Source of the DNA: a bacterium
GTDB taxonomy: Bacteria; Patescibacteriota; Minisyncoccia; Phycocordibacterales; Phycocordibacteraceae
DNA length: 64,000 bases
Direction: 5' to 3'
Assembly (NCBI GenBank): GCA_021849125.1
Contig: JAJZTG010000003.1
Location: 2,133 to 66,132 of the forward strand
In this document: piece after piece, positions 1 through 64,000 of the stretch
Numbering within the stretch: position 1 is the first letter of the stretch
Layout of the letters: every line of letters starts with the position of its first letter
Translations under genes and position numbers: made by a program
Notes under the pieces: model-generated
What the model was told of the DNA's origin: nothing
The model's input: only the letters and a program-made list of their open reading frames with translations
Database searches by the model: none

Positions 1-8
1 GCGCTACC

Positions 9-1340
9 ATGTTTTGCATGGATGTCTCGTCGTATTTCAAGGGAAAGAAGATAACTGTCATGGGGCTCGGCTTGCTTGGTCGAGGCGTGGGCGACGCGAA
101 ATACCTGGCAGAGTGCGGAGCAGAGCTCATCGTGACGGACAAGAAGACGCGCGAGGAGCTTGCGGAGTCGGTGGCACAGCTCGAAAATTTTCCGAATGTC
201 ACATTCGTGCTCGGTGAACATCGGCTTGATGATTTCCGCGGTCGCGACCTCATCCTTAAGGCTGCAGGTGTCCCGCTTGACTCGATATATGTCGCGGAAG
301 CGAAGAAGCACGAGACCCCGGTCCGGATGAGCGCGGACCTCTTTGCAGAGCTCGCGGGTATCCCGATCGTAGGTATCACTGGCACGCGCGGAAAATCGAC
401 GGTGACTCACATGGTACACGCGATCCTTGTGGCAGCAGGGAAGAAAGTGCTCCTCGGCGGGAACGTGCGCGGCGTATCGACACTCGCGCTTCTTCCTGAG
501 GTGACGCCAGACCATATCGCGGTGATGGAACTCGACTCCTGGCAGCTTCAGGGCTTTCATGAGGCGCGTCTCTCGCCGCATATCGCGGTCTTTACGACGT
601 TCTATCCTGATCACCAGAATTACTACAAGGATCAGCCGGAGGCGTATCTCGCTGACAAGGCGAATATTTTCCTTTTCCAAACGCCGAGCGATGCGCTCAT
701 CCTCGGTAAACAGTGTGCGGCGGCTGTTATCGAGAAGTATGGCGATCGGATCGATTCGCATACTCAGGTCGTCGACGAGCAAAAGCTTCCAGATATGTGG
801 ACGCTCAAGATTCCGGGCGTACATAATCGCTATGACGCTGCGCTCGCGCTTGCCGTGGCGCGCTCGCTCGAGATTCCTGACGAGGTGAGCCGCAAAGCGC
901 TCGAGACCTTCGGGGGTGTTCCAGGTCGGCTCGAGCTCGTGCGTGAGGTTAACGGCGTGAAGGTTTACAACGATACGACCGCGACAACGCCTGAGGCGAC
1001 GCTCGCTGCACTTGCGGCGCTCGATAACGGTAAGCGTCGCATCATCCTCATCATGGGCGGTGCTGACAAAGAGCTCGATATGAATACGCTCCTACACAAG
1101 ATCCCAGACTATACGAAGCGGGTGATCCTCCTTACGGGTACGGGCACGAATCGTGTGCTTGAATTTCTCCCCGGCGCATCTGTCTTCGACGATCTCGGTA
1201 ATGCGGTAAATGAAGCGTTTCTCACGGCAGAGTCGGGAGACATCATCCTCTTCTCGCCAGCTTTCGCGTCGTTCGGTATGTTCAAGAACGAGTACGACCG
1301 CGGCGATCGGTTCGACACGCTCGTGCAGTCTCGCACATGA
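9..1340 (+). CDS. murD: UDP-N-acetylmuramoylalanine--D-glutamate ligase (MurD)
   Basis: 443-aa ORF with the Mur ligase ATP-binding motif GITGTRGKST. Length and architecture fit MurD. The start may be the alternative M at 18. The 5' end sits close to the window edge. Confidence 0.85.
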   Translation: MFCMDVSSYFKGKKITVMGLGLLGRGVGDAKYLAECGAELIVTDKKTREELAESVAQLENFPNVTFVLGEHRLDDFRGRDLILKAAGVPLDSIYVAEAKKHETPVRMSADLFAELAGIPIVGITGTRGKSTVTHMVHAILVAAGKKVLLGGNVRGVSTLALLPEVTPDHIAVMELDSWQLQGFHEARLSPHIAVFTTFYPDHQNYYKDQPEAYLADKANIFLFQTPSDALILGKQCAAAVIEKYGDRIDSHTQVVDEQKLPDMWTLKIPGVHNRYDAALALAVARSLEIPDEVSRKALETFGGVPGRLELVREVNGVKVYNDTTATTPEATLAALAALDNGKRRIILIMGGADKELDMNTLLHKIPDYTKRVILLTGTGTNRVLEFLPGASVFDDLGNAVNEAFLTAESGDIILFSPAFASFGMFKNEYDRGDRFDTLVQSRT

Positions 1341-2095
1341 TCGGCATCTTCGACTCGGGGTCGGGTGGTCTTACCGTGCTTCGGGCGATCCGTGAAGACT
1401 TCCCGTCGGCCGACATTATCTATTTCGGTGACATCAAGAATGCGCCGTACGGATCGAAGTCGAACGCAGAGCTTTCGACGCTTACGGTCGACGCGATCGA
1501 CCGGCTCACGAAGCACGGCGCCACCAGTATCGTTTCCGCCTGCAATAGCGTCTCCGCATCGCTTGCGGTCTCGCTTGTCGATATGCTCGATCTCCCGCCC
1601 GGACACTTGATCGAGATGGTCGGACCGACGGTAGGCACGTTTCGGGGAAGCGCCGCGCGTGTCGTACTTGCGGCGACGCCGGCGACTGTTCGCGCCGAGA
1701 TTTATCAGAACGGGTTCCGCATGATACGGAAGGATATAACTGCGGTCGCGATACCTGATCTCGCTTCGGCCATCGAGTTTCGGGCGAGCGAGGATGAGAT
1801 GGAAAGGATTATCCGACAGGCTTTTGCAGGCGTCCCGCTTCGTCCAGGCGATACGCTTATCCTCGCTTGCACGCACTATCCGCTCGTCGCGCATGTATTC
1901 GCGCGGGTCTTCCCAGAGGTAATGCTGTTTGATCCGGCACATGCCGTAGCCGCACGGGTGAAGCGCGAGCTCTGGCCACGCGAGGTCGGGGAGGGGACGC
2001 TCCGCTTCATGATCACGAAGGATTCCGAACCGTTCCGAGAGAGGGTGAAGACCTTTTTCCCAGAAAGCGCCGACGCGGTCGTGGTGGTAGAGTAA
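1337..2095 (+). CDS. murI: glutamate racemase (MurI)
   Basis: N-terminal IGIFDSGSGGLTV motif and the second Cys motif LACTHYP. ATGA overlap with murD. Confidence 0.85.
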   Translation: MIGIFDSGSGGLTVLRAIREDFPSADIIYFGDIKNAPYGSKSNAELSTLTVDAIDRLTKHGATSIVSACNSVSASLAVSLVDMLDLPPGHLIEMVGPTVGTFRGSAARVVLAATPATVRAEIYQNGFRMIRKDITAVAIPDLASAIEFRASEDEMERIIRQAFAGVPLRPGDTLILACTHYPLVAHVFARVFPEVMLFDPAHAVAARVKRELWPREVGEGTLRFMITKDSEPFRERVKTFFPESADAVVVVE

Positions 2096-2099
2096 GAAC

Positions 2100-3380
2100 A
2101 TGAAAGAAGGGCAGAAGGCACATTTCGTAGGGATCGGCGGAATCGGGATGAGCGCGCTTGCGCAGCTTCTCGCGCATGATGGTGTCATCGTATCCGGTTC
2201 GGATCGAGACGCTGGGCCGACCACCGAGCTTCTTGAGTCGAAAGGCATCCACGTGCACATCGGACACGCGGCGGAGAACATCCCAGAGGATTGCGATGCG
2301 CTCATTTACAGTGATGCAGTACCCGCAGAGAACGCCGAACGGTCTGTCGCGGCCGAGCGCGGCATCCCGCAATTTTCATATTTCGAGATGCTCGGGAAAG
2401 TATCGGAGGGGCGTCGCACGATCGCGGTTTCCGGTACGCACGGCAAGACCACGACGACCGGCATGCTCGCGAAGATCCTTATCGACGCGGGTGCGAAGCC
2501 GACCGTCATCGTGGGTTCGATCGTGAAGGACTTCGGCAGCAATTACGTCGCCGGCGACTCAGGTCTCTTCGTCGTTGAGGCGTGCGAGTATCACGACCAT
2601 CTTCTCGAACTCTCGCCGGAAGTGCTCGTCATAAACAATCTCGAATGGGACCATACCGATTGGTTCCCCTCGCTTGCGGCGCTGCAGGATACCTTCCGGA
2701 AAGCGGTTGCGAAGGTACCGTCACAGGGCGTCATCGTGACCGATACCGAGAACCAGACTATCGCGCCGCTTCTTGAGAGCGCGCAAGCGCGTATCGTCGA
2801 CTATGTCCGTGAGCCCGCATTCGAACTCCAGCTCATCGGGACATTCAATCAGTCAAACGCGAAGGCTGCTGCGGCTGCCGCGCGCGCCGTGATGCCAGAA
2901 CTTTCCGACGAAGCGATCGCTACGTCGCTCGCGTCTTTTCACGGCACCTGGCGCCGTTTCGAATACAAGGGCGAAACGAAAGAGGACGCCGTCGTGTACG
3001 ACGACTATGCGCATCACCCGACGGCTATCAAGGAGACCTTGAAAGCGGCTCGTGCGCAGGCGAAGGGGAAACTTATCGTCGCGTTCCATCCGCACCTCTA
3101 CAGTCGCACGCGCGATCTCTTGAACGAATTCACCTCGGCGTTCGTCGATGCTGATGAGGTCGTGTTCGCGCCCATCTACGCGGCACGCGAAGCCGACGAC
3201 GGGAGCATCTCAAGCGAGATCCTTGCTGAGCGCGTGAGCGCGTCCGGCGTGCCAGCACAGGCGCTCGGCACTTTTGACGAGATCGCCGGATATCTCAAGA
3301 TGCATGCAGGGAAGGGCGACATGATCATCACCATGGGCGCGGGTGACATCTATAAGGTTGCGGACCAGCTCGTAGCTTAA
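2100..3380 (+). CDS. murC: UDP-N-acetylmuramate--L-alanine ligase (MurC)
   Basis: HFVGIGGIGMSALA N-terminus and GTHGKTTTT P-loop. 426 aa. Confidence 0.9.
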   Translation: MKEGQKAHFVGIGGIGMSALAQLLAHDGVIVSGSDRDAGPTTELLESKGIHVHIGHAAENIPEDCDALIYSDAVPAENAERSVAAERGIPQFSYFEMLGKVSEGRRTIAVSGTHGKTTTTGMLAKILIDAGAKPTVIVGSIVKDFGSNYVAGDSGLFVVEACEYHDHLLELSPEVLVINNLEWDHTDWFPSLAALQDTFRKAVAKVPSQGVIVTDTENQTIAPLLESAQARIVDYVREPAFELQLIGTFNQSNAKAAAAAARAVMPELSDEAIATSLASFHGTWRRFEYKGETKEDAVVYDDYAHHPTAIKETLKAARAQAKGKLIVAFHPHLYSRTRDLLNEFTSAFVDADEVVFAPIYAAREADDGSISSEILAERVSASGVPAQALGTFDEIAGYLKMHAGKGDMIITMGAGDIYKVADQLVA

Positions 3381-3886
3381 GGTTTCTCGAAGTGTTGCCA
3401 GTCTTTCCGGTCGGACCAATTCCCGCCCCATATCCAACCTCGGCTGATAAATAGGTCGGCAATCTCGGGTGTCACGGTACCTGGCTTGCGCGGGTCGTAG
3501 GTCGCGCCACGAGGTGCGACGTAATCGCCGCGTACATAAGGGTTCAGGCGCGGATTTATATCGACAGCTCGTCCGAACGCATGGTTTGAAAGTCGCTCAG
3601 TACCGGCGATAGTTCGATAGTTGAAAGCAGAAGAATTATTATCCTCCATCGAGACATCATCATCCCATCCATAAGCGCTGACCGGAATCATTTTTTCGAT
3701 AAGGAAGTGTTGCTCCGCAAGCGTGGCAAATATCTTACGCACATCGTTCACAAGATCTTTGTGGACGACTAGATATCCGGTTTCTTCTCGTTCTTCAAAT
3801 GAGAAATACGGTACGACAACGAGCTCGAGTGTCTTCCGGATGTCGGCGGGGATGTCCTTGTTGCGGAGTGCCTCATCGAGCGTCAT
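3377..3886 (-). CDS. M15 family D-alanyl-D-alanine carboxypeptidase (VanY-like)
   Basis: SNHAFGRAVD zinc-binding motif and a C-terminal GNWSDRKDWQHFE. Start trimmed to the internal M (MTLDEAL) so it does not overlap rsmI on the opposite strand. Confidence 0.65.
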   Translation of the reverse strand: MTLDEALRNKDIPADIRKTLELVVVPYFSFEEREETGYLVVHKDLVNDVRKIFATLAEQHFLIEKMIPVSAYGWDDDVSMEDNNSSAFNYRTIAGTERLSNHAFGRAVDINPRLNPYVRGDYVAPRGATYDPRKPGTVTPEIADLFISRGWIWGGNWSDRKDWQHFEKP

Positions 3887-3925
3887 GGAAACATTGTACT
3901 CCCGGTATGGTAGAGTGCACCCATC

Positions 3926-4609
3926 ATGGGAACCCTCTCCATCGTCGCGACGCCGATCGGCAACCTGGAAGACCTGACCTTCCGGGCGCTCAGGACGCTT
4001 GCTGAATGCGACGTCATCTACGCGGAAGACACGCGCGTCATCGCGAAGCTCCTCTCGCGCTACGACCTCCACAAGCCGCTCCAGCGGCTCGATGCCATGA
4101 CGGAAGCCGAACGCTCAGGAGATGTCATTGCGCGCCTTGAAGCAGGGGAGAAGATCGTGTACGTGAGCGATGCAGGGACACCGGGCATCTCCGATCCGGG
4201 CGCGCGGCTCGTCGCGCGGGTGCGCGAGGCTTTGCCGAAGGCGATGATAGAAGCGATCCCGGGACCTTCAGCGCTTACGGCCGCACTTTCGATCGCCGGC
4301 ATCGACCTTACTGGCGGCTTCACCTTCCTTGGCTTCTTGCCGCACAAGAAGGGAAGGCAGACGCTTTTGAAGAAGATCGCGGAAAGCGAGATCCCCGTCG
4401 TACTTTATGAGTCGCCGCACCGTATCGAAAAGCTTCTCGAAGAACTCTCCTCGATCGATGTATCGCACGTGACCGTCGCCCGGGAACTTACGAAGGTTCA
4501 TGAGGAGGTCCTCTCGGGAACCGCCGCAGAGCTCAAGGCGCATTTTGCCGCACACTCGAGTACGATTCGTGGTGAATTTGTGGTGATCATCGAAGCACAG
4601 CGTAGATGA
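3926..4609 (+). CDS. rsmI: 16S rRNA (cytidine1402-2'-O)-methyltransferase RsmI
   Basis: Tetrapyrrole-methylase fold with ATPIGNLEDLTFRAL and YESPHR motifs. 227 aa. Confidence 0.85.
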   Translation: MGTLSIVATPIGNLEDLTFRALRTLAECDVIYAEDTRVIAKLLSRYDLHKPLQRLDAMTEAERSGDVIARLEAGEKIVYVSDAGTPGISDPGARLVARVREALPKAMIEAIPGPSALTAALSIAGIDLTGGFTFLGFLPHKKGRQTLLKKIAESEIPVVLYESPHRIEKLLEELSSIDVSHVTVARELTKVHEEVLSGTAAELKAHFAAHSSTIRGEFVVIIEAQRR

Positions 4610-4644
4610 TCACCACCCTGTTAAATCCCTTCAAATCGGCCGCT

Positions 4645-4904
4645 ATGTTTTACACGTACGTTCTTCGCTCCGAAAAAGATGGGAAGTTTTATACAGGATT
4701 CACGTCAGATTTGAAGGGACGATTTGAGGAGCATAAGAAAGGGAGAGTGGAATCGACGAAAGACCGCTTACCGTTGTTTTGGCCTATTATGAAGCCTGTA
4801 TAAGCGAGAAAGATGCTCGTCATCGCGAACGGTATCTTAAAACGCACCACGGCAAGCTATTTCTCAGGAACCGCCTCAAATCGTATTTAACAGGGTTCGC
4901 ATAG
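4645..4904 (+). pseudogene. GIY-YIG nuclease family gene interrupted by a frameshift
   Basis: N-terminal MFYTYVLRSEKDGKFYTGFTSDLKGRFEEHKKG is a typical GIY-YIG core. The conserved C-terminus YYEACISEKDARHRERYLKTHHGKLFLRNRLKSYL continues in another frame after a T-run (ttgttttgg, ~4776). Confidence 0.5.
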
Positions 4905-4906
4905 TC

Positions 4907-4915
4907 TGGTAGACT
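4907..4915 (+). promoter_or_regulatory. extended -10 (TGGTAGACT) abutting the ATG; leaderless candidate
   Basis: TGnTAnnnT motif immediately before the ATG at 4916. Confidence 0.35.
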
Positions 4916-5146
4916 ATGCTCATGTCCCGCACAAGCACCACGATCATCCTCGGTATCCTCATCATCCTGACTCCGTTTTCAGGCCTTCCGGTCGCGATCC
5001 GCTCGCTTCTGCTTGTCGTTTTCGGTCTCGGCGTCCTCATGGTCGGCTTTTCGATGCGTAAGCATGAAGTCAGCTCGGCTGCTGCGCCGGTTATGCCAAA
5101 CGAACCGACGCCGGAACCCGCCGAACACCCGGTCGCGATGGGATAA
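4916..5146 (+). CDS. small membrane protein (2 predicted TM helices)
   Basis: Two hydrophobic stretches (IILGILIILTPF and LLLVVFGLGVLMVGF). Followed by a strong terminator. Confidence 0.4.
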   Translation: MLMSRTSTTIILGILIILTPFSGLPVAIRSLLLVVFGLGVLMVGFSMRKHEVSSAAAPVMPNEPTPEPAEHPVAMG

Positions 5147-5160
5147 CCGTTTTGTAATAA

Positions 5161-5192
5161 AGACTCGCGCACGAAACGTGCGCGAGTCTTTG
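5161..5192 (+). terminator. rho-independent terminator
   Basis: Perfect 13-bp stem AGACTCGCGCACG/CGTGCGCGAGTCT with an AAA loop, then TTTG. Confidence 0.65.
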
Positions 5193-5199
5193 CTATACT
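5191..5199 (+). promoter_or_regulatory. extended -10 box TGCTATACT
   Basis: Lies 7 nt upstream of the ATG at 5207. The identical 9-mer recurs at 31063 and 45418. Confidence 0.45.
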
Positions 5200-5206
5200 C
5201 ACTCAT

Positions 5207-7087
5207 ATGGATAACCCAGAGCGCGTAACGTACTTTGCGGCGACTGATGCGCGTGGCAAACGGATTCCTTTTGGTATCAAAGCGAAGGATCGCGACCGGC
5301 ACATGTACGTGATCGGTAAGACCGGCATGGGCAAGTCGACCTTGCTCGAGAACATGGCCATCCAGGATGTCCGGAACGGGGAAGGACTCGCGTTCCTCGA
5401 CCCGCACGGCTCCGCCATCGACAACCTGTTGAACTACATCCCTGAGGACCGCATCAAGGACGTGGTCTACTTCGCCCCGTTCGATATGGACCACCCCATC
5501 GCCTTCAACGTGATGGAGGACGTGGGATACGACAAGCGCCATTTGGTCGTGTCGGGTCTCATGGCGACCTTCAAGAAGATCTGGCAGGACGCCTGGAGCG
5601 CCCGCATGGAGTACATCCTCACCAACACGCTCCTTGCGCTTCTCGAGTATCCCGACGCGACTTTGCTCGGTGTGAATCGGATGTACACGGACAAAGCGTT
5701 CCGTCAGAAGGTCGTCGATAACGTGAAGGACCCGGTCGTGAAGGATTTCTGGGTGAAGGAGTTCGCGAACTATGGCGATCGCTATACGCAGGAGGCCACG
5801 CCGGCCATCCAGAACAAGATCGGCCAATTCACGGGCAACCCTTTGATCCGTAACATCATCGGTCAGTCGAAGTCTTCCTTCGACATCCGCAAGATGATGG
5901 ACGAGAAGAAGATCCTCCTCATCAACCTCTCGAAGGGTCTCGTGGGCGAGACGAACATGCGCCTCTTGGGCTCGATGCTCGTGACGCGCATCTTCCTTGC
6001 CGCGATGAGCCGTGCAGGTTCTTCAGCGGAGGAGATGGCGAAACTCCCGCACTTCTACTTCTATGTCGACGAATTCCAGAACTTCGCGAACGAGACGTTC
6101 GCCGAGATCCTCTCCGAATCGCGCAAGTACAAGCTCGACCTTACGATCGCGCATCAGTACATCGAGCAGATGGAAGAAGAGGTGCGCGACGCCGTCTTCG
6201 GCAACGTGGGTACGACCGTCACCTTCCGCGTGGGACCTTTCGATGCTGAGGTGCTCGAGACCGTTTTCATGCCCAAGTTCACCAAGGAAGACATCGTTTC
6301 CTTGGATAAGCGCCAGGTCTATCTTTCGCTCATGATCGACGGGGTGGGAAGTGCACCTTTTTCTGCGGTGACAATCCCGCCTATCGAGCCGCCGCCGGTC
6401 TCACACAAGGACGCGATCATCGAAGCATCGCGCACACAGTTTTCGATGCCGCGGGAAGGGATCGAGAAGTCCATCATGGACGAACTTATGGAAAGCGTGG
6501 CATCGGAGGCTCCGGCTGATGCACGCATGCGCCGGAAGCCCGCAGCGCCGATGGTGCGGGAAGGTATGCAGACGCCACGTCCTCCGCGTGGTGACATACC
6601 GCCACGGCCGCAGTACCCGCGTGAACCGCGTCAGGACTTCACACCTCGCCCGCAATCTCCGCGAGAAGAAATGCCGCCTCGTCGGGTGCCGGAAAATCGT
6701 CCGACGCAAGAGCACCGCCCTCTGCCTCCGAGGCGTGAAGCAGCCCCAGAGCGCCAGGCACCCGCAGCAAAGAGCCCTGATGAGCTCAAGGCGCTCCTGC
6801 GCTCCATGACCGCGAAGGTAACGGTTGAGAAGGAAGAGAAGAAGACTGAGAGCCAGCAATCGCTCAAGGGCGCCCTTGCGAGCGTGCTTGCAAAGCGCGA
6901 GGCACCTGCTCCACAGGAAAAGAGGGAAGTACCGCCACGCCCCGAAGTGTCGGCCCCGCCGAGGGTTGAAACACCACCTGCGCCACCAGTGCCTCCTACG
7001 CCTCCCGCACCGCCGATTCTCCCGGAAAAGAAACCCTTTGAGGTCCCAGAGGACGCGCTCCGTCGCGTGCTCAAAGGCGAAGAGTGA
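5207..7087 (+). CDS. AAA_10/TraG-TraD-VirD4-like P-loop NTPase with proline-rich disordered C-terminal tail
   Basis: Walker A YVIGKTGMGKST, Walker B YFYVDEFQNFA, and no N-terminal TM helices. The last ~200 aa are low-complexity and rich in P, R and E (PRPPRGDIPPRPQYPREPRQ...PPAPPVPPTPPAPP). Confidence 0.5.
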   Translation: MDNPERVTYFAATDARGKRIPFGIKAKDRDRHMYVIGKTGMGKSTLLENMAIQDVRNGEGLAFLDPHGSAIDNLLNYIPEDRIKDVVYFAPFDMDHPIAFNVMEDVGYDKRHLVVSGLMATFKKIWQDAWSARMEYILTNTLLALLEYPDATLLGVNRMYTDKAFRQKVVDNVKDPVVKDFWVKEFANYGDRYTQEATPAIQNKIGQFTGNPLIRNIIGQSKSSFDIRKMMDEKKILLINLSKGLVGETNMRLLGSMLVTRIFLAAMSRAGSSAEEMAKLPHFYFYVDEFQNFANETFAEILSESRKYKLDLTIAHQYIEQMEEEVRDAVFGNVGTTVTFRVGPFDAEVLETVFMPKFTKEDIVSLDKRQVYLSLMIDGVGSAPFSAVTIPPIEPPPVSHKDAIIEASRTQFSMPREGIEKSIMDELMESVASEAPADARMRRKPAAPMVREGMQTPRPPRGDIPPRPQYPREPRQDFTPRPQSPREEMPPRRVPENRPTQEHRPLPPRREAAPERQAPAAKSPDELKALLRSMTAKVTVEKEEKKTESQQSLKGALASVLAKREAPAPQEKREVPPRPEVSAPPRVETPPAPPVPPTPPAPPILPEKKPFEVPEDALRRVLKGEE

Positions 7088-7088
7088 C

Positions 7089-8351
7089 ATGACGTTGCTG
7101 AGCCGTACCGGAATCATTGCTGTCGTGGCTATGGCTTTCCCGGTTACGGCGTTTGCGTCGAGCGCTCCGACGCTTACGACCTACACTATTTCTGATACGA
7201 CGATCTATCCGACCGCTTCTGTCGGATCCGGCTTCGCGACCTCGACGACTATCGATATCGCGTTCTCCGAGAAAGTGAAAGCTTCGATCAAGCTTCAGTC
7301 ATCGGACGGCTCTACGCTCACGCTTTACTCGAGCTCAGGCGTTACGAACCCGAGTCCGAAAACGTGGGACGGGACGGACGGGAATGGCGCCGCTGTGGCA
7401 AACGGTACCTACACCGTCTTCATAGCGGCGACCTCGATCGCCACCGGTCTCGACATGAGCGATTCGTCGAAGACGATAATCGTGAGTTCATCATCGACCT
7501 CAAGTGCACCGACACCGACCGTTTCTGGGAGTGCGACGGTGTATGTACCTCCACCCTCAGCCCTTATCGTCTCCGCAGGAGCTGATCAATCGGTCATGGC
7601 TGAAGTCCCTGTATCGTTCTCAGTGAAGGTAACCGCAAAGGGTGGCGGCGAGGACTCTGCGGCGAAGGTCGTCTGGAGTTTCGGCGACGGTTCCTCAGCT
7701 GAGGGTAAGGCGGTTGAGAAAACATACCGATATCCCGGCACGTATCTTGTCGTCGTGACTGCCACAGACGGTTCGGCAAAGGCGACGGATGATCTTATCG
7801 TGAAGGTTACGCGTCCGATGGTGGGTATCACGTCGGTTGCAGGTGAGGGGATCACGCTCAAGAACGATTCTGATGACCGACTCGACCTTTCGAATTGGCG
7901 GATCGTCTCGGGTATCGCTACTTTCCGTATACCGCTTGGCATGACGCTTCTCCCGCATGCGAGCGTCATGTTCCCGTACACGATCACGAATCTGCCGGTG
8001 AGTTTCGATGCGGTACTCGAATACCCAAACGGTCTCGTCGCTGCGCGGTACGCACCGCAACCGGTCCCTGGGGCGGTTCTCGCGACAGTGCAACCTCAAG
8101 CGCCTGTTGCGAGTTCTCCTTTAGTGCAAGCGGTCGAACCGATTAGCAGTAGAAAGGCAGCCGTCAAGCCCAATGAACAAGCAGTAATCGCCCCCGCAGC
8201 AGCGATGGAACTCGCTGCTGCGGGGGCGGCCATCCCCGAGAGAGAAGAAGCCGTCTCGCAGTCTTCTGAGCGTAGCTTCTTCTCGTCGCCTTGGACCTAT
8301 GGGTTCCTTGGGGTCGTGGTGTTGGCCGCGGGCGCGTTCATTCTCTTATAA
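7089..8351 (+). CDS. surface protein: signal peptide + FlgD-Ig-like + PKD + lamin-tail-like domain + C-terminal TM anchor
   Basis: Signal peptide MTLLSRTGIIAVVAMAFPVTAFA. Motifs: WDGTDGNGAAVANGTYTVFIAAT (FlgD Ig-like), VVWSFGDGSSAEGKAVEKTYRYPGTYLVVVTATDGS (PKD) and LSNWRIVSG (LTD). Hydrophobic C-terminus FLGVVVLAAGAFILL. Confidence 0.65.
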   Translation: MTLLSRTGIIAVVAMAFPVTAFASSAPTLTTYTISDTTIYPTASVGSGFATSTTIDIAFSEKVKASIKLQSSDGSTLTLYSSSGVTNPSPKTWDGTDGNGAAVANGTYTVFIAATSIATGLDMSDSSKTIIVSSSSTSSAPTPTVSGSATVYVPPPSALIVSAGADQSVMAEVPVSFSVKVTAKGGGEDSAAKVVWSFGDGSSAEGKAVEKTYRYPGTYLVVVTATDGSAKATDDLIVKVTRPMVGITSVAGEGITLKNDSDDRLDLSNWRIVSGIATFRIPLGMTLLPHASVMFPYTITNLPVSFDAVLEYPNGLVAARYAPQPVPGAVLATVQPQAPVASSPLVQAVEPISSRKAAVKPNEQAVIAPAAAMELAAAGAAIPEREEAVSQSSERSFFSSPWTYGFLGVVVLAAGAFILL

Positions 8352-8363
8352 GATCGAGAACCG

Positions 8364-8398
8364 CCCCAGATGTGAAAGTCCGACTTTCACATCTGGGG
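8364..8398. repeat. perfect 17-bp-arm palindrome (REP-like / terminator hairpin), core AAGTCCGACTT
   Basis: CCCCAGATGTGAAAGTC-C-GACTTTCACATCTGGGG, 13 nt after the stop at 8351. It shares a 20-bp identity with the element at 61041..61064. Confidence 0.7.
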
Positions 8399-8436
8399 CG
8401 GAAAGGGTAGTTTTACGGTATGCTTTCATTAATTTC

Positions 8437-9294
8437 ATGGACAAACAGAAACTCATCGTAGTCACCGGCGGGGCAGGGTTCATAGGCTCGCACCTCTGCG
8501 AGCGCCTGGTGAAAGACGGCCACAAGGTCATCTCGCTCGACAACTACTTCACCGGAAGCCGGGACAACCACGTTCCTGGCGTCGAGTATCGTGAGGGGCA
8601 CACCAAAGACATCGAGAAGCTTATCCCAGAGACGCCGGATATCGTTTACCACTTGGGAGAGTACTCGCGTGTCGAGAAGAGTCTTGAGGAGCCGGCGCTC
8701 GTCTGGGATTTGAACAAGGACGGCACATTCGGCGTTGTCGAGTTTTGGCGGAAAAAAGGAGGGAAGTTAGTCTACGCCGGTTCCTCGACTAAATTCGGTG
8801 ACGGCGGTCTCGGTCGTATGCAAAGTCCCTACGCATGGAGCAAGGCGAGTAATACCGAACTCATAAGGAATTACGGTGCGTGGTACGGGTTGCCGTACGC
8901 GATAACTTATTTCTATAACGTATATGGTCCAGGTGAACGGGCCGGCACATACGGCACCGTTATTGAGATATTCCGTCAGAAAGTGCTCGCAGGCGAGCCG
9001 CTTGAGGTTACGTCGCCTGGAACACAGAAGCGCAATTTTACGCATGTCGACGACATCATAGATGGCCTTATCTTGGTTGGCGAGGATGGTATCGGAGATG
9101 ACTTTGGTATCGGAGATGAAAAAGCATATTCGATTATTGAGGTGGCACAGATGTTTGGGAAAGAGATTGTCATGAAGCCTGCGGCGGCCGGCAATCGTAT
9201 GGGTTCGGATATCGATACCAGCAAGGTGCAGGCTCTCGGGTGGACTCCAAAGAAACATCTCAAGGAGTACATACGAGAAACGTTCGGTGCATGA
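8437..9294 (+). CDS. NAD-dependent epimerase/dehydratase, UDP-glucuronate decarboxylase (UXS)-like
   Basis: VVTGGAGFIGSHLCERLVKDGHKVISLDNYFTGSRDNH closely matches the UXS N-terminus. YAWSK catalytic YxxxK motif. Confidence 0.75.
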   Translation: MDKQKLIVVTGGAGFIGSHLCERLVKDGHKVISLDNYFTGSRDNHVPGVEYREGHTKDIEKLIPETPDIVYHLGEYSRVEKSLEEPALVWDLNKDGTFGVVEFWRKKGGKLVYAGSSTKFGDGGLGRMQSPYAWSKASNTELIRNYGAWYGLPYAITYFYNVYGPGERAGTYGTVIEIFRQKVLAGEPLEVTSPGTQKRNFTHVDDIIDGLILVGEDGIGDDFGIGDEKAYSIIEVAQMFGKEIVMKPAAAGNRMGSDIDTSKVQALGWTPKKHLKEYIRETFGA

Positions 9295-10502
9295 AGCGCG
9301 TATTAATATTCTCCCTTACATATTATCCGCGCTTCGTGGGCGGCGCGGAGGTTGCCCTCAAGGAGATCACCGATCGCATCTCTCCTGAGGAGATCGAGTT
9401 CCATATGGTGACACTCAGACTCGATTCTGAGTTGCCGGAGGAGGAAAAGATAGGGAATGTTATCGTGCACCGGATCGGCCTGACATGGAAAGCGCCTACC
9501 ATCGCCGATTTGCAAAAGTTTCCACTCAAGCTCACGAAATATTGGTACCAGTTCTCTGCAGCTCGCGCGGCGGAGAAGCTGCATCAGCAGTATCATTTCG
9601 ACGGCATCTGGGCGATGATGGCGCACTCATGCGCCGTTCCTGCCGGGATCTTCAAGAAGTGGCATCCAGAAGTGAAATATCTCCTGACTCTTCAGGAAGG
9701 AGATCCTCCCGAGTATATCGAGCGTCTCGCACGCCCGGTATGGCCGCTCTTCAAACGAGGGTTTACGAGTGCGGATGCACTCCAACCTATTTCGACCTTT
9801 CTTCTTAATTGGGGGAGAAGGATGGGCTTTACGGGTGAGGCTGAAATTATCCCGAATGCGGTGAATACGGCGCATTTCTCACAAGCGATAACGCCAGAAG
9901 CGCGCAACTCGACTCGCGCGGCCATCGTTCTCAAGTCTGACGATGTCGCACTGGTAACGACCTCGCGTCTCGTCCACAAGAATGCAGTTGATGATGTCAT
10001 ACGTGCGATCGCACTTCTTCCGGAGAATGTGCACTTCGTCATTTACGGCATCGGTCCGGACGAGGCCATGCTCAAGAAACTTTCCAAAGAGAGTGGAACC
10101 GAGAGACGCATCCACTTCATGGGGCAGATCGGCCATGATGAAATGCCGCGCGCGCTCAAAAGTTGTGATATTTTCATCCGTCCTTCGCGGTCCGAAGGTA
10201 TGGGGAATTCGTTTATCGAGGCCATGGCGGCTGAACTTCCCGTTATTGCGACACAGGAAGGGGGTATTGCAGATTTTCTTTTCGATGCGAAACGTAACCC
10301 TGACAAAAAGCCGACTGGTTGGGCTGTCGATAAGGATTCCCCAGAACAGATTGCTGAGGCAGTTAAGGACATCATCGGAAATCCGCTAGCGGTTGCACAA
10401 GTGCTTGAAACGGCACGTGAGCTTGCTATAGAGAAATATGATTGGAATCTCATTGCTGCACGCATGAAAACACTTTTCGATCGGCTTCTCGAAAGCAGGT
10501 AA
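9291..10502 (+). CDS. glycosyltransferase family 4 (GT-B)
   Basis: C-terminal GT1/GT4 signature region SRSEGMGNSFIEAMAAELPVIAT. ATGA-coupled to the upstream gene. Confidence 0.75.
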   Translation: MKRVLIFSLTYYPRFVGGAEVALKEITDRISPEEIEFHMVTLRLDSELPEEEKIGNVIVHRIGLTWKAPTIADLQKFPLKLTKYWYQFSAARAAEKLHQQYHFDGIWAMMAHSCAVPAGIFKKWHPEVKYLLTLQEGDPPEYIERLARPVWPLFKRGFTSADALQPISTFLLNWGRRMGFTGEAEIIPNAVNTAHFSQAITPEARNSTRAAIVLKSDDVALVTTSRLVHKNAVDDVIRAIALLPENVHFVIYGIGPDEAMLKKLSKESGTERRIHFMGQIGHDEMPRALKSCDIFIRPSRSEGMGNSFIEAMAAELPVIATQEGGIADFLFDAKRNPDKKPTGWAVDKDSPEQIAEAVKDIIGNPLAVAQVLETARELAIEKYDWNLIAARMKTLFDRLLESR

Positions 10503-10511
10503 AATAATTGT

Positions 10512-11612
10512 ATGAAAATAGTCGTCGCGACGCCTTTGTATCCGCCTGAGCCGGGCGGGCCTGCCACGTACGCGAAAGCCCTTGAAGAAGGTCTTCCAGG
10601 GAAGGGCATCGAGGTCGTGCTCGTTAAGTTCGGCGAGGTGCGGCACTTGCCGAAGATCGTGCGGCATATCGCATATTATCTGCGCGTACGTCGTGCGCTC
10701 AAAGGAGCCGATCTCGTGCTTGCGCTTGATCCGGTCTCGGTCGGCCTGCCGGCCTGCCTTGCCGCATGGACGCTTCGGAAGCCGCTCGTCGTGAAGGTGG
10801 TGGGCGACTACGCCTGGGAACAAGGGCAGCAACGTTTCGGTGTCACAGCTACGCTCGACGATTTCGTCCAGCATGACGATGCGCCATTTATGGTCGGGCT
10901 CTTGCGCGAAGTGCAGAAGGGCGTCGCCGAGTATGCGGCGCGTATTATCGTGCCGAGCGAGTATCTCAAAGGGGTCGTCGTCGCGTGGGGCATCCCGAAA
11001 GAAAAAATCACGGTTATCTACAATGCGGTCCCGCAAGGGAGCGTGGGCGAAGTGCCCAAAGCAGTGGCGATGCTGCCGCGTCCGCTCGTGGCGACGGCTG
11101 GCCGTTTGGTCCCCTGGAAACATGTCGACAGCATCATCGATACAATCGCGGTGCTTCGCCAGCAGGGAAGCCATGTGTCGCTCGCTATCATCGGGAGCGG
11201 GCCAGAACAGGCGCATCTTGAAGCGCACGCAAAGAAAGCGCTCGGCGCGCACGTCGTATTCACCGGCGCCCTGCCGCACGAGGATCTCCTCGCGAGTCTC
11301 GCAAGCGCAGATGCCTTCGTGCTCAACTCTTCGTATGAGGGGCTCTCGCATCTGCTCATCGAAGCGCTCGCGCTTGGCGTACCTACGGTCGCGACTGATG
11401 TCGGTGGCAACCCGGAGGTCATCACGCACGGCGCTACAGGGCTTCTCGTACCAGCGGGGGATACGGACGCCCTCGCTGGAGCGCTTACACGCCTTCTCTC
11501 AGAAAACGATCTGCGGGAGCGTGTCGCGCGTGCGGCCAAGGAATCCGTCCACCGTTTCTCAAAAGGAACGATGATCGAACACACCGCTGAGCTGCTCGTT
11601 TCTTTTTCGTAA
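10512..11612 (+). CDS. glycosyltransferase group 1
   Basis: E-x7-E region NSSYEGLSHLLIEALALGVPTVATDVGG. Confidence 0.75.
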   Translation: MKIVVATPLYPPEPGGPATYAKALEEGLPGKGIEVVLVKFGEVRHLPKIVRHIAYYLRVRRALKGADLVLALDPVSVGLPACLAAWTLRKPLVVKVVGDYAWEQGQQRFGVTATLDDFVQHDDAPFMVGLLREVQKGVAEYAARIIVPSEYLKGVVVAWGIPKEKITVIYNAVPQGSVGEVPKAVAMLPRPLVATAGRLVPWKHVDSIIDTIAVLRQQGSHVSLAIIGSGPEQAHLEAHAKKALGAHVVFTGALPHEDLLASLASADAFVLNSSYEGLSHLLIEALALGVPTVATDVGGNPEVITHGATGLLVPAGDTDALAGALTRLLSENDLRERVARAAKESVHRFSKGTMIEHTAELLVSFS

Positions 11613-11615
11613 TCC

Positions 11616-12752
11616 ATGAAAGCCCTCTTCGTCTCAAACGACCCGAATATCTTCGACCCGAAAAGCGACGTGCGTGCGCGCATGCGCGCGTATGCGGAAG
11701 CGATCGGGGAGCTTCATATCATCTCGGCAGGACCGGTCTTTGCACGCGAGGAGCACGACGGGGCGCTCTACGTGCACCCGGTGTATGCGGGGAAGCTCTT
11801 TCGCATGAAGCTTCTCACACGTCGTGCCGTGGCGCTTATCCGCGAGTACGACATCGAGATCGTTTCCGCCCAGGATCCGTTCGAGCATGGGCTCGCCGCG
11901 CTTCGTGCGGTCGAAGCTGCCGGCATTAAGCTCCACGTCCAGGTGCATACGGACTTCCTCTCGCCCTGGTTCGTACGGGAAGGGAATTGGCGCAGCCCGA
12001 GCATCCGGATGCCACTCCTGAACCGTTGGCGGCGCAGCATCGCTGACCGCGTGCTCCCGAAAGCCGATGGTATCCGCGTCGTCTCGGAGCGTGTGAAGGA
12101 TTCGCTCATCGCGCGTTACGGGTCACGTATCCCGGAGCCGTCGATCATCCCGGTCGCGGTCGATGCGACCGTGCCCGAGAAGAAGCCGCTTCCGCCGCAT
12201 CCGTTTACCTTCGCGCTTCTTGCGGTCGGCCGTTTGGAGCCAGAGAAGCGTATCGAGGATATCCTTGCCGCACTTAAGCTCGTCATTCCTCAGTACCCGT
12301 CGGTCGGGCTTTGTATCGCAGGTGAGGGGAGGGAGTGGCGCAAGCTCGAGCGCATGGTTCGCAAACTCAAGCTCAAAGACCATGTGCTCTTCCTCGGGCA
12401 TCGAAGCGATGCGCGTGCGCTCATGGGGAGCGCTCAGGCGTTCATCCAGGCAAGTGCGTACGAAGGCTACGGCCGTACGCTCGTTGAGGCGGCACTCGCG
12501 AAGGTACCGATCATCACGACCGATGTCGGCATCGTCGGCGAGGTGTTCAAGGGGTACGAAGACGTGCTTGCGGTACCGGTGGCCGACCCGACCGCTCTCG
12601 CGCTTGCGATCGCTGGTCTTCTCGAAGATGGTGCCGTGCGTATCGAGTTCCCGCTTCATGCTGAGGCTGCCGCACGCGAGCATCTCGAGAGTATCGGCGA
12701 CCTCCCGTCGCGCATCGCCGAGGATTTCTCAGAGACACTGCAAAGGGCGTAA
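11616..12752 (+). CDS. glycosyltransferase group 1
   Basis: ASAYEGYGRTLVEAALAKVPIITTDVG. Confidence 0.7.
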   Translation: MKALFVSNDPNIFDPKSDVRARMRAYAEAIGELHIISAGPVFAREEHDGALYVHPVYAGKLFRMKLLTRRAVALIREYDIEIVSAQDPFEHGLAALRAVEAAGIKLHVQVHTDFLSPWFVREGNWRSPSIRMPLLNRWRRSIADRVLPKADGIRVVSERVKDSLIARYGSRIPEPSIIPVAVDATVPEKKPLPPHPFTFALLAVGRLEPEKRIEDILAALKLVIPQYPSVGLCIAGEGREWRKLERMVRKLKLKDHVLFLGHRSDARALMGSAQAFIQASAYEGYGRTLVEAALAKVPIITTDVGIVGEVFKGYEDVLAVPVADPTALALAIAGLLEDGAVRIEFPLHAEAAAREHLESIGDLPSRIAEDFSETLQRA

Positions 12753-12797
12753 CCTCCATTTCCTCACCCTGGTTATCCAAGGTATAGTGCGCTTAAT

Positions 12798-13643
12798 ATG
12801 ACGATTGGCTTCATCGGGCAGGGTTTCATAGGGAAGAACTACGCGGACGATTTCGAGGCGCGTGGCCATATGGTCGTGCGCTACGCGCTCGAGGAGCCGT
12901 ACGTGCAGAACGTTGATGCTATCCGCGAGTGCGACATCGTCTTTATCGCCGTCCCGACACCAACGACGCCTGAGGGATTCAGTACGGAAATTCTCGAGGA
13001 CGCGCTTACGCATGTGGGCGCAGGGAAGATCGCAGTCATCAAGTCGACCGTGCTGCCAGGTACCACCCGACGCCTTCAAGAAAAGCACTCGGGTCTCACG
13101 ATTCTCATGTCTCCAGAATTCCTGAGTGAAGCGACCGCAGCGTACGACGCGGCACATCCGTTCTCGAACATCGTCGGACTGCCTGTTGATGATGAGGTGC
13201 ACCAGAAGGCAGCAGAAGCGGTGCATGCGCTCCTGCCGGCTGCACCCTACGCGACGATGTGTACGAGCGATCAGGCAGAGCTCATCAAGTACGCGCACAA
13301 CGTGAGCGGCTATACGCAGATCGTCACGTTCAATATGCTTTACGAACTCTCGCAGTCTCTCGGGGCCGATTGGGCCCCGATCGAGCAAGCGCTCGATGCC
13401 GATCCGATGATATCGAGACGATATGCGCACCCGCTTCACAAGAGCGGTCGCGGTGCGGGCGGTCACTGCTTCATAAAGGATTTCGCGGCGTTGCGCGGTC
13501 TCTATGAGCAGGTGGTCAATGATCCGGCGGGGAAGGCGGCGCTTGTCGCATTCGAAAAGAAGAATATCGAGCTCCTCCGTAATACGCATAAGGATCTCGA
13601 TCTGTTGCGTGGCGTATACGGAGATGACGTGCCAGACGCATGA
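12798..13643 (+). CDS. nucleotide-sugar dehydrogenase (UDP-glucose/GDP-mannose dehydrogenase family), C-terminally short
   Basis: GxGxxG (IGFIGQGFIGKN), VPTPT, EFLSEAT and catalytic-Cys GGHCFIKD motifs. At 281 aa it lacks the usual C-terminal UDP-binding domain. Confidence 0.65.
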   Translation: MTIGFIGQGFIGKNYADDFEARGHMVVRYALEEPYVQNVDAIRECDIVFIAVPTPTTPEGFSTEILEDALTHVGAGKIAVIKSTVLPGTTRRLQEKHSGLTILMSPEFLSEATAAYDAAHPFSNIVGLPVDDEVHQKAAEAVHALLPAAPYATMCTSDQAELIKYAHNVSGYTQIVTFNMLYELSQSLGADWAPIEQALDADPMISRRYAHPLHKSGRGAGGHCFIKDFAALRGLYEQVVNDPAGKAALVAFEKKNIELLRNTHKDLDLLRGVYGDDVPDA

Positions 13644-14692
13644 AGCTTCTCATTACCACACAGGCAGTAGACCAGAACGATCCAGCGCTCGCGTTCTTTT
13701 TGCAGTGGGTGAGCGAGTTCGCTAAACATTGCGAACAGGTCACTGTCGTGTGCCTACGAGAGGGAAAGTACACGCTTCCGGATAATGTTCGCGTAGTCTG
13801 CATCGATCCGAGCCGTCGTTCCTCACGCATCAGTCGTGCAATACGCTTTATTTCGTTCATGTTCCGTGAACGCGCATCGTACGACACCGTGTTCGTGCAT
13901 ATGAATCCCGAGTACCTCGTACTCGGTGGTTGGTACTGGCGCTTGAGGGGTATCCGGAGCGGCCTGTGGTATACGCACCGGAGCGTCGACCTGAAGCTCC
14001 GTATCGCGACCCTTTTCGCAAACATCGTATTCACGGCATCTCCCGAAGGATTCCGCCTGAAGAACGACAAAGTCTGTGCCATGGGGCACGGTATCGATAC
14101 GGACCGATTCCATCGAGAGATCTCTGATCTCAAGCTGCACAAGCCACTCAACCTGCTCTGTGTCGGGCGCATTACGCCTATCAAGGATCAGAAGACCGCC
14201 GTCGAGGCACTCGCGCTCTTGAAAAAAGAAGGTGTCGACGTGCATCTTACGTTCATCGGCGTGCCAAGCGCGGTGGGTGATGATGCGTACGCACACGAGG
14301 TCAAGGAATTGATCGCGCAAAAAGGGCTCGAAGGGCAGGTGACCTTTGCCGGTGCCGTGACGTATGACGACATGCCGAAACAGTATGAGAACATGGATTT
14401 TTCCCTCAATCTTTGTCCGACAGGAGGACTCGACAAGGTCGTGTTCGAGTCAATGGCAGCAGGCGTACCGACGCTCGTCGCCAATACCGCATTCGCGAAT
14501 CTTTTCGGGCCGTATAAAGATCTACTTGTGTTCCGGCATGGTAATGCTCGCGATCTTGCGATGAAAATAGAAGCGATTGCCCGCTTGAGCGAGGAGAGTT
14601 TGCGCGATATCCGCATTGAGCTTGGCCGTACCGTGTGGGGGAAAGCTGATGTCAGCGCGTTAGTGACGAGCATTGTACAATACCTCATATGA
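13640..14692 (+). CDS. glycosyltransferase family 4
   Basis: GT-B C-terminal region CPTGGLDKVVFESMAAGVPTLV. Confidence 0.7.
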   Translation: MKLLITTQAVDQNDPALAFFLQWVSEFAKHCEQVTVVCLREGKYTLPDNVRVVCIDPSRRSSRISRAIRFISFMFRERASYDTVFVHMNPEYLVLGGWYWRLRGIRSGLWYTHRSVDLKLRIATLFANIVFTASPEGFRLKNDKVCAMGHGIDTDRFHREISDLKLHKPLNLLCVGRITPIKDQKTAVEALALLKKEGVDVHLTFIGVPSAVGDDAYAHEVKELIAQKGLEGQVTFAGAVTYDDMPKQYENMDFSLNLCPTGGLDKVVFESMAAGVPTLVANTAFANLFGPYKDLLVFRHGNARDLAMKIEAIARLSEESLRDIRIELGRTVWGKADVSALVTSIVQYLI

Positions 14693-15309
14693 AGCAGGTC
14701 GACCGTGGTGCCTATGCGTTCGAATGTTATAGCGGCGAGGATCGTTTCGCGAGTTATTATGTACAGCTTCGCGAAGTGTTTGCATGTGCACCATCCTCTG
14801 TACTGGAGGTCGGTACCGGAGAGCATGTGCTGGGGAATTATTTGAAGAACAACACGGACATCGCTTACACGTCGCTAGATATCGCCGAAGATCTCTCTCC
14901 AGATATCGTCGGTGATGTCCGGAAGCTCCCGTTCCCCGACAATTCGTTCGATGTCGCCTGTGCCTTCGAGGTGCTCGAACATCTGCCGTTCGATGATTTC
15001 GAGCAGGCAATCGGCGAACTCATGCGCGTATCGAAGAAGCAAGTCATCATAAGTCTCCCGCACTTTGGCCCCCCGATTAAATTTCTTCTCAAGGTTCCGT
15101 TTTTCCCCGAGGCCCGTTTTGCCTTCAAGATCCCGTTTCCGCGCAAACATATGTTCAATGGCCAGCACTACTGGGAGATAGGGAAGCGTGGCTATCCAGC
15201 GCACCGCATCCGAGCTATCCTTGCGCGTTTCGGGACACTACGGAAGGAGTTTACGCCATTCGGAAATCAGTACCACCACTTTTTTGTTCTTGAAAAGAAT
15301 CATGCGTAG
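14689..15309 (+). CDS. class I SAM-dependent methyltransferase
   Basis: Motif I VLEVGTGEHVLG, followed by an acidic post-I motif. Confidence 0.65.
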   Translation: MKQVDRGAYAFECYSGEDRFASYYVQLREVFACAPSSVLEVGTGEHVLGNYLKNNTDIAYTSLDIAEDLSPDIVGDVRKLPFPDNSFDVACAFEVLEHLPFDDFEQAIGELMRVSKKQVIISLPHFGPPIKFLLKVPFFPEARFAFKIPFPRKHMFNGQHYWEIGKRGYPAHRIRAILARFGTLRKEFTPFGNQYHHFFVLEKNHA

Positions 15310-16066
15310 TTGGTTTAAAAATATCGTTTTCGGCCTTCTTCCGAAGGCTCGACTCAAGGAAGACGAGGCAATCATTCTTATGTATCATTCGATAGGCGAT
15401 CGAAAGGATTATTTCTCATCTGTGTCAAAAAAGTCTTTCGTTCAGCAGATGGAATATCTGCATGCGGCAGGTATTCCGGTAATTTCGCTTCCCGAACTCA
15501 TTCGGCGTCTGAAGGATGGGCAACTGCTCGGTGGCGCCGTGGTCATTACGTTTGACGATGGATATGAAGATAATTATCTAGCCGCGTTTCCCGTACTCAA
15601 ACGATTTAATTTTCCCGCCACGATCTTCCTTACGACCGATCTTATCGGGAAGGAAGATAAACGTAATCTTAGCCGTTTGAACGGCGAACAAACACGAGAA
15701 ATGGCGCAATCGGGTTTGATTTATTTCGAACCCCACACGAGGTCGCATCCGCGGCTTTCGCAGCTACCTGAAGATGAGGTCCGAGAAGAAATAGTAGGCT
15801 CGAAAAAAGCCGTTGAAGAGCTGACGGGGAAGACGTGCAGCTCGTTTGCCTATCCGTATGGGGATTACAACCACGTTGCGAAGAGATTGGTGGAAGAAAT
15901 TGGTTTCGAGGCTGCCTGTACGGTGAAAGAAGGATTAATCCATCACGAGACGGACCCATTCCTTCTCAACCGGAATTCGATAGACCGCTCAACTTCATTC
16001 GTGCAATTTCGCGCAAAGGTCTCGAGGGGGATTTATATGTATGAGAAACTTAAGGTATGGAACTAG
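15302..16066 (+). CDS. polysaccharide deacetylase (NodB/CE4 family)
   Basis: ITFDDGYEDNY, FPATIFL and the HTRSHP His motif. Start trimmed to MRSWFKN at 15302. Confidence 0.8.
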   Translation: MRSWFKNIVFGLLPKARLKEDEAIILMYHSIGDRKDYFSSVSKKSFVQQMEYLHAAGIPVISLPELIRRLKDGQLLGGAVVITFDDGYEDNYLAAFPVLKRFNFPATIFLTTDLIGKEDKRNLSRLNGEQTREMAQSGLIYFEPHTRSHPRLSQLPEDEVREEIVGSKKAVEELTGKTCSSFAYPYGDYNHVAKRLVEEIGFEAACTVKEGLIHHETDPFLLNRNSIDRSTSFVQFRAKVSRGIYMYEKLKVWN

Positions 16067-16701
16067 CTTTTCTCGCGCAGCAGACATTAGATGGTAAGAC
16101 TATCGGTAGAGCGCTCTTCAATGCGCAAGTAAAACGTCATATGCGTGGTTTGTCTGGCAACACGCTCGATCTTGCCAGTGGCGGTTCGGCGGGGTATCTA
16201 CGCTACGCCCAGAGAGGGCTTCATGTTTTACGAACCGATGTGCATGACGGGGATGGAATAGATATGGTGGTCGATATAGATCAAAGATTGCCATTCCACG
16301 ACGGCGAATTCGATCATGTGCTCCTTTTCAATGCTTTGTACGCAATAAAGGATCCAAATCGCCTCCTCAAGGAGATGCGTCGTGTCGTACGAATTGGCGG
16401 ATCGGTGCTCGTAGCCTCCCCTTTTCTGAGTAATGAGATGCCAGAACCTCATGACTATAGACGGCTTACTTCCGAAGGACTCAGGGAATTGTTCGATGAA
16501 GTCGGATATTTGACCATACAAATCATCCCATACGGCGAACGTTTTTCGGTCATGGCGAATCTCCTGCATCCTTTTCTGATGTTTAATATCGTACGTTTGC
16601 CGATTTATCTACTCGCGTACGTGCTTGATGCTTGTATCCCTGAGAAAACTCGCACACTGCACCCGGCTCCTATCGGATATTTCTGCATACTCAAGAAGTG
16701 A
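16057..16701 (+). CDS. methyltransferase type 11-like
   Basis: TLDLASGGSAGY motif I, acidic residue, and FNALYAI. Confidence 0.6.
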   Translation: MELAFLAQQTLDGKTIGRALFNAQVKRHMRGLSGNTLDLASGGSAGYLRYAQRGLHVLRTDVHDGDGIDMVVDIDQRLPFHDGEFDHVLLFNALYAIKDPNRLLKEMRRVVRIGGSVLVASPFLSNEMPEPHDYRRLTSEGLRELFDEVGYLTIQIIPYGERFSVMANLLHPFLMFNIVRLPIYLLAYVLDACIPEKTRTLHPAPIGYFCILKK

Positions 16702-17804
16702 TCATGGTAAAGATTCTCTATATCGCCAACATACGTTTACCGACCGAGAAGGCGCACGGTATACAGATCATGAAGATGTGTGAAGCGCTCGCGAAGGCAG
16801 GAGCATCAGTCGAACTCGTAATCCCTACACGCAAGAACGCTATACAAGACGATCCGTTCTCGTATTATGCCGTACCAGCCACATTCCGAATCGTACGTCT
16901 GCCAATTATTAACCTGCTCGCTTGGGGTCCTTTAGGGTATCTCGTCTCCCTTGCTTGGTTTCTGCAAAGCGCACGCCGTCACGCAGAGCGATATCCAGGA
17001 GCATGTGTGTATACGCGCGAGCCGCTCGCCGCTCTCTTTATCCCAGATACCACGATTGAGGTGCATGTGCGTTCGAGCTCTCGTATCGCGCGATATGCGA
17101 TCCGCAAAGCAAGGAATATCGTAACGATAACCGAAGGCCTGAAACAAGCACTCGTGGACGATGGTGTTCCCGAAGGGAAAATAACGGTCTTGGCCGACGC
17201 GGTCGATATCGGGCTTTTCGATACTTCTCTCACGAAAGCTGAGGCTCGGCATCAGACCAGGCTTCCTGCTGAGGGAAAGATCGCATTGTATGCCGGTAGC
17301 TTCTCGCTCTATTCATGGAAGGGACTCGATACGTTTATCGCGGCTGCACGACAGCATCCCGAAATCCTGTTCGTATGCGTTGGTGGCACTGCAGAGGAGG
17401 CGGCACGGGTCGGCGGAAGATTGTCTTCGAACGTACGATGCATCGGTAAGGTGTCCTATGCTGAAGTGCCTCGTTACCTTCGCGCAGCAGACGTGCTCGT
17501 ATTGCCGAACAAGCCGGGGGATACGGTATCAGAGCGGTACACGTCGCCTTTGAAGCTCTTCGAATATCTTGCAAGCGGCACGCCGATGGTGGCTTCAGAC
17601 CTCCCAAGCATACGCGAGATAGTGAGTGAGAAAGAAGCGACATTGTTTATTCCGGGCGATTCCCAAGCGCTTGCTCAGGCGATAATCAGCGTATTTGCCG
17701 ATCGGGAGAGTGCAGCGGTACGCGCATCTGCAGGGAAAGAAAAAATGGAGAAGTATACTTGGGATGTGCGCGCAGCGCGTGTACTCGCTCTTCTCAAGAA
17801 TTGA
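16698..17804 (+). CDS. glycosyltransferase family 4
   Basis: VLPNKPGDTVSERYTSPLKLFEYLASGTPMVASD is the typical GT4 E-x7-E region. Confidence 0.75.
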   Translation: MIMVKILYIANIRLPTEKAHGIQIMKMCEALAKAGASVELVIPTRKNAIQDDPFSYYAVPATFRIVRLPIINLLAWGPLGYLVSLAWFLQSARRHAERYPGACVYTREPLAALFIPDTTIEVHVRSSSRIARYAIRKARNIVTITEGLKQALVDDGVPEGKITVLADAVDIGLFDTSLTKAEARHQTRLPAEGKIALYAGSFSLYSWKGLDTFIAAARQHPEILFVCVGGTAEEAARVGGRLSSNVRCIGKVSYAEVPRYLRAADVLVLPNKPGDTVSERYTSPLKLFEYLASGTPMVASDLPSIREIVSEKEATLFIPGDSQALAQAIISVFADRESAAVRASAGKEKMEKYTWDVRAARVLALLKN

Positions 17805-17810
17805 TAACCT

Positions 17811-18437
17811 ATGTTTAAACGACCCTGGGAAAGTTTCTTCGATGAACGGATAGGACGCATGTGCGCGACGTCTTCTCGCGTGCTTGATATCGGCGCCGGC
17901 TTGCGTATCTCTAAAGAATACGGGAACCGTGAAGATCCGACACGCGCATGGATAGGAGATATCGTGCAATCACGGAAGGTCGACTACGTGGTGTTGGATT
18001 ACGTCGACACGTATCATCCGCATATTGTGGGGGACATACAGGATCTGCCTCTTCCCGACGACTCCGAAGAGAACATTGTTTGTCTCGCGGTCCTCGAGCA
18101 TGTTGAGAACCCATTCAAATCGTTTGCAGAGCTCCATCGTGTCCTCAAGCCAGGAGGGAAGTGCCTTCTCTATGTCCCATTCCTGTTCTATTACCATGCC
18201 GAAGGAACGTACTACAAGGATTATTGGCGCTTTACTCCCGACTCATTGAGCACGCTCACGAAGCCGTTCTCGACGATGGAGTTGGCGAGCGTGCGCGGCG
18301 CATTCGAGACGCTCGTACGGCTCTCGCCATTGGGGCGATGGAATTTCTTCCTCGATATGGCTTTCTTACTGGATAAAATGACAGGGAAACTCGCTTCTAA
18401 ACAAGTAAGCGGCTATTACGTATGGCTCGTCAAATGA
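17811..18437 (+). CDS. SAM-dependent methyltransferase
   Basis: VLDIGAGL motif I and LKPGG. Confidence 0.6.
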   Translation: MFKRPWESFFDERIGRMCATSSRVLDIGAGLRISKEYGNREDPTRAWIGDIVQSRKVDYVVLDYVDTYHPHIVGDIQDLPLPDDSEENIVCLAVLEHVENPFKSFAELHRVLKPGGKCLLYVPFLFYYHAEGTYYKDYWRFTPDSLSTLTKPFSTMELASVRGAFETLVRLSPLGRWNFFLDMAFLLDKMTGKLASKQVSGYYVWLVK

Positions 18438-18454
18438 TGCTACGGATGCATGTG

Positions 18455-18463
18455 TGGTACACT
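18455..18463 (+). promoter_or_regulatory. extended -10 TGGTACACT
   Basis: Upstream of the FkbM gene, with a 43-nt leader. Confidence 0.35.
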
Positions 18464-18506
18464 TCGCTCACTACGAGCTGGCGCGCATTTTTGCATCAGG
18501 TAACCC

Positions 18507-19316
18507 ATGTCTATCCTTAAACGATTCGTCGAGAAGGTCAGAGAGAGCGTATTTCTCTCCTCAAAGCTTGGCGCGTCGCTCAGCACCAAGATCCTTTTAT
18601 TCATCCTTGTCTGGTGGTTTCCGTTACGCCGTGTTCTTAAGCTCCGAGCGCGAGCAACCGCGGTAAAGCTCAAGGCCCAAAGTGGGCAACAGTTCTTCTT
18701 TACGCTTAAGGACAGCACCGACGTAGCCGTACTTCGTGAAGTGTTTCTTGACGGGGAATATGTCGTGTCGCTCGAAGCTGAACCGAAGGTCATTTTCGAC
18801 ATAGGGAGCAACATAGGCGCTTCGGTCATCTATCTACATCTCAAATACCCATCCGCGAAAATTTACGCCTTCGAACCGAATCCGTATATCTTCGATCGTT
18901 TGCGTGAGAATACCCGTCAGTTCTCGGGAATCGAGATCTTCCCCTATGCCGTTTCTGATACGGACGGGACTATCGAATTTTTCGCATACCCCGACAGCCA
19001 TCTGTCCTCATCGGTGATACAAAGGACGGAAGGACAAAAGCCGATCTCAGTTCCTTCCCGTTCTCTCAGTTCACTCATGCGTGAATTATCGGTAGCGCAT
19101 GTTGATCTCATGAAATTTGATATAGAAGGGGGAGAGGGGCGCATGCTGCGCGACACAGAAGGGCTTAGTAAGATCGGTGCGCTCATCGGCGAGGTGCATT
19201 TCGATCTGATGGATGACACCAAAGAGTCGTTTGAGAAGCTTCTCTCGGGTTTTGACGCGACCTATCGGCCGATAAAACCGACTCGTGGTATCGTGACAGC
19301 ACGCAGCCTTTATTGA
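18507..19316 (+). CDS. FkbM family methyltransferase
   Basis: VIFDIGSNIGASVIYL, YAFEPNP and FDIEGGE are hallmarks of the FkbM fold. Confidence 0.7.
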   Translation: MSILKRFVEKVRESVFLSSKLGASLSTKILLFILVWWFPLRRVLKLRARATAVKLKAQSGQQFFFTLKDSTDVAVLREVFLDGEYVVSLEAEPKVIFDIGSNIGASVIYLHLKYPSAKIYAFEPNPYIFDRLRENTRQFSGIEIFPYAVSDTDGTIEFFAYPDSHLSSSVIQRTEGQKPISVPSRSLSSLMRELSVAHVDLMKFDIEGGEGRMLRDTEGLSKIGALIGEVHFDLMDDTKESFEKLLSGFDATYRPIKPTRGIVTARSLY

Positions 19317-19320
19317 CGAT

Positions 19321-19809
19321 ATGAGATTTTTTCGGAAGATTCACGAAGTCGATTCCTGGGTTATGCTCAGGATACGTACGCGTTATTGGCGTCTTGTGTT
19401 CAGCAGTTTTGGAAGAAGATCAGCAGTGCTTGGTCGAATCACCGTCGTCGGCCCGAGTCGTGTTCGCATCGGGGACCATGTAACCCTAAATGAGGGCGTG
19501 ATTATAAACGCGCAGCAGTCTCTCGACATCGGAAATCATGTCGCAATCTCTCCGGGAGCGATGCTCCTTACAGGAGGTCTCGTGTTTGAAGGCCGAATGC
19601 GCACCGACCGGCCACATGAACATAAGCCCATCGTCATCCGAGACGGTGCATGGATATGCGCGGGCGCGATTGTGCTTGGAGGGGTGACAGTTGGGGAAGA
19701 TTCTATCGTGGCCGCTGGCGCGGTGGTTCGCGAGGACGTGCCACCTCGGACACTGGTCGGTGGAGTACCCGCTCGCCCCATCAAAAGTCTGAATATTGAA
19801 ACGGTATGA
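19321..19809 (+). CDS. hexapeptide-repeat (LbH) acetyltransferase
   Basis: Left-handed beta-helix repeats: [27 protein letters not shown] and [30 protein letters not shown]. Confidence 0.75.
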
Positions 19810-21704
19810 GTACGAATTCTAGTGTCGGATATAACGAAGAGTACGCACGGTCGGTGGCCGAAACGGAGAAGTACTGGCAAGAGGCAGGGAAAAGGATTGA
19901 TTGGATTCGCCCGTACTCAAAAGCGGACGGATCTTCTTATGCGGGGAACGTGCAGATCAAGTGGTATGAAGATGGGACTCTTAATGTCGCTAACAACTGT
20001 GTAGATCGGCATGCGCGCGTACGACCCGATGCCCCAGCAATCATCTGGGTCGCGGATTCTGAAGGAGAGTCCCTTGTTATTTCCTACGAAGATCTGAGGA
20101 AGAATGTAAACAGGTTTGCCAACGTCCTGCGGATGCAGGGTGTAAAAAAAGGAGATCGCGTAACGTTATACATGCCTATGATCCCTAAGGCAGCGTATGC
20201 CATGCTTGCCTGCGCACGCATAGGGGCGGTCCATTCAGTCGTATTCGCCGGGTTTTCTGCCGAGAGTCTTGCTAATCGTATTGTTGACGCCGAGTCCCAT
20301 TTCATCATTACCGCTGATGAGGGTCGCCGCGGAGGGAAACGCATCCCGCTCAAGGAAACAGTCGATGAAGCGCTCAGGATTGCACGAATGGACGCGAAGG
20401 TGTTGGTCGTGAAGCACACGGGCGGGGATGTCAGTTTTTCGGAAAGACGCGATGTGTGGCTACATGATGTATGGGGGACTGTAGGTACAGAATGCGAGTC
20501 TGAGGAAATGTCCGCCGAGGACCCGTTTTTCATATTGTATACGTCCGGCTCTACCGGGAAACCGAAAGGGTTGGTTCACACAACCGGAGGATACCTCGTA
20601 TATGCGTCTATGACGCACGAGCGTATCTTCGCCTATCAGCCCGGGGAAGTGTATTGGTGTACGGCGGATATCGGTTGGATTACCGGACATAGCTATTTAG
20701 TGTATGGTCCGCTCGCAAACGGGGCGACGACGCTTATGTTCGAAGGTGTACCGAATCAGCCGACGCCGAAACGTATATGGGACATCGTTGATGAATGGAA
20801 CGTTTCCGTGCTCTATACCGCACCGACGCTTATCCGTTCTCTCATGGCGGCTGGAGATCGTTGGCTCGAAGGAACGAGTCGAAAATCTCTCCGTATGCTC
20901 GGCACGGTCGGCGAGCCAATAAATCCTGAGGCGTGGCGCTGGTACTACGAGAAAGTCGGCGACTCGCGTTGCCCGATTGCTGATACCTGGTGGCAGACGG
21001 AAACAGGAGGTGTACTCATAACCCCATTACCTGATACTGCGCCGCTGAAGCCAGGTGCCGCGATGAAGCCGTTTTTCGGGATAATCCCGGATATCGTTGA
21101 TGAGAACGGAGAGAGTGTACCACAGGGAACCCAGGGGAGGCTTTTGATACGAAGAAGCTGGCCGGGACAAGCACGTACGATACATGGTGACCATGCTCGC
21201 TTTATGGAGACATACTTTTCTGCTGTCCCCGGTGCGTATCTGACGGGAGACGGTGCGCATCGCGATGTCGACGGAGATTACTGGATAATCGGAAGAGTAG
21301 ATGATGTCGTGAACGTCTCGGGACATCGTTTCGGCACGGCCGAAATCGAGTCAGCGCTAGTAGCGCACCCTGCCGTCGCTGAGGCCGCTGTGATTGGCGT
21401 CCCGCATCCTATAAAGGGTCAGAGCTTGTTCTGCTTCGTCATTCTCCGTGATGGATACCAAGACGACGAGGGGCTTATTGCTCAATTGAAACAGCAAGTA
21501 CGAGCCGATATAGGCGCTATCGCGGTTCCAGATGATGTCGTTTGTGTCCCGGGCCTTCCCAAGACGCGTTCCGGGAAGATTATGCGCCGCATATTACGGA
21601 AATTGGTCGCAAGAGAAGATGATTTGGGCGATGTCTCGACGCTTGTCGATCCTCGTATCATCGAGGAGATCAAAACAGCATTGTCACTTAATCGGCAAGT
21701 TTAG
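19806..21704 (+). CDS. acs: acetyl-CoA synthetase (AMP-forming)
   Basis: 632 aa. [14 protein letters not shown]-binding motif, WWQTETGG, and a C-terminal [13 protein letters not shown]. Confidence 0.9.
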
Positions 21705-22941
21705 CAAACTGCCAGAGGGAGAGTAGAGCGCTAGTCGCCCGGAACAATCCTTGGGCTGCAATCGCGCCGGCCACTCCGTAGAAATATACGAGCGGGCCTA
21801 CCGAAACGATGAGTACGAGTGAGCCGATGTTCGTGATCAGGTACAGGGCGCGTGTTTTCTGATGTGCCTGGAGCACACTGGTGAGAATCGCGGTGATTCC
21901 GGTGAGGATTATGATAGGCGCGTACCACTGGGAGTAGGAGACGGCGCTCGTGTATACAGGGAAAAGCACCTTAAAGAGGTAGGGTGCAGCGAATATGTAG
22001 AGAACGCTCACGATGGTTATGCCGAGCGTGAGAATAGATAGTCGTCGCCAGAGCGAAGCACGTATTTCTCCGATAGGTCGAGCAGCGAATTTAGGCAACG
22101 AAAGCGATGCGGCATTCTTCGCGAGTGTCTTGATCTGCTCGGGTATGGCGATGGCGTACGCGTAGACCGCGAGCGAAGCCGGGCCAAGAAGCGTAAACAC
22201 GACGATGCTGTCTATACGATCAGCGAGCGTCGCGACGAACGTCATGATACTCAGGTGGGTACCGTAGGTGAACGTCTTCGGGTCGGTCGCGTCGTTGCGT
22301 ACTTGTTTCTTAGCGAGCAAATAGAACGCGATGCTTACCAACGCAGCCGTAAGAAAGTATGTAAGAACGAAGAGAATGGCGCGGTTCGTAAAGAACAGCA
22401 CAATGATGAGTGCTGCGGCGGACAGGAATGAACCGATGATGTTATAGATGCTGCTTCGTGCGAACTGTTTCTTGCCCAATAGAAAAGCATTGAAAAGTGA
22501 GAAGCTGTTCGTGAAAGGTAAGAAAAAAGCAACAAGGAGGAGAGCTATACCAAGAAAAGCGTTCTTGGCGACGAATAGATAGTACAGAGCGGTAGCTAGA
22601 GACAAGAGAATGACACCTCCGCTCCAACGGAGACTCAGTCGGAGGCCTTGCTTAAGAGACCCTTCATAGTCACGCGCAACTGCCCGAGTAATAGCAGTGC
22701 TGAGGCCAGTCAAGGAGAAGGCACCAAATATGGCGGCCAAAGATAAAACGTATTTATAGTTTCCGTACGCGTCTTGGCTTGCTAGGTGGCCGAACGCCAC
22801 AGCAAGGAGAAGTGCGAAAAATGATCCAGAAACCTGTTCGAGCACGAGCCAAAAGCCGCCACGGGATAGGTAGACCATGTCGGTCTTTGTATATTTTTCG
22901 CTCCAGCGGAGGAAGCGATAGAAACGGCTCTGGGAGTCCAT
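21688..22941 (-). CDS. polysaccharide biosynthesis protein / oligosaccharide flippase (Wzx/MOP superfamily)
   Basis: Roughly 12 hydrophobic segments. ATG start at 22941 is preferred over the TTG at 22968. The 3' end overlaps acs by 17 nt in a convergent arrangement. Confidence 0.75.
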
Positions 22942-23010
22942 GACTGTATATGAAGTATAACCGCCCAAGTTATCCCAGGGTAGCGTGGTTGTCCTTCTTG
23001 CCGGGAGAGG

Positions 23011-23016
23011 TATACT
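23011..23016 (+). promoter_or_regulatory. -10 TATACT plus SD AAGGA for the 23057 gene
   Basis: Divergent intergenic region 22942..23056. A TATACT on the opposite strand (22954..22959) serves the flippase. Confidence 0.35.
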
Positions 23017-23056
23017 TACAGGCGTTATTCCTAAGTAACCAATATAAGGATTTCCT

Positions 23057-23878
23057 ATGAAGGATTACATGAAAGTGATAGGTGGGGCAGCAGTTGCCGC
23101 AGCGCTCGCTGGCGCGCCGCTCGTTGCGCTCGCTGAGGACAATGGCGGAGATAGCGCGCAAGTAGAGGTGCAGACGACGGGTGCGACGGCTCCGACGGAG
23201 GTTCAGAAGATGAACCGCGAGCATGCGCGCGAAGTCGCTCAGCAGATACGTGAGCAGGCAAAGAGCCGCGCTGAAGACATGCGCGCTTCTTCGACCGATG
23301 GGACTGACGAAGCATCCATGAACGAAGATATGGAGCAGGAGGATATGCCTGATTTCCGCGAGAATGAGAATGTCTCTGCGGCTCGGTCATTTGAAGATCT
23401 CAAGAACAAGATCGAGATGCGCAAGCACGAGCTCGAGCAGGAGCTTGCAAGCAGCACCGAGAAGGAACACGGGGTAGTGGCGAATGCCAACCCGGTCCGC
23501 CTCGCGGTCCATACCCTCCTCGCCTCAAAGGACCTCCTGGGCGGCATCGGTAGCCAGGTCTCTGAGATCGCCAAGCACATGAACGACTCGGTGGCCTCGA
23601 CGACGGCGGCAGAGGAACAGATCCAGTCGCGCGGGTTCTTGAAGCGCCTTTTCTTCGGAGGCGACAAGGCCGCAGCGAACGCGATCGATAATGCCGTAGA
23701 GCAGAACCAGCAGCACATCGATGAGCTCACGAATGCTCTCAATCAGGCGAACGTCTCAGCGGAACTGAAGGCGACGCTCGAGGCACAGATTGCAGCGCTC
23801 AAGGATGCTCAGGAACATCTTCAGGAAGTTGCACAGAAGGAGCAGCGCACCTGGGGTATCTTCAGCTGGCGTTTCTAG
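23057..23878 (+). CDS. secreted coiled-coil protein
   Basis: Signal peptide MKDYMKVIGGAAVAAALAGAPLVALA. The remainder is charged heptad-like sequence. Confidence 0.55.
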   Translation: MKDYMKVIGGAAVAAALAGAPLVALAEDNGGDSAQVEVQTTGATAPTEVQKMNREHAREVAQQIREQAKSRAEDMRASSTDGTDEASMNEDMEQEDMPDFRENENVSAARSFEDLKNKIEMRKHELEQELASSTEKEHGVVANANPVRLAVHTLLASKDLLGGIGSQVSEIAKHMNDSVASTTAAEEQIQSRGFLKRLFFGGDKAAANAIDNAVEQNQQHIDELTNALNQANVSAELKATLEAQIAALKDAQEHLQEVAQKEQRTWGIFSWRF

Positions 23879-23900
23879 CCGGAGCTTCTCTTACGAGATA

Positions 23901-23940
23901 AAGAGCCGCCCCGCGCTTCGCGCGGGGCGGCTCTTTTCGA
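23901..23940 (+). terminator. rho-independent terminator
   Basis: 15-bp GC-rich stem AGAGCCGCCCCGCGC/GCGCGGGGCGGCTCT with a TTCG loop, then TTTTCG. Confidence 0.85.
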
Positions 23941-23961
23941 GTGTGGTATAGTCTCTGCATC

Positions 23962-26133
23962 ATGCAGGAGACCGGTACGGCCAAAGGGATCGCGCGATGG
24001 ATCGCGCTTGCGGCACTCTTCCTTATCCCGTTTGCGCCGCTCGTCGTCGCGGACACGTTCTTCTTCCCGTTCATTACCGGCAAGGCTTTTTATATCCGCG
24101 TGCTTATCGAGATCGCGGTCTCGGCTTGGGCTGTCCTTGCGTTCCTTGATAAAGAATACCGGCCGCGTTTCTCGTGGGCGGGCGTCGCGGTCGTCGCATT
24201 CGTCGCCTGGATGGGGTTCGCTGACCTCTTCGCCCTGAACGTCGCAAAGGCTTTCTGGAGCAATTTCGAGCGCATGGAGGGGTGGGTGTTCCTCGTGCAC
24301 CTGCTCGGCTTCTTCTTCGCGGCAAGCGCGGTACTGCGAGCTGAGAAGAAGTGGCGCGCGTGGTTCCTCACGTCGCTTGGCGTCTCGCTCGTTGTCGTAG
24401 GCTACGCGCTCCTTCAGCTTGATGGAGCACTCGCGATCCATCAGGGCTCGACACGTATCGACGCGACCTTGGGCAACTCCGCCTACCTTGCGATCTACTT
24501 CCTCTTCAACGTGTTTATCGCGCTCTGGCTCGCGCTTACCGAGCGCCGCGCCTGGCTCAAATGGGCGCTTCTCGCGCTCGCGCTTCTCGAGGGCGTGCTC
24601 ATCTTCTTTACCGAGACGCGCGGTACCGTGCTCGGTCTGGTCGGCGCGCTCGCGCTTGCGGCCGCGCTCACCGCATTTACGGCAGGGAAGCGCGCTCGCC
24701 AATGGGCCGCGCTTGCCCTTACCGCGATCATCATTCTCGCCGGTGGTTTCTATCTCGCGCGCCAATCGTCATTCGTGCAGGACAATCATGTGCTGCAGCG
24801 TATCGCTTCCATCTCGCTCGCTGATGGGCAGGTGCGCTTCACGATCTGGCATATGGCCTACGAAGGGATGCTGGAGCGTCCGATCCTCGGCTGGGGGCAG
24901 GAGGGTTTCAATTACGTCTTCAACAAGTATTATGACCCGTCCCTCTACAATCAGGAACCATGGTTCGACCGCGCCCATAACGCTTTCATCGATTGGCTCA
25001 TGGCGGGCGGCATCCCGGCGCTCATGCTCTACCTCTCGCTTTTCGGTGCTGCGGTAGCGCTGCTCTGGAGGAGCTCGGAGCTTTCGCGTCCGGAGCGCAT
25101 CGCGCTCACGGCCGCGCTTGCGGGCTATGCGGTGCATAATTTCTTCATCTTCGACAATCTCTACTCCTACATCTATTTCTTCGCGATCCTCGCGCTCATC
25201 GATTCGCAGGTCGCACGTCCTATAGCGCGTCTTGAGCAGCTTCCTCAGCTTGGAGCGGAAGAGGGTATGACCTATGCGCTCCCGATGGCTGCCGCACTCG
25301 CGTTCGTGCTCGTCTGGGTGGTCAATGTGCCAGGCATGCAGGCTGCAACGAAGCTTATCGTGGCGCTTTCGCCTGCAACCGGCACGACAGGGAACATTGC
25401 CGCGTTCGAAGACCTTGCTGCGCACCCGTCGTTTGCCGCGCAAGAGATCCGCGAGCAGATCGTCTCGTTCGCCATAGCGACGGTCCAGGGCTCGTCTGCG
25501 ACGAATGAGGAGAAGCAGCGGGCAGCAGCACTCGCCGTGCAGGAGATGCAGAAACAGGTTGCCGCGTATCCGCTTGATGCACGCGGCCGTCTTGAGCTTG
25601 CGCTTGCGTATCGCATCGCAGGGGATACGGAGCATTCTCTCAAGGAGTTCGAAGCTGCGGCGGAACTCTCGCCGAATAAGGAACAGATATGGGTTCAGAT
25701 GGGTCTTCTTGCTTGGAATACCGGGAACATCGAACGGACGCAATCAGCATTCAACGCCGCCTATACGCTCGGACCGCAATTTGAAAACCTCGCGGCCTAT
25801 GCCGCCGCGGGCGATATAGTCGCCGGTGATATTAAGGACGCGGATAAGATCCTTACCGATGTATACGGCACGACGCTCGTCGATAACGATATCCTCGCTT
25901 CAGCGTACTATCGTACGAAGAATTGGCCGCGGCTTATCGCGACCTGGAAGCTGCGCGCCGATAAGCCCGATGCGACGCCGAATGATTGGTTCGGCCTTGC
26001 TGCGGCGTATTACGCATCAGGCGACATGACGATGACCGTCCGTACGCTCCGTGAGACGTCCGCACGCTTCCCTGAAGCGGCAAGCGCGAGCGAAGAAGCC
26101 ATCTCACAGATACGCGCCGCGACGGGCCGATGA
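23962..26133 (+). CDS. Wzy_C/O-antigen ligase-like polytopic membrane protein fused to C-terminal TPR domain (candidate glycan ligase or O-oligosaccharyltransferase)
   Basis: About 12 TM helices plus the periplasmic loop typical of O-antigen ligase/PglL. C-terminal TPR-like helices. ATG at 23962 is preferred because the extended -10 TGGTATAGT lies at 23944. Confidence 0.65.
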   Translation: MQETGTAKGIARWIALAALFLIPFAPLVVADTFFFPFITGKAFYIRVLIEIAVSAWAVLAFLDKEYRPRFSWAGVAVVAFVAWMGFADLFALNVAKAFWSNFERMEGWVFLVHLLGFFFAASAVLRAEKKWRAWFLTSLGVSLVVVGYALLQLDGALAIHQGSTRIDATLGNSAYLAIYFLFNVFIALWLALTERRAWLKWALLALALLEGVLIFFTETRGTVLGLVGALALAAALTAFTAGKRARQWAALALTAIIILAGGFYLARQSSFVQDNHVLQRIASISLADGQVRFTIWHMAYEGMLERPILGWGQEGFNYVFNKYYDPSLYNQEPWFDRAHNAFIDWLMAGGIPALMLYLSLFGAAVALLWRSSELSRPERIALTAALAGYAVHNFFIFDNLYSYIYFFAILALIDSQVARPIARLEQLPQLGAEEGMTYALPMAAALAFVLVWVVNVPGMQAATKLIVALSPATGTTGNIAAFEDLAAHPSFAAQEIREQIVSFAIATVQGSSATNEEKQRAAALAVQEMQKQVAAYPLDARGRLELALAYRIAGDTEHSLKEFEAAAELSPNKEQIWVQMGLLAWNTGNIERTQSAFNAAYTLGPQFENLAAYAAAGDIVAGDIKDADKILTDVYGTTLVDNDILASAYYRTKNWPRLIATWKLRADKPDATPNDWFGLAAAYYASGDMTMTVRTLRETSARFPEAASASEEAISQIRAATGR

Positions 26134-27155
26134 CAGTAGCGGAGAACGTCATACTTGCACCCTATACGACCTTCGGGATCGGCGGTCCTGCCGCAGCGTA
26201 TCTCGAGGTACGTACTGACGATGAGATAAAGGCCGCGCTCGCGTATGCTCGCGAGCGCGGCCTTTGCGTACGCGTGCTCGGTGCGGGGAGCAACCTGCTC
26301 GTTCCTGATGAGGGCATCAAGGCGGTCGTGCTCCGTATCGTGCCAGATGAAGTCTCGTTTGAAGAGAAGGACAGCGAGACGCTTCTCATCACGAGCGCAG
26401 GACTCCCTTGGGAACGGGCTGTAGATGCTGCTGCCTCCGAGGGGCTCTACGGCATCGAACTCCTTGCAGGTATCCCGGGGACGATAGGCGGCGGAGCCGT
26501 GCAGAACATCGGCGCGTACGGTGCCGAGCTTTCAGCCGTGTTTGCCTATGCGGACACGATCGACCTGAGAAGCGGGGAGCGTCGCCGAGTGTCGCGTGAG
26601 GAGGCTGCGTACGGATACCGCACGTCATATTTCAAGAATCACCGGGAACTCATCATCACGCGCGTCGCGCTCGGGCTCTCGCGTACGCCGCGCAGCGCTC
26701 CTGACTATCCGGATATAGCGCGCGCACGTGAGACGGGCGTCCCGCTCGGCACGCCGCGCGAGATAGCAAGCGCCGTGCGACAGATCCGCAGAGCGAAGTT
26801 CCCGCGTCTTGAAGAAGAGGGCACGGCAGGCTCGTTCTTCAAGAATCTTGTCGTACGAGAGACGCAAGCTGCAGCGCTTAAGGAGCGTTTCCCTGAGCTC
26901 CCGGTCTTTCCGCAAGAGGATGGGATGGCGAAAGTGTCGCTTGCATGGATTCTCGATCATGCGCTCGGTCTCAAAGGGTACGCGATAGGAGCGGCACGTC
27001 TCTTTGAGAAGCAGCCGCTCGTGCTCGTCGCGCGACGTGGCGCATCATCTGCTGATGTCGATCTCCTTGCGCGCGACGTGCAAGCGCGCGTGCATGCCGC
27101 GACCGGCATCATGATCGAACGTGAAGTCGAGACGTTTGCATGCGATGCGTCATAA
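26130..27155 (+). CDS. murB: UDP-N-acetylenolpyruvoylglucosamine reductase (MurB)
   Basis: FAD-binding TTFGIGGPA and LGAGSNLL, plus the C-terminal MurB domain. 341 aa. Confidence 0.85.
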   Translation: MTVAENVILAPYTTFGIGGPAAAYLEVRTDDEIKAALAYARERGLCVRVLGAGSNLLVPDEGIKAVVLRIVPDEVSFEEKDSETLLITSAGLPWERAVDAAASEGLYGIELLAGIPGTIGGGAVQNIGAYGAELSAVFAYADTIDLRSGERRRVSREEAAYGYRTSYFKNHRELIITRVALGLSRTPRSAPDYPDIARARETGVPLGTPREIASAVRQIRRAKFPRLEEEGTAGSFFKNLVVRETQAAALKERFPELPVFPQEDGMAKVSLAWILDHALGLKGYAIGAARLFEKQPLVLVARRGASSADVDLLARDVQARVHAATGIMIEREVETFACDAS

Positions 27156-27320
27156 AAATTTTTCTGAAAATTTTTTCGTGAGTTATCCACACATATTTAT
27201 TTTTTGATACATAAAAAGTTTTTTTACGCGCAATAATATTGTGTAGAACATTTGTGTATGAAAATATTTCACGCGCAGATGGGTCGACATATAAACCAAC
27301 ACTTCTAATTCACCACCACC

Positions 27321-27464
27321 ATGGCAACGAAGAAGCGCAAGGCAGTCAAGAAGACCGCAAAGAAGGCAGTCAAGAAGGCAGCCAAGAAGGCCGTCAAGAA
27401 GACCGCAAAGAAGGCAGTCAAGAAGGTTGCGAAGAAGCGCAAGGCAGCAAAGAAGCGCGCATAA
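27321..27464 (+). CDS. lysine-rich histone H1-like small basic protein (47 aa)
   Basis: MATKKRKAVKKTAKKAVKKAAKKAVKKTAKKAVKKVAKKRKAAKKRA. Absent from the ORF track because it is under 60 aa. Flanked by an AT-rich promoter region and a canonical terminator. Confidence 0.6.
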   Translation: MATKKRKAVKKTAKKAVKKAAKKAVKKTAKKAVKKVAKKRKAAKKRA

Positions 27465-27472
27465 GCTTCAAA

Positions 27473-27506
27473 AGAAAAATCCCGCTTCGGCGGGATTTTT
27501 CTTTTT
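27473..27506 (+). terminator. rho-independent terminator
   Basis: AAAAATCCCGC-TTCG-GCGGGATTTTTCTTTTT. Confidence 0.9.
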
Positions 27507-27522
27507 AGGCGGAGAAAGCTTT

Positions 27523-27531
27523 CCGTGGTAT
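27523..27531 (+). promoter_or_regulatory. extended -10 TGGTATAGT
   Basis: 11 nt upstream of the secA ATG. Confidence 0.4.
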
Positions 27532-27542
27532 AGTGCAAGTCC

Positions 27543-30059
27543 ATGTTCAGTCTCTCTGCTCTCTTTTCTAAGAATCAATCCGCGGCCTTCCTGAAGGCCG
27601 CGGCGCCTACGGTGGCGAAGGCGAACGCCTTTTCCGAAGAGCTCAAAGAGCTCTCGGATGCGGAAGTCCGCGCGCGTTTTTCCGAAGTCCGTTCCCGCGC
27701 TCTTGCGGCAGGCGGCGCGTCGAAGGATGACTTGCCGCTTGTCTTCGCGCTTACGCGCGAAGCGTCGCGCCGCACGCTCCGCCAACCGCATTTCGACGTG
27801 CAGTTCCTGGGCGGTCTCGCGCTCCTTGAGGGAAAGATCGCCGAGATGCGTACCGGCGAAGGCAAGACGCTTGTCGCGACATTACCTGCCACTTTCCATG
27901 CTCTGGCAGGGAAGGGCGTGCACGTCGTCACGGTAAACGACTATCTCGCTCGTCGCGACAGCGCGTGGATGGGGCAGGTCTACGATTTCCTCGGGCTTAC
28001 GGTGGGCGTGGTCACGAGCTCGGGAAATTTCCTGTACGACGCCTCGCATGTCGCCAAAGAAGAGGACGCCGAGCGTGACGCAGAAGGCTCCTTCAAGGTC
28101 TTCTATGATTTCCTGCGCCCGGCGGGGAAGAAGGAGGCGTATGCTGCCGATATCACCTACGTCACGAACAACGAGCTCGGTTTCGACTACCTGCGTGACA
28201 ATACCGCCTACGACCTTTCTCAGATCGTCCAGCGTGGACACCATTTCGCAATCATCGATGAAGTCGACTCTATCCTGATCGACGAAGCGCGTACCCCGCT
28301 TATCATCAGCGGCCCTTCGGGCGACTCGGAGAAGCTCTACGAGCGCTTCGCCGATATCGTCCGCTCCCTGAAGGAAGGAGATCACTATACGGTCGACGAG
28401 AAACAGAAGGCGGTCCAGCTTACCGAAGACGGCATCCGTGCCGCTGAGAAGGCGCTCGGCCTCGAAAATCTCTACGCAGAGGGCGGCATGAAATACGCGC
28501 ATCATCTTGAGACGGCCGTGCGCGCCCAAGCGCTTTTCCATAAAGATAAGGAGTACATCGTCCGCAACGGCGAAATCATCATCGTCGACGAGTTTACCGG
28601 GCGCTTGCAGCCTGGCCGTCGTTGGTCGGAAGGACTCCATCAGGCGGTCGAAGCCAAAGAACGTGTCGAGGTAAAAGAGGAGACCCGTACCTACGCGACC
28701 GTCACGTTCCAGAACCTGTTCCGCATGTATGAGAAGCTCGCGGGCATGACCGGTACCGCGCTGTCTTCCGAGGAAGAGTTCTTCACCGTATACGGACTCG
28801 AAGTCGTCGTCGTTCCCACGAATCGTGCGGTGTCGCGCAAGGACTTCGACGATCTCATCTTCCAGACCGCTGCGGGGAAATATCGTGCCGTCGCGCGCGC
28901 GGTGAAGGAGCGCTACGAGAAAGGACAGCCGGTCCTTGTCGGTACCGTCTCGATCGAAGATAACGAGATCGTGAGCTCCTTCCTCACGCAAGCGGGAGTC
29001 CCGCACGAGGTGCTGAACGCAAAGAACCACGAGCGCGAAGGCGAGATCATCGCGGATGCCGGCGGGGCAGGGAAGGTTACGGTCGCGACGAACCTTGCCG
29101 GTCGCGGTGTCGACATCAAGCTCGGCGGCGCGCTCGCGACGGAAGAGTCGCGTGCGGACGTGCTTTCTCGCGGCGGCCTGTCGGTCATCGGTACCGAGCG
29201 GCATGATGCGCGACGCATCGACAATCAGCTGCGCGGCCGCGCAGGTCGTCAGGGCGATCCCGGCGAGACGAGATTCTACGTCTCTCTCGAAGATAAGCTC
29301 ATGCGCGTCTTCGCTGCGGATACCTTGAAGAAAGTCATGGGACGTTTCGGCATCCCTGAGGACGAGCCTATCGAGAGCGCGATGATCACACGGTCCCTGG
29401 AGACCGCGCAAAGCCGTATCGAAGGCTTCAATTTCGATGCGCGCAAGCAGGTGCTCGCGTATGACGACGTGATGAACACCCAACGTCTTGCCATATATAA
29501 GGAGCGCCGTACCGCACTCGAGGGCGACGCGGAGACGCTTGAAGCGCTCGTACGCTCCTATATCGGGGGAAACGAGGATGCAGTGATGCTTTTTGAAGCG
29601 AAAAAGAGCGTGCTCGGCGAATCGTTCGTCCCGCTCTTGCGCCACCTCCTCTTGCAGATCATCGACCTCTTCTGGCTCGAACACCTCGAGACCATGGACT
29701 ACCTGCGTCGTTCCGTCTCGCTCCGCGCATATGGCCAACGTGACCCGCTTATCGAGTACCGTCGCGAAGGCCTTTCACGTTTCCGGACGCTTGAAATGAA
29801 CATCGCTTCGGCGGTCGTCGAAGCGTTGCCGCGCCTCGCGAACATGCAGGATGCAAACATCAGGGCGGAAGAGGAGAAGACACGAGCTGCGATCATGGCA
29901 GCAGGGAAGGAGGCAGGGGCTGCTCCGGCTCGTGCGGCCAAGACGCATGGGCGTAACGACACGGTAACCATCCGTAAAGGAGAAGAGACGAAAGAGTTGA
30001 AATTCAAGAAAGCAGAACCGCTCCTTAAGGATGGGTGGGTAATCGTCGAATCGAACTGA
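27543..30059 (+). CDS. secA: preprotein translocase subunit SecA
   Basis: 838 aa. DEAD-like motor motifs MRTGEGKTLVATLP and DEVDSILIDEARTPLIISG. Confidence 0.95.
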   Translation: MFSLSALFSKNQSAAFLKAAAPTVAKANAFSEELKELSDAEVRARFSEVRSRALAAGGASKDDLPLVFALTREASRRTLRQPHFDVQFLGGLALLEGKIAEMRTGEGKTLVATLPATFHALAGKGVHVVTVNDYLARRDSAWMGQVYDFLGLTVGVVTSSGNFLYDASHVAKEEDAERDAEGSFKVFYDFLRPAGKKEAYAADITYVTNNELGFDYLRDNTAYDLSQIVQRGHHFAIIDEVDSILIDEARTPLIISGPSGDSEKLYERFADIVRSLKEGDHYTVDEKQKAVQLTEDGIRAAEKALGLENLYAEGGMKYAHHLETAVRAQALFHKDKEYIVRNGEIIIVDEFTGRLQPGRRWSEGLHQAVEAKERVEVKEETRTYATVTFQNLFRMYEKLAGMTGTALSSEEEFFTVYGLEVVVVPTNRAVSRKDFDDLIFQTAAGKYRAVARAVKERYEKGQPVLVGTVSIEDNEIVSSFLTQAGVPHEVLNAKNHEREGEIIADAGGAGKVTVATNLAGRGVDIKLGGALATEESRADVLSRGGLSVIGTERHDARRIDNQLRGRAGRQGDPGETRFYVSLEDKLMRVFAADTLKKVMGRFGIPEDEPIESAMITRSLETAQSRIEGFNFDARKQVLAYDDVMNTQRLAIYKERRTALEGDAETLEALVRSYIGGNEDAVMLFEAKKSVLGESFVPLLRHLLLQIIDLFWLEHLETMDYLRRSVSLRAYGQRDPLIEYRREGLSRFRTLEMNIASAVVEALPRLANMQDANIRAEEEKTRAAIMAAGKEAGAAPARAAKTHGRNDTVTIRKGEETKELKFKKAEPLLKDGWVIVESN

Positions 30060-30060
30060 T

Positions 30061-31038
30061 ATGGCATTTGTCGATGAGGCGCGAGTACATGCGGAAGCAG
30101 GAAAGGGTGGCGATGGGGTCATCCGGTGGCTTCGTACCAAAGAGACCGCACGCGGCGGACCGTCGGGTGGCGATGGCGGGAACGGCGGCGACGTCGTGAT
30201 GGTCGGCGTACGCGACCTTGCAGCTCTTGCGCACTATCGATACGAAAAGAAATTCCGTGCAGAGAACGGTGAGGCGGGACGGAACGAACTGCAGCATGGG
30301 GCTAACGGCAAAGATGTCGAGCTCAAGGTCCCGGTCGGGACGGTTGCGCGAGTCGTCGATACGGGCGAAGAGTACGAGATCACAAAAGAGGATGAACGAA
30401 TCGTCCTCTTCAAAGGGGGGCGTGGCGGTCTCGGCAACGCACAGTTCAAAAGCTCGACCAACCAGAATCCGTTCCAGCAGACGCCGGGGAAGCCCGGGGA
30501 AGCGGGGGACGTCGAATTCACGCTCAAGATCATCGCTGACGTCGGTTTCGTAGGGCTCCCGAATGCCGGTAAGTCATCGCTCCTGAACGCGCTCACTCGA
30601 GCAAAATCGAAGATCGGCGACTACCCGTTTACGACACTCGAACCGAACCTCGGTGATTTTTATGGATATATCCTTGCTGACATTCCCGGTCTCATCGAAG
30701 GCGCCTCGTCCGGGCGAGGTCTTGGTACGAAATTCTTGCGGCATGTCGAACGTACCGGATTCTTGCTGCATCTCGTCTCGGCTGACCAAGAAGATCCTCT
30801 TGCAGCGTATAGGGAAGTAAGGAATGAGATAGAAGCTTTCGGGAAAAGCCTTTCCGAGAAGCGCGAGATCCTCGTTCTTTCCAAGATGGACCTTGTTCCC
30901 GAGGAATCTTGGGCGGCCTTGACCCTTAAGATGGCGACCGAGACGGGCAGGGAAGTGCTCGCTGTCTCGGTCGAAGACCCTGACTTGCTCAAGGCATTTT
31001 CAGACAAGCTTACGATGCTTCTTTCCGGTCGGGCCTAG
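30061..31038 (+). CDS. obg: GTPase Obg/CgtA
   Basis: Glycine-rich Obg fold (GGDGGNGGDV). G1 GLPNAGKSSLL and G3 DIPG motifs. Confidence 0.9.
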   Translation: MAFVDEARVHAEAGKGGDGVIRWLRTKETARGGPSGGDGGNGGDVVMVGVRDLAALAHYRYEKKFRAENGEAGRNELQHGANGKDVELKVPVGTVARVVDTGEEYEITKEDERIVLFKGGRGGLGNAQFKSSTNQNPFQQTPGKPGEAGDVEFTLKIIADVGFVGLPNAGKSSLLNALTRAKSKIGDYPFTTLEPNLGDFYGYILADIPGLIEGASSGRGLGTKFLRHVERTGFLLHLVSADQEDPLAAYREVRNEIEAFGKSLSEKREILVLSKMDLVPEESWAALTLKMATETGREVLAVSVEDPDLLKAFSDKLTMLLSGRA

Positions 31039-31062
31039 GGTCGGTTTTGAGCCCGCTTTTTG

Positions 31063-31078
31063 CTATACTGAAGGAGCT
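31063..31078 (+). promoter_or_regulatory. extended -10 TGCTATACT followed by SD GAAGGAG
   Basis: Immediately upstream of the gatB ATG at 31081. Confidence 0.5.
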
Positions 31079-31080
31079 AT

Positions 31081-32499
31081 ATGGAATATCGTCCGACTAT
31101 AGGGCTCGAGATCCACGCGGAACTCAAGACCAAGACCAAGATGTTCTGCGACTCTGCGAACGATCCGGACGAGACTCGGCCGAACGTGAACGTCTGCCCG
31201 GTGTGCATGGCGCACCCTGGTACGCTTCCGGTCATAAACCGTGAGGCAGTCCGTCACATGCTCCGTATCGGTACGGCGGTCGGCGGGAAGATTGCCGACT
31301 TCAGCGAGTTCGACCGCAAGAGCTATTTCTATCCGGATATTCCGAAGGGATATCAGATCTCGCAATATGAATACCCGCTCATCTCGGGCGGTGAGCTGGC
31401 GGGCGTCGCGATCACACGCGTGCATCTCGAGGAAGACACGGCACGTTCATCGCATGAAGGCGGGAAGAGCCTCGTCGACTTCAACCGTGCGGGCATACCG
31501 CTCATGGAGCTCGTCACCGAGCCGGTGATCCACGACGCCGAGACGGCCGGACGTTTTGCACGCGAGTTGCAACTCCTCTTGCGTACGCTCGGTGCCGGCG
31601 AAGCGAATCTCGAGAAAGGTGAGATGCGCATCGAGGCGAATATCTCCGTTTCGAATGAAGAGGGTGTCTATGGGACGAAGGTCGAAGTGAAGAACCTGAA
31701 CTCGTTCCGTTCGGTCGAACGCGCGATCGCGTTCGAGATCGATCGTCAGGTCGAGCTCATCAAGTCCGGAGGGAAGGTGGTGCAAGAGACGCGCGGGTGG
31801 GATGAAGGGAAGCAAGTGACCTTCCATCAGCGCTTCAAGGAGGGAAGCGCCGACTATCGTTATTTCCCGGAACCCGACCTCCCGAAACTCACGCTTTCCG
31901 AGATACCGGAGTTCTCGACAGAAGCGATCCGTGCGACGCTCCCCGAGCTCCCGTGGGATCGCCGCGCACGGTACGCAGAGTCGTGGGGACTCAAAGAAGC
32001 CGATATCGCTTACCTCTCTGATCCGGACCGAGCCTCGTTTTTCGATACGGTGATCTCAGCACTCGGCAGCGACATCAAGCTCATCACGCTCGCTGTAAAC
32101 TACATCGTGTCCGATCTCGCGGGCATCTTCGCGAAGAACGGTAGCGAAGACTATGCGTCGATCGATCCCTCAGCATTCGCAAAGCTCATCACGCTCGTCG
32201 GGAACGGCGACCTCTCTTCACGCGGTGCGAAGGATACGCTCGCACTCTTCGTTGAGAAGGGTGGCGATCCAGAGACGCTTGCGAAGGAGGCAGGCCTTAT
32301 CCAAGTCCACGACACGGCAGCTCTCAAAGAGGCGGTGAACCAGGTCGTTACAGAAGAGGCTAAGGCAGTCGAGGAGTATCGGGCTGGCAAGGAGGCTGCG
32401 CTCCAGTATCTCCTCGGGAAGAGCATGAAGGCTACCCGTGGAGCAGGGAACCCGGCGGTCCTGAAGGAGCTCCTTATCGAGGCTCTCTCGGGTATCTAA
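31081..32499 (+). CDS. gatB: Asp-tRNA(Asn)/Glu-tRNA(Gln) amidotransferase subunit B
   Basis: IGLEIHAEL, CPVCMAHPGTLPV and the C-terminal GatB/YqeY domain. 472 aa. Confidence 0.9.
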   Translation: MEYRPTIGLEIHAELKTKTKMFCDSANDPDETRPNVNVCPVCMAHPGTLPVINREAVRHMLRIGTAVGGKIADFSEFDRKSYFYPDIPKGYQISQYEYPLISGGELAGVAITRVHLEEDTARSSHEGGKSLVDFNRAGIPLMELVTEPVIHDAETAGRFARELQLLLRTLGAGEANLEKGEMRIEANISVSNEEGVYGTKVEVKNLNSFRSVERAIAFEIDRQVELIKSGGKVVQETRGWDEGKQVTFHQRFKEGSADYRYFPEPDLPKLTLSEIPEFSTEAIRATLPELPWDRRARYAESWGLKEADIAYLSDPDRASFFDTVISALGSDIKLITLAVNYIVSDLAGIFAKNGSEDYASIDPSAFAKLITLVGNGDLSSRGAKDTLALFVEKGGDPETLAKEAGLIQVHDTAALKEAVNQVVTEEAKAVEEYRAGKEAALQYLLGKSMKATRGAGNPAVLKELLIEALSGI

Positions 32500-32521
32500 A
32501 CTCGAACGGTAAAGTGCGTCA

Positions 32522-32554
32522 GACAAGAGGCCCTAGCGGCCTTTTGTCTTTTCC
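32522..32554 (+). terminator. rho-independent terminator
   Basis: GACAAGAGGCC-CTAGC-GGCCTTTTGTC, then TTTTCC. Confidence 0.7.
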
Positions 32555-32609
32555 GATAGAAAAACGTGCGGTTATGCACATGACTCTTCTTTCCGAGCCG
32601 AGATAGCCT

Positions 32610-32615
32610 TATAAT
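32610..32615 (+). promoter_or_regulatory. -10 TATAAT 7 nt upstream of ATG (leaderless candidate)
   Basis: TATAATCAAAGGC-ATG, with no SD. Confidence 0.4.
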
Positions 32616-32622
32616 CAAAGGC

Positions 32623-33420
32623 ATGGATGAAATAATTATTGAAGAAAAGAAATACGTATCGTCTAAGCAAGCTGCAAAGATAACCGGCTATGCGAAAGAT
32701 TATGTAGGGCAACTATGCCGAGAAGGTCGTGTACCGGCTCGTCTCGTCGGGCGTAGTTGGTATGTGCTCGAGTCGGCTATCCAGGATCATCGTTTCGGAG
32801 CGCCTGAGCTATCGGAAGAAGCTTCTAATGAGCCGATTCCGGTCTCGGTAGAGACCCAGGTCATCTCGACTCGCTATGAAGCGGTGGAAACGCCTGTATT
32901 GCCTTCTATAAACCGCTTGCGTGAGGATGTTCCGAGTATGCAGGACCAGGGTGAAGATTCGGAGGATTCAAAATCGCAAGATCTCCGTGATGCCTGGAGC
33001 AATTGGTTTAATGAGCTTCCGGTAGAGGAAAAGTCTGAGGCTGCTACTGAAGCTCCTGAGCCGATAGCGCCAGCAGAAGAAACCTCTCAGGCTATGATGG
33101 AAGAGCTTGAGGAGCCTGCAGCGCCAGTTCCAGAGGAAGAGTCTACTCAAGAGTCTGTATCTATACACATTCTTGATCGTACGTATCGTCCTACACTTGA
33201 GACGCTTGCTCCTCAGCAAGAAGAGTACCCAGCAGCGCCTGTGCGGAAGGATACACAGAAGGGTGCCCCTACTATAAGCCGCGCCGTCCGTGCTTCAGCG
33301 GTCATCATAGCGGTGATTACCGTAGTGCTTGCGGCATTCGGTACAGGTTACTTCGATACATATCTAACCTCGAATAGCCAAGCAGCATACTTAGGAGGAA
33401 TATCTATTTACAATAAATAG
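32623..33420 (+). CDS. membrane-anchored protein with N-terminal excisionase-type HTH (HTH_17) domain, acidic linker and C-terminal TM helix
   Basis: SSKQAAKITGYAKDYVGQLCREGRVPARLVGRSWYVLESAIQDHR matches the HTH_17 pattern. An E/P-rich linker follows. TM helix AVIIAVITVVLAAFGTGYF near the C-terminus. Confidence 0.6.
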   Translation: MDEIIIEEKKYVSSKQAAKITGYAKDYVGQLCREGRVPARLVGRSWYVLESAIQDHRFGAPELSEEASNEPIPVSVETQVISTRYEAVETPVLPSINRLREDVPSMQDQGEDSEDSKSQDLRDAWSNWFNELPVEEKSEAATEAPEPIAPAEETSQAMMEELEEPAAPVPEEESTQESVSIHILDRTYRPTLETLAPQQEEYPAAPVRKDTQKGAPTISRAVRASAVIIAVITVVLAAFGTGYFDTYLTSNSQAAYLGGISIYNK

Positions 33421-33433
33421 CTTATATACTTGT

Positions 33434-33470
33434 AATCTCGCCTCGTGATAACGAGGCGAGATTTTTGTGC
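33434..33470 (+). terminator. rho-independent terminator
   Basis: AATCTCGCCTCG-TGATAA-CGAGGCGAGATTTTTGTG. Confidence 0.85.
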
Positions 33471-34046
33471 CACCAAGATACCATTGGATTTCTCTTGCGG
33501 AGGAAACAGGTACGCAAGAAGTATAAGGTTATCAGTTACGACATCAGGATGGTTGCTTGCTGACGTTTAAAACCACAGATGATCGCCTGCGCGATACACC
33601 AACCTGTAAAAAATAGCCTGTTTACGCAAATAAGAAGATATTCATATATATACATATATATAGCTATATACGGGGACATCTCTCTTTTTTACTAAAATCA
33701 GCCGAACTATCTATAAGATACATAGTTTGTTCGTTTAAACGGAGTATCAATCTCTAGATGAAGAGCCTTTTGGGGCATTTTGGTGTTATTTTGGCCGAAC
33801 TTTCGTTGACGAGAGCTTTCGGAAACGTTCGTGAGGCTCCATAAGACCGTTTGAAGTTGCTTTTTAAGCAGTTCGCGATGCGCATAGTGTCGATCAACGA
33901 ATCTTTCCGAGATATCTGGTCGCTTGTACGAGTGCGCTTCAAGAAAGATTTTTTAGAACCGATACGGTGCATCGATATTATCCACATTAATATGGTTCTT
34001 AATGTCGAAATCCTAAGTTATTATTTAGTTAATTCGGATATCCGAC
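33471..34046. other. AT-rich (~40% GC) intergenic island upstream of giant gene
   Basis: Composition is strongly atypical for this window. Contains an (AT)n/TATATA tract at about 33640..33670. The only ORFs are short and look spurious. Confidence 0.5.
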
Positions 34047-37000
34047 ATGAACTCTCCATTACAAAATCTCGTAACGACAAAAGAGGCAAGTGAGTCGTCG
34101 GGGTACACGTCGGACTATCTTGCGCGACTTGTCCGTTCTGGAGAAATCGAAGGAAGAAAGATCGGCCACAACTGGTTCGTCGATCGGGTGTCGCTCGAAG
34201 AGTTTCGCGACAAGCAGCGGAGTCGAAAGCTTGACCGTGCCCGTGAGCTGAGCGATACGCGCTCGCGTGAATATCACGGGAATCTTCAGGATGCGGGAGC
34301 GCCCGCACGGACCGTCCCTAAGGAGCTCATCCGGAAGACCGCGCTTCCTGCGGCAGAGGTGAGTCTTGCGCCGGTTTCGTTCGCTTCGCACCTGGTCGCT
34401 TTTACCGCAGCGCTTGCGATCGTGGGTGGCGGTGCGTTTGTCGCGCAAGCGAGCGTGGGCATACAAGCTGCAGGCCGCGTCGTTGCATTCGCGCAAGAAG
34501 CCGCAGATGGTTTCAAGATTGCTTTCGGTGATGCACCAGCACAGGTCGCCGCTCGTTTCGCGAATGTTGATACGATGATGCGCACGAGTGCCGATCGTGT
34601 CGCGATGAATGCTGCTTCGGCAGAAGCGGCGTATGCATCGCTACCGCTTGCACAGGTCACGCCGGCGACCATGCGCTCTTTCCTCGTGAAAGGATACGAG
34701 ACTCGTCAACGTGCGGTGTTCGCACAAGTGCCGTCATACAAGACTTCAACGTACGATCCGATCGATTGGGCTACGTTCGGACATGACACATACGCGTTCG
34801 TCACATCGCCGTCACGTATCCATGACGTGCTCAGTAACGCTTATCTCTCGGTAGGCATGAGCGCGTATCGCGGTATCGAGTCCGCGTTTTCCGCCTACGA
34901 AGCGTTCGTGAACCATGCGGGACAAGAGATGCTCGTGCTCGGCACCGCAACACGCGACGCGCTCGTTGCGTCGCCAAGCAAGGTCTCTCGAGCGGCAGTC
35001 GCGCTCGGCGAAGCTGTGCAAGATCTCACGCATGCGGCCATCCGTGCCGATGTTGCGCTCGCGTACGGCACCGCGGAAGCGGCGCCGGCAAGCGCGCGCG
35101 CGGTCGTGGCATTCCTCGGCTCTACGGGAAGTACGCTTGCGAATACGACGGAGCAGATCCCGCATGCGATCGCGGATGGATATCTCGCGGCTGCCGCATG
35201 GCCAGCTACCGCAGGGCCGCAACTCGCGTCGAGCGTATTCGGGCTTGAGTATCAGGCGGCACACCGCTTCGTCACGTTTACGGACGATCTATCGAGCCGA
35301 TACCTTGCCGTAGTCGAGGGCGCCGGAGCGTTTGCGTATGGTGCGACCGAGCATGCGAAATCGGCGGGCAGCCTGCTCGCCGTCGTTCCTGAGTGGCTCA
35401 CTTCAGACTCGCTCGCGCGTACGCATATTCCGCAGGCAGTCGCTGCAGTCGTAGCGGCGGTACCGGATCTCTCGGCGGGTCAACAAGCGGCACTCACGGT
35501 GTACCAGACCGTGAGCGGATTCCTCGGGGCAGCAAAGCATTTCATCGCATCGCTTATCCCGGCACCTCAGAACGTCGCGGTGCAGACGCCGGCACCGGCG
35601 GTCGCGACGACCACCGAGCGTATCATCACTGTTCCGCAGAACGTGACGACCTATCCGACCTACACCACTGTCGTGCGCGGCGCATCGCAAGAGTACGTCG
35701 CGCAGTCGATCTCATCGCTTCGAGCGGAAGTGCTCGCGACGGTCGCGAACATGATTGCTCCGATCGCGCATCAGACCGCGACCAACATCACGACGATCCA
35801 GCAGGTAAACCGCATCCAGGACCTCTCCGATCTCATCGTGCGCAACGGCGACTTCCGCGGCGGTACGTTCGACAACGGCAGGATCACGAACGGCATCTCC
35901 GTATCGGCAAACACGGGAACCTTCACGACGCTTTCGGGAGGGTCGACCTCGCTTGCAACAACGACTATCACTGGCAATCTTACGCTTAACGGTAATCAGA
36001 CGATATCTGGCTCACTCACGATCGGAACGACGACCATCACCGGACCACTTTCCACTTCGGGGACTATTACGGGCACCTACTTTGTCGCCACGAGCACGAC
36101 CGCTACTTCGACCCTTGCCGGTTCGCTTAACATCGATAGTGGGGGCTTCGTATATGCGACGTCGACACGCAACGTCGGCATCGGGGTGCTCTCGCCAGCC
36201 GCGCTTCTTGCTATACAGAACAGTACGTCGACGCAGCCGATCTTTACGGTCAAGAATGCGGCAGGTACCGAGGTATATCGCATCACGGACTCAGGATTCG
36301 TCGGCATCGGCTCCACGAGCCCTACCTACAATCTCGCGGTCGAAGGTACTTCTTCGCTCGGCAACAACGCGATTGCGGGTTACTTCACGGCCACGTCGAC
36401 GACCGCGACTTCGACCTTTGCAGGAGCGCTTGCGGTAGGCACGACTTCTCCCGTCGCAGGTGCGCTCTTCACTGTAGGCACTTCGACGCCACTGCTCCAC
36501 ATCTCAAGCAATACGGGCTACATCGGCATCGGTACGTCCTCTCCCGCGGTCGCTCTCGATCTCTACGCGACGACCGCGATGCGCATCCCGGTCGGTACGA
36601 CCGCCCAGCGTCCTTCTGGCGACGTCGGGTACATCCGCTACAACACCACCACGCATCAGTTCGAGGGTTACGGTGACAATTCCGTCTGGCAAGGGCTTGG
36701 CGGCGTCATCAATGCTGCGCAGACGACCTACATCACGGCCGGTACCGACGACTTCCTTCGTTTCGTTACCTCAAGCGTCGAACGCATGACCATCACCGCC
36801 GCAGGCCTAGTCGGCATCGGCTCCACAAGCCCGACGTACAACTTCTCGGTCGAAGGCACCTCTTCGCTCGGCAACAACGCGATTGCGGGTTACTTCACGG
36901 CCACGTCGACGACCGCGTCGCAGTTCCCCTACGCTTCCACCACGGCGCTTTCCGCCTACAACTCTCTCTTTGCCGGAAGCACGGCTACCTCAACCATCGC

Positions 37001-40000
37001 GGGTGACTACAATGCCTCAAGCATCCGCGGCGCGCTCACGGTCTACGGCAATACGACTTCCGGCTCAGCCAGCTCGCTTACGCTCCAGAGGGGAAGTACG
37101 AACGGTGACAACACGCTCGCCTTCAATGATCAGACCGGCTCGCCGCTCTTGAAGCTCTATACGAGCGCCAATACCGGCTACAGCTACCTCACTGGTTACC
37201 AGAGCTATCTTTCTCTCGGCACGAGTCTCGGTGGGCAGGTGTTGCGTATCGACACCTCGGGGAACATCACCACTACCGCGAACGTCATCCCATCGGCAAA
37301 CCAGACCTACAATCTCGGCTCACCGGCTGTTTACTGGAACAATGCGTACATAAACAACATCGTCGCGAACAACCTCTCCTCAGCCTCGACCTCGATCGCC
37401 GGCACGAACACGAGTTCTTTCAGCATCTATTCGAACAATCCGACCACTGACACTCAGGACATCTCGCTCATCTTCTATCGCGGCGCAGGCGCGTCTTCAA
37501 ACGGCGTCCTCGCATGGAACTCGACCTTGAAGCGTTTCGATCTCAATCAGAACCTTCACATCGTGAATGACTCGACCGCACCCGCTTCGACGACCCTCGT
37601 AGTCCAGGGCGTGTCGGGGCAGACGGGGCCGCTCACAAGCTGGCTCAACTCAGCTGGCGAATATCTCGCCACGCTCACCTCCAGTGGCTCCTTCGGCATC
37701 GGCACATCCTCGCCCTATGCGAGCCTCTCTATCGCAGGCTCGGCGGGAGGCACCTCAAGCCTCTTCGCCATCTCGACCTCGACCGCTGGATACGCGACCA
37801 CCACCGCGCTTTCGGTAGACCGAAACGGCAACCTATCGCTCCTAAACGGCGCGAGCCTTACGGTCTCCGGTACGACCAGTTTCTCTGGCTCATTTAGTCC
37901 GAATGTCGGCAGCAATGTTCTTCTCTCGACCAATGCCTCTGGCAACATCGTCGCGACTTCCTCACCGACGGCGGATTACTTCACCGCGACCAGCACAACC
38001 GCCTCGCAATTTCCCTATGCATCGACCACGGCGATTACAGCAAGCGGTACCGGATACTTCGGTTCTTTGGGCGGTGCAGCCTTCTCCTCGCTTACCACAA
38101 ACTACCTGCCGAAGTGGGGAAATGGTACGTTCTCGAATTCGCTCATCTTTGACAACGGCACCAACGTCGGCATCGGGACGACGAGCCCCTCCGCACTTCT
38201 TTCTATCCAAAACAACGTCTCTACCTCTTCGCCCGTTGTCTCGCTCTTTGATTCAACTGGTGCAACGTCGCTCGAGTTGCGTGCTTCGACCTCGACGCTC
38301 AACAATACCTTCATCGGAGTGAATGCTGGCGCCGTGAACACCACCGGTTCTGCTAATACTGTAATCGGGTACGGATCTTTTCCGGTGAATACCACGGGTT
38401 ATTCGAACGTCGCTGTCGGTTTTAATACGCTCTTTTCAAACACGACCGGATATTCGAATACCGCTCTTGGCATTAATGCGCTCTACACGAACACGTCCGG
38501 GTATGAGAACGTATCTGTCGGTCGTGCTTCTCTCTATTCAAATACAACCGGCACTTGGAACAGCGCCACAGGCTATCGAGCCCTCTACTCAAACACCACA
38601 GGGGTATCAAATACCGCAAATGGTTGGGGTGCTCTCAATAAAACCACGACGGGTTCCTATAACAGCGCCATTGGCGATTCCTCACTGTACTTCAATACGA
38701 CGGGCGCTAGTAACGTCGCTGTGGGCGCAGGCTCGCTCTACTACAATAACGCCGCCACTTCTTCCGTCGCAATCGGTCGTCAAGCCGGTCGCGGTACCGC
38801 CGCCTACGCGAACCAAGGCGGCGTGTACGTGGGCTACCGGTCAGGCTACAGCGCCGCCACCGGTTCAGATTTCAATACGTTTGTAGGCTACACAGCTGGC
38901 TACAACACCACCACAGGCACCTACAACATAGCGAATGGTGCCTATGCTCTCTATTCAAATACAACCGGCAACTTTAACAGTGCTCTTGGTGTGAGTGTCC
39001 TTTATGCCAACACCACCGGCTCGTACAACGTTGCAGACGGTTTTAACACACTTCGTTACAACACCACCGGCTCGTACAACGTTGCAGACGGTACAAACGC
39101 ACTCTTCTCGAACACTACTGGTGCCAACAACGTCGCTGAAGGAGCGAGTGCCCTTTACTACAACGCCTCCGCGACTTCTTCTGTCGCAGTAGGCTACGCC
39201 GCCGCTTCAGGCGCTGCCGCCTACGCGAACCAAGGCGGCGTGTACGTGGGCTACCAGTCAGGCTACAGCGCCGCCACGGGTTCAGATTTCAATACGTTTG
39301 TAGGCTACACAGCCGGATACAATACCACCACAGGCACCTACAACATAGCGAATGGTGCCTATGCTCTCTATTCAAATACAACCGGCAACTTTAACAGTGC
39401 TCTTGGTGTGAGTGTCCTTTATGCCAACACCACCGGCTCGTACAACGTTGCAGACGGTTTTAACACACTTCGTTACAACACCACCGGCTCGTACAACGTT
39501 GCAGACGGTACAAACGCACTCTTCTCGAACACTACTGGTGCCAACAACGTCGCTGAAGGAGCGAGTGCCCTTTACTACAACGCCTCCGCGACTTCTTCTG
39601 TCGCAGTAGGCTACGCCGCCGCTTCAGGCGCTGCCGCCTACGCGAACCAAGGTGGCACCTACCTCGGCTACCAGTCTGGCTATTCCGCAGCCACCGGTTC
39701 CGACTACAACACCCTTGTTGGCTACCAATCCGGCTATGGTATCACCACGGGCTCCAACAACATTTGGATCGGTGCTGCCACTTCTTCAACCGCCATTGCC
39801 AATCTCACTACCGGTTCGCAGAACATCCTTATCGGTAACAACATCTCTCTTCCCAGCGCCACCGCTTCAGGTCAGTTGAACATCGGCAACATCATCTTCG
39901 GTACGGGTATCACTGGAACCGGCTCAACCGTTTCAACGGGAAACATCGGGGTGGGGACGGCGGGGCCGGGGGCGAAGTTGCATATATACGACGGAGGTAC

Positions 40001-43000
40001 TGGAACATCCGACAGCGACCTCTTACGCCTTCAAACCACTTATGGCACCAATTCGGCGAAGAAATCCATCAGTTGGTATGACACGACAAATGTTACGGGA
40101 CAAATTGATACCCGATATGATGGAACCACCGTAGATATGGTTTTTGGCAGCTTGTATAACACCACCGATTTATATAATTCTACGGCCAGAATGGTGATTA
40201 AAGGAAACGGCAACGTCGGCATCGGGACGACCGCGCCCTCCGCGCCACTCACGATTCAAAACAACGTTGCGACCTCCTCGCCGATTCTCTCATTCCTTGA
40301 CTCGACCGGCGCGACCTCACTCGAGATCCGCGCGTCCACCTCGACGCTCCTCAACACCTTTATAGGTACGAGTGCGGGTGCGGCAAACACCACTGGCTAC
40401 TACAATACTGCTACCGGTTATGGTGCCCTCTACTCAAACACCACTGGTTACCAAAACGTCGCAAATGGTATCGCCGCTCTCTACGCAAACACGAGCGGCT
40501 ACCGTAACGTTGCCACCGGTGGGAACGCGCTTCGCTACAACACTACCGGTAATAACAACGTCGCAAGTGGCGACGCGGCGCTCTTCTCCAACATCACCGG
40601 TACTTCAAACGTCGCGCTCGGCAGCACCGCGCTCTACTACAACGCCTCCGCAACTTCGACGGTGGCAGTCGGTTTCAATGCCGCCGCCGGCACCGCCGCG
40701 TACTCCAACCAAGGCGGCGTGTACGTGGGTTACCAAGCCGGCTACAGCGCCCAGACCGGTTCCGACTACAACACGCTCGTTGGTTATAGTGCCGGCCACG
40801 ATGTAACGACCGGTACCGCAGAAGTGGCCCTTGGGGCAAATGCACTTCTTCACACCACTACCGGCAATCACAACGTTGCGATTGGTATTAGCGCTTTGCA
40901 ATCAAACACCACCGGGGGTGCGAATGTCGCGATCGGCAGCTCAGCTTTACAAAATGACGTATCAAGTGGCGGTAGTACCGCTGTCGGGTATCAAACGCTC
41001 AGTGCAAACACTACGGGTGCCAACAACGTCGGTCTCGGTTACTATGCACTCGTCAATAACAAGACGGGTTCCAACAACGTCGCATTGGGTGGGAATTCCC
41101 TCCAGTCGAACATCACCGGCTCTGAGAACACTGCTGTCGGTTTGGGGGCGCTTTACTACAACGCTTCCGCCACTTCTTCGGTCGCAATCGGGCGTGCTGC
41201 CGCCCAAGGCACAGCCGCCTACTCCAACCAAGGTGGTGTGTACGTGGGCTACCTGGCTGGCTACAGCGCCCAGACGGGTTCCGACTACAACACATTCGTG
41301 GGCTACACGGCAGGTTACAACACCACTACCGGCTATTGGAACGTTGGAAATGGTTATGAATCCCTGTACTCAAACACCACTGGTGATCAGAACATTGCCC
41401 TCGGTCCAAAAGCGCTCCGCTCCAACACCACAGGAAGGTTTAATTTCGCAGGAGGTGCGTACGCGCTTTATTCAAATACCACCGGTACTTCAAACGTCGC
41501 GATCGGCAATCAGGTCGCTTACTTCAACTCGTCCGCCACATCGACCGTCGCTATTGGCTATTACGCAGCTCAAGGCACCGCCGCATACTCAAACCAAGGT
41601 GGTGTGTACGTGGGCTACCTGGCTGGCTACAGCGCCCAGACCGGCTCGGACTACAACACGTTCGTGGGCTACCAGTCTGGCTATTCAGACACCGTTGGTT
41701 TTTACAATACAGCTTCTGGGTACACAGCGCTCTACTCAAACGCTGGGGGTTCTTATAATAATGCCTACGGTAGCGCTGCGCTCCAGAACACGACAGGATC
41801 TCAGAATACGGCAATTGGATCGGGCGCAGGTAGCGGCATCACAAGCGGTTCCAACAACATTGCTATCGGCTATAACGCCCAGGTGCCGACACCGACCGCT
41901 TCGAACCAGATTCGCCTCGGCGATGCGAATATCACTTACGCGGGTATCCAGGTGTCGTGGACGGTGACATCCGATCGCAAGTACAAGACCGACATCAAGC
42001 CGGTTGCTTTCGGCCTCGACTTCGTGAATCAGCTTCAGCCAGTCGACTACTTGCGCGTGAATGATGCAAGCGGCGGCAGGGAAGCCGGCTTCGTGGCGCA
42101 GGACGTGAATCAGACGCTCCTCTCTGCCACCTCGACCGCCTATGGGCTCATAAGCTACGACCCGACGGCCGCTGCTTACTCGCTCCGCTACAACGACTTC
42201 ATCCCGATCCTCACCCGCGCAGTGCAGCAGCTTGATACGAAGGTAAACCTTATCGCGAGCTCGACCGCGTCGACGACGCAGATCTTCGTCGACACCACGG
42301 GTAACGTCGGCATCGGCACCACCAGTCCGAATCATACTTTGACGATCGCGGGCGACGTGGGTGCGATCGCCTTCGTGAACACTTCGACGCGCACGGCAAA
42401 GACCGACATCAGCTATGTCGGCGAGTCGGCAAGCGACGAGATGTATGACCAGCTTCTCAAGATCAAGGTCGCGAACTACCGCTACAAGATCGAGCCCACG
42501 AGCGATCCGCTCCGCCTCGGCTTCATCGCGGAAGAGGTGCAGCAAGTAGCTCCTGAGATCCTCTCGCCCGATGGTAAGGGCGTCGACCTCTACAAGCTCG
42601 CGACCTTCACGCTCTCGGGCGTGCAGACCTTGGCCGGGAAGGTCGACGCGCAGGGCGTGCGGCTCGCCTCGCTTGAGGACCGCGTCGCCAAGCTCGAGAG
42701 CGGGGACGTCTCGGTGGCAAGCGGCTCGCCGGTGAGCTTCTCCTCAGCATCGCTTGCAAGCGCGCTTAGCGGGTTCGGCGTGCTTATCGACAAGGGCATC
42801 GCGCAGTTCAATACGCTCGTCTTCCGCACGCTCGTGGCAAGCTCGGATGCCGATGGGACCAGTAGCGCGGGCAGCGTGACGATCCTCACCGGCAATACCG
42901 TCGCCCAGGTGAATAATGCGCTCGTGAAGCCTTCGACCAAGATCTTCGTCACCTTCAACGCGCAGCTTACGGGCAGCTGGTGGGTGAGCGACAAAGCCGA

Positions 43001-43754
43001 CGGCTCCTTCCGCGTGGTGCTCTCCGACCCTCAGACGGGCGACGTCTCCTTCGACTACTTCCTCGTCCAGACGGAAGGCCAGATCGCGACCCCGACGGCA
43101 AGCGGCTATCAAGGCATCTCGCAATCGAGCGGGCCGGATACGGTCGCGCCGGTGATCACGCTCCTCGGCGATAACCCGGTGTACCTCTCGGTCGGTGGTA
43201 CTTTCACGGAGCCGGGGGTCACCGTGACCGATAACGCCGACGGCACGGATCCGTACAAGACCTACGTGAACGGTATCGAGCAGGCGGCGGACGCAGGGAC
43301 CATCGATACCTCGAGTCCGACGACTTACATCATCACCTACACCGCACGAGACGCGGCAGGAAATACGACCAGCGCGCACCGCTCGGTAATCGTCGGCAAT
43401 CCGGACGGTACGGTCTCGGCTGACAGCGGAAGTCCGACTTCCACAGACACGACCGCACCGGTCGTGACCCTGAACGGCTCTGCGGCGATGGAACTTGTCC
43501 AGAGCGGTACCTTCACCGACCCGGGCGCGACCGCCACTGACGATACCGATGGCGACCTCACTGCAAAGGTCGTGGAGACGGGCAGCGTGGATACTGCGAC
43601 GACAGGCCTCTACACGCTCACGTACTCGGCTACCGACGCGGCGGGGAACACGGGCAGCGTCTCGCGCGTCGTTTCGGTCGTCGCGCCGGCGGCGGCCACG
43701 ACGACCGAGACGACGGCCACTGGCGGCACGGCCTCCTCCACCCCGGCACAATAA
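34047..43754 (+). CDS. giant (3235 aa) membrane-anchored fibre/adhesin: N-terminal HTH_17 + TM, phage-tail-fibre-like NTTG 17-residue repeats, two Peptidase_S74 intramolecular-chaperone domains, two DUF5011 Ig-like domains
   Basis: One uninterrupted ORF. N-terminal TTKEASESSGYTSDYLARLVRSGEIEGRKIGHNWFVDRVSLEEFR (HTH_17). TM helix LVAFTAALAIVGGGAFVAQ at aa ~108-128. Repeats of xxNxAxGxxALYSNTTG. S74 motif TSDRKYKTDIKP...GFVAQDV (~41.9-42.25 kb). Second S74 STRTAKTDI...VANYRYK...LGFIAEEVQQVAPEI (~42.3-42.7 kb). DUF5011 motifs DTVAPVITLLGDNP and DTTAPVVTLNGSAAMEL...TDDTDGDLTAKV. Confidence 0.85.
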   Translation: MNSPLQNLVTTKEASESSGYTSDYLARLVRSGEIEGRKIGHNWFVDRVSLEEFRDKQRSRKLDRARELSDTRSREYHGNLQDAGAPARTVPKELIRKTALPAAEVSLAPVSFASHLVAFTAALAIVGGGAFVAQASVGIQAAGRVVAFAQEAADGFKIAFGDAPAQVAARFANVDTMMRTSADRVAMNAASAEAAYASLPLAQVTPATMRSFLVKGYETRQRAVFAQVPSYKTSTYDPIDWATFGHDTYAFVTSPSRIHDVLSNAYLSVGMSAYRGIESAFSAYEAFVNHAGQEMLVLGTATRDALVASPSKVSRAAVALGEAVQDLTHAAIRADVALAYGTAEAAPASARAVVAFLGSTGSTLANTTEQIPHAIADGYLAAAAWPATAGPQLASSVFGLEYQAAHRFVTFTDDLSSRYLAVVEGAGAFAYGATEHAKSAGSLLAVVPEWLTSDSLARTHIPQAVAAVVAAVPDLSAGQQAALTVYQTVSGFLGAAKHFIASLIPAPQNVAVQTPAPAVATTTERIITVPQNVTTYPTYTTVVRGASQEYVAQSISSLRAEVLATVANMIAPIAHQTATNITTIQQVNRIQDLSDLIVRNGDFRGGTFDNGRITNGISVSANTGTFTTLSGGSTSLATTTITGNLTLNGNQTISGSLTIGTTTITGPLSTSGTITGTYFVATSTTATSTLAGSLNIDSGGFVYATSTRNVGIGVLSPAALLAIQNSTSTQPIFTVKNAAGTEVYRITDSGFVGIGSTSPTYNLAVEGTSSLGNNAIAGYFTATSTTATSTFAGALAVGTTSPVAGALFTVGTSTPLLHISSNTGYIGIGTSSPAVALDLYATTAMRIPVGTTAQRPSGDVGYIRYNTTTHQFEGYGDNSVWQGLGGVINAAQTTYITAGTDDFLRFVTSSVERMTITAAGLVGIGSTSPTYNFSVEGTSSLGNNAIAGYFTATSTTASQFPYASTTALSAYNSLFAGSTATSTIAGDYNASSIRGALTVYGNTTSGSASSLTLQRGSTNGDNTLAFNDQTGSPLLKLYTSANTGYSYLTGYQSYLSLGTSLGGQVLRIDTSGNITTTANVIPSANQTYNLGSPAVYWNNAYINNIVANNLSSASTSIAGTNTSSFSIYSNNPTTDTQDISLIFYRGAGASSNGVLAWNSTLKRFDLNQNLHIVNDSTAPASTTLVVQGVSGQTGPLTSWLNSAGEYLATLTSSGSFGIGTSSPYASLSIAGSAGGTSSLFAISTSTAGYATTTALSVDRNGNLSLLNGASLTVSGTTSFSGSFSPNVGSNVLLSTNASGNIVATSSPTADYFTATSTTASQFPYASTTAITASGTGYFGSLGGAAFSSLTTNYLPKWGNGTFSNSLIFDNGTNVGIGTTSPSALLSIQNNVSTSSPVVSLFDSTGATSLELRASTSTLNNTFIGVNAGAVNTTGSANTVIGYGSFPVNTTGYSNVAVGFNTLFSNTTGYSNTALGINALYTNTSGYENVSVGRASLYSNTTGTWNSATGYRALYSNTTGVSNTANGWGALNKTTTGSYNSAIGDSSLYFNTTGASNVAVGAGSLYYNNAATSSVAIGRQAGRGTAAYANQGGVYVGYRSGYSAATGSDFNTFVGYTAGYNTTTGTYNIANGAYALYSNTTGNFNSALGVSVLYANTTGSYNVADGFNTLRYNTTGSYNVADGTNALFSNTTGANNVAEGASALYYNASATSSVAVGYAAASGAAAYANQGGVYVGYQSGYSAATGSDFNTFVGYTAGYNTTTGTYNIANGAYALYSNTTGNFNSALGVSVLYANTTGSYNVADGFNTLRYNTTGSYNVADGTNALFSNTTGANNVAEGASALYYNASATSSVAVGYAAASGAAAYANQGGTYLGYQSGYSAATGSDYNTLVGYQSGYGITTGSNNIWIGAATSSTAIANLTTGSQNILIGNNISLPSATASGQLNIGNIIFGTGITGTGSTVSTGNIGVGTAGPGAKLHIYDGGTGTSDSDLLRLQTTYGTNSAKKSISWYDTTNVTGQIDTRYDGTTVDMVFGSLYNTTDLYNSTARMVIKGNGNVGIGTTAPSAPLTIQNNVATSSPILSFLDSTGATSLEIRASTSTLLNTFIGTSAGAANTTGYYNTATGYGALYSNTTGYQNVANGIAALYANTSGYRNVATGGNALRYNTTGNNNVASGDAALFSNITGTSNVALGSTALYYNASATSTVAVGFNAAAGTAAYSNQGGVYVGYQAGYSAQTGSDYNTLVGYSAGHDVTTGTAEVALGANALLHTTTGNHNVAIGISALQSNTTGGANVAIGSSALQNDVSSGGSTAVGYQTLSANTTGANNVGLGYYALVNNKTGSNNVALGGNSLQSNITGSENTAVGLGALYYNASATSSVAIGRAAAQGTAAYSNQGGVYVGYLAGYSAQTGSDYNTFVGYTAGYNTTTGYWNVGNGYESLYSNTTGDQNIALGPKALRSNTTGRFNFAGGAYALYSNTTGTSNVAIGNQVAYFNSSATSTVAIGYYAAQGTAAYSNQGGVYVGYLAGYSAQTGSDYNTFVGYQSGYSDTVGFYNTASGYTALYSNAGGSYNNAYGSAALQNTTGSQNTAIGSGAGSGITSGSNNIAIGYNAQVPTPTASNQIRLGDANITYAGIQVSWTVTSDRKYKTDIKPVAFGLDFVNQLQPVDYLRVNDASGGREAGFVAQDVNQTLLSATSTAYGLISYDPTAAAYSLRYNDFIPILTRAVQQLDTKVNLIASSTASTTQIFVDTTGNVGIGTTSPNHTLTIAGDVGAIAFVNTSTRTAKTDISYVGESASDEMYDQLLKIKVANYRYKIEPTSDPLRLGFIAEEVQQVAPEILSPDGKGVDLYKLATFTLSGVQTLAGKVDAQGVRLASLEDRVAKLESGDVSVASGSPVSFSSASLASALSGFGVLIDKGIAQFNTLVFRTLVASSDADGTSSAGSVTILTGNTVAQVNNALVKPSTKIFVTFNAQLTGSWWVSDKADGSFRVVLSDPQTGDVSFDYFLVQTEGQIATPTASGYQGISQSSGPDTVAPVITLLGDNPVYLSVGGTFTEPGVTVTDNADGTDPYKTYVNGIEQAADAGTIDTSSPTTYIITYTARDAAGNTTSAHRSVIVGNPDGTVSADSGSPTSTDTTAPVVTLNGSAAMELVQSGTFTDPGATATDDTDGDLTAKVVETGSVDTATTGLYTLTYSATDAAGNTGSVSRVVSVVAPAAATTTETTATGGTASSTPAQ
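38811..39644 (+). repeat. near-identical 417-bp tandem duplication (2 copies, ~98.8% identity) inside the giant gene
   Basis: Units 38811..39227 and 39228..39644 differ at 5 positions. One of these is a CGG/CAG Arg/Gln change. A diverged third copy begins at 39645. Each unit encodes 139 aa ending ...AAYANQGGVYVGYQSGYSAATGSDFNTFVGY. Confidence 0.9.
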
Positions 43755-43764
43755 TCAAATCACT

Positions 43765-43789
43765 TGGAAGTTGGACTTCCAAGTCTTCT
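43765..43789. repeat. REP-like palindrome CTTGGAAGT-TGG-ACTTCCAAG
   Basis: 11 nt after the giant-gene stop. Member of the GAAGTCCGACTTC palindrome family. Confidence 0.55.
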
Positions 43790-43883
43790 TCCAAGCAGGC
43801 GAGTGCTAAGATATATAAACGAATGAGAAAGACGCCTTTCGAAGTTTCGACCATGACCGCAACGACCATATACACATAAAGGT

Positions 43884-44417
43884 ATGCGGAAAAAAGAAAA
43901 CAATTACGCTTTCATAGACAGCCAGAACTTGAACCTAGGTATACAGAGGCTCGGCTGGGGTCTTGACTACAAAAGATTCAGAGTGTACCTAGCTGAGAAA
44001 TACGGCGTTACGCGAGCGTATATGTTCATCGGCTTCGTGGCGCTAAATCAATCACTCTACGACAATTTGCAAGAAGCAGGGTTCATCTTGAAGTTCAAGC
44101 CTACGATTCCCGATATGGAGGGGAAAATTAAAGGGAACATAGATGCTGATCTTGTCTTGCGTGCCGTCCTTGAGATTGGCGAGTATGATACCGCTGTCAT
44201 TGTCACGAGTGATGGCGATTTCTATTCGCTCGTTCAGCATCTCTACGAAAATGGGAAATTGAAAGCCGTCCTGAGTCCGGATATACATATGGCTTCAAGC
44301 TTATTGAAACAAACCGCAAAAGAGAGAATCCATTTTATGAATGATTTGCGGGGTTTGCTGGGGTACAAAAGAAAAGCACCGCGAGGGGACGGAACCCGAC
44401 GCAGTGCCTTTCCCTAG
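43884..44417 (+). CDS. NYN-domain (LabA/DUF88-like) protein, putative RNase
   Basis: YAFIDSQNLNLGI ... RAYMFIGFV ... VIVTSDGDFYSLVQHL is the NYN/PIN-like acidic-residue pattern. Confidence 0.65.
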   Translation: MRKKENNYAFIDSQNLNLGIQRLGWGLDYKRFRVYLAEKYGVTRAYMFIGFVALNQSLYDNLQEAGFILKFKPTIPDMEGKIKGNIDADLVLRAVLEIGEYDTAVIVTSDGDFYSLVQHLYENGKLKAVLSPDIHMASSLLKQTAKERIHFMNDLRGLLGYKRKAPRGDGTRRSAFP

Positions 44418-44454
44418 AAATACCTAATCATGCTAGCAAACACCGAAAGGAAGT

Positions 44455-44600
44455 CAATCGGATATGGGCACAACCGCAACTTCTTCAACCGCTAGCGCCG
44501 CCGCACCAGCGCAATAGCCTATGTTGTGGAAGTCCGACTTCCACAGACACGACCGCACCGGTCGTAACCCTGAACGGCTCTGCGGCGCTTGAGCTCACCC
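44455..44600 (+). pseudogene. fragments of a giant-fibre paralog (C-terminal tail remnant plus DUF5011-start remnant)
   Basis: 44461..44516 encodes MGTTATSSTASAAAPAQ*, comparable to the giant-gene end ...TGGTASSTPAQ*. 44519..44590 is ~85% identical to 43434..43500 (GGAAGTCCGACTTCCACAGACACGACCGCACCGGTCGT.ACCCTGAACGGCTCTGCGGCG). Confidence 0.5.
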
Positions 44601-44618
44601 AGGGCGGCACGTACCAAA

Positions 44619-45372
44619 TTACCAAGGTCGGACCTTGGTAATTAACGGTCAGGACATGTCTTTCGCGTAATCGCGTGCATCCGCGAGCATCGTGTCGAAA
44701 GAGGGTCTCTCTTCAACAAGTTCTAGTATCGAGTCAGTATCAGTGACACCTCTAAAATCCGAACGGTCGCTTATATAATCATTAAGGCTTGAGAAAGGGT
44801 ATTCTTGCAATTTCATGCGGAGCATCTTCTCATCAGAGACAAGACCTTCTTTCCACTTCGGTTCGTATAATTCCGCAGGATTCGCGTGGATATAGTTCAC
44901 GACTCTGCGTAGATATGAGTCATCCGCAACATGCTTCGCTTTGAATTTTCCGGAAAAGAGCGCCCCGGTACGATCGTACTTTTTATTGAAATACATCGTA
45001 TAGCCAGTACCCAGCTTGCGCATGAATGCCGTGATACCGCCCTCAATACGCTCGCGGATAAGAAGATGGTAGTGGTTAGGCATGAGCGCGTAGGCACCGA
45101 GATCAACAAAGGCATCGTTACGCTCCAGTCCAATAACTTTCTCCAAGGTCGGACCTTGGTTAAGTTGTTCGCGGAATGTGCTTAGGTGGAGAGGGGAGCT
45201 GCTGTTTGAGACGTAGAGAAGCATTTGGAATCGTTCGTAATCGCGGCGGTCCATGAAGATCGTGCGCTTATCGACACCGCGGCTGTAGCAGTGGAACCAT
45301 TCGTCCGGGGCAAAGGCGATTGCGCGCTCCATGTGCATAGTTTACCAAGTTACCAAGGTCCGACCTTGGTTT
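44619..45372 (-). mobile_element. RAYT (REP-associated tyrosine transposase, IS200/Y1 HUH family) unit with flanking REP palindromes
   Basis: Transposase CDS 44649..45338 (minus strand). HUH motif NHYHLL and catalytic-Tyr region NYIHANPAE. Perfect palindrome TTACCAAGGTCGGACCTTGGTAA at 44619..44641. Related copies ACCAAGGTCCGACCTTGGT at 45349..45372 and CCAAGGTCGGACCTTGG at 45143..45159, the latter inside the CDS. Confidence 0.7.
44649..45338 (-). CDS. REP-associated tyrosine transposase (IS200-like TnpA, Y1 HUH)
   Basis: 229 aa. FMDRRDYERFQMLL ... AYALMPNHYHLLIRE ... YLRRVVNYIHANPAE. Confidence 0.75.
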   Translation of the reverse strand: MHMERAIAFAPDEWFHCYSRGVDKRTIFMDRRDYERFQMLLYVSNSSSPLHLSTFREQLNQGPTLEKVIGLERNDAFVDLGAYALMPNHYHLLIRERIEGGITAFMRKLGTGYTMYFNKKYDRTGALFSGKFKAKHVADDSYLRRVVNYIHANPAELYEPKWKEGLVSDEKMLRMKLQEYPFSSLNDYISDRSDFRGVTDTDSILELVEERPSFDTMLADARDYAKDMS

Positions 45373-45417
45373 TGGGACGGTAAGTTAAAGAGTGGTGGAA
45401 AGGGGGTGAGGGGCCGG

Positions 45418-45426
45418 TGCTATACT
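45418..45426 (+). promoter_or_regulatory. extended -10 TGCTATACT upstream of gap
   Basis: Same 9-mer as at 5191 and 31063. 36-nt leader. Confidence 0.4.
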
Positions 45427-45462
45427 TATATATGTATTTGCTAACCTAAATCTCGTTTCATC

Positions 45463-46473
45463 ATGGCTATTCGCGTCGCAATTAACGGATTCGGTCGTAT
45501 CGGTCGCGCTTTCGCGCGTCGCTCGGCAGGGAGGGGTATCGAGATCGTCGCAGTGAACGACCTCGGTTCTCTTGAGAACCTCGCCTACCTCTTGAAGCAC
45601 GATACGGTCTACGGCAAAGCGCCGTTTGAGGTCGAAGCGAAGGACGGCAGTCTCTTTATTGACGGAAAAGAGGTGAAGTTCCTCTCGGAGAAGGAACCGG
45701 CGAACCTTCCGTGGAAGGAGCTCGCTATCGACGTGGTCGTCGAATCGACCGGCTTCTTCACACACTACGAAGACGCGCAAAAGCATGTGCAGGCGGGCGC
45801 CAAGCGTGTGGTCATCACCGCCCCGGCGAAAGGTGACGAAGCGCTCGGCGCGACGATTCTCATGGGGCTCAATGAGGACCGCTTCGCGGCGCATACGGTG
45901 ACGAGCAATGCTTCCTGCACCACTAACTCCGCAAGTCCGATCATCGCGATCCTCGACGAAGCGATCGGCATCGAGAAGGCGGTGCTCTCGACGACGCATG
46001 CCTACACGGCAAGCCAGTCGATCGTCGACGGCCCGTCGAAGAAGGATATGCGCGAAGGGCGCGCCGGCGCGGCAAACATCACGCCGACTTCGACCGGCGC
46101 CGCGATCGCCGTGACCCAGGCGTATCCGGCGCTTGCCGGAAAGTTCGACGGTATCTCGCTCCGTGTCCCGGTACCGGCCGGGTCAATCGCGGATGTCACG
46201 TTCATCGCGAAGCGCCCGACGACGCGCGATGAGGTGAATGAGATACTGCGCGGCGCCGCAGCGGCGCCGCGCTGGGAGGGCATCTTTACCGTGACCGAAG
46301 AGGAGCTCGTCTCAAGCGACATCGTCGGCGCGCCGCACGCATCGATCGCTGATCTCGGCATGACCCGCGTGGTCGACGGCAATCTCGTGAAGGTGCTCTC
46401 TTGGTACGATAACGAGATGGGGTACACCGAAGCGCTCGTGCGCCACGTGCTTGCGGCCGCTAAAAATGCCTAG
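45463..46473 (+). CDS. gap: glyceraldehyde-3-phosphate dehydrogenase
   Basis: INGFGRIGR NAD-binding motif and the catalytic SNASCTTN motif. 336 aa. Confidence 0.9.
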   Translation: MAIRVAINGFGRIGRAFARRSAGRGIEIVAVNDLGSLENLAYLLKHDTVYGKAPFEVEAKDGSLFIDGKEVKFLSEKEPANLPWKELAIDVVVESTGFFTHYEDAQKHVQAGAKRVVITAPAKGDEALGATILMGLNEDRFAAHTVTSNASCTTNSASPIIAILDEAIGIEKAVLSTTHAYTASQSIVDGPSKKDMREGRAGAANITPTSTGAAIAVTQAYPALAGKFDGISLRVPVPAGSIADVTFIAKRPTTRDEVNEILRGAAAAPRWEGIFTVTEEELVSSDIVGAPHASIADLGMTRVVDGNLVKVLSWYDNEMGYTEALVRHVLAAAKNA

Positions 46474-46474
46474 G

Positions 46475-46662
46475 ACTCATAGCGAAAATAACCGCATGAT
46501 TGAGGTCAGGAAAATATCAGCTTGGCGCCAGAATCGGCAAAAATCCTACTGCGACCCAGCTTCGGTCATTTCTCCGTATCACCAATACGCAGAAATGCCC
46601 TCATTGAGTCTCGTCACGGATTTTTGCCGATTCTATTCGCCATTATTTTCGCTATGAGTCCC
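46475..46662. repeat. ~190-bp long imperfect hairpin / MITE-like palindromic element
   Basis: Outer 19-bp perfect inverted repeats GGACTCATAGCGAAAATAA (46475..46493) and TTATTTTCGCTATGAGTCC (46644..46662). Inner 17-bp inverted repeats AGAATCGGCAAAAATCC and GGATTTTTGCCGATTCT. Near-palindromic centre at ~46578. The right arm overlaps the rpiB start codon. Confidence 0.55.
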
Positions 46663-47142
46663 AAGATCTACTTCGCCGCTGATCACGCCGGTTTCGCGCT
46701 CAAGCACGTGCTTGTCGAAGCGTTGCGTTCTCTCGGCTACGAGACGGAAGACCTCGGAGCCCACGCGCTCTCGCCGGAGGACGATTATCCTGACTTCATC
46801 ACGCCGTGTGCCGAGAAAGTGGCGAGCGAGCCGGGCGCTTTCGGGGTGGTGATCGGCGGAAGCGGACAGGGCGAAGCGATGTGTGCCAATCGCGTAAAGG
46901 GCGCGCGCGCAGCGGTCTTTTACGGGCCAAGAAAAGCGGTCGGCGAGCTCGAACGCGAGGGCAGCGCAGCGGTGGACGGTTTCGATATCGTACGGCTCGC
47001 GCGGGCGCACAACGACGCGAACATCCTTTCGATAGGCTCACGCTTTGTGTCCAGTGAAGAAGCGGTCGAGGCTCTCGAGCTTTTCCTCTCGACGCCATTC
47101 TCTAGCATCGAACGCCACACGCGCCGCATCGCGAAATACTAG
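46654..47142 (+). CDS. rpiB: ribose-5-phosphate isomerase B
   Basis: KIYFAADHAGFALKHVLVEALRSLGYE, GVVIGGSGQGEAMCANR. Start trimmed to the ATG at 46654. Confidence 0.85.
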   Translation: MSPKIYFAADHAGFALKHVLVEALRSLGYETEDLGAHALSPEDDYPDFITPCAEKVASEPGAFGVVIGGSGQGEAMCANRVKGARAAVFYGPRKAVGELEREGSAAVDGFDIVRLARAHNDANILSIGSRFVSSEEAVEALELFLSTPFSSIERHTRRIAKY

Positions 47143-47144
47143 CT

Positions 47145-47876
47145 ATGAGCCGTATCGTCCCCGCCGTCCTCCCGGCTTCGCATAAGAACTTCGACGATAC
47201 GCTCGCGCTTCTTTCGCTTATTCCCAATGTCTCACGCATTCAGATCGACGTGGTCGATGGGCATTTTGCTGCGCCGGCATCCTGGCCCTACACCGCGCCG
47301 CATGAGCTGCGCGACATGGTGGCGCGCGGCGACATGCTCCCCTCGCTTGACCGTATCGCGTACGAGGTGGATCTCATGTGCCTCGATCCTGATCGCGCGG
47401 CCGAGGCGTGGGTGGCGCTCGGCGCGTCACGGCTCACGGTGCACGCCGAGAGCACGACGGACTTGCCGCGTCTTCTCACTACGATGCGCAAGCACTACGG
47501 CTGCGATCTCATCTCTTGCGACCTGGTCTCGATAGGCGTGGCCCTCAACATCGAGACGGATCTGTTGCTCGTCGAGCCGCACCTCGACAAGGTCGACTAC
47601 GTGCAGTTCATGGGCATCGCGCGTATCGGACGACAAGGAGAACTTTTCGACCGTCGCGTGGTCGACAAGGTGCGTTCCTTCCATACGCGTCACCCGAAGA
47701 TCGACGTACAGATCGACGGCGGCGTTTCGCTCATACATGCGCATGAACTCTCTGCACTCAATGTCTCCGCGCTTATCGCTGGCTCTTCGATCCTTCGTTC
47801 GGCCGATCCGCGCGCGGCGTACGCAAAACTCGAAGAAACATTCAACGATCTTCCGAAAGGGCATAGGGTATACTAA
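47145..47876 (+). CDS. rpe: ribulose-phosphate 3-epimerase
   Basis: IVPAVLPASHKNFDDTL ... IQIDVVDGHFA ... VQIDGG. Confidence 0.85.
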   Translation: MSRIVPAVLPASHKNFDDTLALLSLIPNVSRIQIDVVDGHFAAPASWPYTAPHELRDMVARGDMLPSLDRIAYEVDLMCLDPDRAAEAWVALGASRLTVHAESTTDLPRLLTTMRKHYGCDLISCDLVSIGVALNIETDLLLVEPHLDKVDYVQFMGIARIGRQGELFDRRVVDKVRSFHTRHPKIDVQIDGGVSLIHAHELSALNVSALIAGSSILRSADPRAAYAKLEETFNDLPKGHRVY

Positions 47877-47883
47877 AGGACAC

Positions 47884-48741
47884 ATGGCACTCACCGACGA
47901 GAAGATCGCCGAGCTCGAGCAGACTGCGGAAAAGATCCGTGAGACCATCATCGGCATGCTCGTAGCCGCCGGAAGCGGTCACACGGCAGGGCCTCTAGGC
48001 ATGGCGGATATCTTTACCGCTTTTTATTTCCATATCCTGAAACACGACCCGAAGAACCCGGACTGGGAAGAGCGCGATCGGCTCGTGCTCTCGAACGGTC
48101 ATATCGTGCCGGTGCGTTACGCGGCGATGGCGCACGCCGGGTACTTTCCGATTGAAGAGTGCGCGACTCTGCGCAAGTTCGGCAGCCGGCTCCAAGGGCA
48201 CCCGGAGCGTATCCGCCTGCCGGGACTCGAGACGACCTCCGGGCCGCTCGGCGAAGGTCTCTCGCAGGCGACCGGCATGGCCTACGCTTTCCGTATGGAC
48301 GGCCGCCGAGAGCGCGTGTATTGCCTCGTAAGCGATGGTGAGCAGGAAGCAGGGAATACGTGGGAGGCAGCGCTCTTTGCCGGCAAGCACAAGCTCTCGA
48401 ATCTCACGGCGGTCATGGATCGCAACAACATCCAGATCGACGGCATGACCGAGGACGTGATGCCGCTCGAGCCGATCGCTGACAAATACCGCGCTTTCAA
48501 CTGGCATGTGATCGAAGTGAACGGACACGACATCCCGGCATGCATCGCGGCCGTCGAAGAGGCGCAAGCGATCTACGAGAAGCCGACGATGATCATCGCG
48601 CACACGATCCCTGGGAAGGGCGTGCCGGAGATAGAGTTCGATTATCGCTGGCACGGCAAACCGCCTACGGCGGAAGAGGGCAAGCGCTTCCTCAAAGAGC
48701 TGCGCACGCTGCAGGGCAAGGTACCGAACGAGTATGCGTAA
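47884..48741 (+). CDS. transketolase, N-terminal subunit (split form)
   Basis: TPP-binding GSGHTAGPLGMADIF and GHPE motifs. 285 aa. The C-terminal half is encoded separately at 49368. Confidence 0.85.
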   Translation: MALTDEKIAELEQTAEKIRETIIGMLVAAGSGHTAGPLGMADIFTAFYFHILKHDPKNPDWEERDRLVLSNGHIVPVRYAAMAHAGYFPIEECATLRKFGSRLQGHPERIRLPGLETTSGPLGEGLSQATGMAYAFRMDGRRERVYCLVSDGEQEAGNTWEAALFAGKHKLSNLTAVMDRNNIQIDGMTEDVMPLEPIADKYRAFNWHVIEVNGHDIPACIAAVEEAQAIYEKPTMIIAHTIPGKGVPEIEFDYRWHGKPPTAEEGKRFLKELRTLQGKVPNEYA

Positions 48742-48744
48742 TCT

Positions 48745-49059
48745 ATGCACATAATTTATTTACCAAAAGCCGCTGATTTTGTCGCAAATCTCGACGATCC
48801 GCTTGTTGGGCGGGTGCGACGTACGGTGAAGCTTCTGGAGACTCTGGGAAGCGGGTTGCGAATGCCATTCTCGAAGCCGGTCGAGCATGGCCTCTTTGAG
48901 TTACGTATTGTAGGAGCTGTCCATGTCAGATTGCTGTACTTTTTCTATAAAGGAGAGGCAGTAGTCGTACATGCGTTTGCTAAAAAAACTGAGCGGTTAA
49001 GCCGTGGAGATATCGAGTATGCGCTTTTGGCACGGAATACCTTCATTGCAGAGGTATAA
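48745..49059 (+). CDS. type II toxin, RelE/ParE superfamily (HigB/Gp49-like)
   Basis: 104 aa. LFELRIVGAVHVRLLYFFYKGEAVVVHAFAKKTERLSRGDIEYA matches the Gp49/HigB-like pattern. Followed by an XRE-HTH partner. Confidence 0.65.
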   Translation: MHIIYLPKAADFVANLDDPLVGRVRRTVKLLETLGSGLRMPFSKPVEHGLFELRIVGAVHVRLLYFFYKGEAVVVHAFAKKTERLSRGDIEYALLARNTFIAEV

Positions 49060-49073
49060 CGTATACGTTATAC
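49054..49073. promoter_or_regulatory. perfect 20-bp palindrome GTATAACGTATACGTTATAC (candidate antitoxin operator)
   Basis: Overlaps the toxin stop codon. 9 nt upstream of the antitoxin ATG. Confidence 0.5.
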
Positions 49074-49081
49074 TTGCGAGT

Positions 49082-49381
49082 ATGAAAAAAATAAAGGTTA
49101 TCACGCAAGAAGAGCTTGACCGCCGGCTCATGAAAAAGCCTGGCTTCAAAAAGGCCTATGATGACCTTGAGCTCGAGTTCGCGATTATTGAGGCTTTGAT
49201 TCATGCTCGTATGAAGCGCGGCATGACGCAGGAGAAGCTTGCGAAGAAAATCGGCACGAAACAATCCGCCATCGCTCGCTTCGAGTCGGGACGTTCCAAT
49301 CCGACCTTCGCCTTTGTTCAGAAACTTTCCGATGCACTTGATCTGAAGATTACCGCTACTCCCCGCTATGCAAAACGCTAA
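49082..49381 (+). CDS. XRE-family HTH antitoxin (HigA-like)
   Basis: MTQEKLAKKIGTKQSAIARFESGRSNPTFAFVQKLSDAL is a Cro/C1-type HTH. Confidence 0.75.
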   Translation: MKKIKVITQEELDRRLMKKPGFKKAYDDLELEFAIIEALIHARMKRGMTQEKLAKKIGTKQSAIARFESGRSNPTFAFVQKLSDALDLKITATPRYAKR

Positions 49382-50360
49382 CGCACATCTGTCGGAAAAA
49401 ATATTTTCTTCTGACATCGAACAGGCGCCGACGCGCGACGGTTTCGGCACCGGTTCGGTGGAAGCAGGGAAGTCTGACGCGCGCGTGGTCGTGCTTTGCG
49501 CCGACCTTGCCGAGAGCACGCGCGCGGAGAAGTTCCAGAACGAATTTCCCGATCGATTCGTCGAAGTCGGCGTTTCCGAACAGAACATGGCCACGCTTGC
49601 AAGCGGCATGGCAGCTGCCGGCAAGATTCCCTTCATCGCAAGCTATGCCGCCTTCAGTCCGGGTCGCAACTACGAGCAGATCCGTACGACCATCGCGCTC
49701 AACGAGATGCCCGTCAAGGTCTGCGGCATGCACGCGGGCGTTTCGGTGGGGCCGGACGGCGCGACGCATCAGATGCTCGAAGACATCGGCCTCATGCGCA
49801 TGCTCCCGGGCATGACGGTGATCGCACCGGGGGACGCAGAAGAAGCGCGTAAGGCGGTCGTTGTGGCTGCAAAGACGAACGGCCCGGTGTACATCCGTTT
49901 CGGGCGTGCAGCGACACCCGTCTTCACGACTGCCGATACGCCCTTTGAGATAGGGAAGGCGCTCATGCTCTGGGAGAGCACGGAACCGAAAGTAGCGATC
50001 CTTTCGACCGGCTCCTTGAGCTACGCGGCACTCGCCGCGGCACAGCAGCTCGAGCAAGAAGGCGTGGGCTCCGTTGTGCTCCATGTGCCGACCATAAAGC
50101 CGCTCGATGCGGAGGCTATTATCAGCGCCGCGTCGCGTGCCGGCCGCGTCCTTACGGTCGAAGAGCATCAAGCTATGGGCGGCTTCGGGAGCGCCGTCGC
50201 GGAACTCCTTGCTGAGCGCCATCCGGTACCGATGAAGATACTCGGCATTGCTGACGAGTTCGGCCAGTCGGGCGAACCCGACGAACTCCTCAAGCACTAC
50301 GGCCTCGATGCGGGAAACATCGCTGATGCGGCGCAAACGCTCATCGCTCTGGTATACTAG
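49368..50360 (+). CDS. transketolase, C-terminal subunit (split form)
   Basis: Pyrimidine-binding and C-terminal domains: FVEVGVSEQNMATLASGMA and the IRFGR region. 330 aa. Confidence 0.85.
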   Translation: MQNANAHLSEKIFSSDIEQAPTRDGFGTGSVEAGKSDARVVVLCADLAESTRAEKFQNEFPDRFVEVGVSEQNMATLASGMAAAGKIPFIASYAAFSPGRNYEQIRTTIALNEMPVKVCGMHAGVSVGPDGATHQMLEDIGLMRMLPGMTVIAPGDAEEARKAVVVAAKTNGPVYIRFGRAATPVFTTADTPFEIGKALMLWESTEPKVAILSTGSLSYAALAAAQQLEQEGVGSVVLHVPTIKPLDAEAIISAASRAGRVLTVEEHQAMGGFGSAVAELLAERHPVPMKILGIADEFGQSGEPDELLKHYGLDAGNIADAAQTLIALVY

Positions 50361-50369
50361 GGACAACGC

Positions 50370-50534
50370 ATGAAAAGCAATCTCGCTTCATTTCTCATAG
50401 CGCTTGGCATCCTTTTTCTCAGCTTCGGAGCCATGTGGCTCATCCTCAAACTCGCAAGCCCGCAGGTGACGTTAAAAGTGGGCGGCAACGAGGCGACCTA
50501 CTCCGACCTTCAGCAGTCGATCCTGAAACAATAG
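50370..50534 (+). CDS. small membrane protein (54 aa), candidate
   Basis: MKSNLASFLIALGILFLSFGAMWLILKL.... Preceded by the extended -10 TGGTATACT (50350..50358) embedded in the transketolase 3' end. Absent from the ORF track because it is under 60 aa. Confidence 0.35.
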   Translation: MKSNLASFLIALGILFLSFGAMWLILKLASPQVTLKVGGNEATYSDLQQSILKQ

Positions 50535-50538
50535 ATTC

Positions 50539-51522
50539 TTACAGGGTCGTGACCTTGTAATCCGCAGGCGCTTCCGCAAGGAGCGCCTCGAGCTTTTCGC
50601 GCGAGAGGAGTCCCTTCTGGGCGCCGACTTCCTGGACGACGGCCATCGAGTTTACCGGGCCCCAGAGGAGCGCTTCATGAAGCGGCTTTCCGAGCGCGAG
50701 CGCGGCAACTACGGTCGAGGTGGTAGCGTCGCCCGCCCCGGTGCGATCAAGAGGAGGCTTCGGGTCAGGGTACATCGGGACTTTGAACATGGAGCTGCCA
50801 TCGGAAGCATAGGCGCCATTTGGGCCATCGGTGATAAGGACGATCTTCGGGCCGAGCGCGTGCATCTTTTCAAGCAGTACCTTGATAGCGGTCTCGCCGA
50901 GCTCAAGGATGCGCTCGGCTTCTTCTTTGTTGCAGGCGACAAGCTCGGTCTCTCTGTAGAGTGCGGCAAGCTTCTCTTTGCCCATCGACATCTGGAAGGT
51001 GCCTGGCTGGAACGCAAGCTTCGTTTCCGGATGTTCCTTGAGCCACGCGGCGAGGTCGAGATGGAACTGTTCCGAGTTCTCTCCGGCAGAAGAGAGATAG
51101 ATCCATTCGGGCGGCGTGAAGCCTTCCGGGATCACGTACGGATACGCTTCGTGGCGGATGAGGATCGTGCGCTCGGCTTCGTACCAGAGTACGTAGTGGT
51201 GGTTGGTCGGGATACCGTCGTTCACCTGGATGTGCGCCGTATCGACGCCTTCACGCTTGAACATCGCGAGGATCTCCTCGCCATAGCGGTCATTGCCGAC
51301 ATTCGATACGAAACCGGAGGAGAGGCCGAGCCGCGCGGCCGCAACGGCCGCATTCGCCGCATTACCTACGCCCGGGACGAGCACCGAAAACTCGTACGGG
51401 ATCTTGTCGCCCCACTTCATCGAGATGGTGCATTCTTCAGCGTTAATCTGGCAGCTGACATCGGCTTCCTTAAGGCGGATAAATTCGTCGACGGTAGTGT
51501 CACCGATAGCTATGAAGTTCAT
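50539..51522 (-). CDS. PfkB-family carbohydrate kinase (ribokinase-like)
   Basis: N-terminal GDTTVDEF/GG dinucleotide region and C-terminal DRTGAGDATTSTVVAAL (anion hole/GAGD motif). Confidence 0.8.
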   Translation of the reverse strand: MNFIAIGDTTVDEFIRLKEADVSCQINAEECTISMKWGDKIPYEFSVLVPGVGNAANAAVAAARLGLSSGFVSNVGNDRYGEEILAMFKREGVDTAHIQVNDGIPTNHHYVLWYEAERTILIRHEAYPYVIPEGFTPPEWIYLSSAGENSEQFHLDLAAWLKEHPETKLAFQPGTFQMSMGKEKLAALYRETELVACNKEEAERILELGETAIKVLLEKMHALGPKIVLITDGPNGAYASDGSSMFKVPMYPDPKPPLDRTGAGDATTSTVVAALALGKPLHEALLWGPVNSMAVVQEVGAQKGLLSREKLEALLAEAPADYKVTTL

Positions 51523-51567
51523 GTGGGGATTTTACCATGTCCGGTGACCGCGTCGCGCCGGCATCGC

Positions 51568-51576
51568 ATGCTAAAA
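51568..51576 (+). promoter_or_regulatory. extended -10 TGCTAAAAT
   Basis: 7 nt upstream of the fba ATG. Confidence 0.4.
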
Positions 51577-51583
51577 TAGCGGC

Positions 51584-52576
51584 ATGACTGATCTCGTTTC
51601 CATCGCACGCTCGTTATTCGCGTCCGGCAAAGGCATCTTGGCTGCCGACGAGAGCGTGCACACCGCGACCGCACGTCTCGCGTCTTACGGTGTCGAAGCA
51701 GGAGAGGAGATGCGTCGCCAGTATCGCGACCTTTTCTTCGGCGCGGAAGGCGTCGAGCAGTATCTTTCAGGCATCATCCTCTTCTCGGAGACGCTTGCGC
51801 AGAAAGGGGATGACAAGAAACGCTTCCCGGAGTCGCTTTCCGAACGCGGCATCGCGCCGGGCGTGAAGGTCGACCTTGGTACCGAGCCGCTTCCGACGAG
51901 TCCGGAAGAGCTTATCACCCAGGGTCTCCTCGACCTCAGCGAGCGCCTCCAGGAATACAAGAAGCAGGGAGCTGTCTTCACCAAATGGCGCGCGGTGGTC
52001 CGTATCGACGGGGATCAGCTTCCTTCTGCAGCAGCCCTTCACGAGAATGCGAAACGGCTCGCGGCATACGCCAAGGAGGTGCAAAGCGCGGGGCTCGTAC
52101 CGATACTCGAGCCGGAAGTGCTCTATGCAGGGAAGCATAGCCGCATGCGTGCACGCGCGGTCTTGAGCGAGACGCTCGGTACCCTCTTCTCGCTCCTTGA
52201 GGAGACGGCGGTCGATCTTGGAAGCGTCATCCTCAAGACCTCCATGGTGCTTTCGGGCAGCGAGAGCGGGAAGAGCGACACGCCCGAGGAGGTCGCTGCC
52301 GATACGCTCACGGTACTTCTCGAGCAGGTGCCTGCCGAGGTCGCCGGTATCGTATTCCTCTCGGGCGGCCAGACGCCGGACCAGGCGACTGAAAACTTGC
52401 GTGCTATCGCAGCGCTTGCGAAGAAGGAGAACGCCCCTTGGCCGCTCACGTTCTCCTACGCCCGTGCGCTCCAGGAGGAGGCGCTTGCGCTCTGGAAGGG
52501 CGAACCAGAGAACGTTCCGGCGGCGCGCGCAGCCTTCCTCAAACGCCTCGAGAAAGTGTCCGCGGCGCTCGGGTGA
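51584..52576 (+). CDS. fba: fructose-bisphosphate aldolase, class I
   Basis: GKGILAADES, and the Schiff-base lysine region ILEPEV...LKTSMV. 330 aa. Confidence 0.8.
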   Translation: MTDLVSIARSLFASGKGILAADESVHTATARLASYGVEAGEEMRRQYRDLFFGAEGVEQYLSGIILFSETLAQKGDDKKRFPESLSERGIAPGVKVDLGTEPLPTSPEELITQGLLDLSERLQEYKKQGAVFTKWRAVVRIDGDQLPSAAALHENAKRLAAYAKEVQSAGLVPILEPEVLYAGKHSRMRARAVLSETLGTLFSLLEETAVDLGSVILKTSMVLSGSESGKSDTPEEVAADTLTVLLEQVPAEVAGIVFLSGGQTPDQATENLRAIAALAKKENAPWPLTFSYARALQEEALALWKGEPENVPAARAAFLKRLEKVSAALG

Positions 52577-52612
52577 TTGCTTTTCCGCGCCGTTTCCCGT
52601 ATATTGAGGCCC

Positions 52613-53242
52613 ATGCTTACTCTTGAAGTCACGAAGCGCGACGGCGCCACGACCCTTTCCGCGCTCCGCAAGGCGGATAAGGTTCCGGCTATCGTCTATG
52701 GCGCACACCAGGAGGCGACGCCGATCACGATCGACGGACGCGCGTTCGACAAGGCGTTCCGCGAAGCGGGCGAGGCGACCATCGTGTCGCTTACCGGCCT
52801 CGGCGCAGCGATCCCTTCGCTCATCCACGATATCTATCGCGATCCGATCACGGGTGCTGCCTGCCACGTAGACTTCTACGCGGTCACCAAAGGCGAGAAA
52901 GTCGAAGTCGCGATCCCGCTCGAGTTCGTCGGCGAATCGGATGCGGCGAAGGCCGGCGCTAACGTCGTGAAGGTTCTCCACGAAGTCGAGGTCAAGGCGG
53001 ATCCGATGCAGCTCCCGCACAACATCGAGGTCGACCTCTCCGCGCTCGCAGCGATCGATGACCGCATCTGCGCGAAGGACCTCAAGCTCCCGTCGGGCGT
53101 CGAGCTCATGCTCGATCCGGAAGAGGTCGTCGCGCTCGCGCAGGCAGTCGTCGAAGAAAAAGAAGAGGCTGCACCAGCCGATATCTCCTCGATCGAAGTC
53201 GAGAAGAAGGGCAAGGAAGAATCCGAAGAAGCTGCTGCATAA
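52613..53242 (+). CDS. rplY: 50S ribosomal protein L25/general stress protein Ctc
   Basis: LEVTKRDGATTLSALRKADKVPAIVYG... plus an acidic C-terminal tail. Start trimmed to the ATG at 52613. Confidence 0.8.
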   Translation: MLTLEVTKRDGATTLSALRKADKVPAIVYGAHQEATPITIDGRAFDKAFREAGEATIVSLTGLGAAIPSLIHDIYRDPITGAACHVDFYAVTKGEKVEVAIPLEFVGESDAAKAGANVVKVLHEVEVKADPMQLPHNIEVDLSALAAIDDRICAKDLKLPSGVELMLDPEEVVALAQAVVEEKEEAAPADISSIEVEKKGKEESEEAAA

Positions 53243-53257
53243 GCCGCAATCGACGCA

Positions 53258-53266
53258 TGGTACACT
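53258..53266 (+). promoter_or_regulatory. extended -10 TGGTACACT
   Basis: 8 nt upstream of the ATG at 53275. Confidence 0.4.
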
Positions 53267-53274
53267 AACCGGAC

Positions 53275-54663
53275 ATGCGCCGGTTTTTTCTTTTTGTGCT
53301 CATAGGAATCATCGTCATGCCGTCTGCCGTTTTCGCGCAGAATGCTGCTCAGGCGGTATCGGCTCGCCAGCAAGCGTTGCAGAATCAGCTCTCCGCGATC
53401 GAAGGCCAGATCGCCGAACAGCAGAGGCTCCTTGATGTCGCACAGAACCAGCATCAGACGCTTCAATCGCAGATAGACGCTTTCAACGCCGAGATCAAGA
53501 AGACACAGCTCCAGATCCAGGCGATCAATCTCACCATCACCAAACTGAACGGCGATATCGACGTGCATGATAAGACGCTCACGCAGCTTTCCGCGCAGCT
53601 CGAAGCGGGGAAGGAGTCGCTCGCGCAGATCATGCGCCAGACGCAGATGCTCGATGACTACTCGATAGTCTCGGTGGCGCTCGGGTCAGAAGATGTGTCC
53701 GGTTTCTTCAGCGACCTTGACGCGTTCACGTCGATCAAGAGCTCGCTCGCAACTTCATTTTCTAGGATACGGCAAACCAGCGCTTCGACGGAGACGGAGA
53801 AACAAGCGCTTCAAGCGCGCCTTGCCGAGCAAGAACAGCTTCGAACCATCGCCCAGCTTGCAAAGCAGGCTGTGCAGAATCAGGAGGCCGAGAAACAGAA
53901 GCTTCTCAAACAAACCAAAGGCATCGAAGCGAACTACCAGAAGCTCATCGCGGGTAACCAGAAGACGGCGGCACAGATACGCTCCGAGCTCTTCATGCTG
54001 CGCGACACGGCGGCGATCCCGTTCGGTACCGCGCTTTCGTATGCGCAGGCTGCAGAACGCGCGACCGGCACGCGAGCTGCGGTGACTCTGGGAGTACTCA
54101 AGCAGGAGACCAATCTCGGTGAGAATGTGGGTACCGGTACGTGGCGAGCTGATATGTCACCGACGCGCGACCGTCCGGTCTTCGCCTACATCACGCAAAC
54201 GCTCGGACTCGACCCGGACAAGATGCCGGTCTCGAGGAAACCTTGGTACGGGTGGGGCGGCGCGATGGGCCCGGGACAGTTCATCCCGTCGACCTGGGCC
54301 TGCTACGGAGGGTTCGTAAACGTAAATACCGGCACCTGCACGCCGACTTCTTCGGTAGGCGGCAATGCTTTCTGGCAAGGGCCGTGGAAGTATGTCGCGA
54401 GCAAGGATCGTGTGCGCAAGCTTCTCGGCGCGAGCGTGCCGAGCAATCCGTGGGACGCGCGCGTCGCGATCATGGCGACCGCAATGCTCATGGCCGATAA
54501 TGGGGCGTCTGCACAGACGCCTGCAGCCGAGCGGCTTGCGGCGCTCCGTTATTTCGCCGGCTATGCGGGCGCGAAAAATCCCGCCTATGCCTTCTATGGC
54601 GACGGCGTGATGCAGTTCGCTTCGCAATTCCAACAGGACATAGACCAGTTGAGAGGGTACTAG
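53275..54663 (+). CDS. secreted coiled-coil protein with C-terminal MltB-like lytic transglycosylase domain
   Basis: Signal peptide MRRFFLFVLIGIIVMPSAVFA. Q/L-rich coiled coil. C-terminal GVLKQETNLG...WGGAMGPGQFIPSTW resembles the MltB AGAMGxxQFMPST motif. Confidence 0.55.
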   Translation: MRRFFLFVLIGIIVMPSAVFAQNAAQAVSARQQALQNQLSAIEGQIAEQQRLLDVAQNQHQTLQSQIDAFNAEIKKTQLQIQAINLTITKLNGDIDVHDKTLTQLSAQLEAGKESLAQIMRQTQMLDDYSIVSVALGSEDVSGFFSDLDAFTSIKSSLATSFSRIRQTSASTETEKQALQARLAEQEQLRTIAQLAKQAVQNQEAEKQKLLKQTKGIEANYQKLIAGNQKTAAQIRSELFMLRDTAAIPFGTALSYAQAAERATGTRAAVTLGVLKQETNLGENVGTGTWRADMSPTRDRPVFAYITQTLGLDPDKMPVSRKPWYGWGGAMGPGQFIPSTWACYGGFVNVNTGTCTPTSSVGGNAFWQGPWKYVASKDRVRKLLGASVPSNPWDARVAIMATAMLMADNGASAQTPAAERLAALRYFAGYAGAKNPAYAFYGDGVMQFASQFQQDIDQLRGY

Positions 54664-54736
54664 CGCTTTCCGGTGTCGGATTATCCCCATACGCGCGACC
54701 AAAGGTTGCGCGTAAGAGGGGTATACTGAACTCATT

Positions 54737-55492
54737 ATGATGACTACGCACACGAAGATCGCTTGGACAGGTATAGCAGCCATTATCATTCTTGCAGGGG
54801 GGTCCTATGTTTATTACCGACTTTCGCATAAGCCAGTAGCTCCGGGAAGCGTTTCGACTACGCAGCAGATCAAAGCCCCGCGCGTTTTCCTCGGGTCTAT
54901 CGCATCGGTCTCTACTGACGGATCGCAGGTTACGGTGCAGGGGTTGCCGGATACCAAAGACCCATTCACTCATGTGGCGATGATCCTCCCCTCGACGCAC
55001 ATTGAGAAGGTCGTCACTCAGACCGGTCTCGATGGGAAGCCTGAGAAGCAGCTGGTCGTCGAAGTCGATACGAGCGCACTTACGAAAGGGCAGAAGGTGA
55101 CCGTCGAGTATGCTGGCGATACTGAAAATGCTAGCCGCATCTCGTTCCTCGTCGAAAACAACATCGATGCGTACATCAAAGAGGCTTCTCAAGCAGAAGC
55201 AAGCCCCTACCTCAAGGGTCGTATCATCGCAGTCGATGCAGCTGCGAAGACGATCCGTTACTATCCGTACACCTTCGGCAAGGTCGAAACGAAAGAGATG
55301 ACCGTAGCGGTTCCTGATGGCGTAAAGATATACACAGTCGACGATCCGGTACGCATCGCGATCACGCACGCGTGGGTACCCGCAACGGCCGCTGCGCTCC
55401 AGGTGAACGCGACCTTCTTCATCGCGGCCGATCCAAAAGCGCTCAAGAACAGCAAAGTCGTCGCACAGGCGTTCATCGTTTCTCAGAAATAA
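54737..55492 (+). CDS. N-terminally membrane-anchored hypothetical protein
   Basis: TM helix IAWTGIAAIIILAGGSYVYY. -10 TATACT at 54721. Confidence 0.5.
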   Translation: MMTTHTKIAWTGIAAIIILAGGSYVYYRLSHKPVAPGSVSTTQQIKAPRVFLGSIASVSTDGSQVTVQGLPDTKDPFTHVAMILPSTHIEKVVTQTGLDGKPEKQLVVEVDTSALTKGQKVTVEYAGDTENASRISFLVENNIDAYIKEASQAEASPYLKGRIIAVDAAAKTIRYYPYTFGKVETKEMTVAVPDGVKIYTVDDPVRIAITHAWVPATAAALQVNATFFIAADPKALKNSKVVAQAFIVSQK

Positions 55493-55510
55493 CCGCTCTC
55501 ATCTAAGCGT

Positions 55511-56632
55511 ATGAAATCCCTCCGGCTCCAGGCAACAAAACTCTCTCTAGGATTCCTCGTGCTTGCAGGTGCGTTTGTGGGTTTTGCCGGTGTCGCGGAT
55601 GCAGCGACGACGACCTGTACGAATCAATGCGTTGGCGGGTATGAGACGCAGTCGTACTCTTGCGTAACCGATTCCGGTACGGCTTGTTCCAGTACAAGCT
55701 TCTATTGGGGTGGCGGTTGCGGGTATGGGGCGGGGACGTACGGTCCTGGTTGCTATCCATATACCTGCTACGGTACCTGCACCCAGCAGGTCTGGAACAG
55801 CTGCCTCTCGACGACGCAGGTGTGTACGACCACCTATGCTTCTTGTTCTGGCTCGGGGACCCTGAGCTGGGGAGCGGGATGTTCTGCCACAGGCTCTTAT
55901 TCCGCGCCTAACGGCGGTTCAGCAACCGCGGATAATTCAGCCTCAGGATATACAGGCTCAATAACCTATTCTTGTTCGGATGGCGCTTGGGTCGGACCCA
56001 CGAGTTCTTCCTGTACCTCTTGCACCTCAACCGGTACTTTTGATTGCGCTCCAGTTGCCGGAACGTACGGAGTTCCAGTCGGTGCGACCGGTACAGGCAC
56101 CTATTCGTACAATAGCTGTACCGGAGCGATTACGTACACGGGAGGCTGCACTGTGCCGGTGAAAGCCCCGACGTCCGCGTCGGTATCGGCTTCGCCGAAT
56201 CCCGCCTATCTTACGGGTACGGTAGGCATATCGTGGAGCGGCAATAATGCTCCGACGAGCTACAACGTGACAGTGGGCGGTACAACCTACCCGGTCGGTG
56301 CGCTCACTTCCTGGTCGGGACTCGTGACCGATCTTATCTCTACGATAGGTACCTATCCGCTTGGCGTTCAGGCTTGCAATACGGCAGGATGTGCAAGCGG
56401 TTCCGGCTCGCTTACGGTAAGCGGTCCGAAGATCAACACCTTCTCTGCAAGTACCGCGACGCTTCCGAAGGGTGGGGGTACCGTGACTCTTACCTGGGAT
56501 AGTGCGGGTGCGAAGACCTGCACGGCATCAAATGCGCTCGGTTCCGGTAACTGGTCCGGTCCGGTTTCGATCTCGGGTACCATGACCGTCTCGACGACTG
56601 ATACCAATACTTACTATTTGACGTGCAACTAA
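55511..56632 (+). CDS. secreted Cys/Gly/Thr-rich protein with Ig-like Trp-Cys domains
   Basis: Signal peptide ending ADA. About 30 Cys in the N-terminal half. C-terminal domains with the ISWSGNN...TGT and LTWDSAGAKTCTAS...TYYLTCN pattern. Confidence 0.55.
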   Translation: MKSLRLQATKLSLGFLVLAGAFVGFAGVADAATTTCTNQCVGGYETQSYSCVTDSGTACSSTSFYWGGGCGYGAGTYGPGCYPYTCYGTCTQQVWNSCLSTTQVCTTTYASCSGSGTLSWGAGCSATGSYSAPNGGSATADNSASGYTGSITYSCSDGAWVGPTSSSCTSCTSTGTFDCAPVAGTYGVPVGATGTGTYSYNSCTGAITYTGGCTVPVKAPTSASVSASPNPAYLTGTVGISWSGNNAPTSYNVTVGGTTYPVGALTSWSGLVTDLISTIGTYPLGVQACNTAGCASGSGSLTVSGPKINTFSASTATLPKGGGTVTLTWDSAGAKTCTASNALGSGNWSGPVSISGTMTVSTTDTNTYYLTCN

Positions 56633-57876
56633 ACAAACAAACATTCGTAAGCGTCGCAACGACAATACTTGCTGCCGGGGCATTTCTTGTGCCGCTTTCT
56701 GCAGGCGCACAACCTGCTGTACAACCTTTAGCAAGTGTTACGAACCTCCACATCATCGCGCAAGACTCACAGACACTCCAAATAGCTCTTGATGTTTCTG
56801 TGGGGGAAGGATCTACGCAGCAAGATCTTCAAGTCGGTCTCAAAGCCTTCGTGCAAGGCTCAAAGACCGCCGATACCGCTCTCGTTGAATCGACGGTCGA
56901 TGACTCGCTGTTCACTGTGTCGGCAAATAAGATTGTCCACCGGGATATCGCCTATGCTATCAGCGATCTTCCAGATGGGGATTACTATGTGCTTCCAGTC
57001 GTATATCGAAATGGCAACATAATCGCCGTTGGCAAACAGGTTCCTTTTACTGTTACCGGTTCGGAAAAGTCATTACTTATACTGCGCGATACCTGCATGC
57101 TCTTCACGAAGGATGGGTATGCGCACAGCCTGGGAGAAAATGTCCCGGTAGAAGCAGGGCAACCGCCACTGCTATCCTGTTCTGTCCGCAACATGTCTAA
57201 ATTGGCCGTCAGCGCTTTCCCTGTATTTTGGGCGCAGGAAGCTACATTTAACGGGAGGAATCTTGCGGTGGTCCAGCAAGACCTTCAGTACGTAAACTGG
57301 AATCCCGGAGAACAGAAAGCAGTACTTCTCAATACCCCACCGATAGGAGAATCGAAGCAATACGACACGTATGCCCTAACCGTGCATTTTTCCGGCCAGA
57401 AGGGAACTTCGGTTTCAGGGCCGATCCGTCTTTTGTATGGGATTAAAGGTGGGGAAGTCTCTGTCGCGCAGGCAGTTTTTGACAAGTCATCGTACATGAA
57501 AGGCGATACGATACGGGTGTCTGGAAATGTGCACGTAGATGGAGAAACGCCGCCAGAAGGAACATTTGCGGTTACTGCAGTTGTGCATAGTGCCGGAGAG
57601 ATCTGTGCTTCCTCGTCGTCTACCCCTCTTAAAGTAAGCAGACTATCCTCTCGGTTCAGCCTAACAGTTACAGCACAATCTGATTGTCAGAATCCCGAAG
57701 GTGCCGTGCTCATTACAGGGAACGGAAGAGTAACCGCGAGCGCGCCGATCAGTCTGACTGCGGGGTGGAGGAGTGACAGTTCGTTCACGGGTCGTATCTT
57801 GCTTGCGGCGGGGGTTGTCGCCGTTCTACTCCTCGTAGTATTTCGAAAGCGTATGATAATCAAGGAAAAAATATGA
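56623..57876 (+). CDS. secreted protein with C-terminal TM anchor (paralog of 58907 gene)
   Basis: Signal peptide ...LVPLSAGAQPA. C-terminal TM helix LLAAGVVAVLLLVVF then a basic tail. Shares DKSSYMKGDTIRVSGNV with the EKSRYERGDTAYVSLLW segment of the paralog. Confidence 0.55.
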   Translation: MQLNKQTFVSVATTILAAGAFLVPLSAGAQPAVQPLASVTNLHIIAQDSQTLQIALDVSVGEGSTQQDLQVGLKAFVQGSKTADTALVESTVDDSLFTVSANKIVHRDIAYAISDLPDGDYYVLPVVYRNGNIIAVGKQVPFTVTGSEKSLLILRDTCMLFTKDGYAHSLGENVPVEAGQPPLLSCSVRNMSKLAVSAFPVFWAQEATFNGRNLAVVQQDLQYVNWNPGEQKAVLLNTPPIGESKQYDTYALTVHFSGQKGTSVSGPIRLLYGIKGGEVSVAQAVFDKSSYMKGDTIRVSGNVHVDGETPPEGTFAVTAVVHSAGEICASSSSTPLKVSRLSSRFSLTVTAQSDCQNPEGAVLITGNGRVTASAPISLTAGWRSDSSFTGRILLAAGVVAVLLLVVFRKRMIIKEKI

Positions 57877-58838
57877 AAACAACCCTTCAAACAGGACTCG
57901 CTCTCGTTCTTCTAGGAGTGTTCCTGGTATCAGCTCCTGCGGCGTATGCGGTTGCACCAGCGGCTACGCTTACGGGCCCAGATATTACCAGCCCTATTGC
58001 ACCTGGGACTCCGATCATCCTACTTGGTCAATGCACGAATACGACGAGTGCTTACCTTAGTAACTATGGAAGCCTTACGCTTACTTCCGGAGGAGGATTC
58101 AGCGCAGGTGTCGTCCCGCAGATTACGACGACTTACACGCTTACCTGTACCGGATCGGATGGGACAGCAACGGCAAGTTTTACAGTGCCGGTCGCAAGTT
58201 CTACATCCCAGCCGACCGCCGCAATGACTGTTCCGAGCGCACCGATTGATGCAAGTAATAGCGCGGTCTCCATATCTTGGCAGTGCACGAACTCGACAGC
58301 AGCTTTCATTACGAATGTCGGGGCAGTCTCTCTCTCGGGCCAACAGACTGTTGCGATAACTCCTCCTCAGACATTCACGCTCACCTGCACGGGTTCGGGG
58401 GGGACTGCCACGGCAAGCGGGACAGTGTACCCATGGCCGACGAGTTCCTCGGGAGTGACGAATCCGTCTATCGCGTTTGACGTGTCGCCCTCGACCATAA
58501 GTCCTGGGCAAAGTATTTCGGTCACGTGGGCCTGCTCCAATGCAACGAGCGCTTTGGTGAATGGTTCGGGGCTCGGTAGCGGCTGGACAAGTCTGAACGG
58601 GTCCACGACTGTACAACCGACAGTTTCGGTCGGAGATGTCCTTTTCTACCATGCTGGCTGCTACGCAACGAATCCGCAGACAGGAGGGACACTTTCGGCG
58701 CTTGATAATCGGTATGTGTACGTTGTCGCTCCCACGGTAACACCTCCGCCGAGTACACCAGGGTCGGTCACCTCCTCGATCACCGTCACGGTCTCGAAGC
58801 AGAAGCCCGGCATCAACCTCTACTTCACCTCGCCATAG
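57873..58838 (+). CDS. secreted Ig-like repeat protein ending in conserved tail TVTVSKQKPGINLYFTSP
   Basis: Signal peptide ...APAAYA. Repeated ISWQCTN.T...TFTLTCTGSGGTATASGTV domains. C-terminal 18 aa identical to those of the 60172 gene. Confidence 0.6.
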   Translation: MKTTLQTGLALVLLGVFLVSAPAAYAVAPAATLTGPDITSPIAPGTPIILLGQCTNTTSAYLSNYGSLTLTSGGGFSAGVVPQITTTYTLTCTGSDGTATASFTVPVASSTSQPTAAMTVPSAPIDASNSAVSISWQCTNSTAAFITNVGAVSLSGQQTVAITPPQTFTLTCTGSGGTATASGTVYPWPTSSSGVTNPSIAFDVSPSTISPGQSISVTWACSNATSALVNGSGLGSGWTSLNGSTTVQPTVSVGDVLFYHAGCYATNPQTGGTLSALDNRYVYVVAPTVTPPPSTPGSVTSSITVTVSKQKPGINLYFTSP

Positions 58839-58906
58839 GGAACAATTCGCGCTTTTGTTGATAATCGTTTCGGGAGTTTTTTAAAATCGGAGTATACTTC
58901 AGGTAT

Positions 58907-60175
58907 ATGAAATCCCGGCTCCTCATAACTTTCATTCTCGCCCTCTTACCGCTTTCGGCAGGGGCGCAGACGGCACAAGTCATCGCGGACGTTTCGCTGC
59001 AAGACTGTTCGTACACGCAAACGGGCGGACAGTTCGGCGTAAGCTGCTCGATAACCAACCGCTTTAAGGATCAGGGCGATATTCGCTATGCGGTTGAGCT
59101 CTTGAAGCGTACGGCGAGTTCGACAGTCGAAGTGGCGGACATGAAGGTTTATGATCCCGTCCTCTCACTCCGAGCTGAAGAAACCGTTTCCATCAAAGCA
59201 GACTACACGGCACCCGCATTCTTCTCGGGGAAGTATGAGCTCTGGATCGTCTCGAAGACCTCAGACGGTCTTGGGCTTTCTTCGCAGCAGCTCGGTACTG
59301 TTTCGCTCAAAGCGACCGATGTTTCGTATCTGGAAGTGAAGGACTGTGTTTTGTATGTCGCAGGAGAACCGGCTGCAAAGACGTATGTGCTTGGTCAGGG
59401 CGTAGATATAAATCCGGACGAGATTCTTGAGGGTTCTTGCACGGTTACTGCGCATACGACACAGGATATGTCTGTAACGCCTTCCTTTGCCACGCATGCG
59501 CAGAGCGTTTTCGGTACAGTGGTGCCTGAAGCGAGCGGTGCGCAGCCGGCAATTTCTTTCAAGAGAGGGGAGACAAAGACGTACGCGTTTACGGTTCCGA
59601 AATCCGTGACGCCGCAGGCGTACGATGCTCTGCTTACTTTCAGAGCAGGCGATGCAGCGCTCTCAAGCCCGATCGATATCCGTTATATCGTGCGCGGTCC
59701 GAGCGCGGTCATTCAGAGTGTTCTTCTCGAAAAGAGCCGCTACGAACGGGGAGACACCGCCTACGTCTCACTTTTGTGGAGCGGCTCGACGATTCTCGGC
59801 GGTGGGGTGCGCAAAGGGCCGCTCGCCGACACGGTTGCAAAGGTCGCTCTGTCGCTGAGCGACGAAAACGGTACAGCGTGCGCGGATGACACGACCTTCA
59901 CCATCGCAGCGAACGCGCCGGAACGTCACCAACTCACCGCCTATCCACTCAAGGTGAACCGTTTCTGTCTGAGTCCTCGTGTGACCGTAAAGTTCCTCGA
60001 CGCCTCAGGAGCAACACTTACGGAAAAGACGATCGCATTCGAGGGCGAACGTCTTGCCGGCGATGCGTTCCGCGTATTCCTTAGTGCCTACGGATGGTAC
60101 ATCGTCGCTGGCCTCATCGTCATCCTTGCGCTTGTCGGGGGTATACTTAAGAATCGTAAGTCCATAGCGGTATGA
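58907..60175 (+). CDS. secreted protein with C-terminal TM anchor (paralog of 56623 gene)
   Basis: Signal peptide ...LLPLSAGAQTA. C-terminal TM helix WYIVAGLIVILALVGGIL then KNRK. -10 TATACT at 58893. Confidence 0.55.
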   Translation: MKSRLLITFILALLPLSAGAQTAQVIADVSLQDCSYTQTGGQFGVSCSITNRFKDQGDIRYAVELLKRTASSTVEVADMKVYDPVLSLRAEETVSIKADYTAPAFFSGKYELWIVSKTSDGLGLSSQQLGTVSLKATDVSYLEVKDCVLYVAGEPAAKTYVLGQGVDINPDEILEGSCTVTAHTTQDMSVTPSFATHAQSVFGTVVPEASGAQPAISFKRGETKTYAFTVPKSVTPQAYDALLTFRAGDAALSSPIDIRYIVRGPSAVIQSVLLEKSRYERGDTAYVSLLWSGSTILGGGVRKGPLADTVAKVALSLSDENGTACADDTTFTIAANAPERHQLTAYPLKVNRFCLSPRVTVKFLDASGATLTEKTIAFEGERLAGDAFRVFLSAYGWYIVAGLIVILALVGGILKNRKSIAV

Positions 60176-60975
60176 AATCAAAACTCTCTCTCCTCGTCGG
60201 GTTTCTAGTCTTCGTTTCGGCGGCTCCGCTAGCTCACGCAACAACTTTTTCGGTCCCGTATACGTACCAACTTGATTATCTGGGTACTGGAGTTCTGCAA
60301 ACGTACAATACGAGTTTCGTGTTCGAAGCAAGTCTCGATAAGCAGGTGTATACACCTGGTGAGCGTATCTGGACACGCACCAACGTGATTAGTACGGGGA
60401 GCCCAAAAACGGGACAGAATTGGACTCAGAATATTCCGCCCTATGTGTTCCAAGATCGGTGTGGTGATCTAAGTCAGTCAACATCTGTTGTTTATGATTC
60501 AGGGTATCCGCCATTTATCGCAGGAGTAAAGGCAACCAATGTCTCGATGATATACCCTCTGTGCTCTCAAGTACTTACGCTCGACCATGTCATGGGTGCT
60601 AGTTGGGAAGGATATTATCCGAGTCTGTGGTTGTATGCTGAATCGTACGCAACGACCAATAGTATCAAGCTTTTTGCTGGTCTTGGTCCAAGCTCTATTT
60701 CCATGACGGAAGTAGGTAGTCTTCCATACTGCGTTTCCACCACTGGTTCATGTCCAGGTAGTACCCAAGGATGCGCCACGACCAAGGGCCAGGCATGCAC
60801 CTCGGCTCCAAACGCCTGTGGGGAAAGTACGACCGGCACTATCGCTTGCGACGGCTCCTGTAGTGCCATAACACCTGCAAACACGTGTCCGAATCCTGGA
60901 GGAGTCACGTCTTCTGTTACGGTCACCGTCTCGAAGCAGAAGCCGGGTATCAATCTCTATTTCACTTCGCCGTAG
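60172..60975 (+). CDS. secreted protein ending in conserved tail TVTVSKQKPGINLYFTSP
   Basis: Signal peptide ...APLAHA. Cys-rich C-terminal part. The final 18 aa are identical to those of the 57873 gene. The nucleotide sequences are only ~80% identical, so the protein sequence is under selection. Confidence 0.6.
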   Translation: MKSKLSLLVGFLVFVSAAPLAHATTFSVPYTYQLDYLGTGVLQTYNTSFVFEASLDKQVYTPGERIWTRTNVISTGSPKTGQNWTQNIPPYVFQDRCGDLSQSTSVVYDSGYPPFIAGVKATNVSMIYPLCSQVLTLDHVMGASWEGYYPSLWLYAESYATTNSIKLFAGLGPSSISMTEVGSLPYCVSTTGSCPGSTQGCATTKGQACTSAPNACGESTTGTIACDGSCSAITPANTCPNPGGVTSSVTVTVSKQKPGINLYFTSP

Positions 60976-60998
60976 GTTTCCACAAGACAGGGAAGAGA

Positions 60999-61040
60999 AA
61001 CGAAAAGAACAAGGTCAGACCTTGTTCTTTTCGTTTTTGT
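60999..61040 (+). terminator. rho-independent terminator (19-bp perfect stem)
   Basis: AAACGAAAAGAACAAGGTC-A-GACCTTGTTCTTTTCGTTT followed by TTG. The stem core AAGGTCAGACCTT resembles the REP core. Confidence 0.75.
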
Positions 61041-61064
61041 GGAAGTCCGACTTTCACATCTGAA
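61041..61064. repeat. REP-like imperfect palindrome GGAAGTCCGACTTTCACATCTG
   Basis: Shares 20 bp (AAGTCCGACTTTCACATCTG) with the palindrome at 8364..8398. Confidence 0.55.
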
Positions 61065-61112
61065 CGAAGAAAGCGTAACCCCGGAAGTCTTGGTTCTTGG
61101 GGAAAGGGGCTT

Positions 61113-61142
61113 GACAAAAATGCTACTATTGTAGTAGTATTT
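61113..61142 (+). promoter_or_regulatory. sigma70-like promoter TTGACA-18-TAGTAT
   Basis: TTGACAAAAATGCTACTATTGTAGTAGTAT. About 100-nt leader with AAAGGGAG 8 nt before the ATG at 61240. Confidence 0.45.
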
Positions 61143-61239
61143 ATCACAGGAAAGCGTGCAAATAGGCCCTAAAAGCCTTTGAGCGCGCGCCAAAAGTTCT
61201 CTGAAACCAACGCCCGAAGGGGCAGAAAGGGAGTTCATC

Positions 61240-62217
61240 ATGAACGCCAAAATCTTTGCCACCTTGGTGGCGATTGTCATGTCAATCGGCATCTTGCCCG
61301 CAAAGGCTGGTGTCGAGCTCAATCAAGTATCCACGGCGGGCATCTCTGTAAAGATCACTCCGCTTGCAAGCGAGAGTGGTACACAGAAGGTCTACATGGG
61401 TGCTTTCTTACCCGTTACGCCTGGTTCGGTGGATGGCAAGTGGTATCTGCGCGACACAGCTGGTAACTGGCTCTTCTATCAAGGGGGTCCGTTGCCGGTG
61501 GCGCTCAATATGCCTCTGCCTCCTCCATCGAACACCCCGTACTATGTAGCTTCGATTGCCGATATCGACATTTCGGCACTCGAAGGCTTGCAGGTGTGGG
61601 TCGCCTACGGCGCGTCGGAACAAGCCGCGCTTGCCGATGCCCAGCACGTGCAGAAGATCTATACCGTGCCGAGCAAGAAAGTCCTGCATTATACGGAAAA
61701 GGTGTATGCGCTATGGCCTGGGTACCCTGCTGCAGTGACTCAAAGCGGTGTAGCGAAGGTGACGAACCTTACGCCGTACACCACAGGCGCTCTCCCGCTC
61801 TTCAATTGCTGGATGGCTGAAAAGCCGCTTGCGGACGGCAAGGTGCTCGTCAATTGCCAGGACGCGGTGACGCTCAATCGCCACCTGTTGTACTTGGATC
61901 CGACCATCGATGCGCTCTATGAGTACGAAACGGCACCTCAAGTGTGGGATCCGACCGTCATCAACGGCAAGACCTGCGGCTGGTGCAGCATCGTCAATTA
62001 TCCGGCAGGCACGGTCTGGCAGGACTTTGGCAATCACAACCCCGCCAATCCCGCTTCTTGGGGTATGGAGGTGCGCGTGTCAGGCGGCTGGTACTTTACC
62101 AGCACCAATCGGCTGACCCTCAGCTTCCAACCCGACCAAGGTGGCGCAACAGTCATCAAGGCTGCGGATTATTCGACTGAGGGTACTTTCCACCTCCTGA
62201 TGACCTACTCGAACTGA
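61240..62217 (+). CDS. secreted hypothetical protein
   Basis: Signal peptide MNAKIFATLVAIVMSIGILPAKA. 325 aa with no recognisable motif. Confidence 0.5.
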   Translation: MNAKIFATLVAIVMSIGILPAKAGVELNQVSTAGISVKITPLASESGTQKVYMGAFLPVTPGSVDGKWYLRDTAGNWLFYQGGPLPVALNMPLPPPSNTPYYVASIADIDISALEGLQVWVAYGASEQAALADAQHVQKIYTVPSKKVLHYTEKVYALWPGYPAAVTQSGVAKVTNLTPYTTGALPLFNCWMAEKPLADGKVLVNCQDAVTLNRHLLYLDPTIDALYEYETAPQVWDPTVINGKTCGWCSIVNYPAGTVWQDFGNHNPANPASWGMEVRVSGGWYFTSTNRLTLSFQPDQGGATVIKAADYSTEGTFHLLMTYSN

Positions 62218-62304
62218 GCTAGCGTCTGCGGTCGTACAGAGCCTATCAACACTACGGTGTTCGATAGGCTCTTTTCTTTTACGCTTGGGTATATACTTGA
62301 ATAC

Positions 62305-63162
62305 ATGAATCTACGCACTATTTCCTTGAGCGTGCTCGCCCTGCTTTTTGTCGCTGGGATGTTTTCATACCACACGGATTCAGTTTCAGCAGGAGTATCG
62401 GTCACTGTGCCGCAAGGGAGTCCAGTGACGCTCCACTGGGTAATGACTGGCGGCGTAACTAGCTGTCAGGGCGATACCGACTACACCGATGCATCTATTG
62501 CGAATACATGGGTGTCTACTATCCATCGTGATGCCGATGTCCCATTTTCATTTACAGCAAATGAGGGGACCGGCACTTACCATTTTTCTTGTACAGACCC
62601 AATTACCGGAGGCACGAATGACGCGACAACACTCACCATCGTCGCGCCGTGTGGAGCAGGGACAGTCTGGAATGGTGCAACGTGCGTGCCTTCGGCACCG
62701 GCAGCCGGAACGCCTGGGGGAACACCATCAGCGGCGTGTACGCTCCCGTGGGGTGGCGTTATACAGAGCGGCGAGTCGGTTACGGCGTACCAGACCTCTT
62801 CGGTCGCTTCGCCAGCAACTTGCCAAGTACCCACAGCAGAGACGCGCACCTGTTTGAGCGGTGTCTTAAGCGGCAGCTATCAGTACCAGACCTGTACGGT
62901 GCAGGGTGGCCCTGCAACGGCATCCATAAGCGCTAGTCCGACCCGCGTCCGCTCTGGCGCCTCCTCGACCATCACCTGGAACGCCTCCGGCGTGACGAGC
63001 TGTACGGTCTCGGGACCGGGCCTCTCGGCAAGCACGAAAACCGGTTCGCAGCCAGTCACCATCACCCAGCAGTCGCTCTACACCCTCACGTGCCAGACGA
63101 GCGGCAACCCGGTCACCCAGACCGCGATCGTGAACGTCGTCCCGGGCTTCCAAGAATTCTAG
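62305..63162 (+). CDS. secreted Ig-like repeat protein (same Trp-Cys domain family as 55511/57873)
   Basis: Signal peptide MNLRTISLSVLALLFVAGMFSYHTDSVSA. Domains VTLHWVMTGGVTSCQGD...TYHFSCTD and ITWNASGVTSCTVSG...SLYTLTCQTSG. -10 TATACT at 62292. Confidence 0.55.
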   Translation: MNLRTISLSVLALLFVAGMFSYHTDSVSAGVSVTVPQGSPVTLHWVMTGGVTSCQGDTDYTDASIANTWVSTIHRDADVPFSFTANEGTGTYHFSCTDPITGGTNDATTLTIVAPCGAGTVWNGATCVPSAPAAGTPGGTPSAACTLPWGGVIQSGESVTAYQTSSVASPATCQVPTAETRTCLSGVLSGSYQYQTCTVQGGPATASISASPTRVRSGASSTITWNASGVTSCTVSGPGLSASTKTGSQPVTITQQSLYTLTCQTSGNPVTQTAIVNVVPGFQEF

Positions 63163-63314
63163 ACATACGAGGCTCTGCTCTCCTACACCAAAGAGTCGGA
63201 CGGGAGCGATTTCTTTAGCGTGCCACCTTCCCAGTGTTCTTAATCAAGAATGTGAGGAATAAAAATGGAGCCACAGCAAGAGGCTGTCGAGGCTCCATAG
63301 GATAAAAGATCTTC

Positions 63315-63815
63315 TTAGGCCGTCCGTGCGACCAGTTCCACGTAATCACAACGCACGCAGCTGATCGAGCTTGCTTTCAGCTTGCCTTGCTTTGCCAAAT
63401 GAACCCAGTGCTTGAGTTCTGGATGGAGAAGGTCGCCGTAAGTTGTCTGCAGAAGATCGATCGTGTATTCGATGCTGCCGCGCTTTTCTGCCTCTGCCGC
63501 CAGTTTAGAATCCAACGGGTTGTGATTGATGAATTTGCCGACGTGTTGGTTGCAAAAAGACGCGTAGTACTCGGTATTCAACACAAAGGCATGGAAAGCC
63601 CTGTCAACCGGACCGTGGAACATGACATAAGGTTTGTCATGTCGAGAGTGATTGGCGACAAGGAACCACTGCAGGAACGCCTCAACGAGTATCCTCGCCC
63701 GGGTTTCTGATTTGACCCAGCGCTCGCGCATCATGGTCATGATGATCGGCTGGAAGTCAGAGCTGTTCACTACCGTTTCCCACTTCTTCAGCGGGATGGA
63801 ATCAACGATATCCAT
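63315..63815 (-). CDS. hypothetical protein (lower-GC gene with canonical SD)
   Basis: 166 aa with no recognisable motif. Preceded on its own strand by AGGAGG plus a 6-nt spacer. GC content is visibly lower than the rest of the window. Confidence 0.4.
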   Translation of the reverse strand: MDIVDSIPLKKWETVVNSSDFQPIIMTMMRERWVKSETRARILVEAFLQWFLVANHSRHDKPYVMFHGPVDRAFHAFVLNTEYYASFCNQHVGKFINHNPLDSKLAAEAEKRGSIEYTIDLLQTTYGDLLHPELKHWVHLAKQGKLKASSISCVRCDYVELVARTA

Positions 63816-64000
63816 TTGAACCTCCTAATCTAAAAGGTACAGCACATGCCCGCGGAATTGCGAACAGTCATATTAAATTATATTTTTTAAAAAACGACAA
63901 GCTTAATCGATTTCCTTGCTCATTTTCAGGTGAGTTGTTTCAAAACCTTCTTTCCTCCAGAAAAGAACCGCCTCAGCGTTCCTCAGGTCTACTTGCAGAC

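Follow-up and report, generated by a model that had tools for sequence, protein, structure and literature searches.

The window, by which we mean the whole stretch of 64,000 nucleotides that was analysed, carries between positions 53275 and 63162 nine open reading frames, here named g1 to g9, all of them on the plus strand, as are the other features described below. The ORF list confirms the coordinates given in the original prediction for these genes, as well as the overlaps reported at 56623 (g3/g4, 10 nt), 57873 (g4/g5, 4 nt, ATGA) and 60172 (g6/g7, 4 nt, ATGA). Comparison with a strain variant in which the gene order is the same yields dN/dS values of 0.08–0.26 (0.08 for g3, 0.16 for g5 and 0.26 for g4), and the genes are therefore real, with purifying selection acting on all those tested.

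The first gene, g1 (53275–54663), encodes a secreted protein in which homologs, profile match and synteny identify an EnvC/CwlO-like coiled coil and an MltB/SltB-like lytic transglycosylase. It has 3162 homologs in Paceibacteria/Kaiserbacteria, the best 120 of which are 75–100% identical, and these carry the JGI label 'peptidoglycan hydrolase CwlO-like'. The profile of its C-terminal domain matches the SltB/MltB chains 5o8x, 4anr, 1ltm and 1d0k (E=4e-4 to 1e-3), with the catalytic motif E-x-x-x-G, including the catalytic Glu, and the motif GAMG-x-QF-x-PS both aligned, which bears out the coiled coil plus MltB-like domain proposed for this gene; the Pfam model SLT_2 reaches 12.2 bits, far below its gathering cut-off of 24.3. 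Unlike SltB and MltB, g1 has the N-terminal coiled coil and an extra insertion of ~30 residues with two cysteines. The signal peptide, the long N-terminal coiled coil and the C-terminal peptidoglycan-cleaving domain are also the layout of the FtsEX-type hydrolases and activators EnvC, PcsB, CwlO and RipC, the match of the coiled coil to EnvC being weak and below curated cut-offs (E=1.4e-6 for NCBIfam, 0.16 for PDB EnvC). However, the catalytic domain differs from the LytM, CHAP or NlpC/P60 types found in that group, and no ftsEX genes were detected among the scanned ORFs of the window. Thus, g1 would be a Sec-exported cell-wall enzyme in which an EnvC/CwlO-like coiled coil is joined to an MltB-like lytic transglycosylase domain.

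The surroundings of g1 are highly ordered in Paceibacteria/Kaiserbacteria, where the genes follow one another as GAPDH, RpiB, Rpe, Tkt, PfkB, aldolase, L25, g1, a variable slot, L31, RF1, S2 and EF-Ts, and L25 precedes g1 at all related loci fetched. The content of the slot, from g1 to rpmE, is completely different among close relatives, ranging from nearly empty to ~10 kb of unrelated secreted proteins, and in one relative it is occupied by an AbiEii fragment. Indeed, relatives in which g1 is 80–84% identical have entirely different downstream genes or nearly none. In Yonathbacteria L31 comes directly after g1. A co-occurring strain keeps the g3–g6 order unchanged. The gene g1, conserved and of housekeeping type, belongs to the syntenic backbone and stands outside the variable array; it is not the murein hydrolase that opens a dedicated module, as had been suggested. 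The array as a whole is not kept together in relatives, an outcome that the original prediction had itself named as speaking against it, since the downstream neighbours differ even where g1 is 80–84% identical. The genes g2 to g9 would then occupy the space from g1 to rpmE, a hypervariable slot in which lineages keep differing sets of secreted and anchored mosaic proteins, built of Ig-like, CARDB, macroglobulin-like and Cys-rich domains.

The slot holds two copies of an uncharacterised gene pair, composed of a membrane anchor and a secreted partner, which is common in Parcubacteria. The anchors g4 (56623–57876) and g6 (58907–60175) are paralogs over their full length (23% identity; E=1e-9 after composition adjustment) sharing the PLSAGAQ end of the signal peptide and a C-terminal TM helix, so that the paralogy originally proposed is upheld. 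In g4 the signal peptide is followed by a β-sandwich ectodomain of ~350 residues, assigned by paralogy to g6, and the TM helix by a short basic tail. For g6, homologs and an AlphaFold2 model (pLDDT 88.7, pTM 0.81) indicate three tandem β-sandwich domains at residues 29–134, 141–262 and 267–377; Foldseek returns only tandem Ig, FnIII or macroglobulin-type folds, a generic result with TM-scores of 0.15–0.28 for the whole model. The partner of g4 is g5 (57873–58838), a secreted protein in which the ORF and the repeat alignment define three Ig-like repeats, a Pro/Thr linker and a 26-residue C-terminal tail. The partner of g6 is g7 (60172–60975), also secreted, with a macroglobulin-like β-sandwich domain, a Cys-rich segment and a 26-residue tail. 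Its model is partly confident (pLDDT 59.6), the tail and the Cys-rich part being unmodelled, and its top fold match, the MG domain of alpha-2-macroglobulin, is weak.

The anchor family retrieved with a g4/g6 profile comprises 1249 representative clusters, of which 997 reach E≤1e-10, and no Pfam or NCBIfam model covers it. Its taxonomic range is drawn from a few named members, which belong to Yonathbacteria, Campbellbacteria and Kaiserbacteria and are all annotated 'hypothetical'. In this family g6 is a typical member, sharing 38–46% identity with its counterparts at loci of Kaiserbacteria and other Patescibacteria, and g4 a divergent one. Most members combine anchor and partner in a single chain, joined by a TM hairpin in which the second helix still has a predicted signal-peptidase site: long forms account for 121 of the 149 best members, 119 of these 121 having a second hydrophobic segment after the anchor TM, and they are uninterrupted ORFs in contig DNA. 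When the profile of the post-hairpin segments of these 119 proteins was compared with the 527 ORFs of the window, g7 was the best match (E=3.9e-5), with an alignment that starts at the signal-peptidase site; the alanine at −1 (A23 of g7) is invariant in an alignment of g7 with 20 long-form segments. A partner with a signal peptide lies directly downstream at all six independent short-form loci; it overlaps the anchor gene at four, follows a 77-nt gap at one, and at the last (L011) has its N-terminus broken by a stop. The two genes of each pair, g4–g5 and g6–g7, are thus genuinely linked, because relatives carry them fused into one protein, g4–g5 fitting the cassette less well because g5 is devoid of the conserved first domain present in g7 and in the long forms.

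The remaining slot genes are of distinct kinds. The claim that every protein of the array has a signal peptide finds no support in the product of g2 (54737–55492, 251 aa), which has an uncleaved N-terminal TM helix of ambiguous topology, with more positive charge C-terminal to the helix than N-terminal; in g9 the claim holds only with the start at 62305, a public gene call starting at 62407 and carrying no signal peptide. No match to g2 was found in Pfam, NCBIfam or PDB sequences, nor a homolog at any related locus fetched, and it is unrelated to the gene after g1 in L003, so that g2 appears lineage-specific. The same searches and loci returned nothing for g8 (61240–62217), a secreted protein of 325 residues. 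The secreted product of g3 (55511–56632) has 22 cysteines, with a Cys-rich N-terminal half that matches extracellular regions of long-form family members and slot proteins of locus L024, followed by two Ig-like repeats, the last of which ends with its TLTC motif at the very C-terminus of the protein. Finally, g9 (62305–63162) combines an Ig-like repeat, a Cys-rich domain with the motif CxLPWGG, a terminal Ig-like repeat and the tail VVPGFQEF. Over its last 143–147 residues it is 45–61% identical to the C-terminal ends of long-form members of the family and of slot proteins from relatives, and g9 is a recurrent, slot-resident protein type. The Trp/Cys repeats announced for g3, g5 and g9 are confirmed by alignment as domains of ~80–90 residues with a near-invariant Trp and invariant Cys, and among solved structures their profile finds an 'Immunoglobulin-like domain protein' (9ncf_S, E=1.2e-4) and, as a weaker match, a phage tail protein; none of the Pfam Ig, Big and CARDB models reaches threshold on the window proteins. 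Altogether, g3, g5, g7 and g9 have domains in common with the extracellular parts of the long forms, which are mosaics of binding-type domains (TSP1, CARDB, Ig-like).

The tails of g5 (PGSVTSSITVTVSKQKPGINLYFTSP, 58758–58835) and g7 (PGGVTSSVTVTVSKQKPGINLYFTSP, 60895–60972) are identical at 24 of 26 positions (pS=0.70, dN=0.055) in proteins that are otherwise unrelated. The original prediction had noted neither this common tail nor the fact that the paralogs form two anchor-plus-partner pairs. The tails, all of which end the protein, follow the patterns P-x-F/Y-x-E-F, aromatic-K/R-E-V-x-P and KPGINLYFTSP, and in partners and slot proteins alike they are under strong constraint. They resemble LPXTG, PEP-CTERM, PGF-CTERM and similar signals in that secreted surface proteins end in them, and in being short, conserved and common to otherwise unrelated proteins of one genome, but they are devoid of the hydrophobic helix and basic cluster that define these. 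NCBIfam has no model that matches them, and neither a sortase nor an exosortase gene was seen near the array.

Predicted transcription signals argue for several transcription units within the array. Directly after g7, folding predicts an intrinsic terminator-like hairpin (60994–61040) with a 20-bp stem and −27 kcal/mol (z=−5.55; none of 200 shuffles folds as well), in which the U-tract is made up of the 3' arm of the hairpin and the downstream flank. A candidate sigma-70-like promoter, TTGACA-18-TAGTAT, lies upstream of g8 (61111–61140), together with a GGGAG Shine-Dalgarno-like sequence, and g8 is probably a separate transcription unit. In addition, −10-like boxes are predicted 7–9 nt upstream of the start codons of g1 (53259–53266), g2 (GGTATACT, 54720–54727, 9 nt upstream), g6 (about 58890–58897) and g9 (about 62289–62297). 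This arrangement is also found at many other genes in the window.

These observations bear on the proposal of one dedicated nine-gene operon for an appendage or adhesin, in which the murein hydrolase would open the wall for a fibre of Ig-like proteins. The single strand, the short gaps and the three overlaps agree with it, as does a distant Kaiserbacterium (L010) in which a g6-like pair comes directly after the g1 homolog, and in other bacteria pili, flagella and secretion systems do come with lytic transglycosylases. However, g1 persists beside wholly different neighbours, the cassette lies elsewhere in Yonathbacteria and other family members sit among unrelated housekeeping genes, and the strong predicted terminator and internal promoter-like sites speak against transcription as one unit. 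Moreover, neither the region nor the Pfam scans of another 29 ORFs (220 residues or longer, upstream of 49000) revealed an assembly ATPase, usher, sortase, pilin, secretion ATPase or LPXTG signal. We thus regard this proposal as very improbable: the nine genes are not a single appendage operon, and of the surface-appendage or adhesin module originally envisaged the surface-type products and the linked pairs g4–g5 and g6–g7 stand, the dedicated nine-gene unit does not. An origin as a mobile-element or prophage remnant, with Ig-like proteins derived from phage tail or decoration proteins, we hold for still less probable. It would accommodate the weaker phage tail match of the repeats, the slot behaving as an insertion hot spot, with an AbiEii fragment in one relative, and the drop in G+C to 0.52–0.55 across the array, versus about 0.58–0.60 in the flanks; yet neither integrase, terminase, capsid nor other phage genes occur in or adjoining the array, no tRNA is nearby and no attachment-site-type repeats were seen flanking it. 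Besides, the named anchor-family members come from Parcubacteria genomes, between housekeeping genes, and purifying selection and the g3–g6 order kept in the co-occurring strain do not fit a remnant.

Anchor and partner might rather be structural parts of the envelope, such as an S-layer-like coat or a wall-spanning scaffold, being neither adhesins nor host-interaction proteins. The rigid-looking, TM-anchored stalk of three β-sandwich domains in the g6 model, the wide distribution and purifying selection of the family, the 1:1 stoichiometry expected from fusion or translational coupling, and top structural matches that include matrix or scaffold proteins such as RbmA are in line with this. Nevertheless, close relatives differ widely in which genes they have and in how many copies, where a core component should be conserved in position and sequence, and the binding-type domains of the extracellular mosaics point elsewhere, which makes a purely structural role unlikely. 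Our preferred reading, to which we give somewhat better than even weight, is that of a conserved cell-wall enzyme gene, g1, followed by a hypervariable slot of surface-protein genes, g2 to g9, with anchor-partner cassettes.

The evidence supports that most products of the array are secreted or membrane-anchored β-sandwich, Ig-like or Cys-rich proteins, of the kind used in surface display and adhesion. Like fibrillar or stalk adhesins with tandem Ig-like, CARDB and macroglobulin-like domains, g3–g7 and g9 are Sec-exported, with tandem β-sandwich domains, and are mosaics of variable composition with Cys-rich and TSP1-like modules. They differ from these adhesins in that a C-terminal TM helix, carried by a separate polypeptide or by one linked through the hairpin, does the anchoring, rather than LPXTG/sortase, an autotransporter or T1SS, and in that the conserved extreme C-terminal tails have no TM segment after them. 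The likely function of the cassette and slot proteins is sortase-independent surface display or adhesion, the anchor-partner pair probably having a role in cell-surface display or attachment.

In the mechanism that we propose, g4–g5 and g6–g7 would be two old, diverged copies of a two-gene cassette. Its first gene would encode a type-I membrane anchor with cleaved signal peptide, three-β-sandwich stalk, TM helix and short basic tail, and the second, translationally coupled to it, a partner secreted by means of a signal peptide of its own. Most family members have the two joined into one polypeptide by a TM hairpin whose second helix retains the −1 alanine of the predicted signal-peptidase site, so that in either layout anchor and co-exported ectodomain would be made at 1:1. 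We infer that the partner is retained on the cell surface by binding non-covalently to the anchor or the wall, perhaps by way of its C-terminal tail, which is under strong constraint. Parcubacteria are regarded as episymbionts, and their candidate attachment proteins are diverse (PMC4508563). The partner would expose variable domains able to bind host cells or other surfaces, and the slot would change rapidly as the surface specificity adapts.

The nine plus-strand open reading frames proposed at 53275-63162, here g1 (53275-54663), g2 (54737-55492), g3 (55511-56632), g4 (56623-57876), g5 (57873-58838), g6 (58907-60175), g7 (60172-60975), g8 (61240-62217) and g9 (62305-63162), were all found in the sequence, as were the overlaps between them, which amount to 10 nt for g3/g4 and to ATGA for both g4/g5 and g6/g7. 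The window belongs to a Parcubacteria genome of Paceibacteria/Kaiserbacteria-like type, and for the genes on either side the best homologs lie in MAGs from these groups. Its DNA is also present in an ENA assembly, another contig of which (L002) represents a strain variant with the order g3-g6 conserved. The genes are real: comparison with this variant yields dN/dS ratios of 0.08 (g3), 0.26 (g4), 0.16 (g5) and 0.19 (g6), the tested genes being under purifying selection. The signal peptide expected on every product is present in classical form in eight of them, the exception being g2, whose N-terminal TM helix is uncleaved and could be oriented either way. Scans of all nine products with Pfam and NCBIfam returned zero models at the curated cut-off, and g2 and g8 have zero relatives in the fetched loci or among PDB sequences. 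The start codon of g9 is ambiguous (62257, 62305 or 62407): from 62407, the public gene call, the product has 251 aa and lacks a signal peptide, and from 62305 it has a good signal peptide, the start codon then lying 7 nt past a -10-like box. Overall, what the original prediction observed is largely correct, and its interpretation, a single surface-appendage or adhesin operon, is right in part only.

The description of g1 as a coiled coil plus an MltB-like domain is accurate. The N-terminal half forms a coiled coil that weakly resembles EnvC, and the profile of its C-terminal domain matches the SltB/MltB structures 5o8x, 4anr, 1ltm and 1d0k with E values between 4e-4 and 1e-3, in an alignment that includes both the catalytic Glu and the GAMGxxQFxPS motif; the score against Pfam SLT_2 (lytic transglycosylase family 3, MltB / SLT_2) lies under the cut-off. 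The likeness to EnvC/PcsB/CwlO, the FtsEX-controlled coiled-coil hydrolases, consists of this weak coiled-coil similarity, and none of the scanned ORFs is an ftsEX gene. A total of 3162 homologs of g1 are detectable. The best 120 share 75-100% identity with it, all belong to Paceibacteria, Kaiserbacteria or Minisyncoccia, and they bear the JGI name 'peptidoglycan hydrolase CwlO-like'. g1 is a housekeeping gene and not the head of a module.

Synteny places g1 within a fixed backbone of GAPDH, RpiB, Rpe, TktN, TktC, PfkB (on the minus strand), aldolase, L25 and g1, followed by a slot of variable content and then by L31 (rpmE), RF1, S2 and EF-Ts. In the window (g1 identity 100%) the slot holds g2-g9, two minus-strand genes and a 65-aa ORF. 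Relatives, identified by locus and by the identity of their g1, have instead nine unrelated genes encoding PQQ, DsbA-like, rhodanese, TPR and CARDB proteins (L003/L022, 84%), a single CARDB protein of 1046 aa (L005, 82%), other hypotheticals over >10 kb (L007, 80%), four genes (L024, 81%), an AbiEii fragment only (L023, 81%) or nothing at all, L31 abutting g1 (L013, Yonathbacteria, 45%). The slot is hypervariable. Since its content differs among relatives that share the backbone, the nine genes are not conserved together, an outcome that the original prediction had itself named as one that would refute it, and which here counts against the nine-gene unit. tRNA and Rfam scans of the window found nothing, and there is therefore no tRNA-linked island boundary. 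The two minus-strand genes between g9 and rpmE, a UCP032817-like gene and a GNAT acetyltransferase gene (63315-63815 on the minus strand and downstream, at L001 8226-8648), are extra, non-secreted occupants of the slot.

Further genes were noted elsewhere in the window. A giant ORF of 3235 aa (34047-43754, plus strand), preceded by a small HTH_17 protein (32623-33420, plus strand), has an N-terminal HTH-like segment, Peptidase_S74 (an intramolecular chaperone) and Bact_surface_Ig-like domains, and the corresponding place in a relative is taken by a protein of 4484 aa. Between this giant gene and GAPDH lies an IS200-like Y1 transposase gene (44649-45338, minus strand); Y1_Tnp genes also occur near the same backbone in L003 and beside a g4/g6-type family member in L014. 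Further upstream, a VirD4/TraG-like coupling-protein ORF (5207-7087, plus strand) overlaps the longest-frame start of a PKD-domain ORF (6825-8351, plus strand), both adjoining Mur ligase genes and a large glycosyltransferase cluster (8299-17804).

The transcription signals likewise oppose one appendage operon with the hydrolase at its head. After g7 there is a hairpin with a 20-bp stem (-27 kcal/mol, z=-5.55) whose U-tract is formed by the 3' arm and the downstream flank; upstream of g8 lie a TTGACA-18-TAGTAT site and a GGGAG Shine-Dalgarno-like sequence; and a G-x-TA-x-ACT box is found 7-9 nt before the start codons of g1, g2, g6 and g9. From these signals we infer the units g1 / g2-g5 / g6-g7 / g8 / g9 as a prediction. 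Taken together with the synteny, the single operon is contradicted, and the attractive but unsupported idea of the murein hydrolase as a member of an appendage operon is thus corrected. Extended -10-like boxes, (T)G[GC]TA[TA]A[CAG]T, occur 6-11 nt upstream of many annotated start codons across the window, for example at 2086-2093, 3908-3916, 5192-5199, 10498-10505, 27526-27534, 31062-31069, 51570-51577, 53259-53266 (g1) and 54720-54727 (g2), and as they stand so close to the start codons, with no Shine-Dalgarno sequence, they suggest that leaderless mRNAs are common in the source genome; g8, with its GGGAG and -35/-10 pair, is an exception to this pattern. A terminator-like hairpin with a T-run also lies over the g1 start codon (53267-53285; AACCGGACATGCGCCGGTT TTTTCTTTTT), 25 nt past the L25 stop, and may terminate the rplY transcript while also coding the N-terminus of g1.

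A distinct scenario results from the analysis of g4 and g6, which are indeed TM-anchored paralogs, as they align end to end (23% identity, E=1e-9). An exhaustive HMMER search with the g4/g6 profile matched the whole ~400-aa module in 1249 representative clusters, 997 of them at E<=1e-10, the family size being counted as ~1250 clusters at 50% identity, and in hundreds of proteins the match spans positions ~30-410. Only the exhaustive search revealed this family, as a word-indexed search with g4 or with a 28-sequence alignment returned nothing other than window proteins and one strain variant. The members follow one plan, an N-terminal signal peptide, a ~370-aa ectodomain of three beta-sandwich domains, a TM helix and a short basic tail, and two Cys pairs (C147, C178, C325 and C354) do not vary across 28 sequences. 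The confident AlphaFold2 model of g6, built with 28 family sequences (pLDDT 88.7, pTM 0.81), shows the three beta-sandwich domains and then the TM helix, and Foldseek relates it only to generic tandem Ig, FnIII or macroglobulin-type folds (RbmA, MG domains of A2M/C3, C-domains of transglutaminases). Those members that could be named belong to Yonathbacteria, Campbellbacteria and Kaiserbacteria, every one annotated as 'hypothetical'; the anchor family is covered by no Pfam or NCBIfam model, and its longer relatives gave no match at the curated threshold. g6 is 38-46% identical to foreign homologs, compared with 23% to g4. In Candidatus Yonathbacteria (GCA_013335575.1; L013, 8001-14110) the family member P0124 carries two complete tandem anchor modules, each with its TM segment, and is followed by two secreted TSP1-repeat proteins; this group lies between RF1 and S2 and not after g1.

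The best 149 members of the family comprise 28 short forms, consisting of the anchor alone as in g4 and g6, and 121 long forms of 600-1900 aa, which are uninterrupted ORFs in the contig DNA. Nearly all long forms (119/121) have a second hydrophobic segment 25-40 residues past the anchor TM, followed by extracellular Ig-like and Cys-rich domains. The same succession, an anchor and then a helix that resembles a signal peptide, bears an A-x-A site and leads into extracellular Ig-like/Cys-rich domains, is found either in one polypeptide or continued in the next gene. A profile of the 190 residues past the second helix picks out g7 as the best match among 527 window ORFs (E=3.9e-5); the alignment on g7 begins at the signal-peptidase site and covers the LDKxxYxPGE motif, and the Ala at position -1 is invariant across g7 and 20 long forms. 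All six independent short-form loci have a signal-peptide-bearing partner directly downstream, the junctions being a 4-nt overlap (L010), 14-nt overlaps (L017, L019), gaps of 8 nt (L009) and 77 nt (L018) and, in L011, a short gap, with the N-terminal region of the partner interrupted by a stop. Domains of g3, g5, g7 and g9 also occur in the extracellular parts of long forms, with 45-50% identity over the last ~145 aa of g9. Fused forms, profile match, downstream partners and common domains link the two halves, so that g4-g5 and g6-g7 represent an anchor-plus-partner cassette in two old copies, a cassette that most relatives encode as one hairpin protein. The partner g5 matches this plan only in its position and Ig-like content and lacks the conserved first partner domain. 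Fusion and splitting of anchor and partner, and the domain architecture, are directly visible, with Sec-type signals identified by sequence rules, and we hold the architectural conclusions as a whole to be highly probable.

The Trp/Cys repeat signature recognised in the array holds over 14 repeats from g3, g5, g9 and relatives, in which the Trp is nearly always kept and the Cys of T(L)TC never varies. These repeats are common building blocks of the slot and partner proteins of relatives, alongside CARDB and TSP1 domains. Their assignment as Ig-like relies on predicted folds and on the match of the repeat profile (A4) to PDB 9ncf_S, a solved 'Immunoglobulin-like domain protein' (E=1.2e-4); the Pfam Ig-like, Big, CARDB and PKD models find nothing in g2-g9 at the gathering threshold, and the CARDB and TSP_1 thresholds are reached by partner and slot proteins of relatives. 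The Ig-like profile also matches phage-type proteins, from which a phage remnant was considered; zero phage genes are present, however, and this origin is unsupported and was rejected. Unlike sortase-dependent (LPXTG) surface proteins or pili, the C-termini of g1-g9 show no LPXTG-like motif with a hydrophobic helix and basic residues, and the ORFs that were scanned, both in the region and upstream of 49000, include no sortase. A type IV pilus or pseudopilin operon differs in that no N_methyl (prepilin) match occurs in g1-g9; N_methyl genes are seen elsewhere in the backbone of relatives (L007). The g7 model, partly confident (pLDDT 59.6), is a beta-sandwich that matches best, though weakly, an MG domain of alpha-2-macroglobulin; unlike proteins of that family, with multiple MG domains, a bait region and a CxEQ thioester, the resemblance is of a single-domain fold, and no thioester or A2M Pfam matches were obtained.

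The partners also share their endings. The last 26 residues of g5 (58758-58835) and g7 (60895-60972; ...VTVTVSKQKPGINLYFTSP) are identical at 24/26 positions, the rest of the two proteins being unrelated. Since synonymous sites are saturated (pS 0.70) with a dN of 0.055, this tail is old and strongly selected, and a recent duplication or gene conversion is ruled out. g9 ends in VNVVPGFQEF (63139-63162), and P-x-F/Y-x-E-F also closes slot or partner proteins in L003, L005, L007, L010 (x2), L012, L013, L019 and L024 (x2). Among the 121 long forms, 50/121 end in aromatic-K/R-E-V-x-P and 17/121 in P-x-aromatic-x-E-F, and a looser tail pattern is fitted by 4/120 proteins of the g1 family, used as control. 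None of these three kinds of tail is followed by a TM segment or carries an LPXTG-type signal, and curated models for them were not found. More widely, secreted Ig-domain proteins of Paceibacteria recurrently end in VN(V/I)xPx(F/Y)x(E)F-COOH, many long forms ending instead in NW(K/R)EVxP. The leading idea is that the tails act as a docking or retention strand.

These results suggest how the system may work. Anchor and partner would be co-exported in a 1:1 ratio, the long forms probably being cut by signal peptidase at the internal site, and the partner would be retained on the surface by the anchor or by the wall, with its C-terminal tail as a possible means. A proposed episymbiotic lifestyle and diverse candidate adhesins have been described for Parcubacteria (PMC4508563), in line with which the variable ectodomains would mediate attachment to host cells or substrates; the literature searches yielded general statements on Parcubacteria adhesion proteins only. 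We consider the chances of an adhesion or display function to be about even. An S-layer-like structural role is possible, though a poor fit with the extreme variability between relatives. A bolder extension of the adhesion or display reading is that the tails, including the 26-aa KPGINLYFTSP tail of g5 and g7, are a new sortase-independent Parcubacteria docking or sorting signal, whose terminal strand tethers ectodomains to the anchor or wall, fused and split forms being two encodings of one two-chain display system, the fused one via internal signal-peptidase cleavage; this we regard as doubtful.

What sets the array apart is an unusual hairpin or split two-chain architecture, with undescribed tails, among surface beta-sandwich display/adhesin proteins of a known type. 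This large, undescribed anchor-plus-partner family, both fused and split, provides a natural 'Rosetta stone' link between its halves; the constrained C-terminal tails may be a surface-retention signal in bacteria whose proteins of this kind gave no sortase-type signal; and the slot, precisely bounded by two housekeeping genes, could mark strain-level or host-level specialisation. Parcubacteria are abundant, uncultivated and probably episymbiotic, and the array now gives testable items on the ways in which they attach to partners and display proteins on their surface.

Follow-up and report, generated by a model that had tools for sequence, protein, structure and literature searches.

A constrained C-terminal tail on two secreted proteins of a Kaiserbacteria population, probably a small lineage-restricted docking or assembly module

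Described C-terminal modules and the tail

In the cohesin-dockerin system unrelated secreted proteins carry a common C-terminal module behind a Pro/Thr-rich linker; the dockerins are Ca-binding modules of about 60-70 aa with duplicated EF-hand-like motifs, and many cargos are served by one scaffoldin. The locus described here, contained in a 64,000-nucleotide stretch of DNA (the window) from an uncultivated Kaiserbacteria/Paceibacterota CPR bacterium, has a similar layout in that two secreted proteins, A and B, end in a common tail. The putative receptor would likewise be cell-anchored and built of tandem beta-sandwich modules, and by analogy the binding would be non-covalent. Unlike a dockerin, the tail has 23 aa and no acidic (Asp/Asn-rich) loop, and there is one cargo gene per anchor gene. 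Membership of the dockerin/cohesin families was rejected, as A, B and the anchors gave no such Pfam matches at E<=0.1. Closer in size is the foldon of T4 fibritin, a 27-residue C-terminal beta-hairpin trimerisation domain. Like the foldon, the tail is a C-terminal unit of about 25 residues with a single predicted beta-hairpin, aromatic residues and constraint on nearly every position, but the two share no sequence similarity and the tail carriers are not coiled-coil fibres.

Sortase and exosortase signals (LPXTG, PEP-CTERM, GlyGly-CTERM, PGF-CTERM) also lie behind a linker at the extreme C-terminus of unrelated Sec-secreted carriers; the tail instead lacks a signature motif, TM helix and basic cluster, and has two substrates only. 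An LPXTG signal, in which the pentapeptide precedes a hydrophobic TM segment and a positively charged end, was rejected since there is no LPXTG-like motif, nothing follows the tail and its read-through is non-hydrophobic. The PEP-CTERM, GlyGly-CTERM and PGF-CTERM classes were rejected for want of a TM helix or basic cluster, and neither A nor B has an NCBIfam match at E<=0.1. The T9SS CTD is a beta-sandwich of about 70-100 aa (TIGR04183/TIGR04131) found in diderms with the Por secretion system; it too was rejected, since the tail measures 23-26 aa, matches nothing in NCBIfam or Pfam and belongs to a CPR host. A preliminary description of the locus had set the tail apart from LPXTG, PEP-CTERM, GlyGly-CTERM and T9SS signals, rightly so, as every defining feature is absent.

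The tail also recalls donor-strand pili (chaperone-usher and Bacteroidia type V), in that its terminal beta-strand element might pair up with a partner of Ig-like or beta-sandwich fold. Here, however, there is no chaperone, usher, processing protease or sign of polymerisation, and the partner is membrane-anchored with folds that appear complete in the model. A further C-terminal motif, '...VNV(V/I)xP.(F/Y)QEF-COOH', occurs on Ig-domain secreted proteins of Kaiserbacteria/CPR, and we know of no published description of it. Like the tail it is a conserved motif that closes secreted proteins of this clade at their very C-terminus, but it ends a full Ig domain of ~85 aa, is widespread (19-21 proteins in 69 loci, and other CPR lineages), and its carriers, unlike the tail genes, are not preceded by anchor-family genes. 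Comparison of the tail with the QEF-COOH motif gave no significant similarity. In relatives, a B-type Cys-rich module is followed by an Ig domain with the QEF-COOH motif in place of the tail.

The anchor-tail cassette

The locus comprises the following features.

56623..57876, + strand: anchor gene 1, 417 aa, GTG start; the stop codon TGA shares bases with the start codon (ATG) of gene A
57873..58838, + strand: tail protein A, 321 aa (ORF translation); C-terminus ...PPPSTPGSVTSSITVTVSKQKPGINLYFTSP, then stop
58758..58835, + strand: tail copy A, PGSVTSSITVTVSKQKPGINLYFTSP, then TAG stop at 58836-58838
58858..58887, + strand: sigma-70-like promoter match TTGATA-18-TAAAAT, 10/12 by consensus match, within the 68-nt gap that separates gene A from anchor gene 2 (the region has 3 consensus matches vs 5.5 expected by chance)
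58907..60175, + strand: anchor gene 2, 422 aa; the stop codon TGA shares bases with the start codon (ATG) of gene B
60172..60975, + strand: tail protein B, 267 aa (ORF translation); C-terminus ...CPNPGGVTSSVTVTVSKQKPGINLYFTSP, then stop
60718..60894, + strand: Cys-rich constant module of B (SLPYCVSTTGSC...TGTIACDGSCSAITPANTC), from sequence comparison
60895..60972, + strand: tail copy B, PGGVTSSVTVTVSKQKPGINLYFTSP, then TAG stop at 60973-60975
60978..61044, + strand: intrinsic terminator at the end of the cassette, made of a long perfect hairpin and a T-run behind it

Protein A is composed of a signal peptide (cleavage between AYA and VAP), three tandem Cys-containing Ig-like repeats, of which repeats 1 and 2 are 47% identical (E=3e-12), a Pro-rich linker (TVTPPPSTPG) and the tail. 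The strain variant L070 has an orthologue of A with 93.5% identity, in which the tail is unchanged. Protein B consists of a signal peptide (cleavage between AHA and TTF), a strain-variable N-domain (residues 24-182), a Cys-rich module (183-243), a PNPGG linker and the tail. The SAPNxCGxxNxGTIxCDGSCSA repeat, which is common across secreted proteins of CPR bacteria, is a relative of this Cys-rich module. The B family, to which the variants P0010 and P0011 belong, keeps its signal peptide and its Cys-rich module plus tail constant (82-96% identity), and the N-domain is swapped between alleles, with a pS of 0.83 vs a dS of 0.11-0.17 in the flanks. This polarity, with the variable head at the distal end and the constant attachment part at the proximal one, fits what would be expected of a surface display protein. 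Judging from their N-terminal hydrophobic regions with AYA/AHA cleavage motifs, A and B are predicted to be secreted by a Sec-type route, and neither has an anchor of its own. They had been introduced as secreted Ig-like proteins; signal regions are present in both, but the Ig-like assignment is shown for A only, B being a different protein.

Each tail gene lies downstream of an anchor gene and overlaps it by 4 nt (ATGA), a pairing that had escaped the preliminary description. In anchor 1 the signal peptide is followed by an all-beta ectodomain and, C-terminally, by a TM helix and a basic end (...ILLAAGVVAVLLLVVFRKRMIIKEKI); the protein has no sequence match in Pfam, NCBIfam or the PDB. Anchor 2 begins with a signal peptide and continues with three domains predicted to be 7-stranded beta-sandwiches, a TM helix (398-414) and a basic end. 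The two anchors are full-length paralogues (23% identity, E=1e-9) and, since each tail gene overlaps a paralogous upstream anchor gene, the locus can be read as a duplicated two-gene cassette. The ATGA overlap indicates that the tail genes are translationally coupled to the anchor genes, and the pairing suggests 1:1 co-expression. An AF2 model of anchor 2 is of low confidence (mean pLDDT 55.6); in it the 7-stranded sandwiches are complete, and no strand is obviously lacking. Foldseek matches of anchor 2 are to generic FN3/macroglobulin/RbmA-type tandem beta-sandwiches only. Given the sigma-70-like match in the gap, the second pair may be a separate transcription unit. The terminator hairpin has a dG of -32.5 kcal/mol (z = -6.4; 0/200 shuffles fold as well) and is also conserved 3' of the B variant in L072.

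Conservation and range of the tail

ORF A and ORF B have their last 26 residues, PG(S/G)VTSS(I/V)TVTVSKQKPGINLYFTSP, in common, or 23 without the PG(S/G) end of the linker. BLASTP aligns the two tails with 24/26 aa identical (pairwise E=1e-6); elsewhere A and B have no significant similarity, the next segment being the signal peptide (E=0.33). The preliminary description had reported an identical tail of 18 aa, with DNA ~80% identical; the common tail is real, but its extent is 26 (or 23) aa, its identity is 24/26, and the DNA measures 60/78 nt identical, or 77%. Fifteen codons differ between the copies, 13 of them synonymously and 2 by conservative replacements (S/G, I/V), and by the Nei-Gojobori method pS is 0.70, dS about 2 (saturated) and dN 0.055. 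Saturated synonymous sites beside so low a dN confirm purifying selection on the peptide, as had been proposed from first inspection, and the saturated divergence excludes recent gene conversion in this genome. Since the tails remain 24/26 identical with saturated dS while the paired anchors are only 23% identical, every tail residue is constrained, as would be expected of a tiny binding unit. Five tail alleles differ solely by I/V, V/I, K/N and Y/F, and in the B variant of L073 the second half of the tail has A-like synonymous codons. Both proteins stop at ...FTSP (terminal stretch ...KPGINLYFTSP), so that no hydrophobic segment or basic cluster follows the motif; the tail is indeed without TM helix and basic cluster, as first described. 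Read-through of the TAG stops yields non-hydrophobic peptides that are unrelated between the two genes.

The wider search for tail-bearing proteins that the preliminary description had called for was run exhaustively with HMMER on 1.84 billion representative proteins. It recovered only orthologues of A and two variants of B, all from the same metagenome and each located after an anchor gene. Pattern scans did not find the tail in GTDB genomes, JGI metagenomes or IMG/VR, and six-frame scans of the window and 6.5 kb past its end gave no third copy. The tail is thus limited to the A and B families of one narrow Kaiserbacteria population, with two substrates per genome, yet A and B are not full-length duplicates of each other by BLASTP, so that only half of what the preliminary description had named as a refutation applies. 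All five tail contigs (the window pairs A and B, L070, L072 and L073/L074) show the ATGA overlap with an anchor-family gene, but they come down to just two orthologous loci among strains that are close relatives, and the evidence from co-occurrence is thin. A tail present on two families of a single lineage offers no evidence for the general sorting tag that had been suggested; rather than a general sorting signal, it is probably a small, lineage-restricted docking or assembly module.

A docking hairpin and its alternatives

It is tentatively proposed that the tail is an amphipathic beta-hairpin which, on its Pro-rich linker, tethers variable secreted proteins non-covalently, probably via the co-translated anchor. 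The roughly 23 residues would form a strand (VTSS(I/V)TVTV), a turn (SKQKPG) and a second strand (INLYFTSP). Both strands, as read from the sequence, interleave hydrophobic residues (V, I, V, V / I, L, F) with hydroxyl or polar ones (T, S, T, T / N, Y, T). In an AF2 model of B the tail folds into a hairpin (E246-252 / E259-265), at low confidence (pLDDT 46). Such a one-faced greasy hairpin needs a partner, and because the bodies of A and B are unrelated and the linkers flexible, the partner surface is probably provided in trans. Joined by the linker to the C-terminal end of two Sec-secreted proteins that are otherwise unrelated, the tail would dock non-covalently by beta-sheet or hydrophobic-face packing and so keep anchorless proteins at the cell surface. 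The most probable receptor would be the product of the gene directly upstream, a membrane-anchored protein with three beta-sandwich domains, an arrangement that would follow cohesin-dockerin-like logic on a miniature scale. Of the three roles initially offered (donor strand, processing site, docking motif) none is proven, and docking is the most specific given the coupling of the tail genes to membrane-anchored beta-sandwich partners. Against docking, the two anchor families have no shared conserved surface patch that would match the conservation of the tail. Docking of each protein to its own anchor sits oddly with identical tails and anchors at 23% identity, and the tail identity would be better accounted for by tail-tail contacts or by a third partner common to both. 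Further points against docking are that the partner protein in the distant relative L050 is without the tail and that the anchor sandwiches are complete in the low-confidence model.

Tail-tail contacts are the basis of a somewhat doubtful alternative in which the tail is a foldon-like self-association hairpin that assembles A and B into homo- or hetero-oligomers (trimers, or a shared beta-sheet bundle) and does not bind the anchor. This would directly explain identical tails on otherwise diverged proteins, another tail could provide the partner surface demanded by the amphipathic pattern, and the size of 23-26 aa, C-terminal position, predicted hairpin and aromatic second strand resemble the foldon; however, neither the foldon nor any Pfam/PDB entry shows sequence similarity to the tail, A and B are globular or repeat proteins that are not obviously fibrous, and the strict coupling of tail and anchor genes is left unexplained. 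It is unlikely that the tail is a true sorting or processing signal, with an enzyme encoded elsewhere that cleaves it, ligates it to the wall or a protein, or modifies it. One invariant active site would constrain both tails alike, and the tail lies, as known sorting signals do, at the exact C-terminus behind a linker, but there are merely two substrate families in one lineage, the tail has no TM segment or basic cluster, and the anchors are non-enzymatic beta-sandwich folds. A co-occurring protease or transpeptidase, for which a search had been suggested, was not encountered: neither the cassette nor the window ORFs scanned hold a sortase, exosortase, rhombosortase, protease or PDZ protein, and Pfam finds no sortase domain among these ORFs. 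In a possible variant, the Wzy_C-family protein at 23941-26133 would O-glycosylate the Ser/Thr-rich linker and tail; the same window contains this Wzy_C (O-antigen-ligase/PglL-type) plus TPR protein and a large glycosyltransferase cluster.

There is little to recommend the tail as one or two donor strands that complete or extend the anchor beta-sandwich, maybe locked by a spontaneous isopeptide or ester bond in the manner of SpyTag. The anchor partner is built of beta-sandwiches, and the invariant K, Q, K, N and T of the tail are residue kinds used by intramolecular isopeptide/ester cross-links. Tags of the SpyTag or CnaB sort depend on a CnaA/CnaB-type fold that carries a Lys-Asn/Asp-Glu (or Thr-Gln-His) triad. 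The first tail strand is faintly like the last strand of the A Ig repeats (GSVTSSITVTVS vs DGTATASFTVPV; E=12, not significant). Against this, the tail scores at chance with the profile of the local Ig-domain family (3.4 bits; 85/5000 shuffles score as well) and the low-confidence anchor model shows complete 7-stranded domains, on which grounds a split Ig domain was rejected; moreover, Cna_B or pilin-type Pfam matches are absent, as are conserved catalytic-type residues at a common site in both anchor families. That the tail has no separate function, as an ancestral C-terminal leftover or a segment kept alike by occasional gene conversion, is very improbable. Its tiny distribution (two loci, one population) would allow it, and the A-like codons of L073 may reflect an old conversion tract or codon preference; yet neutral relics do not combine saturated synonymous sites with 92% aa identity, the five alleles show only the four replacements given above, and the flanking linkers and bodies are unrelated between A and B.

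CPR/Patescibacteria live attached to host cells and, to our knowledge, almost nothing is known of the way in which their numerous orphan surface proteins, most without recognisable anchors, are attached to the envelope. The locus is a compact case, with a constrained 23-residue peptide, two unrelated cargos, two membrane-anchored partners and one cargo whose head domain is swapped between co-existing strains. If the docking hairpin is real, it would be a new minimal attachment module that could aid annotation of the CPR surface proteome and has potential as a protein-engineering tag; if not, the tail stays a lineage-private curiosity. An unlikely but more far-reaching form of docking is a minimal natural plug-and-socket display system, in which the 23-residue tag would enter or extend a beta-sandwich of the anchored scaffold, perhaps covalently locked, so that variable adhesin heads could be exchanged on a constant attachment peptide, as the recombining N-domain of B suggests. 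It would rank among the shortest natural dockerin-like or SpyTag-like modules and offer an approach to the way in which ultra-small episymbionts assemble the surface that contacts their hosts. General importance is limited by the narrow range, one population in one metagenome. In L050, an anchor homologue with 32% identity likewise has a gene that overlaps the next one downstream, for a secreted protein without the tail, and the anchor-plus-secreted-partner arrangement is thus older than the tail.

Overlapping gene pairs and their products

The 321-aa protein A and the 267-aa protein B, which have a C-terminal peptide (the tail) in common, were placed by the preliminary description in an operon-like run; it missed that each is encoded by the second member of an overlapping gene pair. 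The first member encodes a membrane-anchored protein, the anchor.

Genes of the cassette
56623-57876, 417-aa anchor; its TGA stop overlaps the ATG of A
57873-58838 (+), tail protein A, 321 aa
58907-60175, 422-aa anchor; its TGA stop overlaps the ATG of B
60172-60975 (+), tail protein B, 267 aa

The anchors are paralogues along their full length (23% identity, E=1e-9). Both begin with a signal peptide, continue with an all-beta ectodomain that contains conserved Cys pairs, and end in a TM helix with basic residues behind it. The AF2 model of the 422-aa anchor, which at a mean pLDDT of 55.6 is indicative only, contains three beta-sandwiches of seven strands each, with the TM helix at residues 398-414, and Foldseek matches it solely to generic tandem FN3, macroglobulin and RbmA-type beta-sandwiches. 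In A, three Ig-like repeats in tandem are joined to the tail by the linker TVTPPPSTPG; in B, an N-domain precedes a Cys-rich module, from which the linker PNPGG leads to the tail. Neither the anchors nor A and B have a sequence match in Pfam, NCBIfam, PHROGs or PDB; a phage origin is without support in PHROGs. A promoter-like match lies between the first and second gene pair and a very stable terminator hairpin (dG -32.5 kcal/mol, z = -6.4) is located 3' of B. Together with the paralogy of the anchors, these elements identify the locus as a duplicated cassette, each unit encoding a membrane-anchored beta-sandwich protein and a secreted protein with the tail.

Between the window and L070, the contig of a strain variant, amino acid identity of the anchors is 82% and 77% (omega 0.19-0.26), and they evolve faster than mature A; A is 93.5% identical, with the majority of its changes in the signal peptide. 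The signal peptide of B and its Cys-rich module plus tail hardly vary (dS 0.11-0.17, window against L072, a contig with a B variant), whereas the N-domain (60241-60717, residues 24-182), compared with L072 and a further variant on L073, is saturated at synonymous sites (pS 0.83) and only 62% identical. This difference between head and flanks in co-existing strains suggests allelic replacement of the B head through recombinational head-swapping. Exposed surface proteins typically show such a variable head flanked by conserved regions.

The Cys-rich repeat SAPNxCGxxNxGTIxCDGSCSAxxP of B (60718-60894) is also present in a 373-aa protein encoded 5' of the cassette (55511-56632), in the database proteins P0018-P0025 and in many CPR secreted proteins, some of the database relatives also carrying Pfam PF25788 and PKD_4. 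Elsewhere in the CPR, relatives of this module are followed by an Ig domain with a P.(F/Y).E.-type C-terminus, never by the tail.

Sequence and distribution of the tail

A and B are both genuine open reading frames that end PG(S/G)VTSS(I/V)TVTVSKQKPGINLYFTSP-stop. In a BLASTP comparison of the two the tail is the sole matching segment (24/26 identical, E=1e-6), the second-best being the signal peptide at E=0.33; the shared stretch is thus 26 residues, longer than the 18 originally reported, and the two genes are not whole-length duplicates, a possibility that had been raised against a tag. The tail DNA is 77% identical over 78 nt, and the 15 codon differences comprise 13 synonymous changes and two conservative replacements. 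Nei-Gojobori estimates are pS 0.70 (dS about 2, saturated) and dN 0.055, which bears out the initial proposal that selection acts on the peptide rather than on the DNA; these values and the codon comparison also exclude recent gene conversion in this genome. Read-through of the stop codons into a hidden TM segment was ruled out, as the frames 3' of the stops are unrelated and not hydrophobic. The window and the 6.5 kb past its end contain no third tail copy.

The decisive search was an exhaustive HMMER comparison of a two-sequence tail profile with 1.84 billion representative proteins, at E<=0.001, a limit under which tails below roughly 60% identity could escape. Only three matches are genuine: P0005, the orthologue of A on L070 (86% DNA identity to the window), and P0010 and P0011, B-family variants of 247 aa each. 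The other six (P0012-P0017) were rejected as artefacts, namely multi-copy repeat proteins or translated repeat arrays matching short parts of the profile. All genuine matches derive from assembly ERZ27237442 or its run SRR14663242, and each is preceded by an anchor gene of the 422-aa type with the same 4-nt overlap. Among the five tail alleles the linker edge shows S/G or an inserted Q, and the only other differences are I/V, V/I, K/N and Y/F. A word-index search with the 43-aa tail gave no match despite the presence of A and B in the collection; this is a false negative of the index rather than evidence, since short C-terminal modules are not traceable in this way and negatives for such queries are untrustworthy. 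Back-translated KQKPGINLYFT is absent from GTDB species genomes and JGI metagenomes, KPGINLYFT from IMG/VR, and the relaxed QKPGINL[YF]FTSP from JGI and IMG/VR. PDB sequence searches gave no real match, the sole match to the tail being a TEV-site tag (ENLYF) artefact.

For the 462-aa upstream neighbour gene the GTDB species genomes contain 69 relatives, the closest 84-86% identical and nearly all labelled Kaiserbacteria, Paceibacterota or Patescibacteria. None of the 69 Kaiserbacteria/Paceibacterota loci syntenic around this gene encodes the tail, and an anchor homologue (32% identity) is present in L050 alone. Its gene, too, overlaps that of a secreted protein located downstream, whose C-terminus is ...VNVITNYNIF in place of the tail; the anchor-plus-partner arrangement thus predates the tail. 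Judged by its sequence, the tail is a new family with no homologues outside this population, and its confinement to A- and B-family proteins of one metagenome speaks against a general sorting signal. A literature search on CPR C-terminal sorting motifs or the sample accession found no papers.

Possible roles of the tail

The tail reads as a strand VTSS(I/V)TVTV, a turn SKQKPG and a strand INLYFTSP, and both strands strictly alternate hydrophobic with hydroxyl or polar residues, so that one face is hydrophobic (V, I, V, V / I, L, F). The AF2 monomer model of B also shows the tail hairpin, at low confidence. Such a hairpin would require a partner surface, probably in trans because the bodies of A and B are unrelated and their linkers flexible. 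The best supported of the readings, though a tentative one, is that the tail serves in non-covalent docking or retention and so displays A and B on the cell surface, most likely via the co-translated anchor. This reading draws on the secretion of A and B without an anchor of their own, the tight coupling of their genes to those of membrane-anchored beta-sandwich proteins, the variable distal and constant proximal end of B, and the greater age of the anchor-plus-partner arrangement. The main weakness of docking is that a search for a conserved docking patch common to both anchor families gave nothing convincing, and nothing near the tail's degree of conservation. With the anchors diverged and the tails identical, a third partner common to both or contacts between tails would be the more natural explanation. 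The latter fit a foldon-like self-association of tails, which is rather unlikely.

Recognition of the tail by an enzyme, as a sorting or modification signal, is improbable and less likely than docking: there are only two substrates, and neither the cassette nor the window ORFs scanned contain a candidate, such as the co-occurring protease or transpeptidase originally suggested. The rest of the window encodes Mur ligases, a glycosyltransferase cluster, a Wzy_C+TPR protein, SecA and central metabolism genes. The earlier interpretation finds partial support: a docking or assembly tag is plausible, a general sorting signal is not. Donor-strand or split-domain complementation has no positive support and is very improbable: the tail's score against the local Ig-domain HMM is no better than chance (3.4 bits, equalled by 85 of 5000 shuffles) and the anchor domains look complete in the low-confidence AF2 model; the same score led to the rejection of a truncated Ig domain or orphan last strand. 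A relic without function is at odds with the signature of selection.

The tail was originally distinguished from LPXTG, PEP-CTERM, GlyGly-CTERM and T9SS CTD signals, and it indeed fails every defining feature tested of these and of PGF-CTERM and dockerin signals. By analogy, cohesin-dockerin display would be the nearest functional and the fibritin foldon the nearest structural counterpart. The tail is a lineage-restricted variant of the shared C-terminal interaction modules on surface proteins, with a function that we infer. Its distribution is narrow; the locus offers a clean, experimentally tractable way into CPR surface architecture.

Further motifs and genes

A second and much more widespread C-terminal motif, (V/I)N(V/I)xxP.(F/Y)(Q/x)E(F/x)-COOH, forms the exact C-terminus of an Ig-like domain of about 85 aa and terminates the protein encoded at 62257-63162 (...AIVNVVPGFQEF*). 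Across the 69 Kaiserbacteria loci about 20 secreted proteins carry it (L006, L012, L019, L020, L029, L030, L033, L035, L040, L043, L046, L052, L055, L056, L060 and L062), as do CPR proteins from other sources, with P0019 and P0023-P0025 among the database proteins. No description of it was found, and it may be the actual general C-terminal signal of the clade. The anchor-plus-partner arrangement is not general for such FQEF-type proteins. On contig L071 (8674-8871, about 435-550 nt past the 3' end of the window) a 65-aa ORF repeats the last 38 aa of the 301-aa protein (...ITQQSLYTLTCQTSGNPVTQTAIVNVVPGFQEF), with 95.6% nucleotide identity to 63049-63162; by sequence, the end of a C-terminal domain has here undergone a recent partial duplication.

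Other genes of the window
5207-7087 (+), VirD4/TraG-type coupling-protein homologue, then a PKD-domain protein
8299-19316, cluster of GT4 glycosyltransferases, methyltransferases and a polysaccharide deacetylase
23941-26133, Wzy_C (O-antigen-ligase/PglL-like) protein with TPR repeats, adjoining this cluster
32623-33420, 265-aa ORF 5' of the 3235-aa ORF, also beginning with HTH_17
34047-43754 (+), giant 3235-aa ORF with an N-terminal HTH_17-like match, two Peptidase_S74 (endosialidase intramolecular chaperone) matches near residue 2642 and C-terminal bacterial surface Ig-like domains
44649-45338 (-), IS200-like Y1 transposase

The Wzy_C protein and the adjoining cluster are possibly a protein O-glycosylation machinery, and the Ser/Thr/Pro-rich linkers of A and B would be plausible O-glycosylation targets. 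In this small CPR genome the Y1 transposase and the VirD4/TraG homologue represent remnants of mobile elements or of a T4SS-like system.
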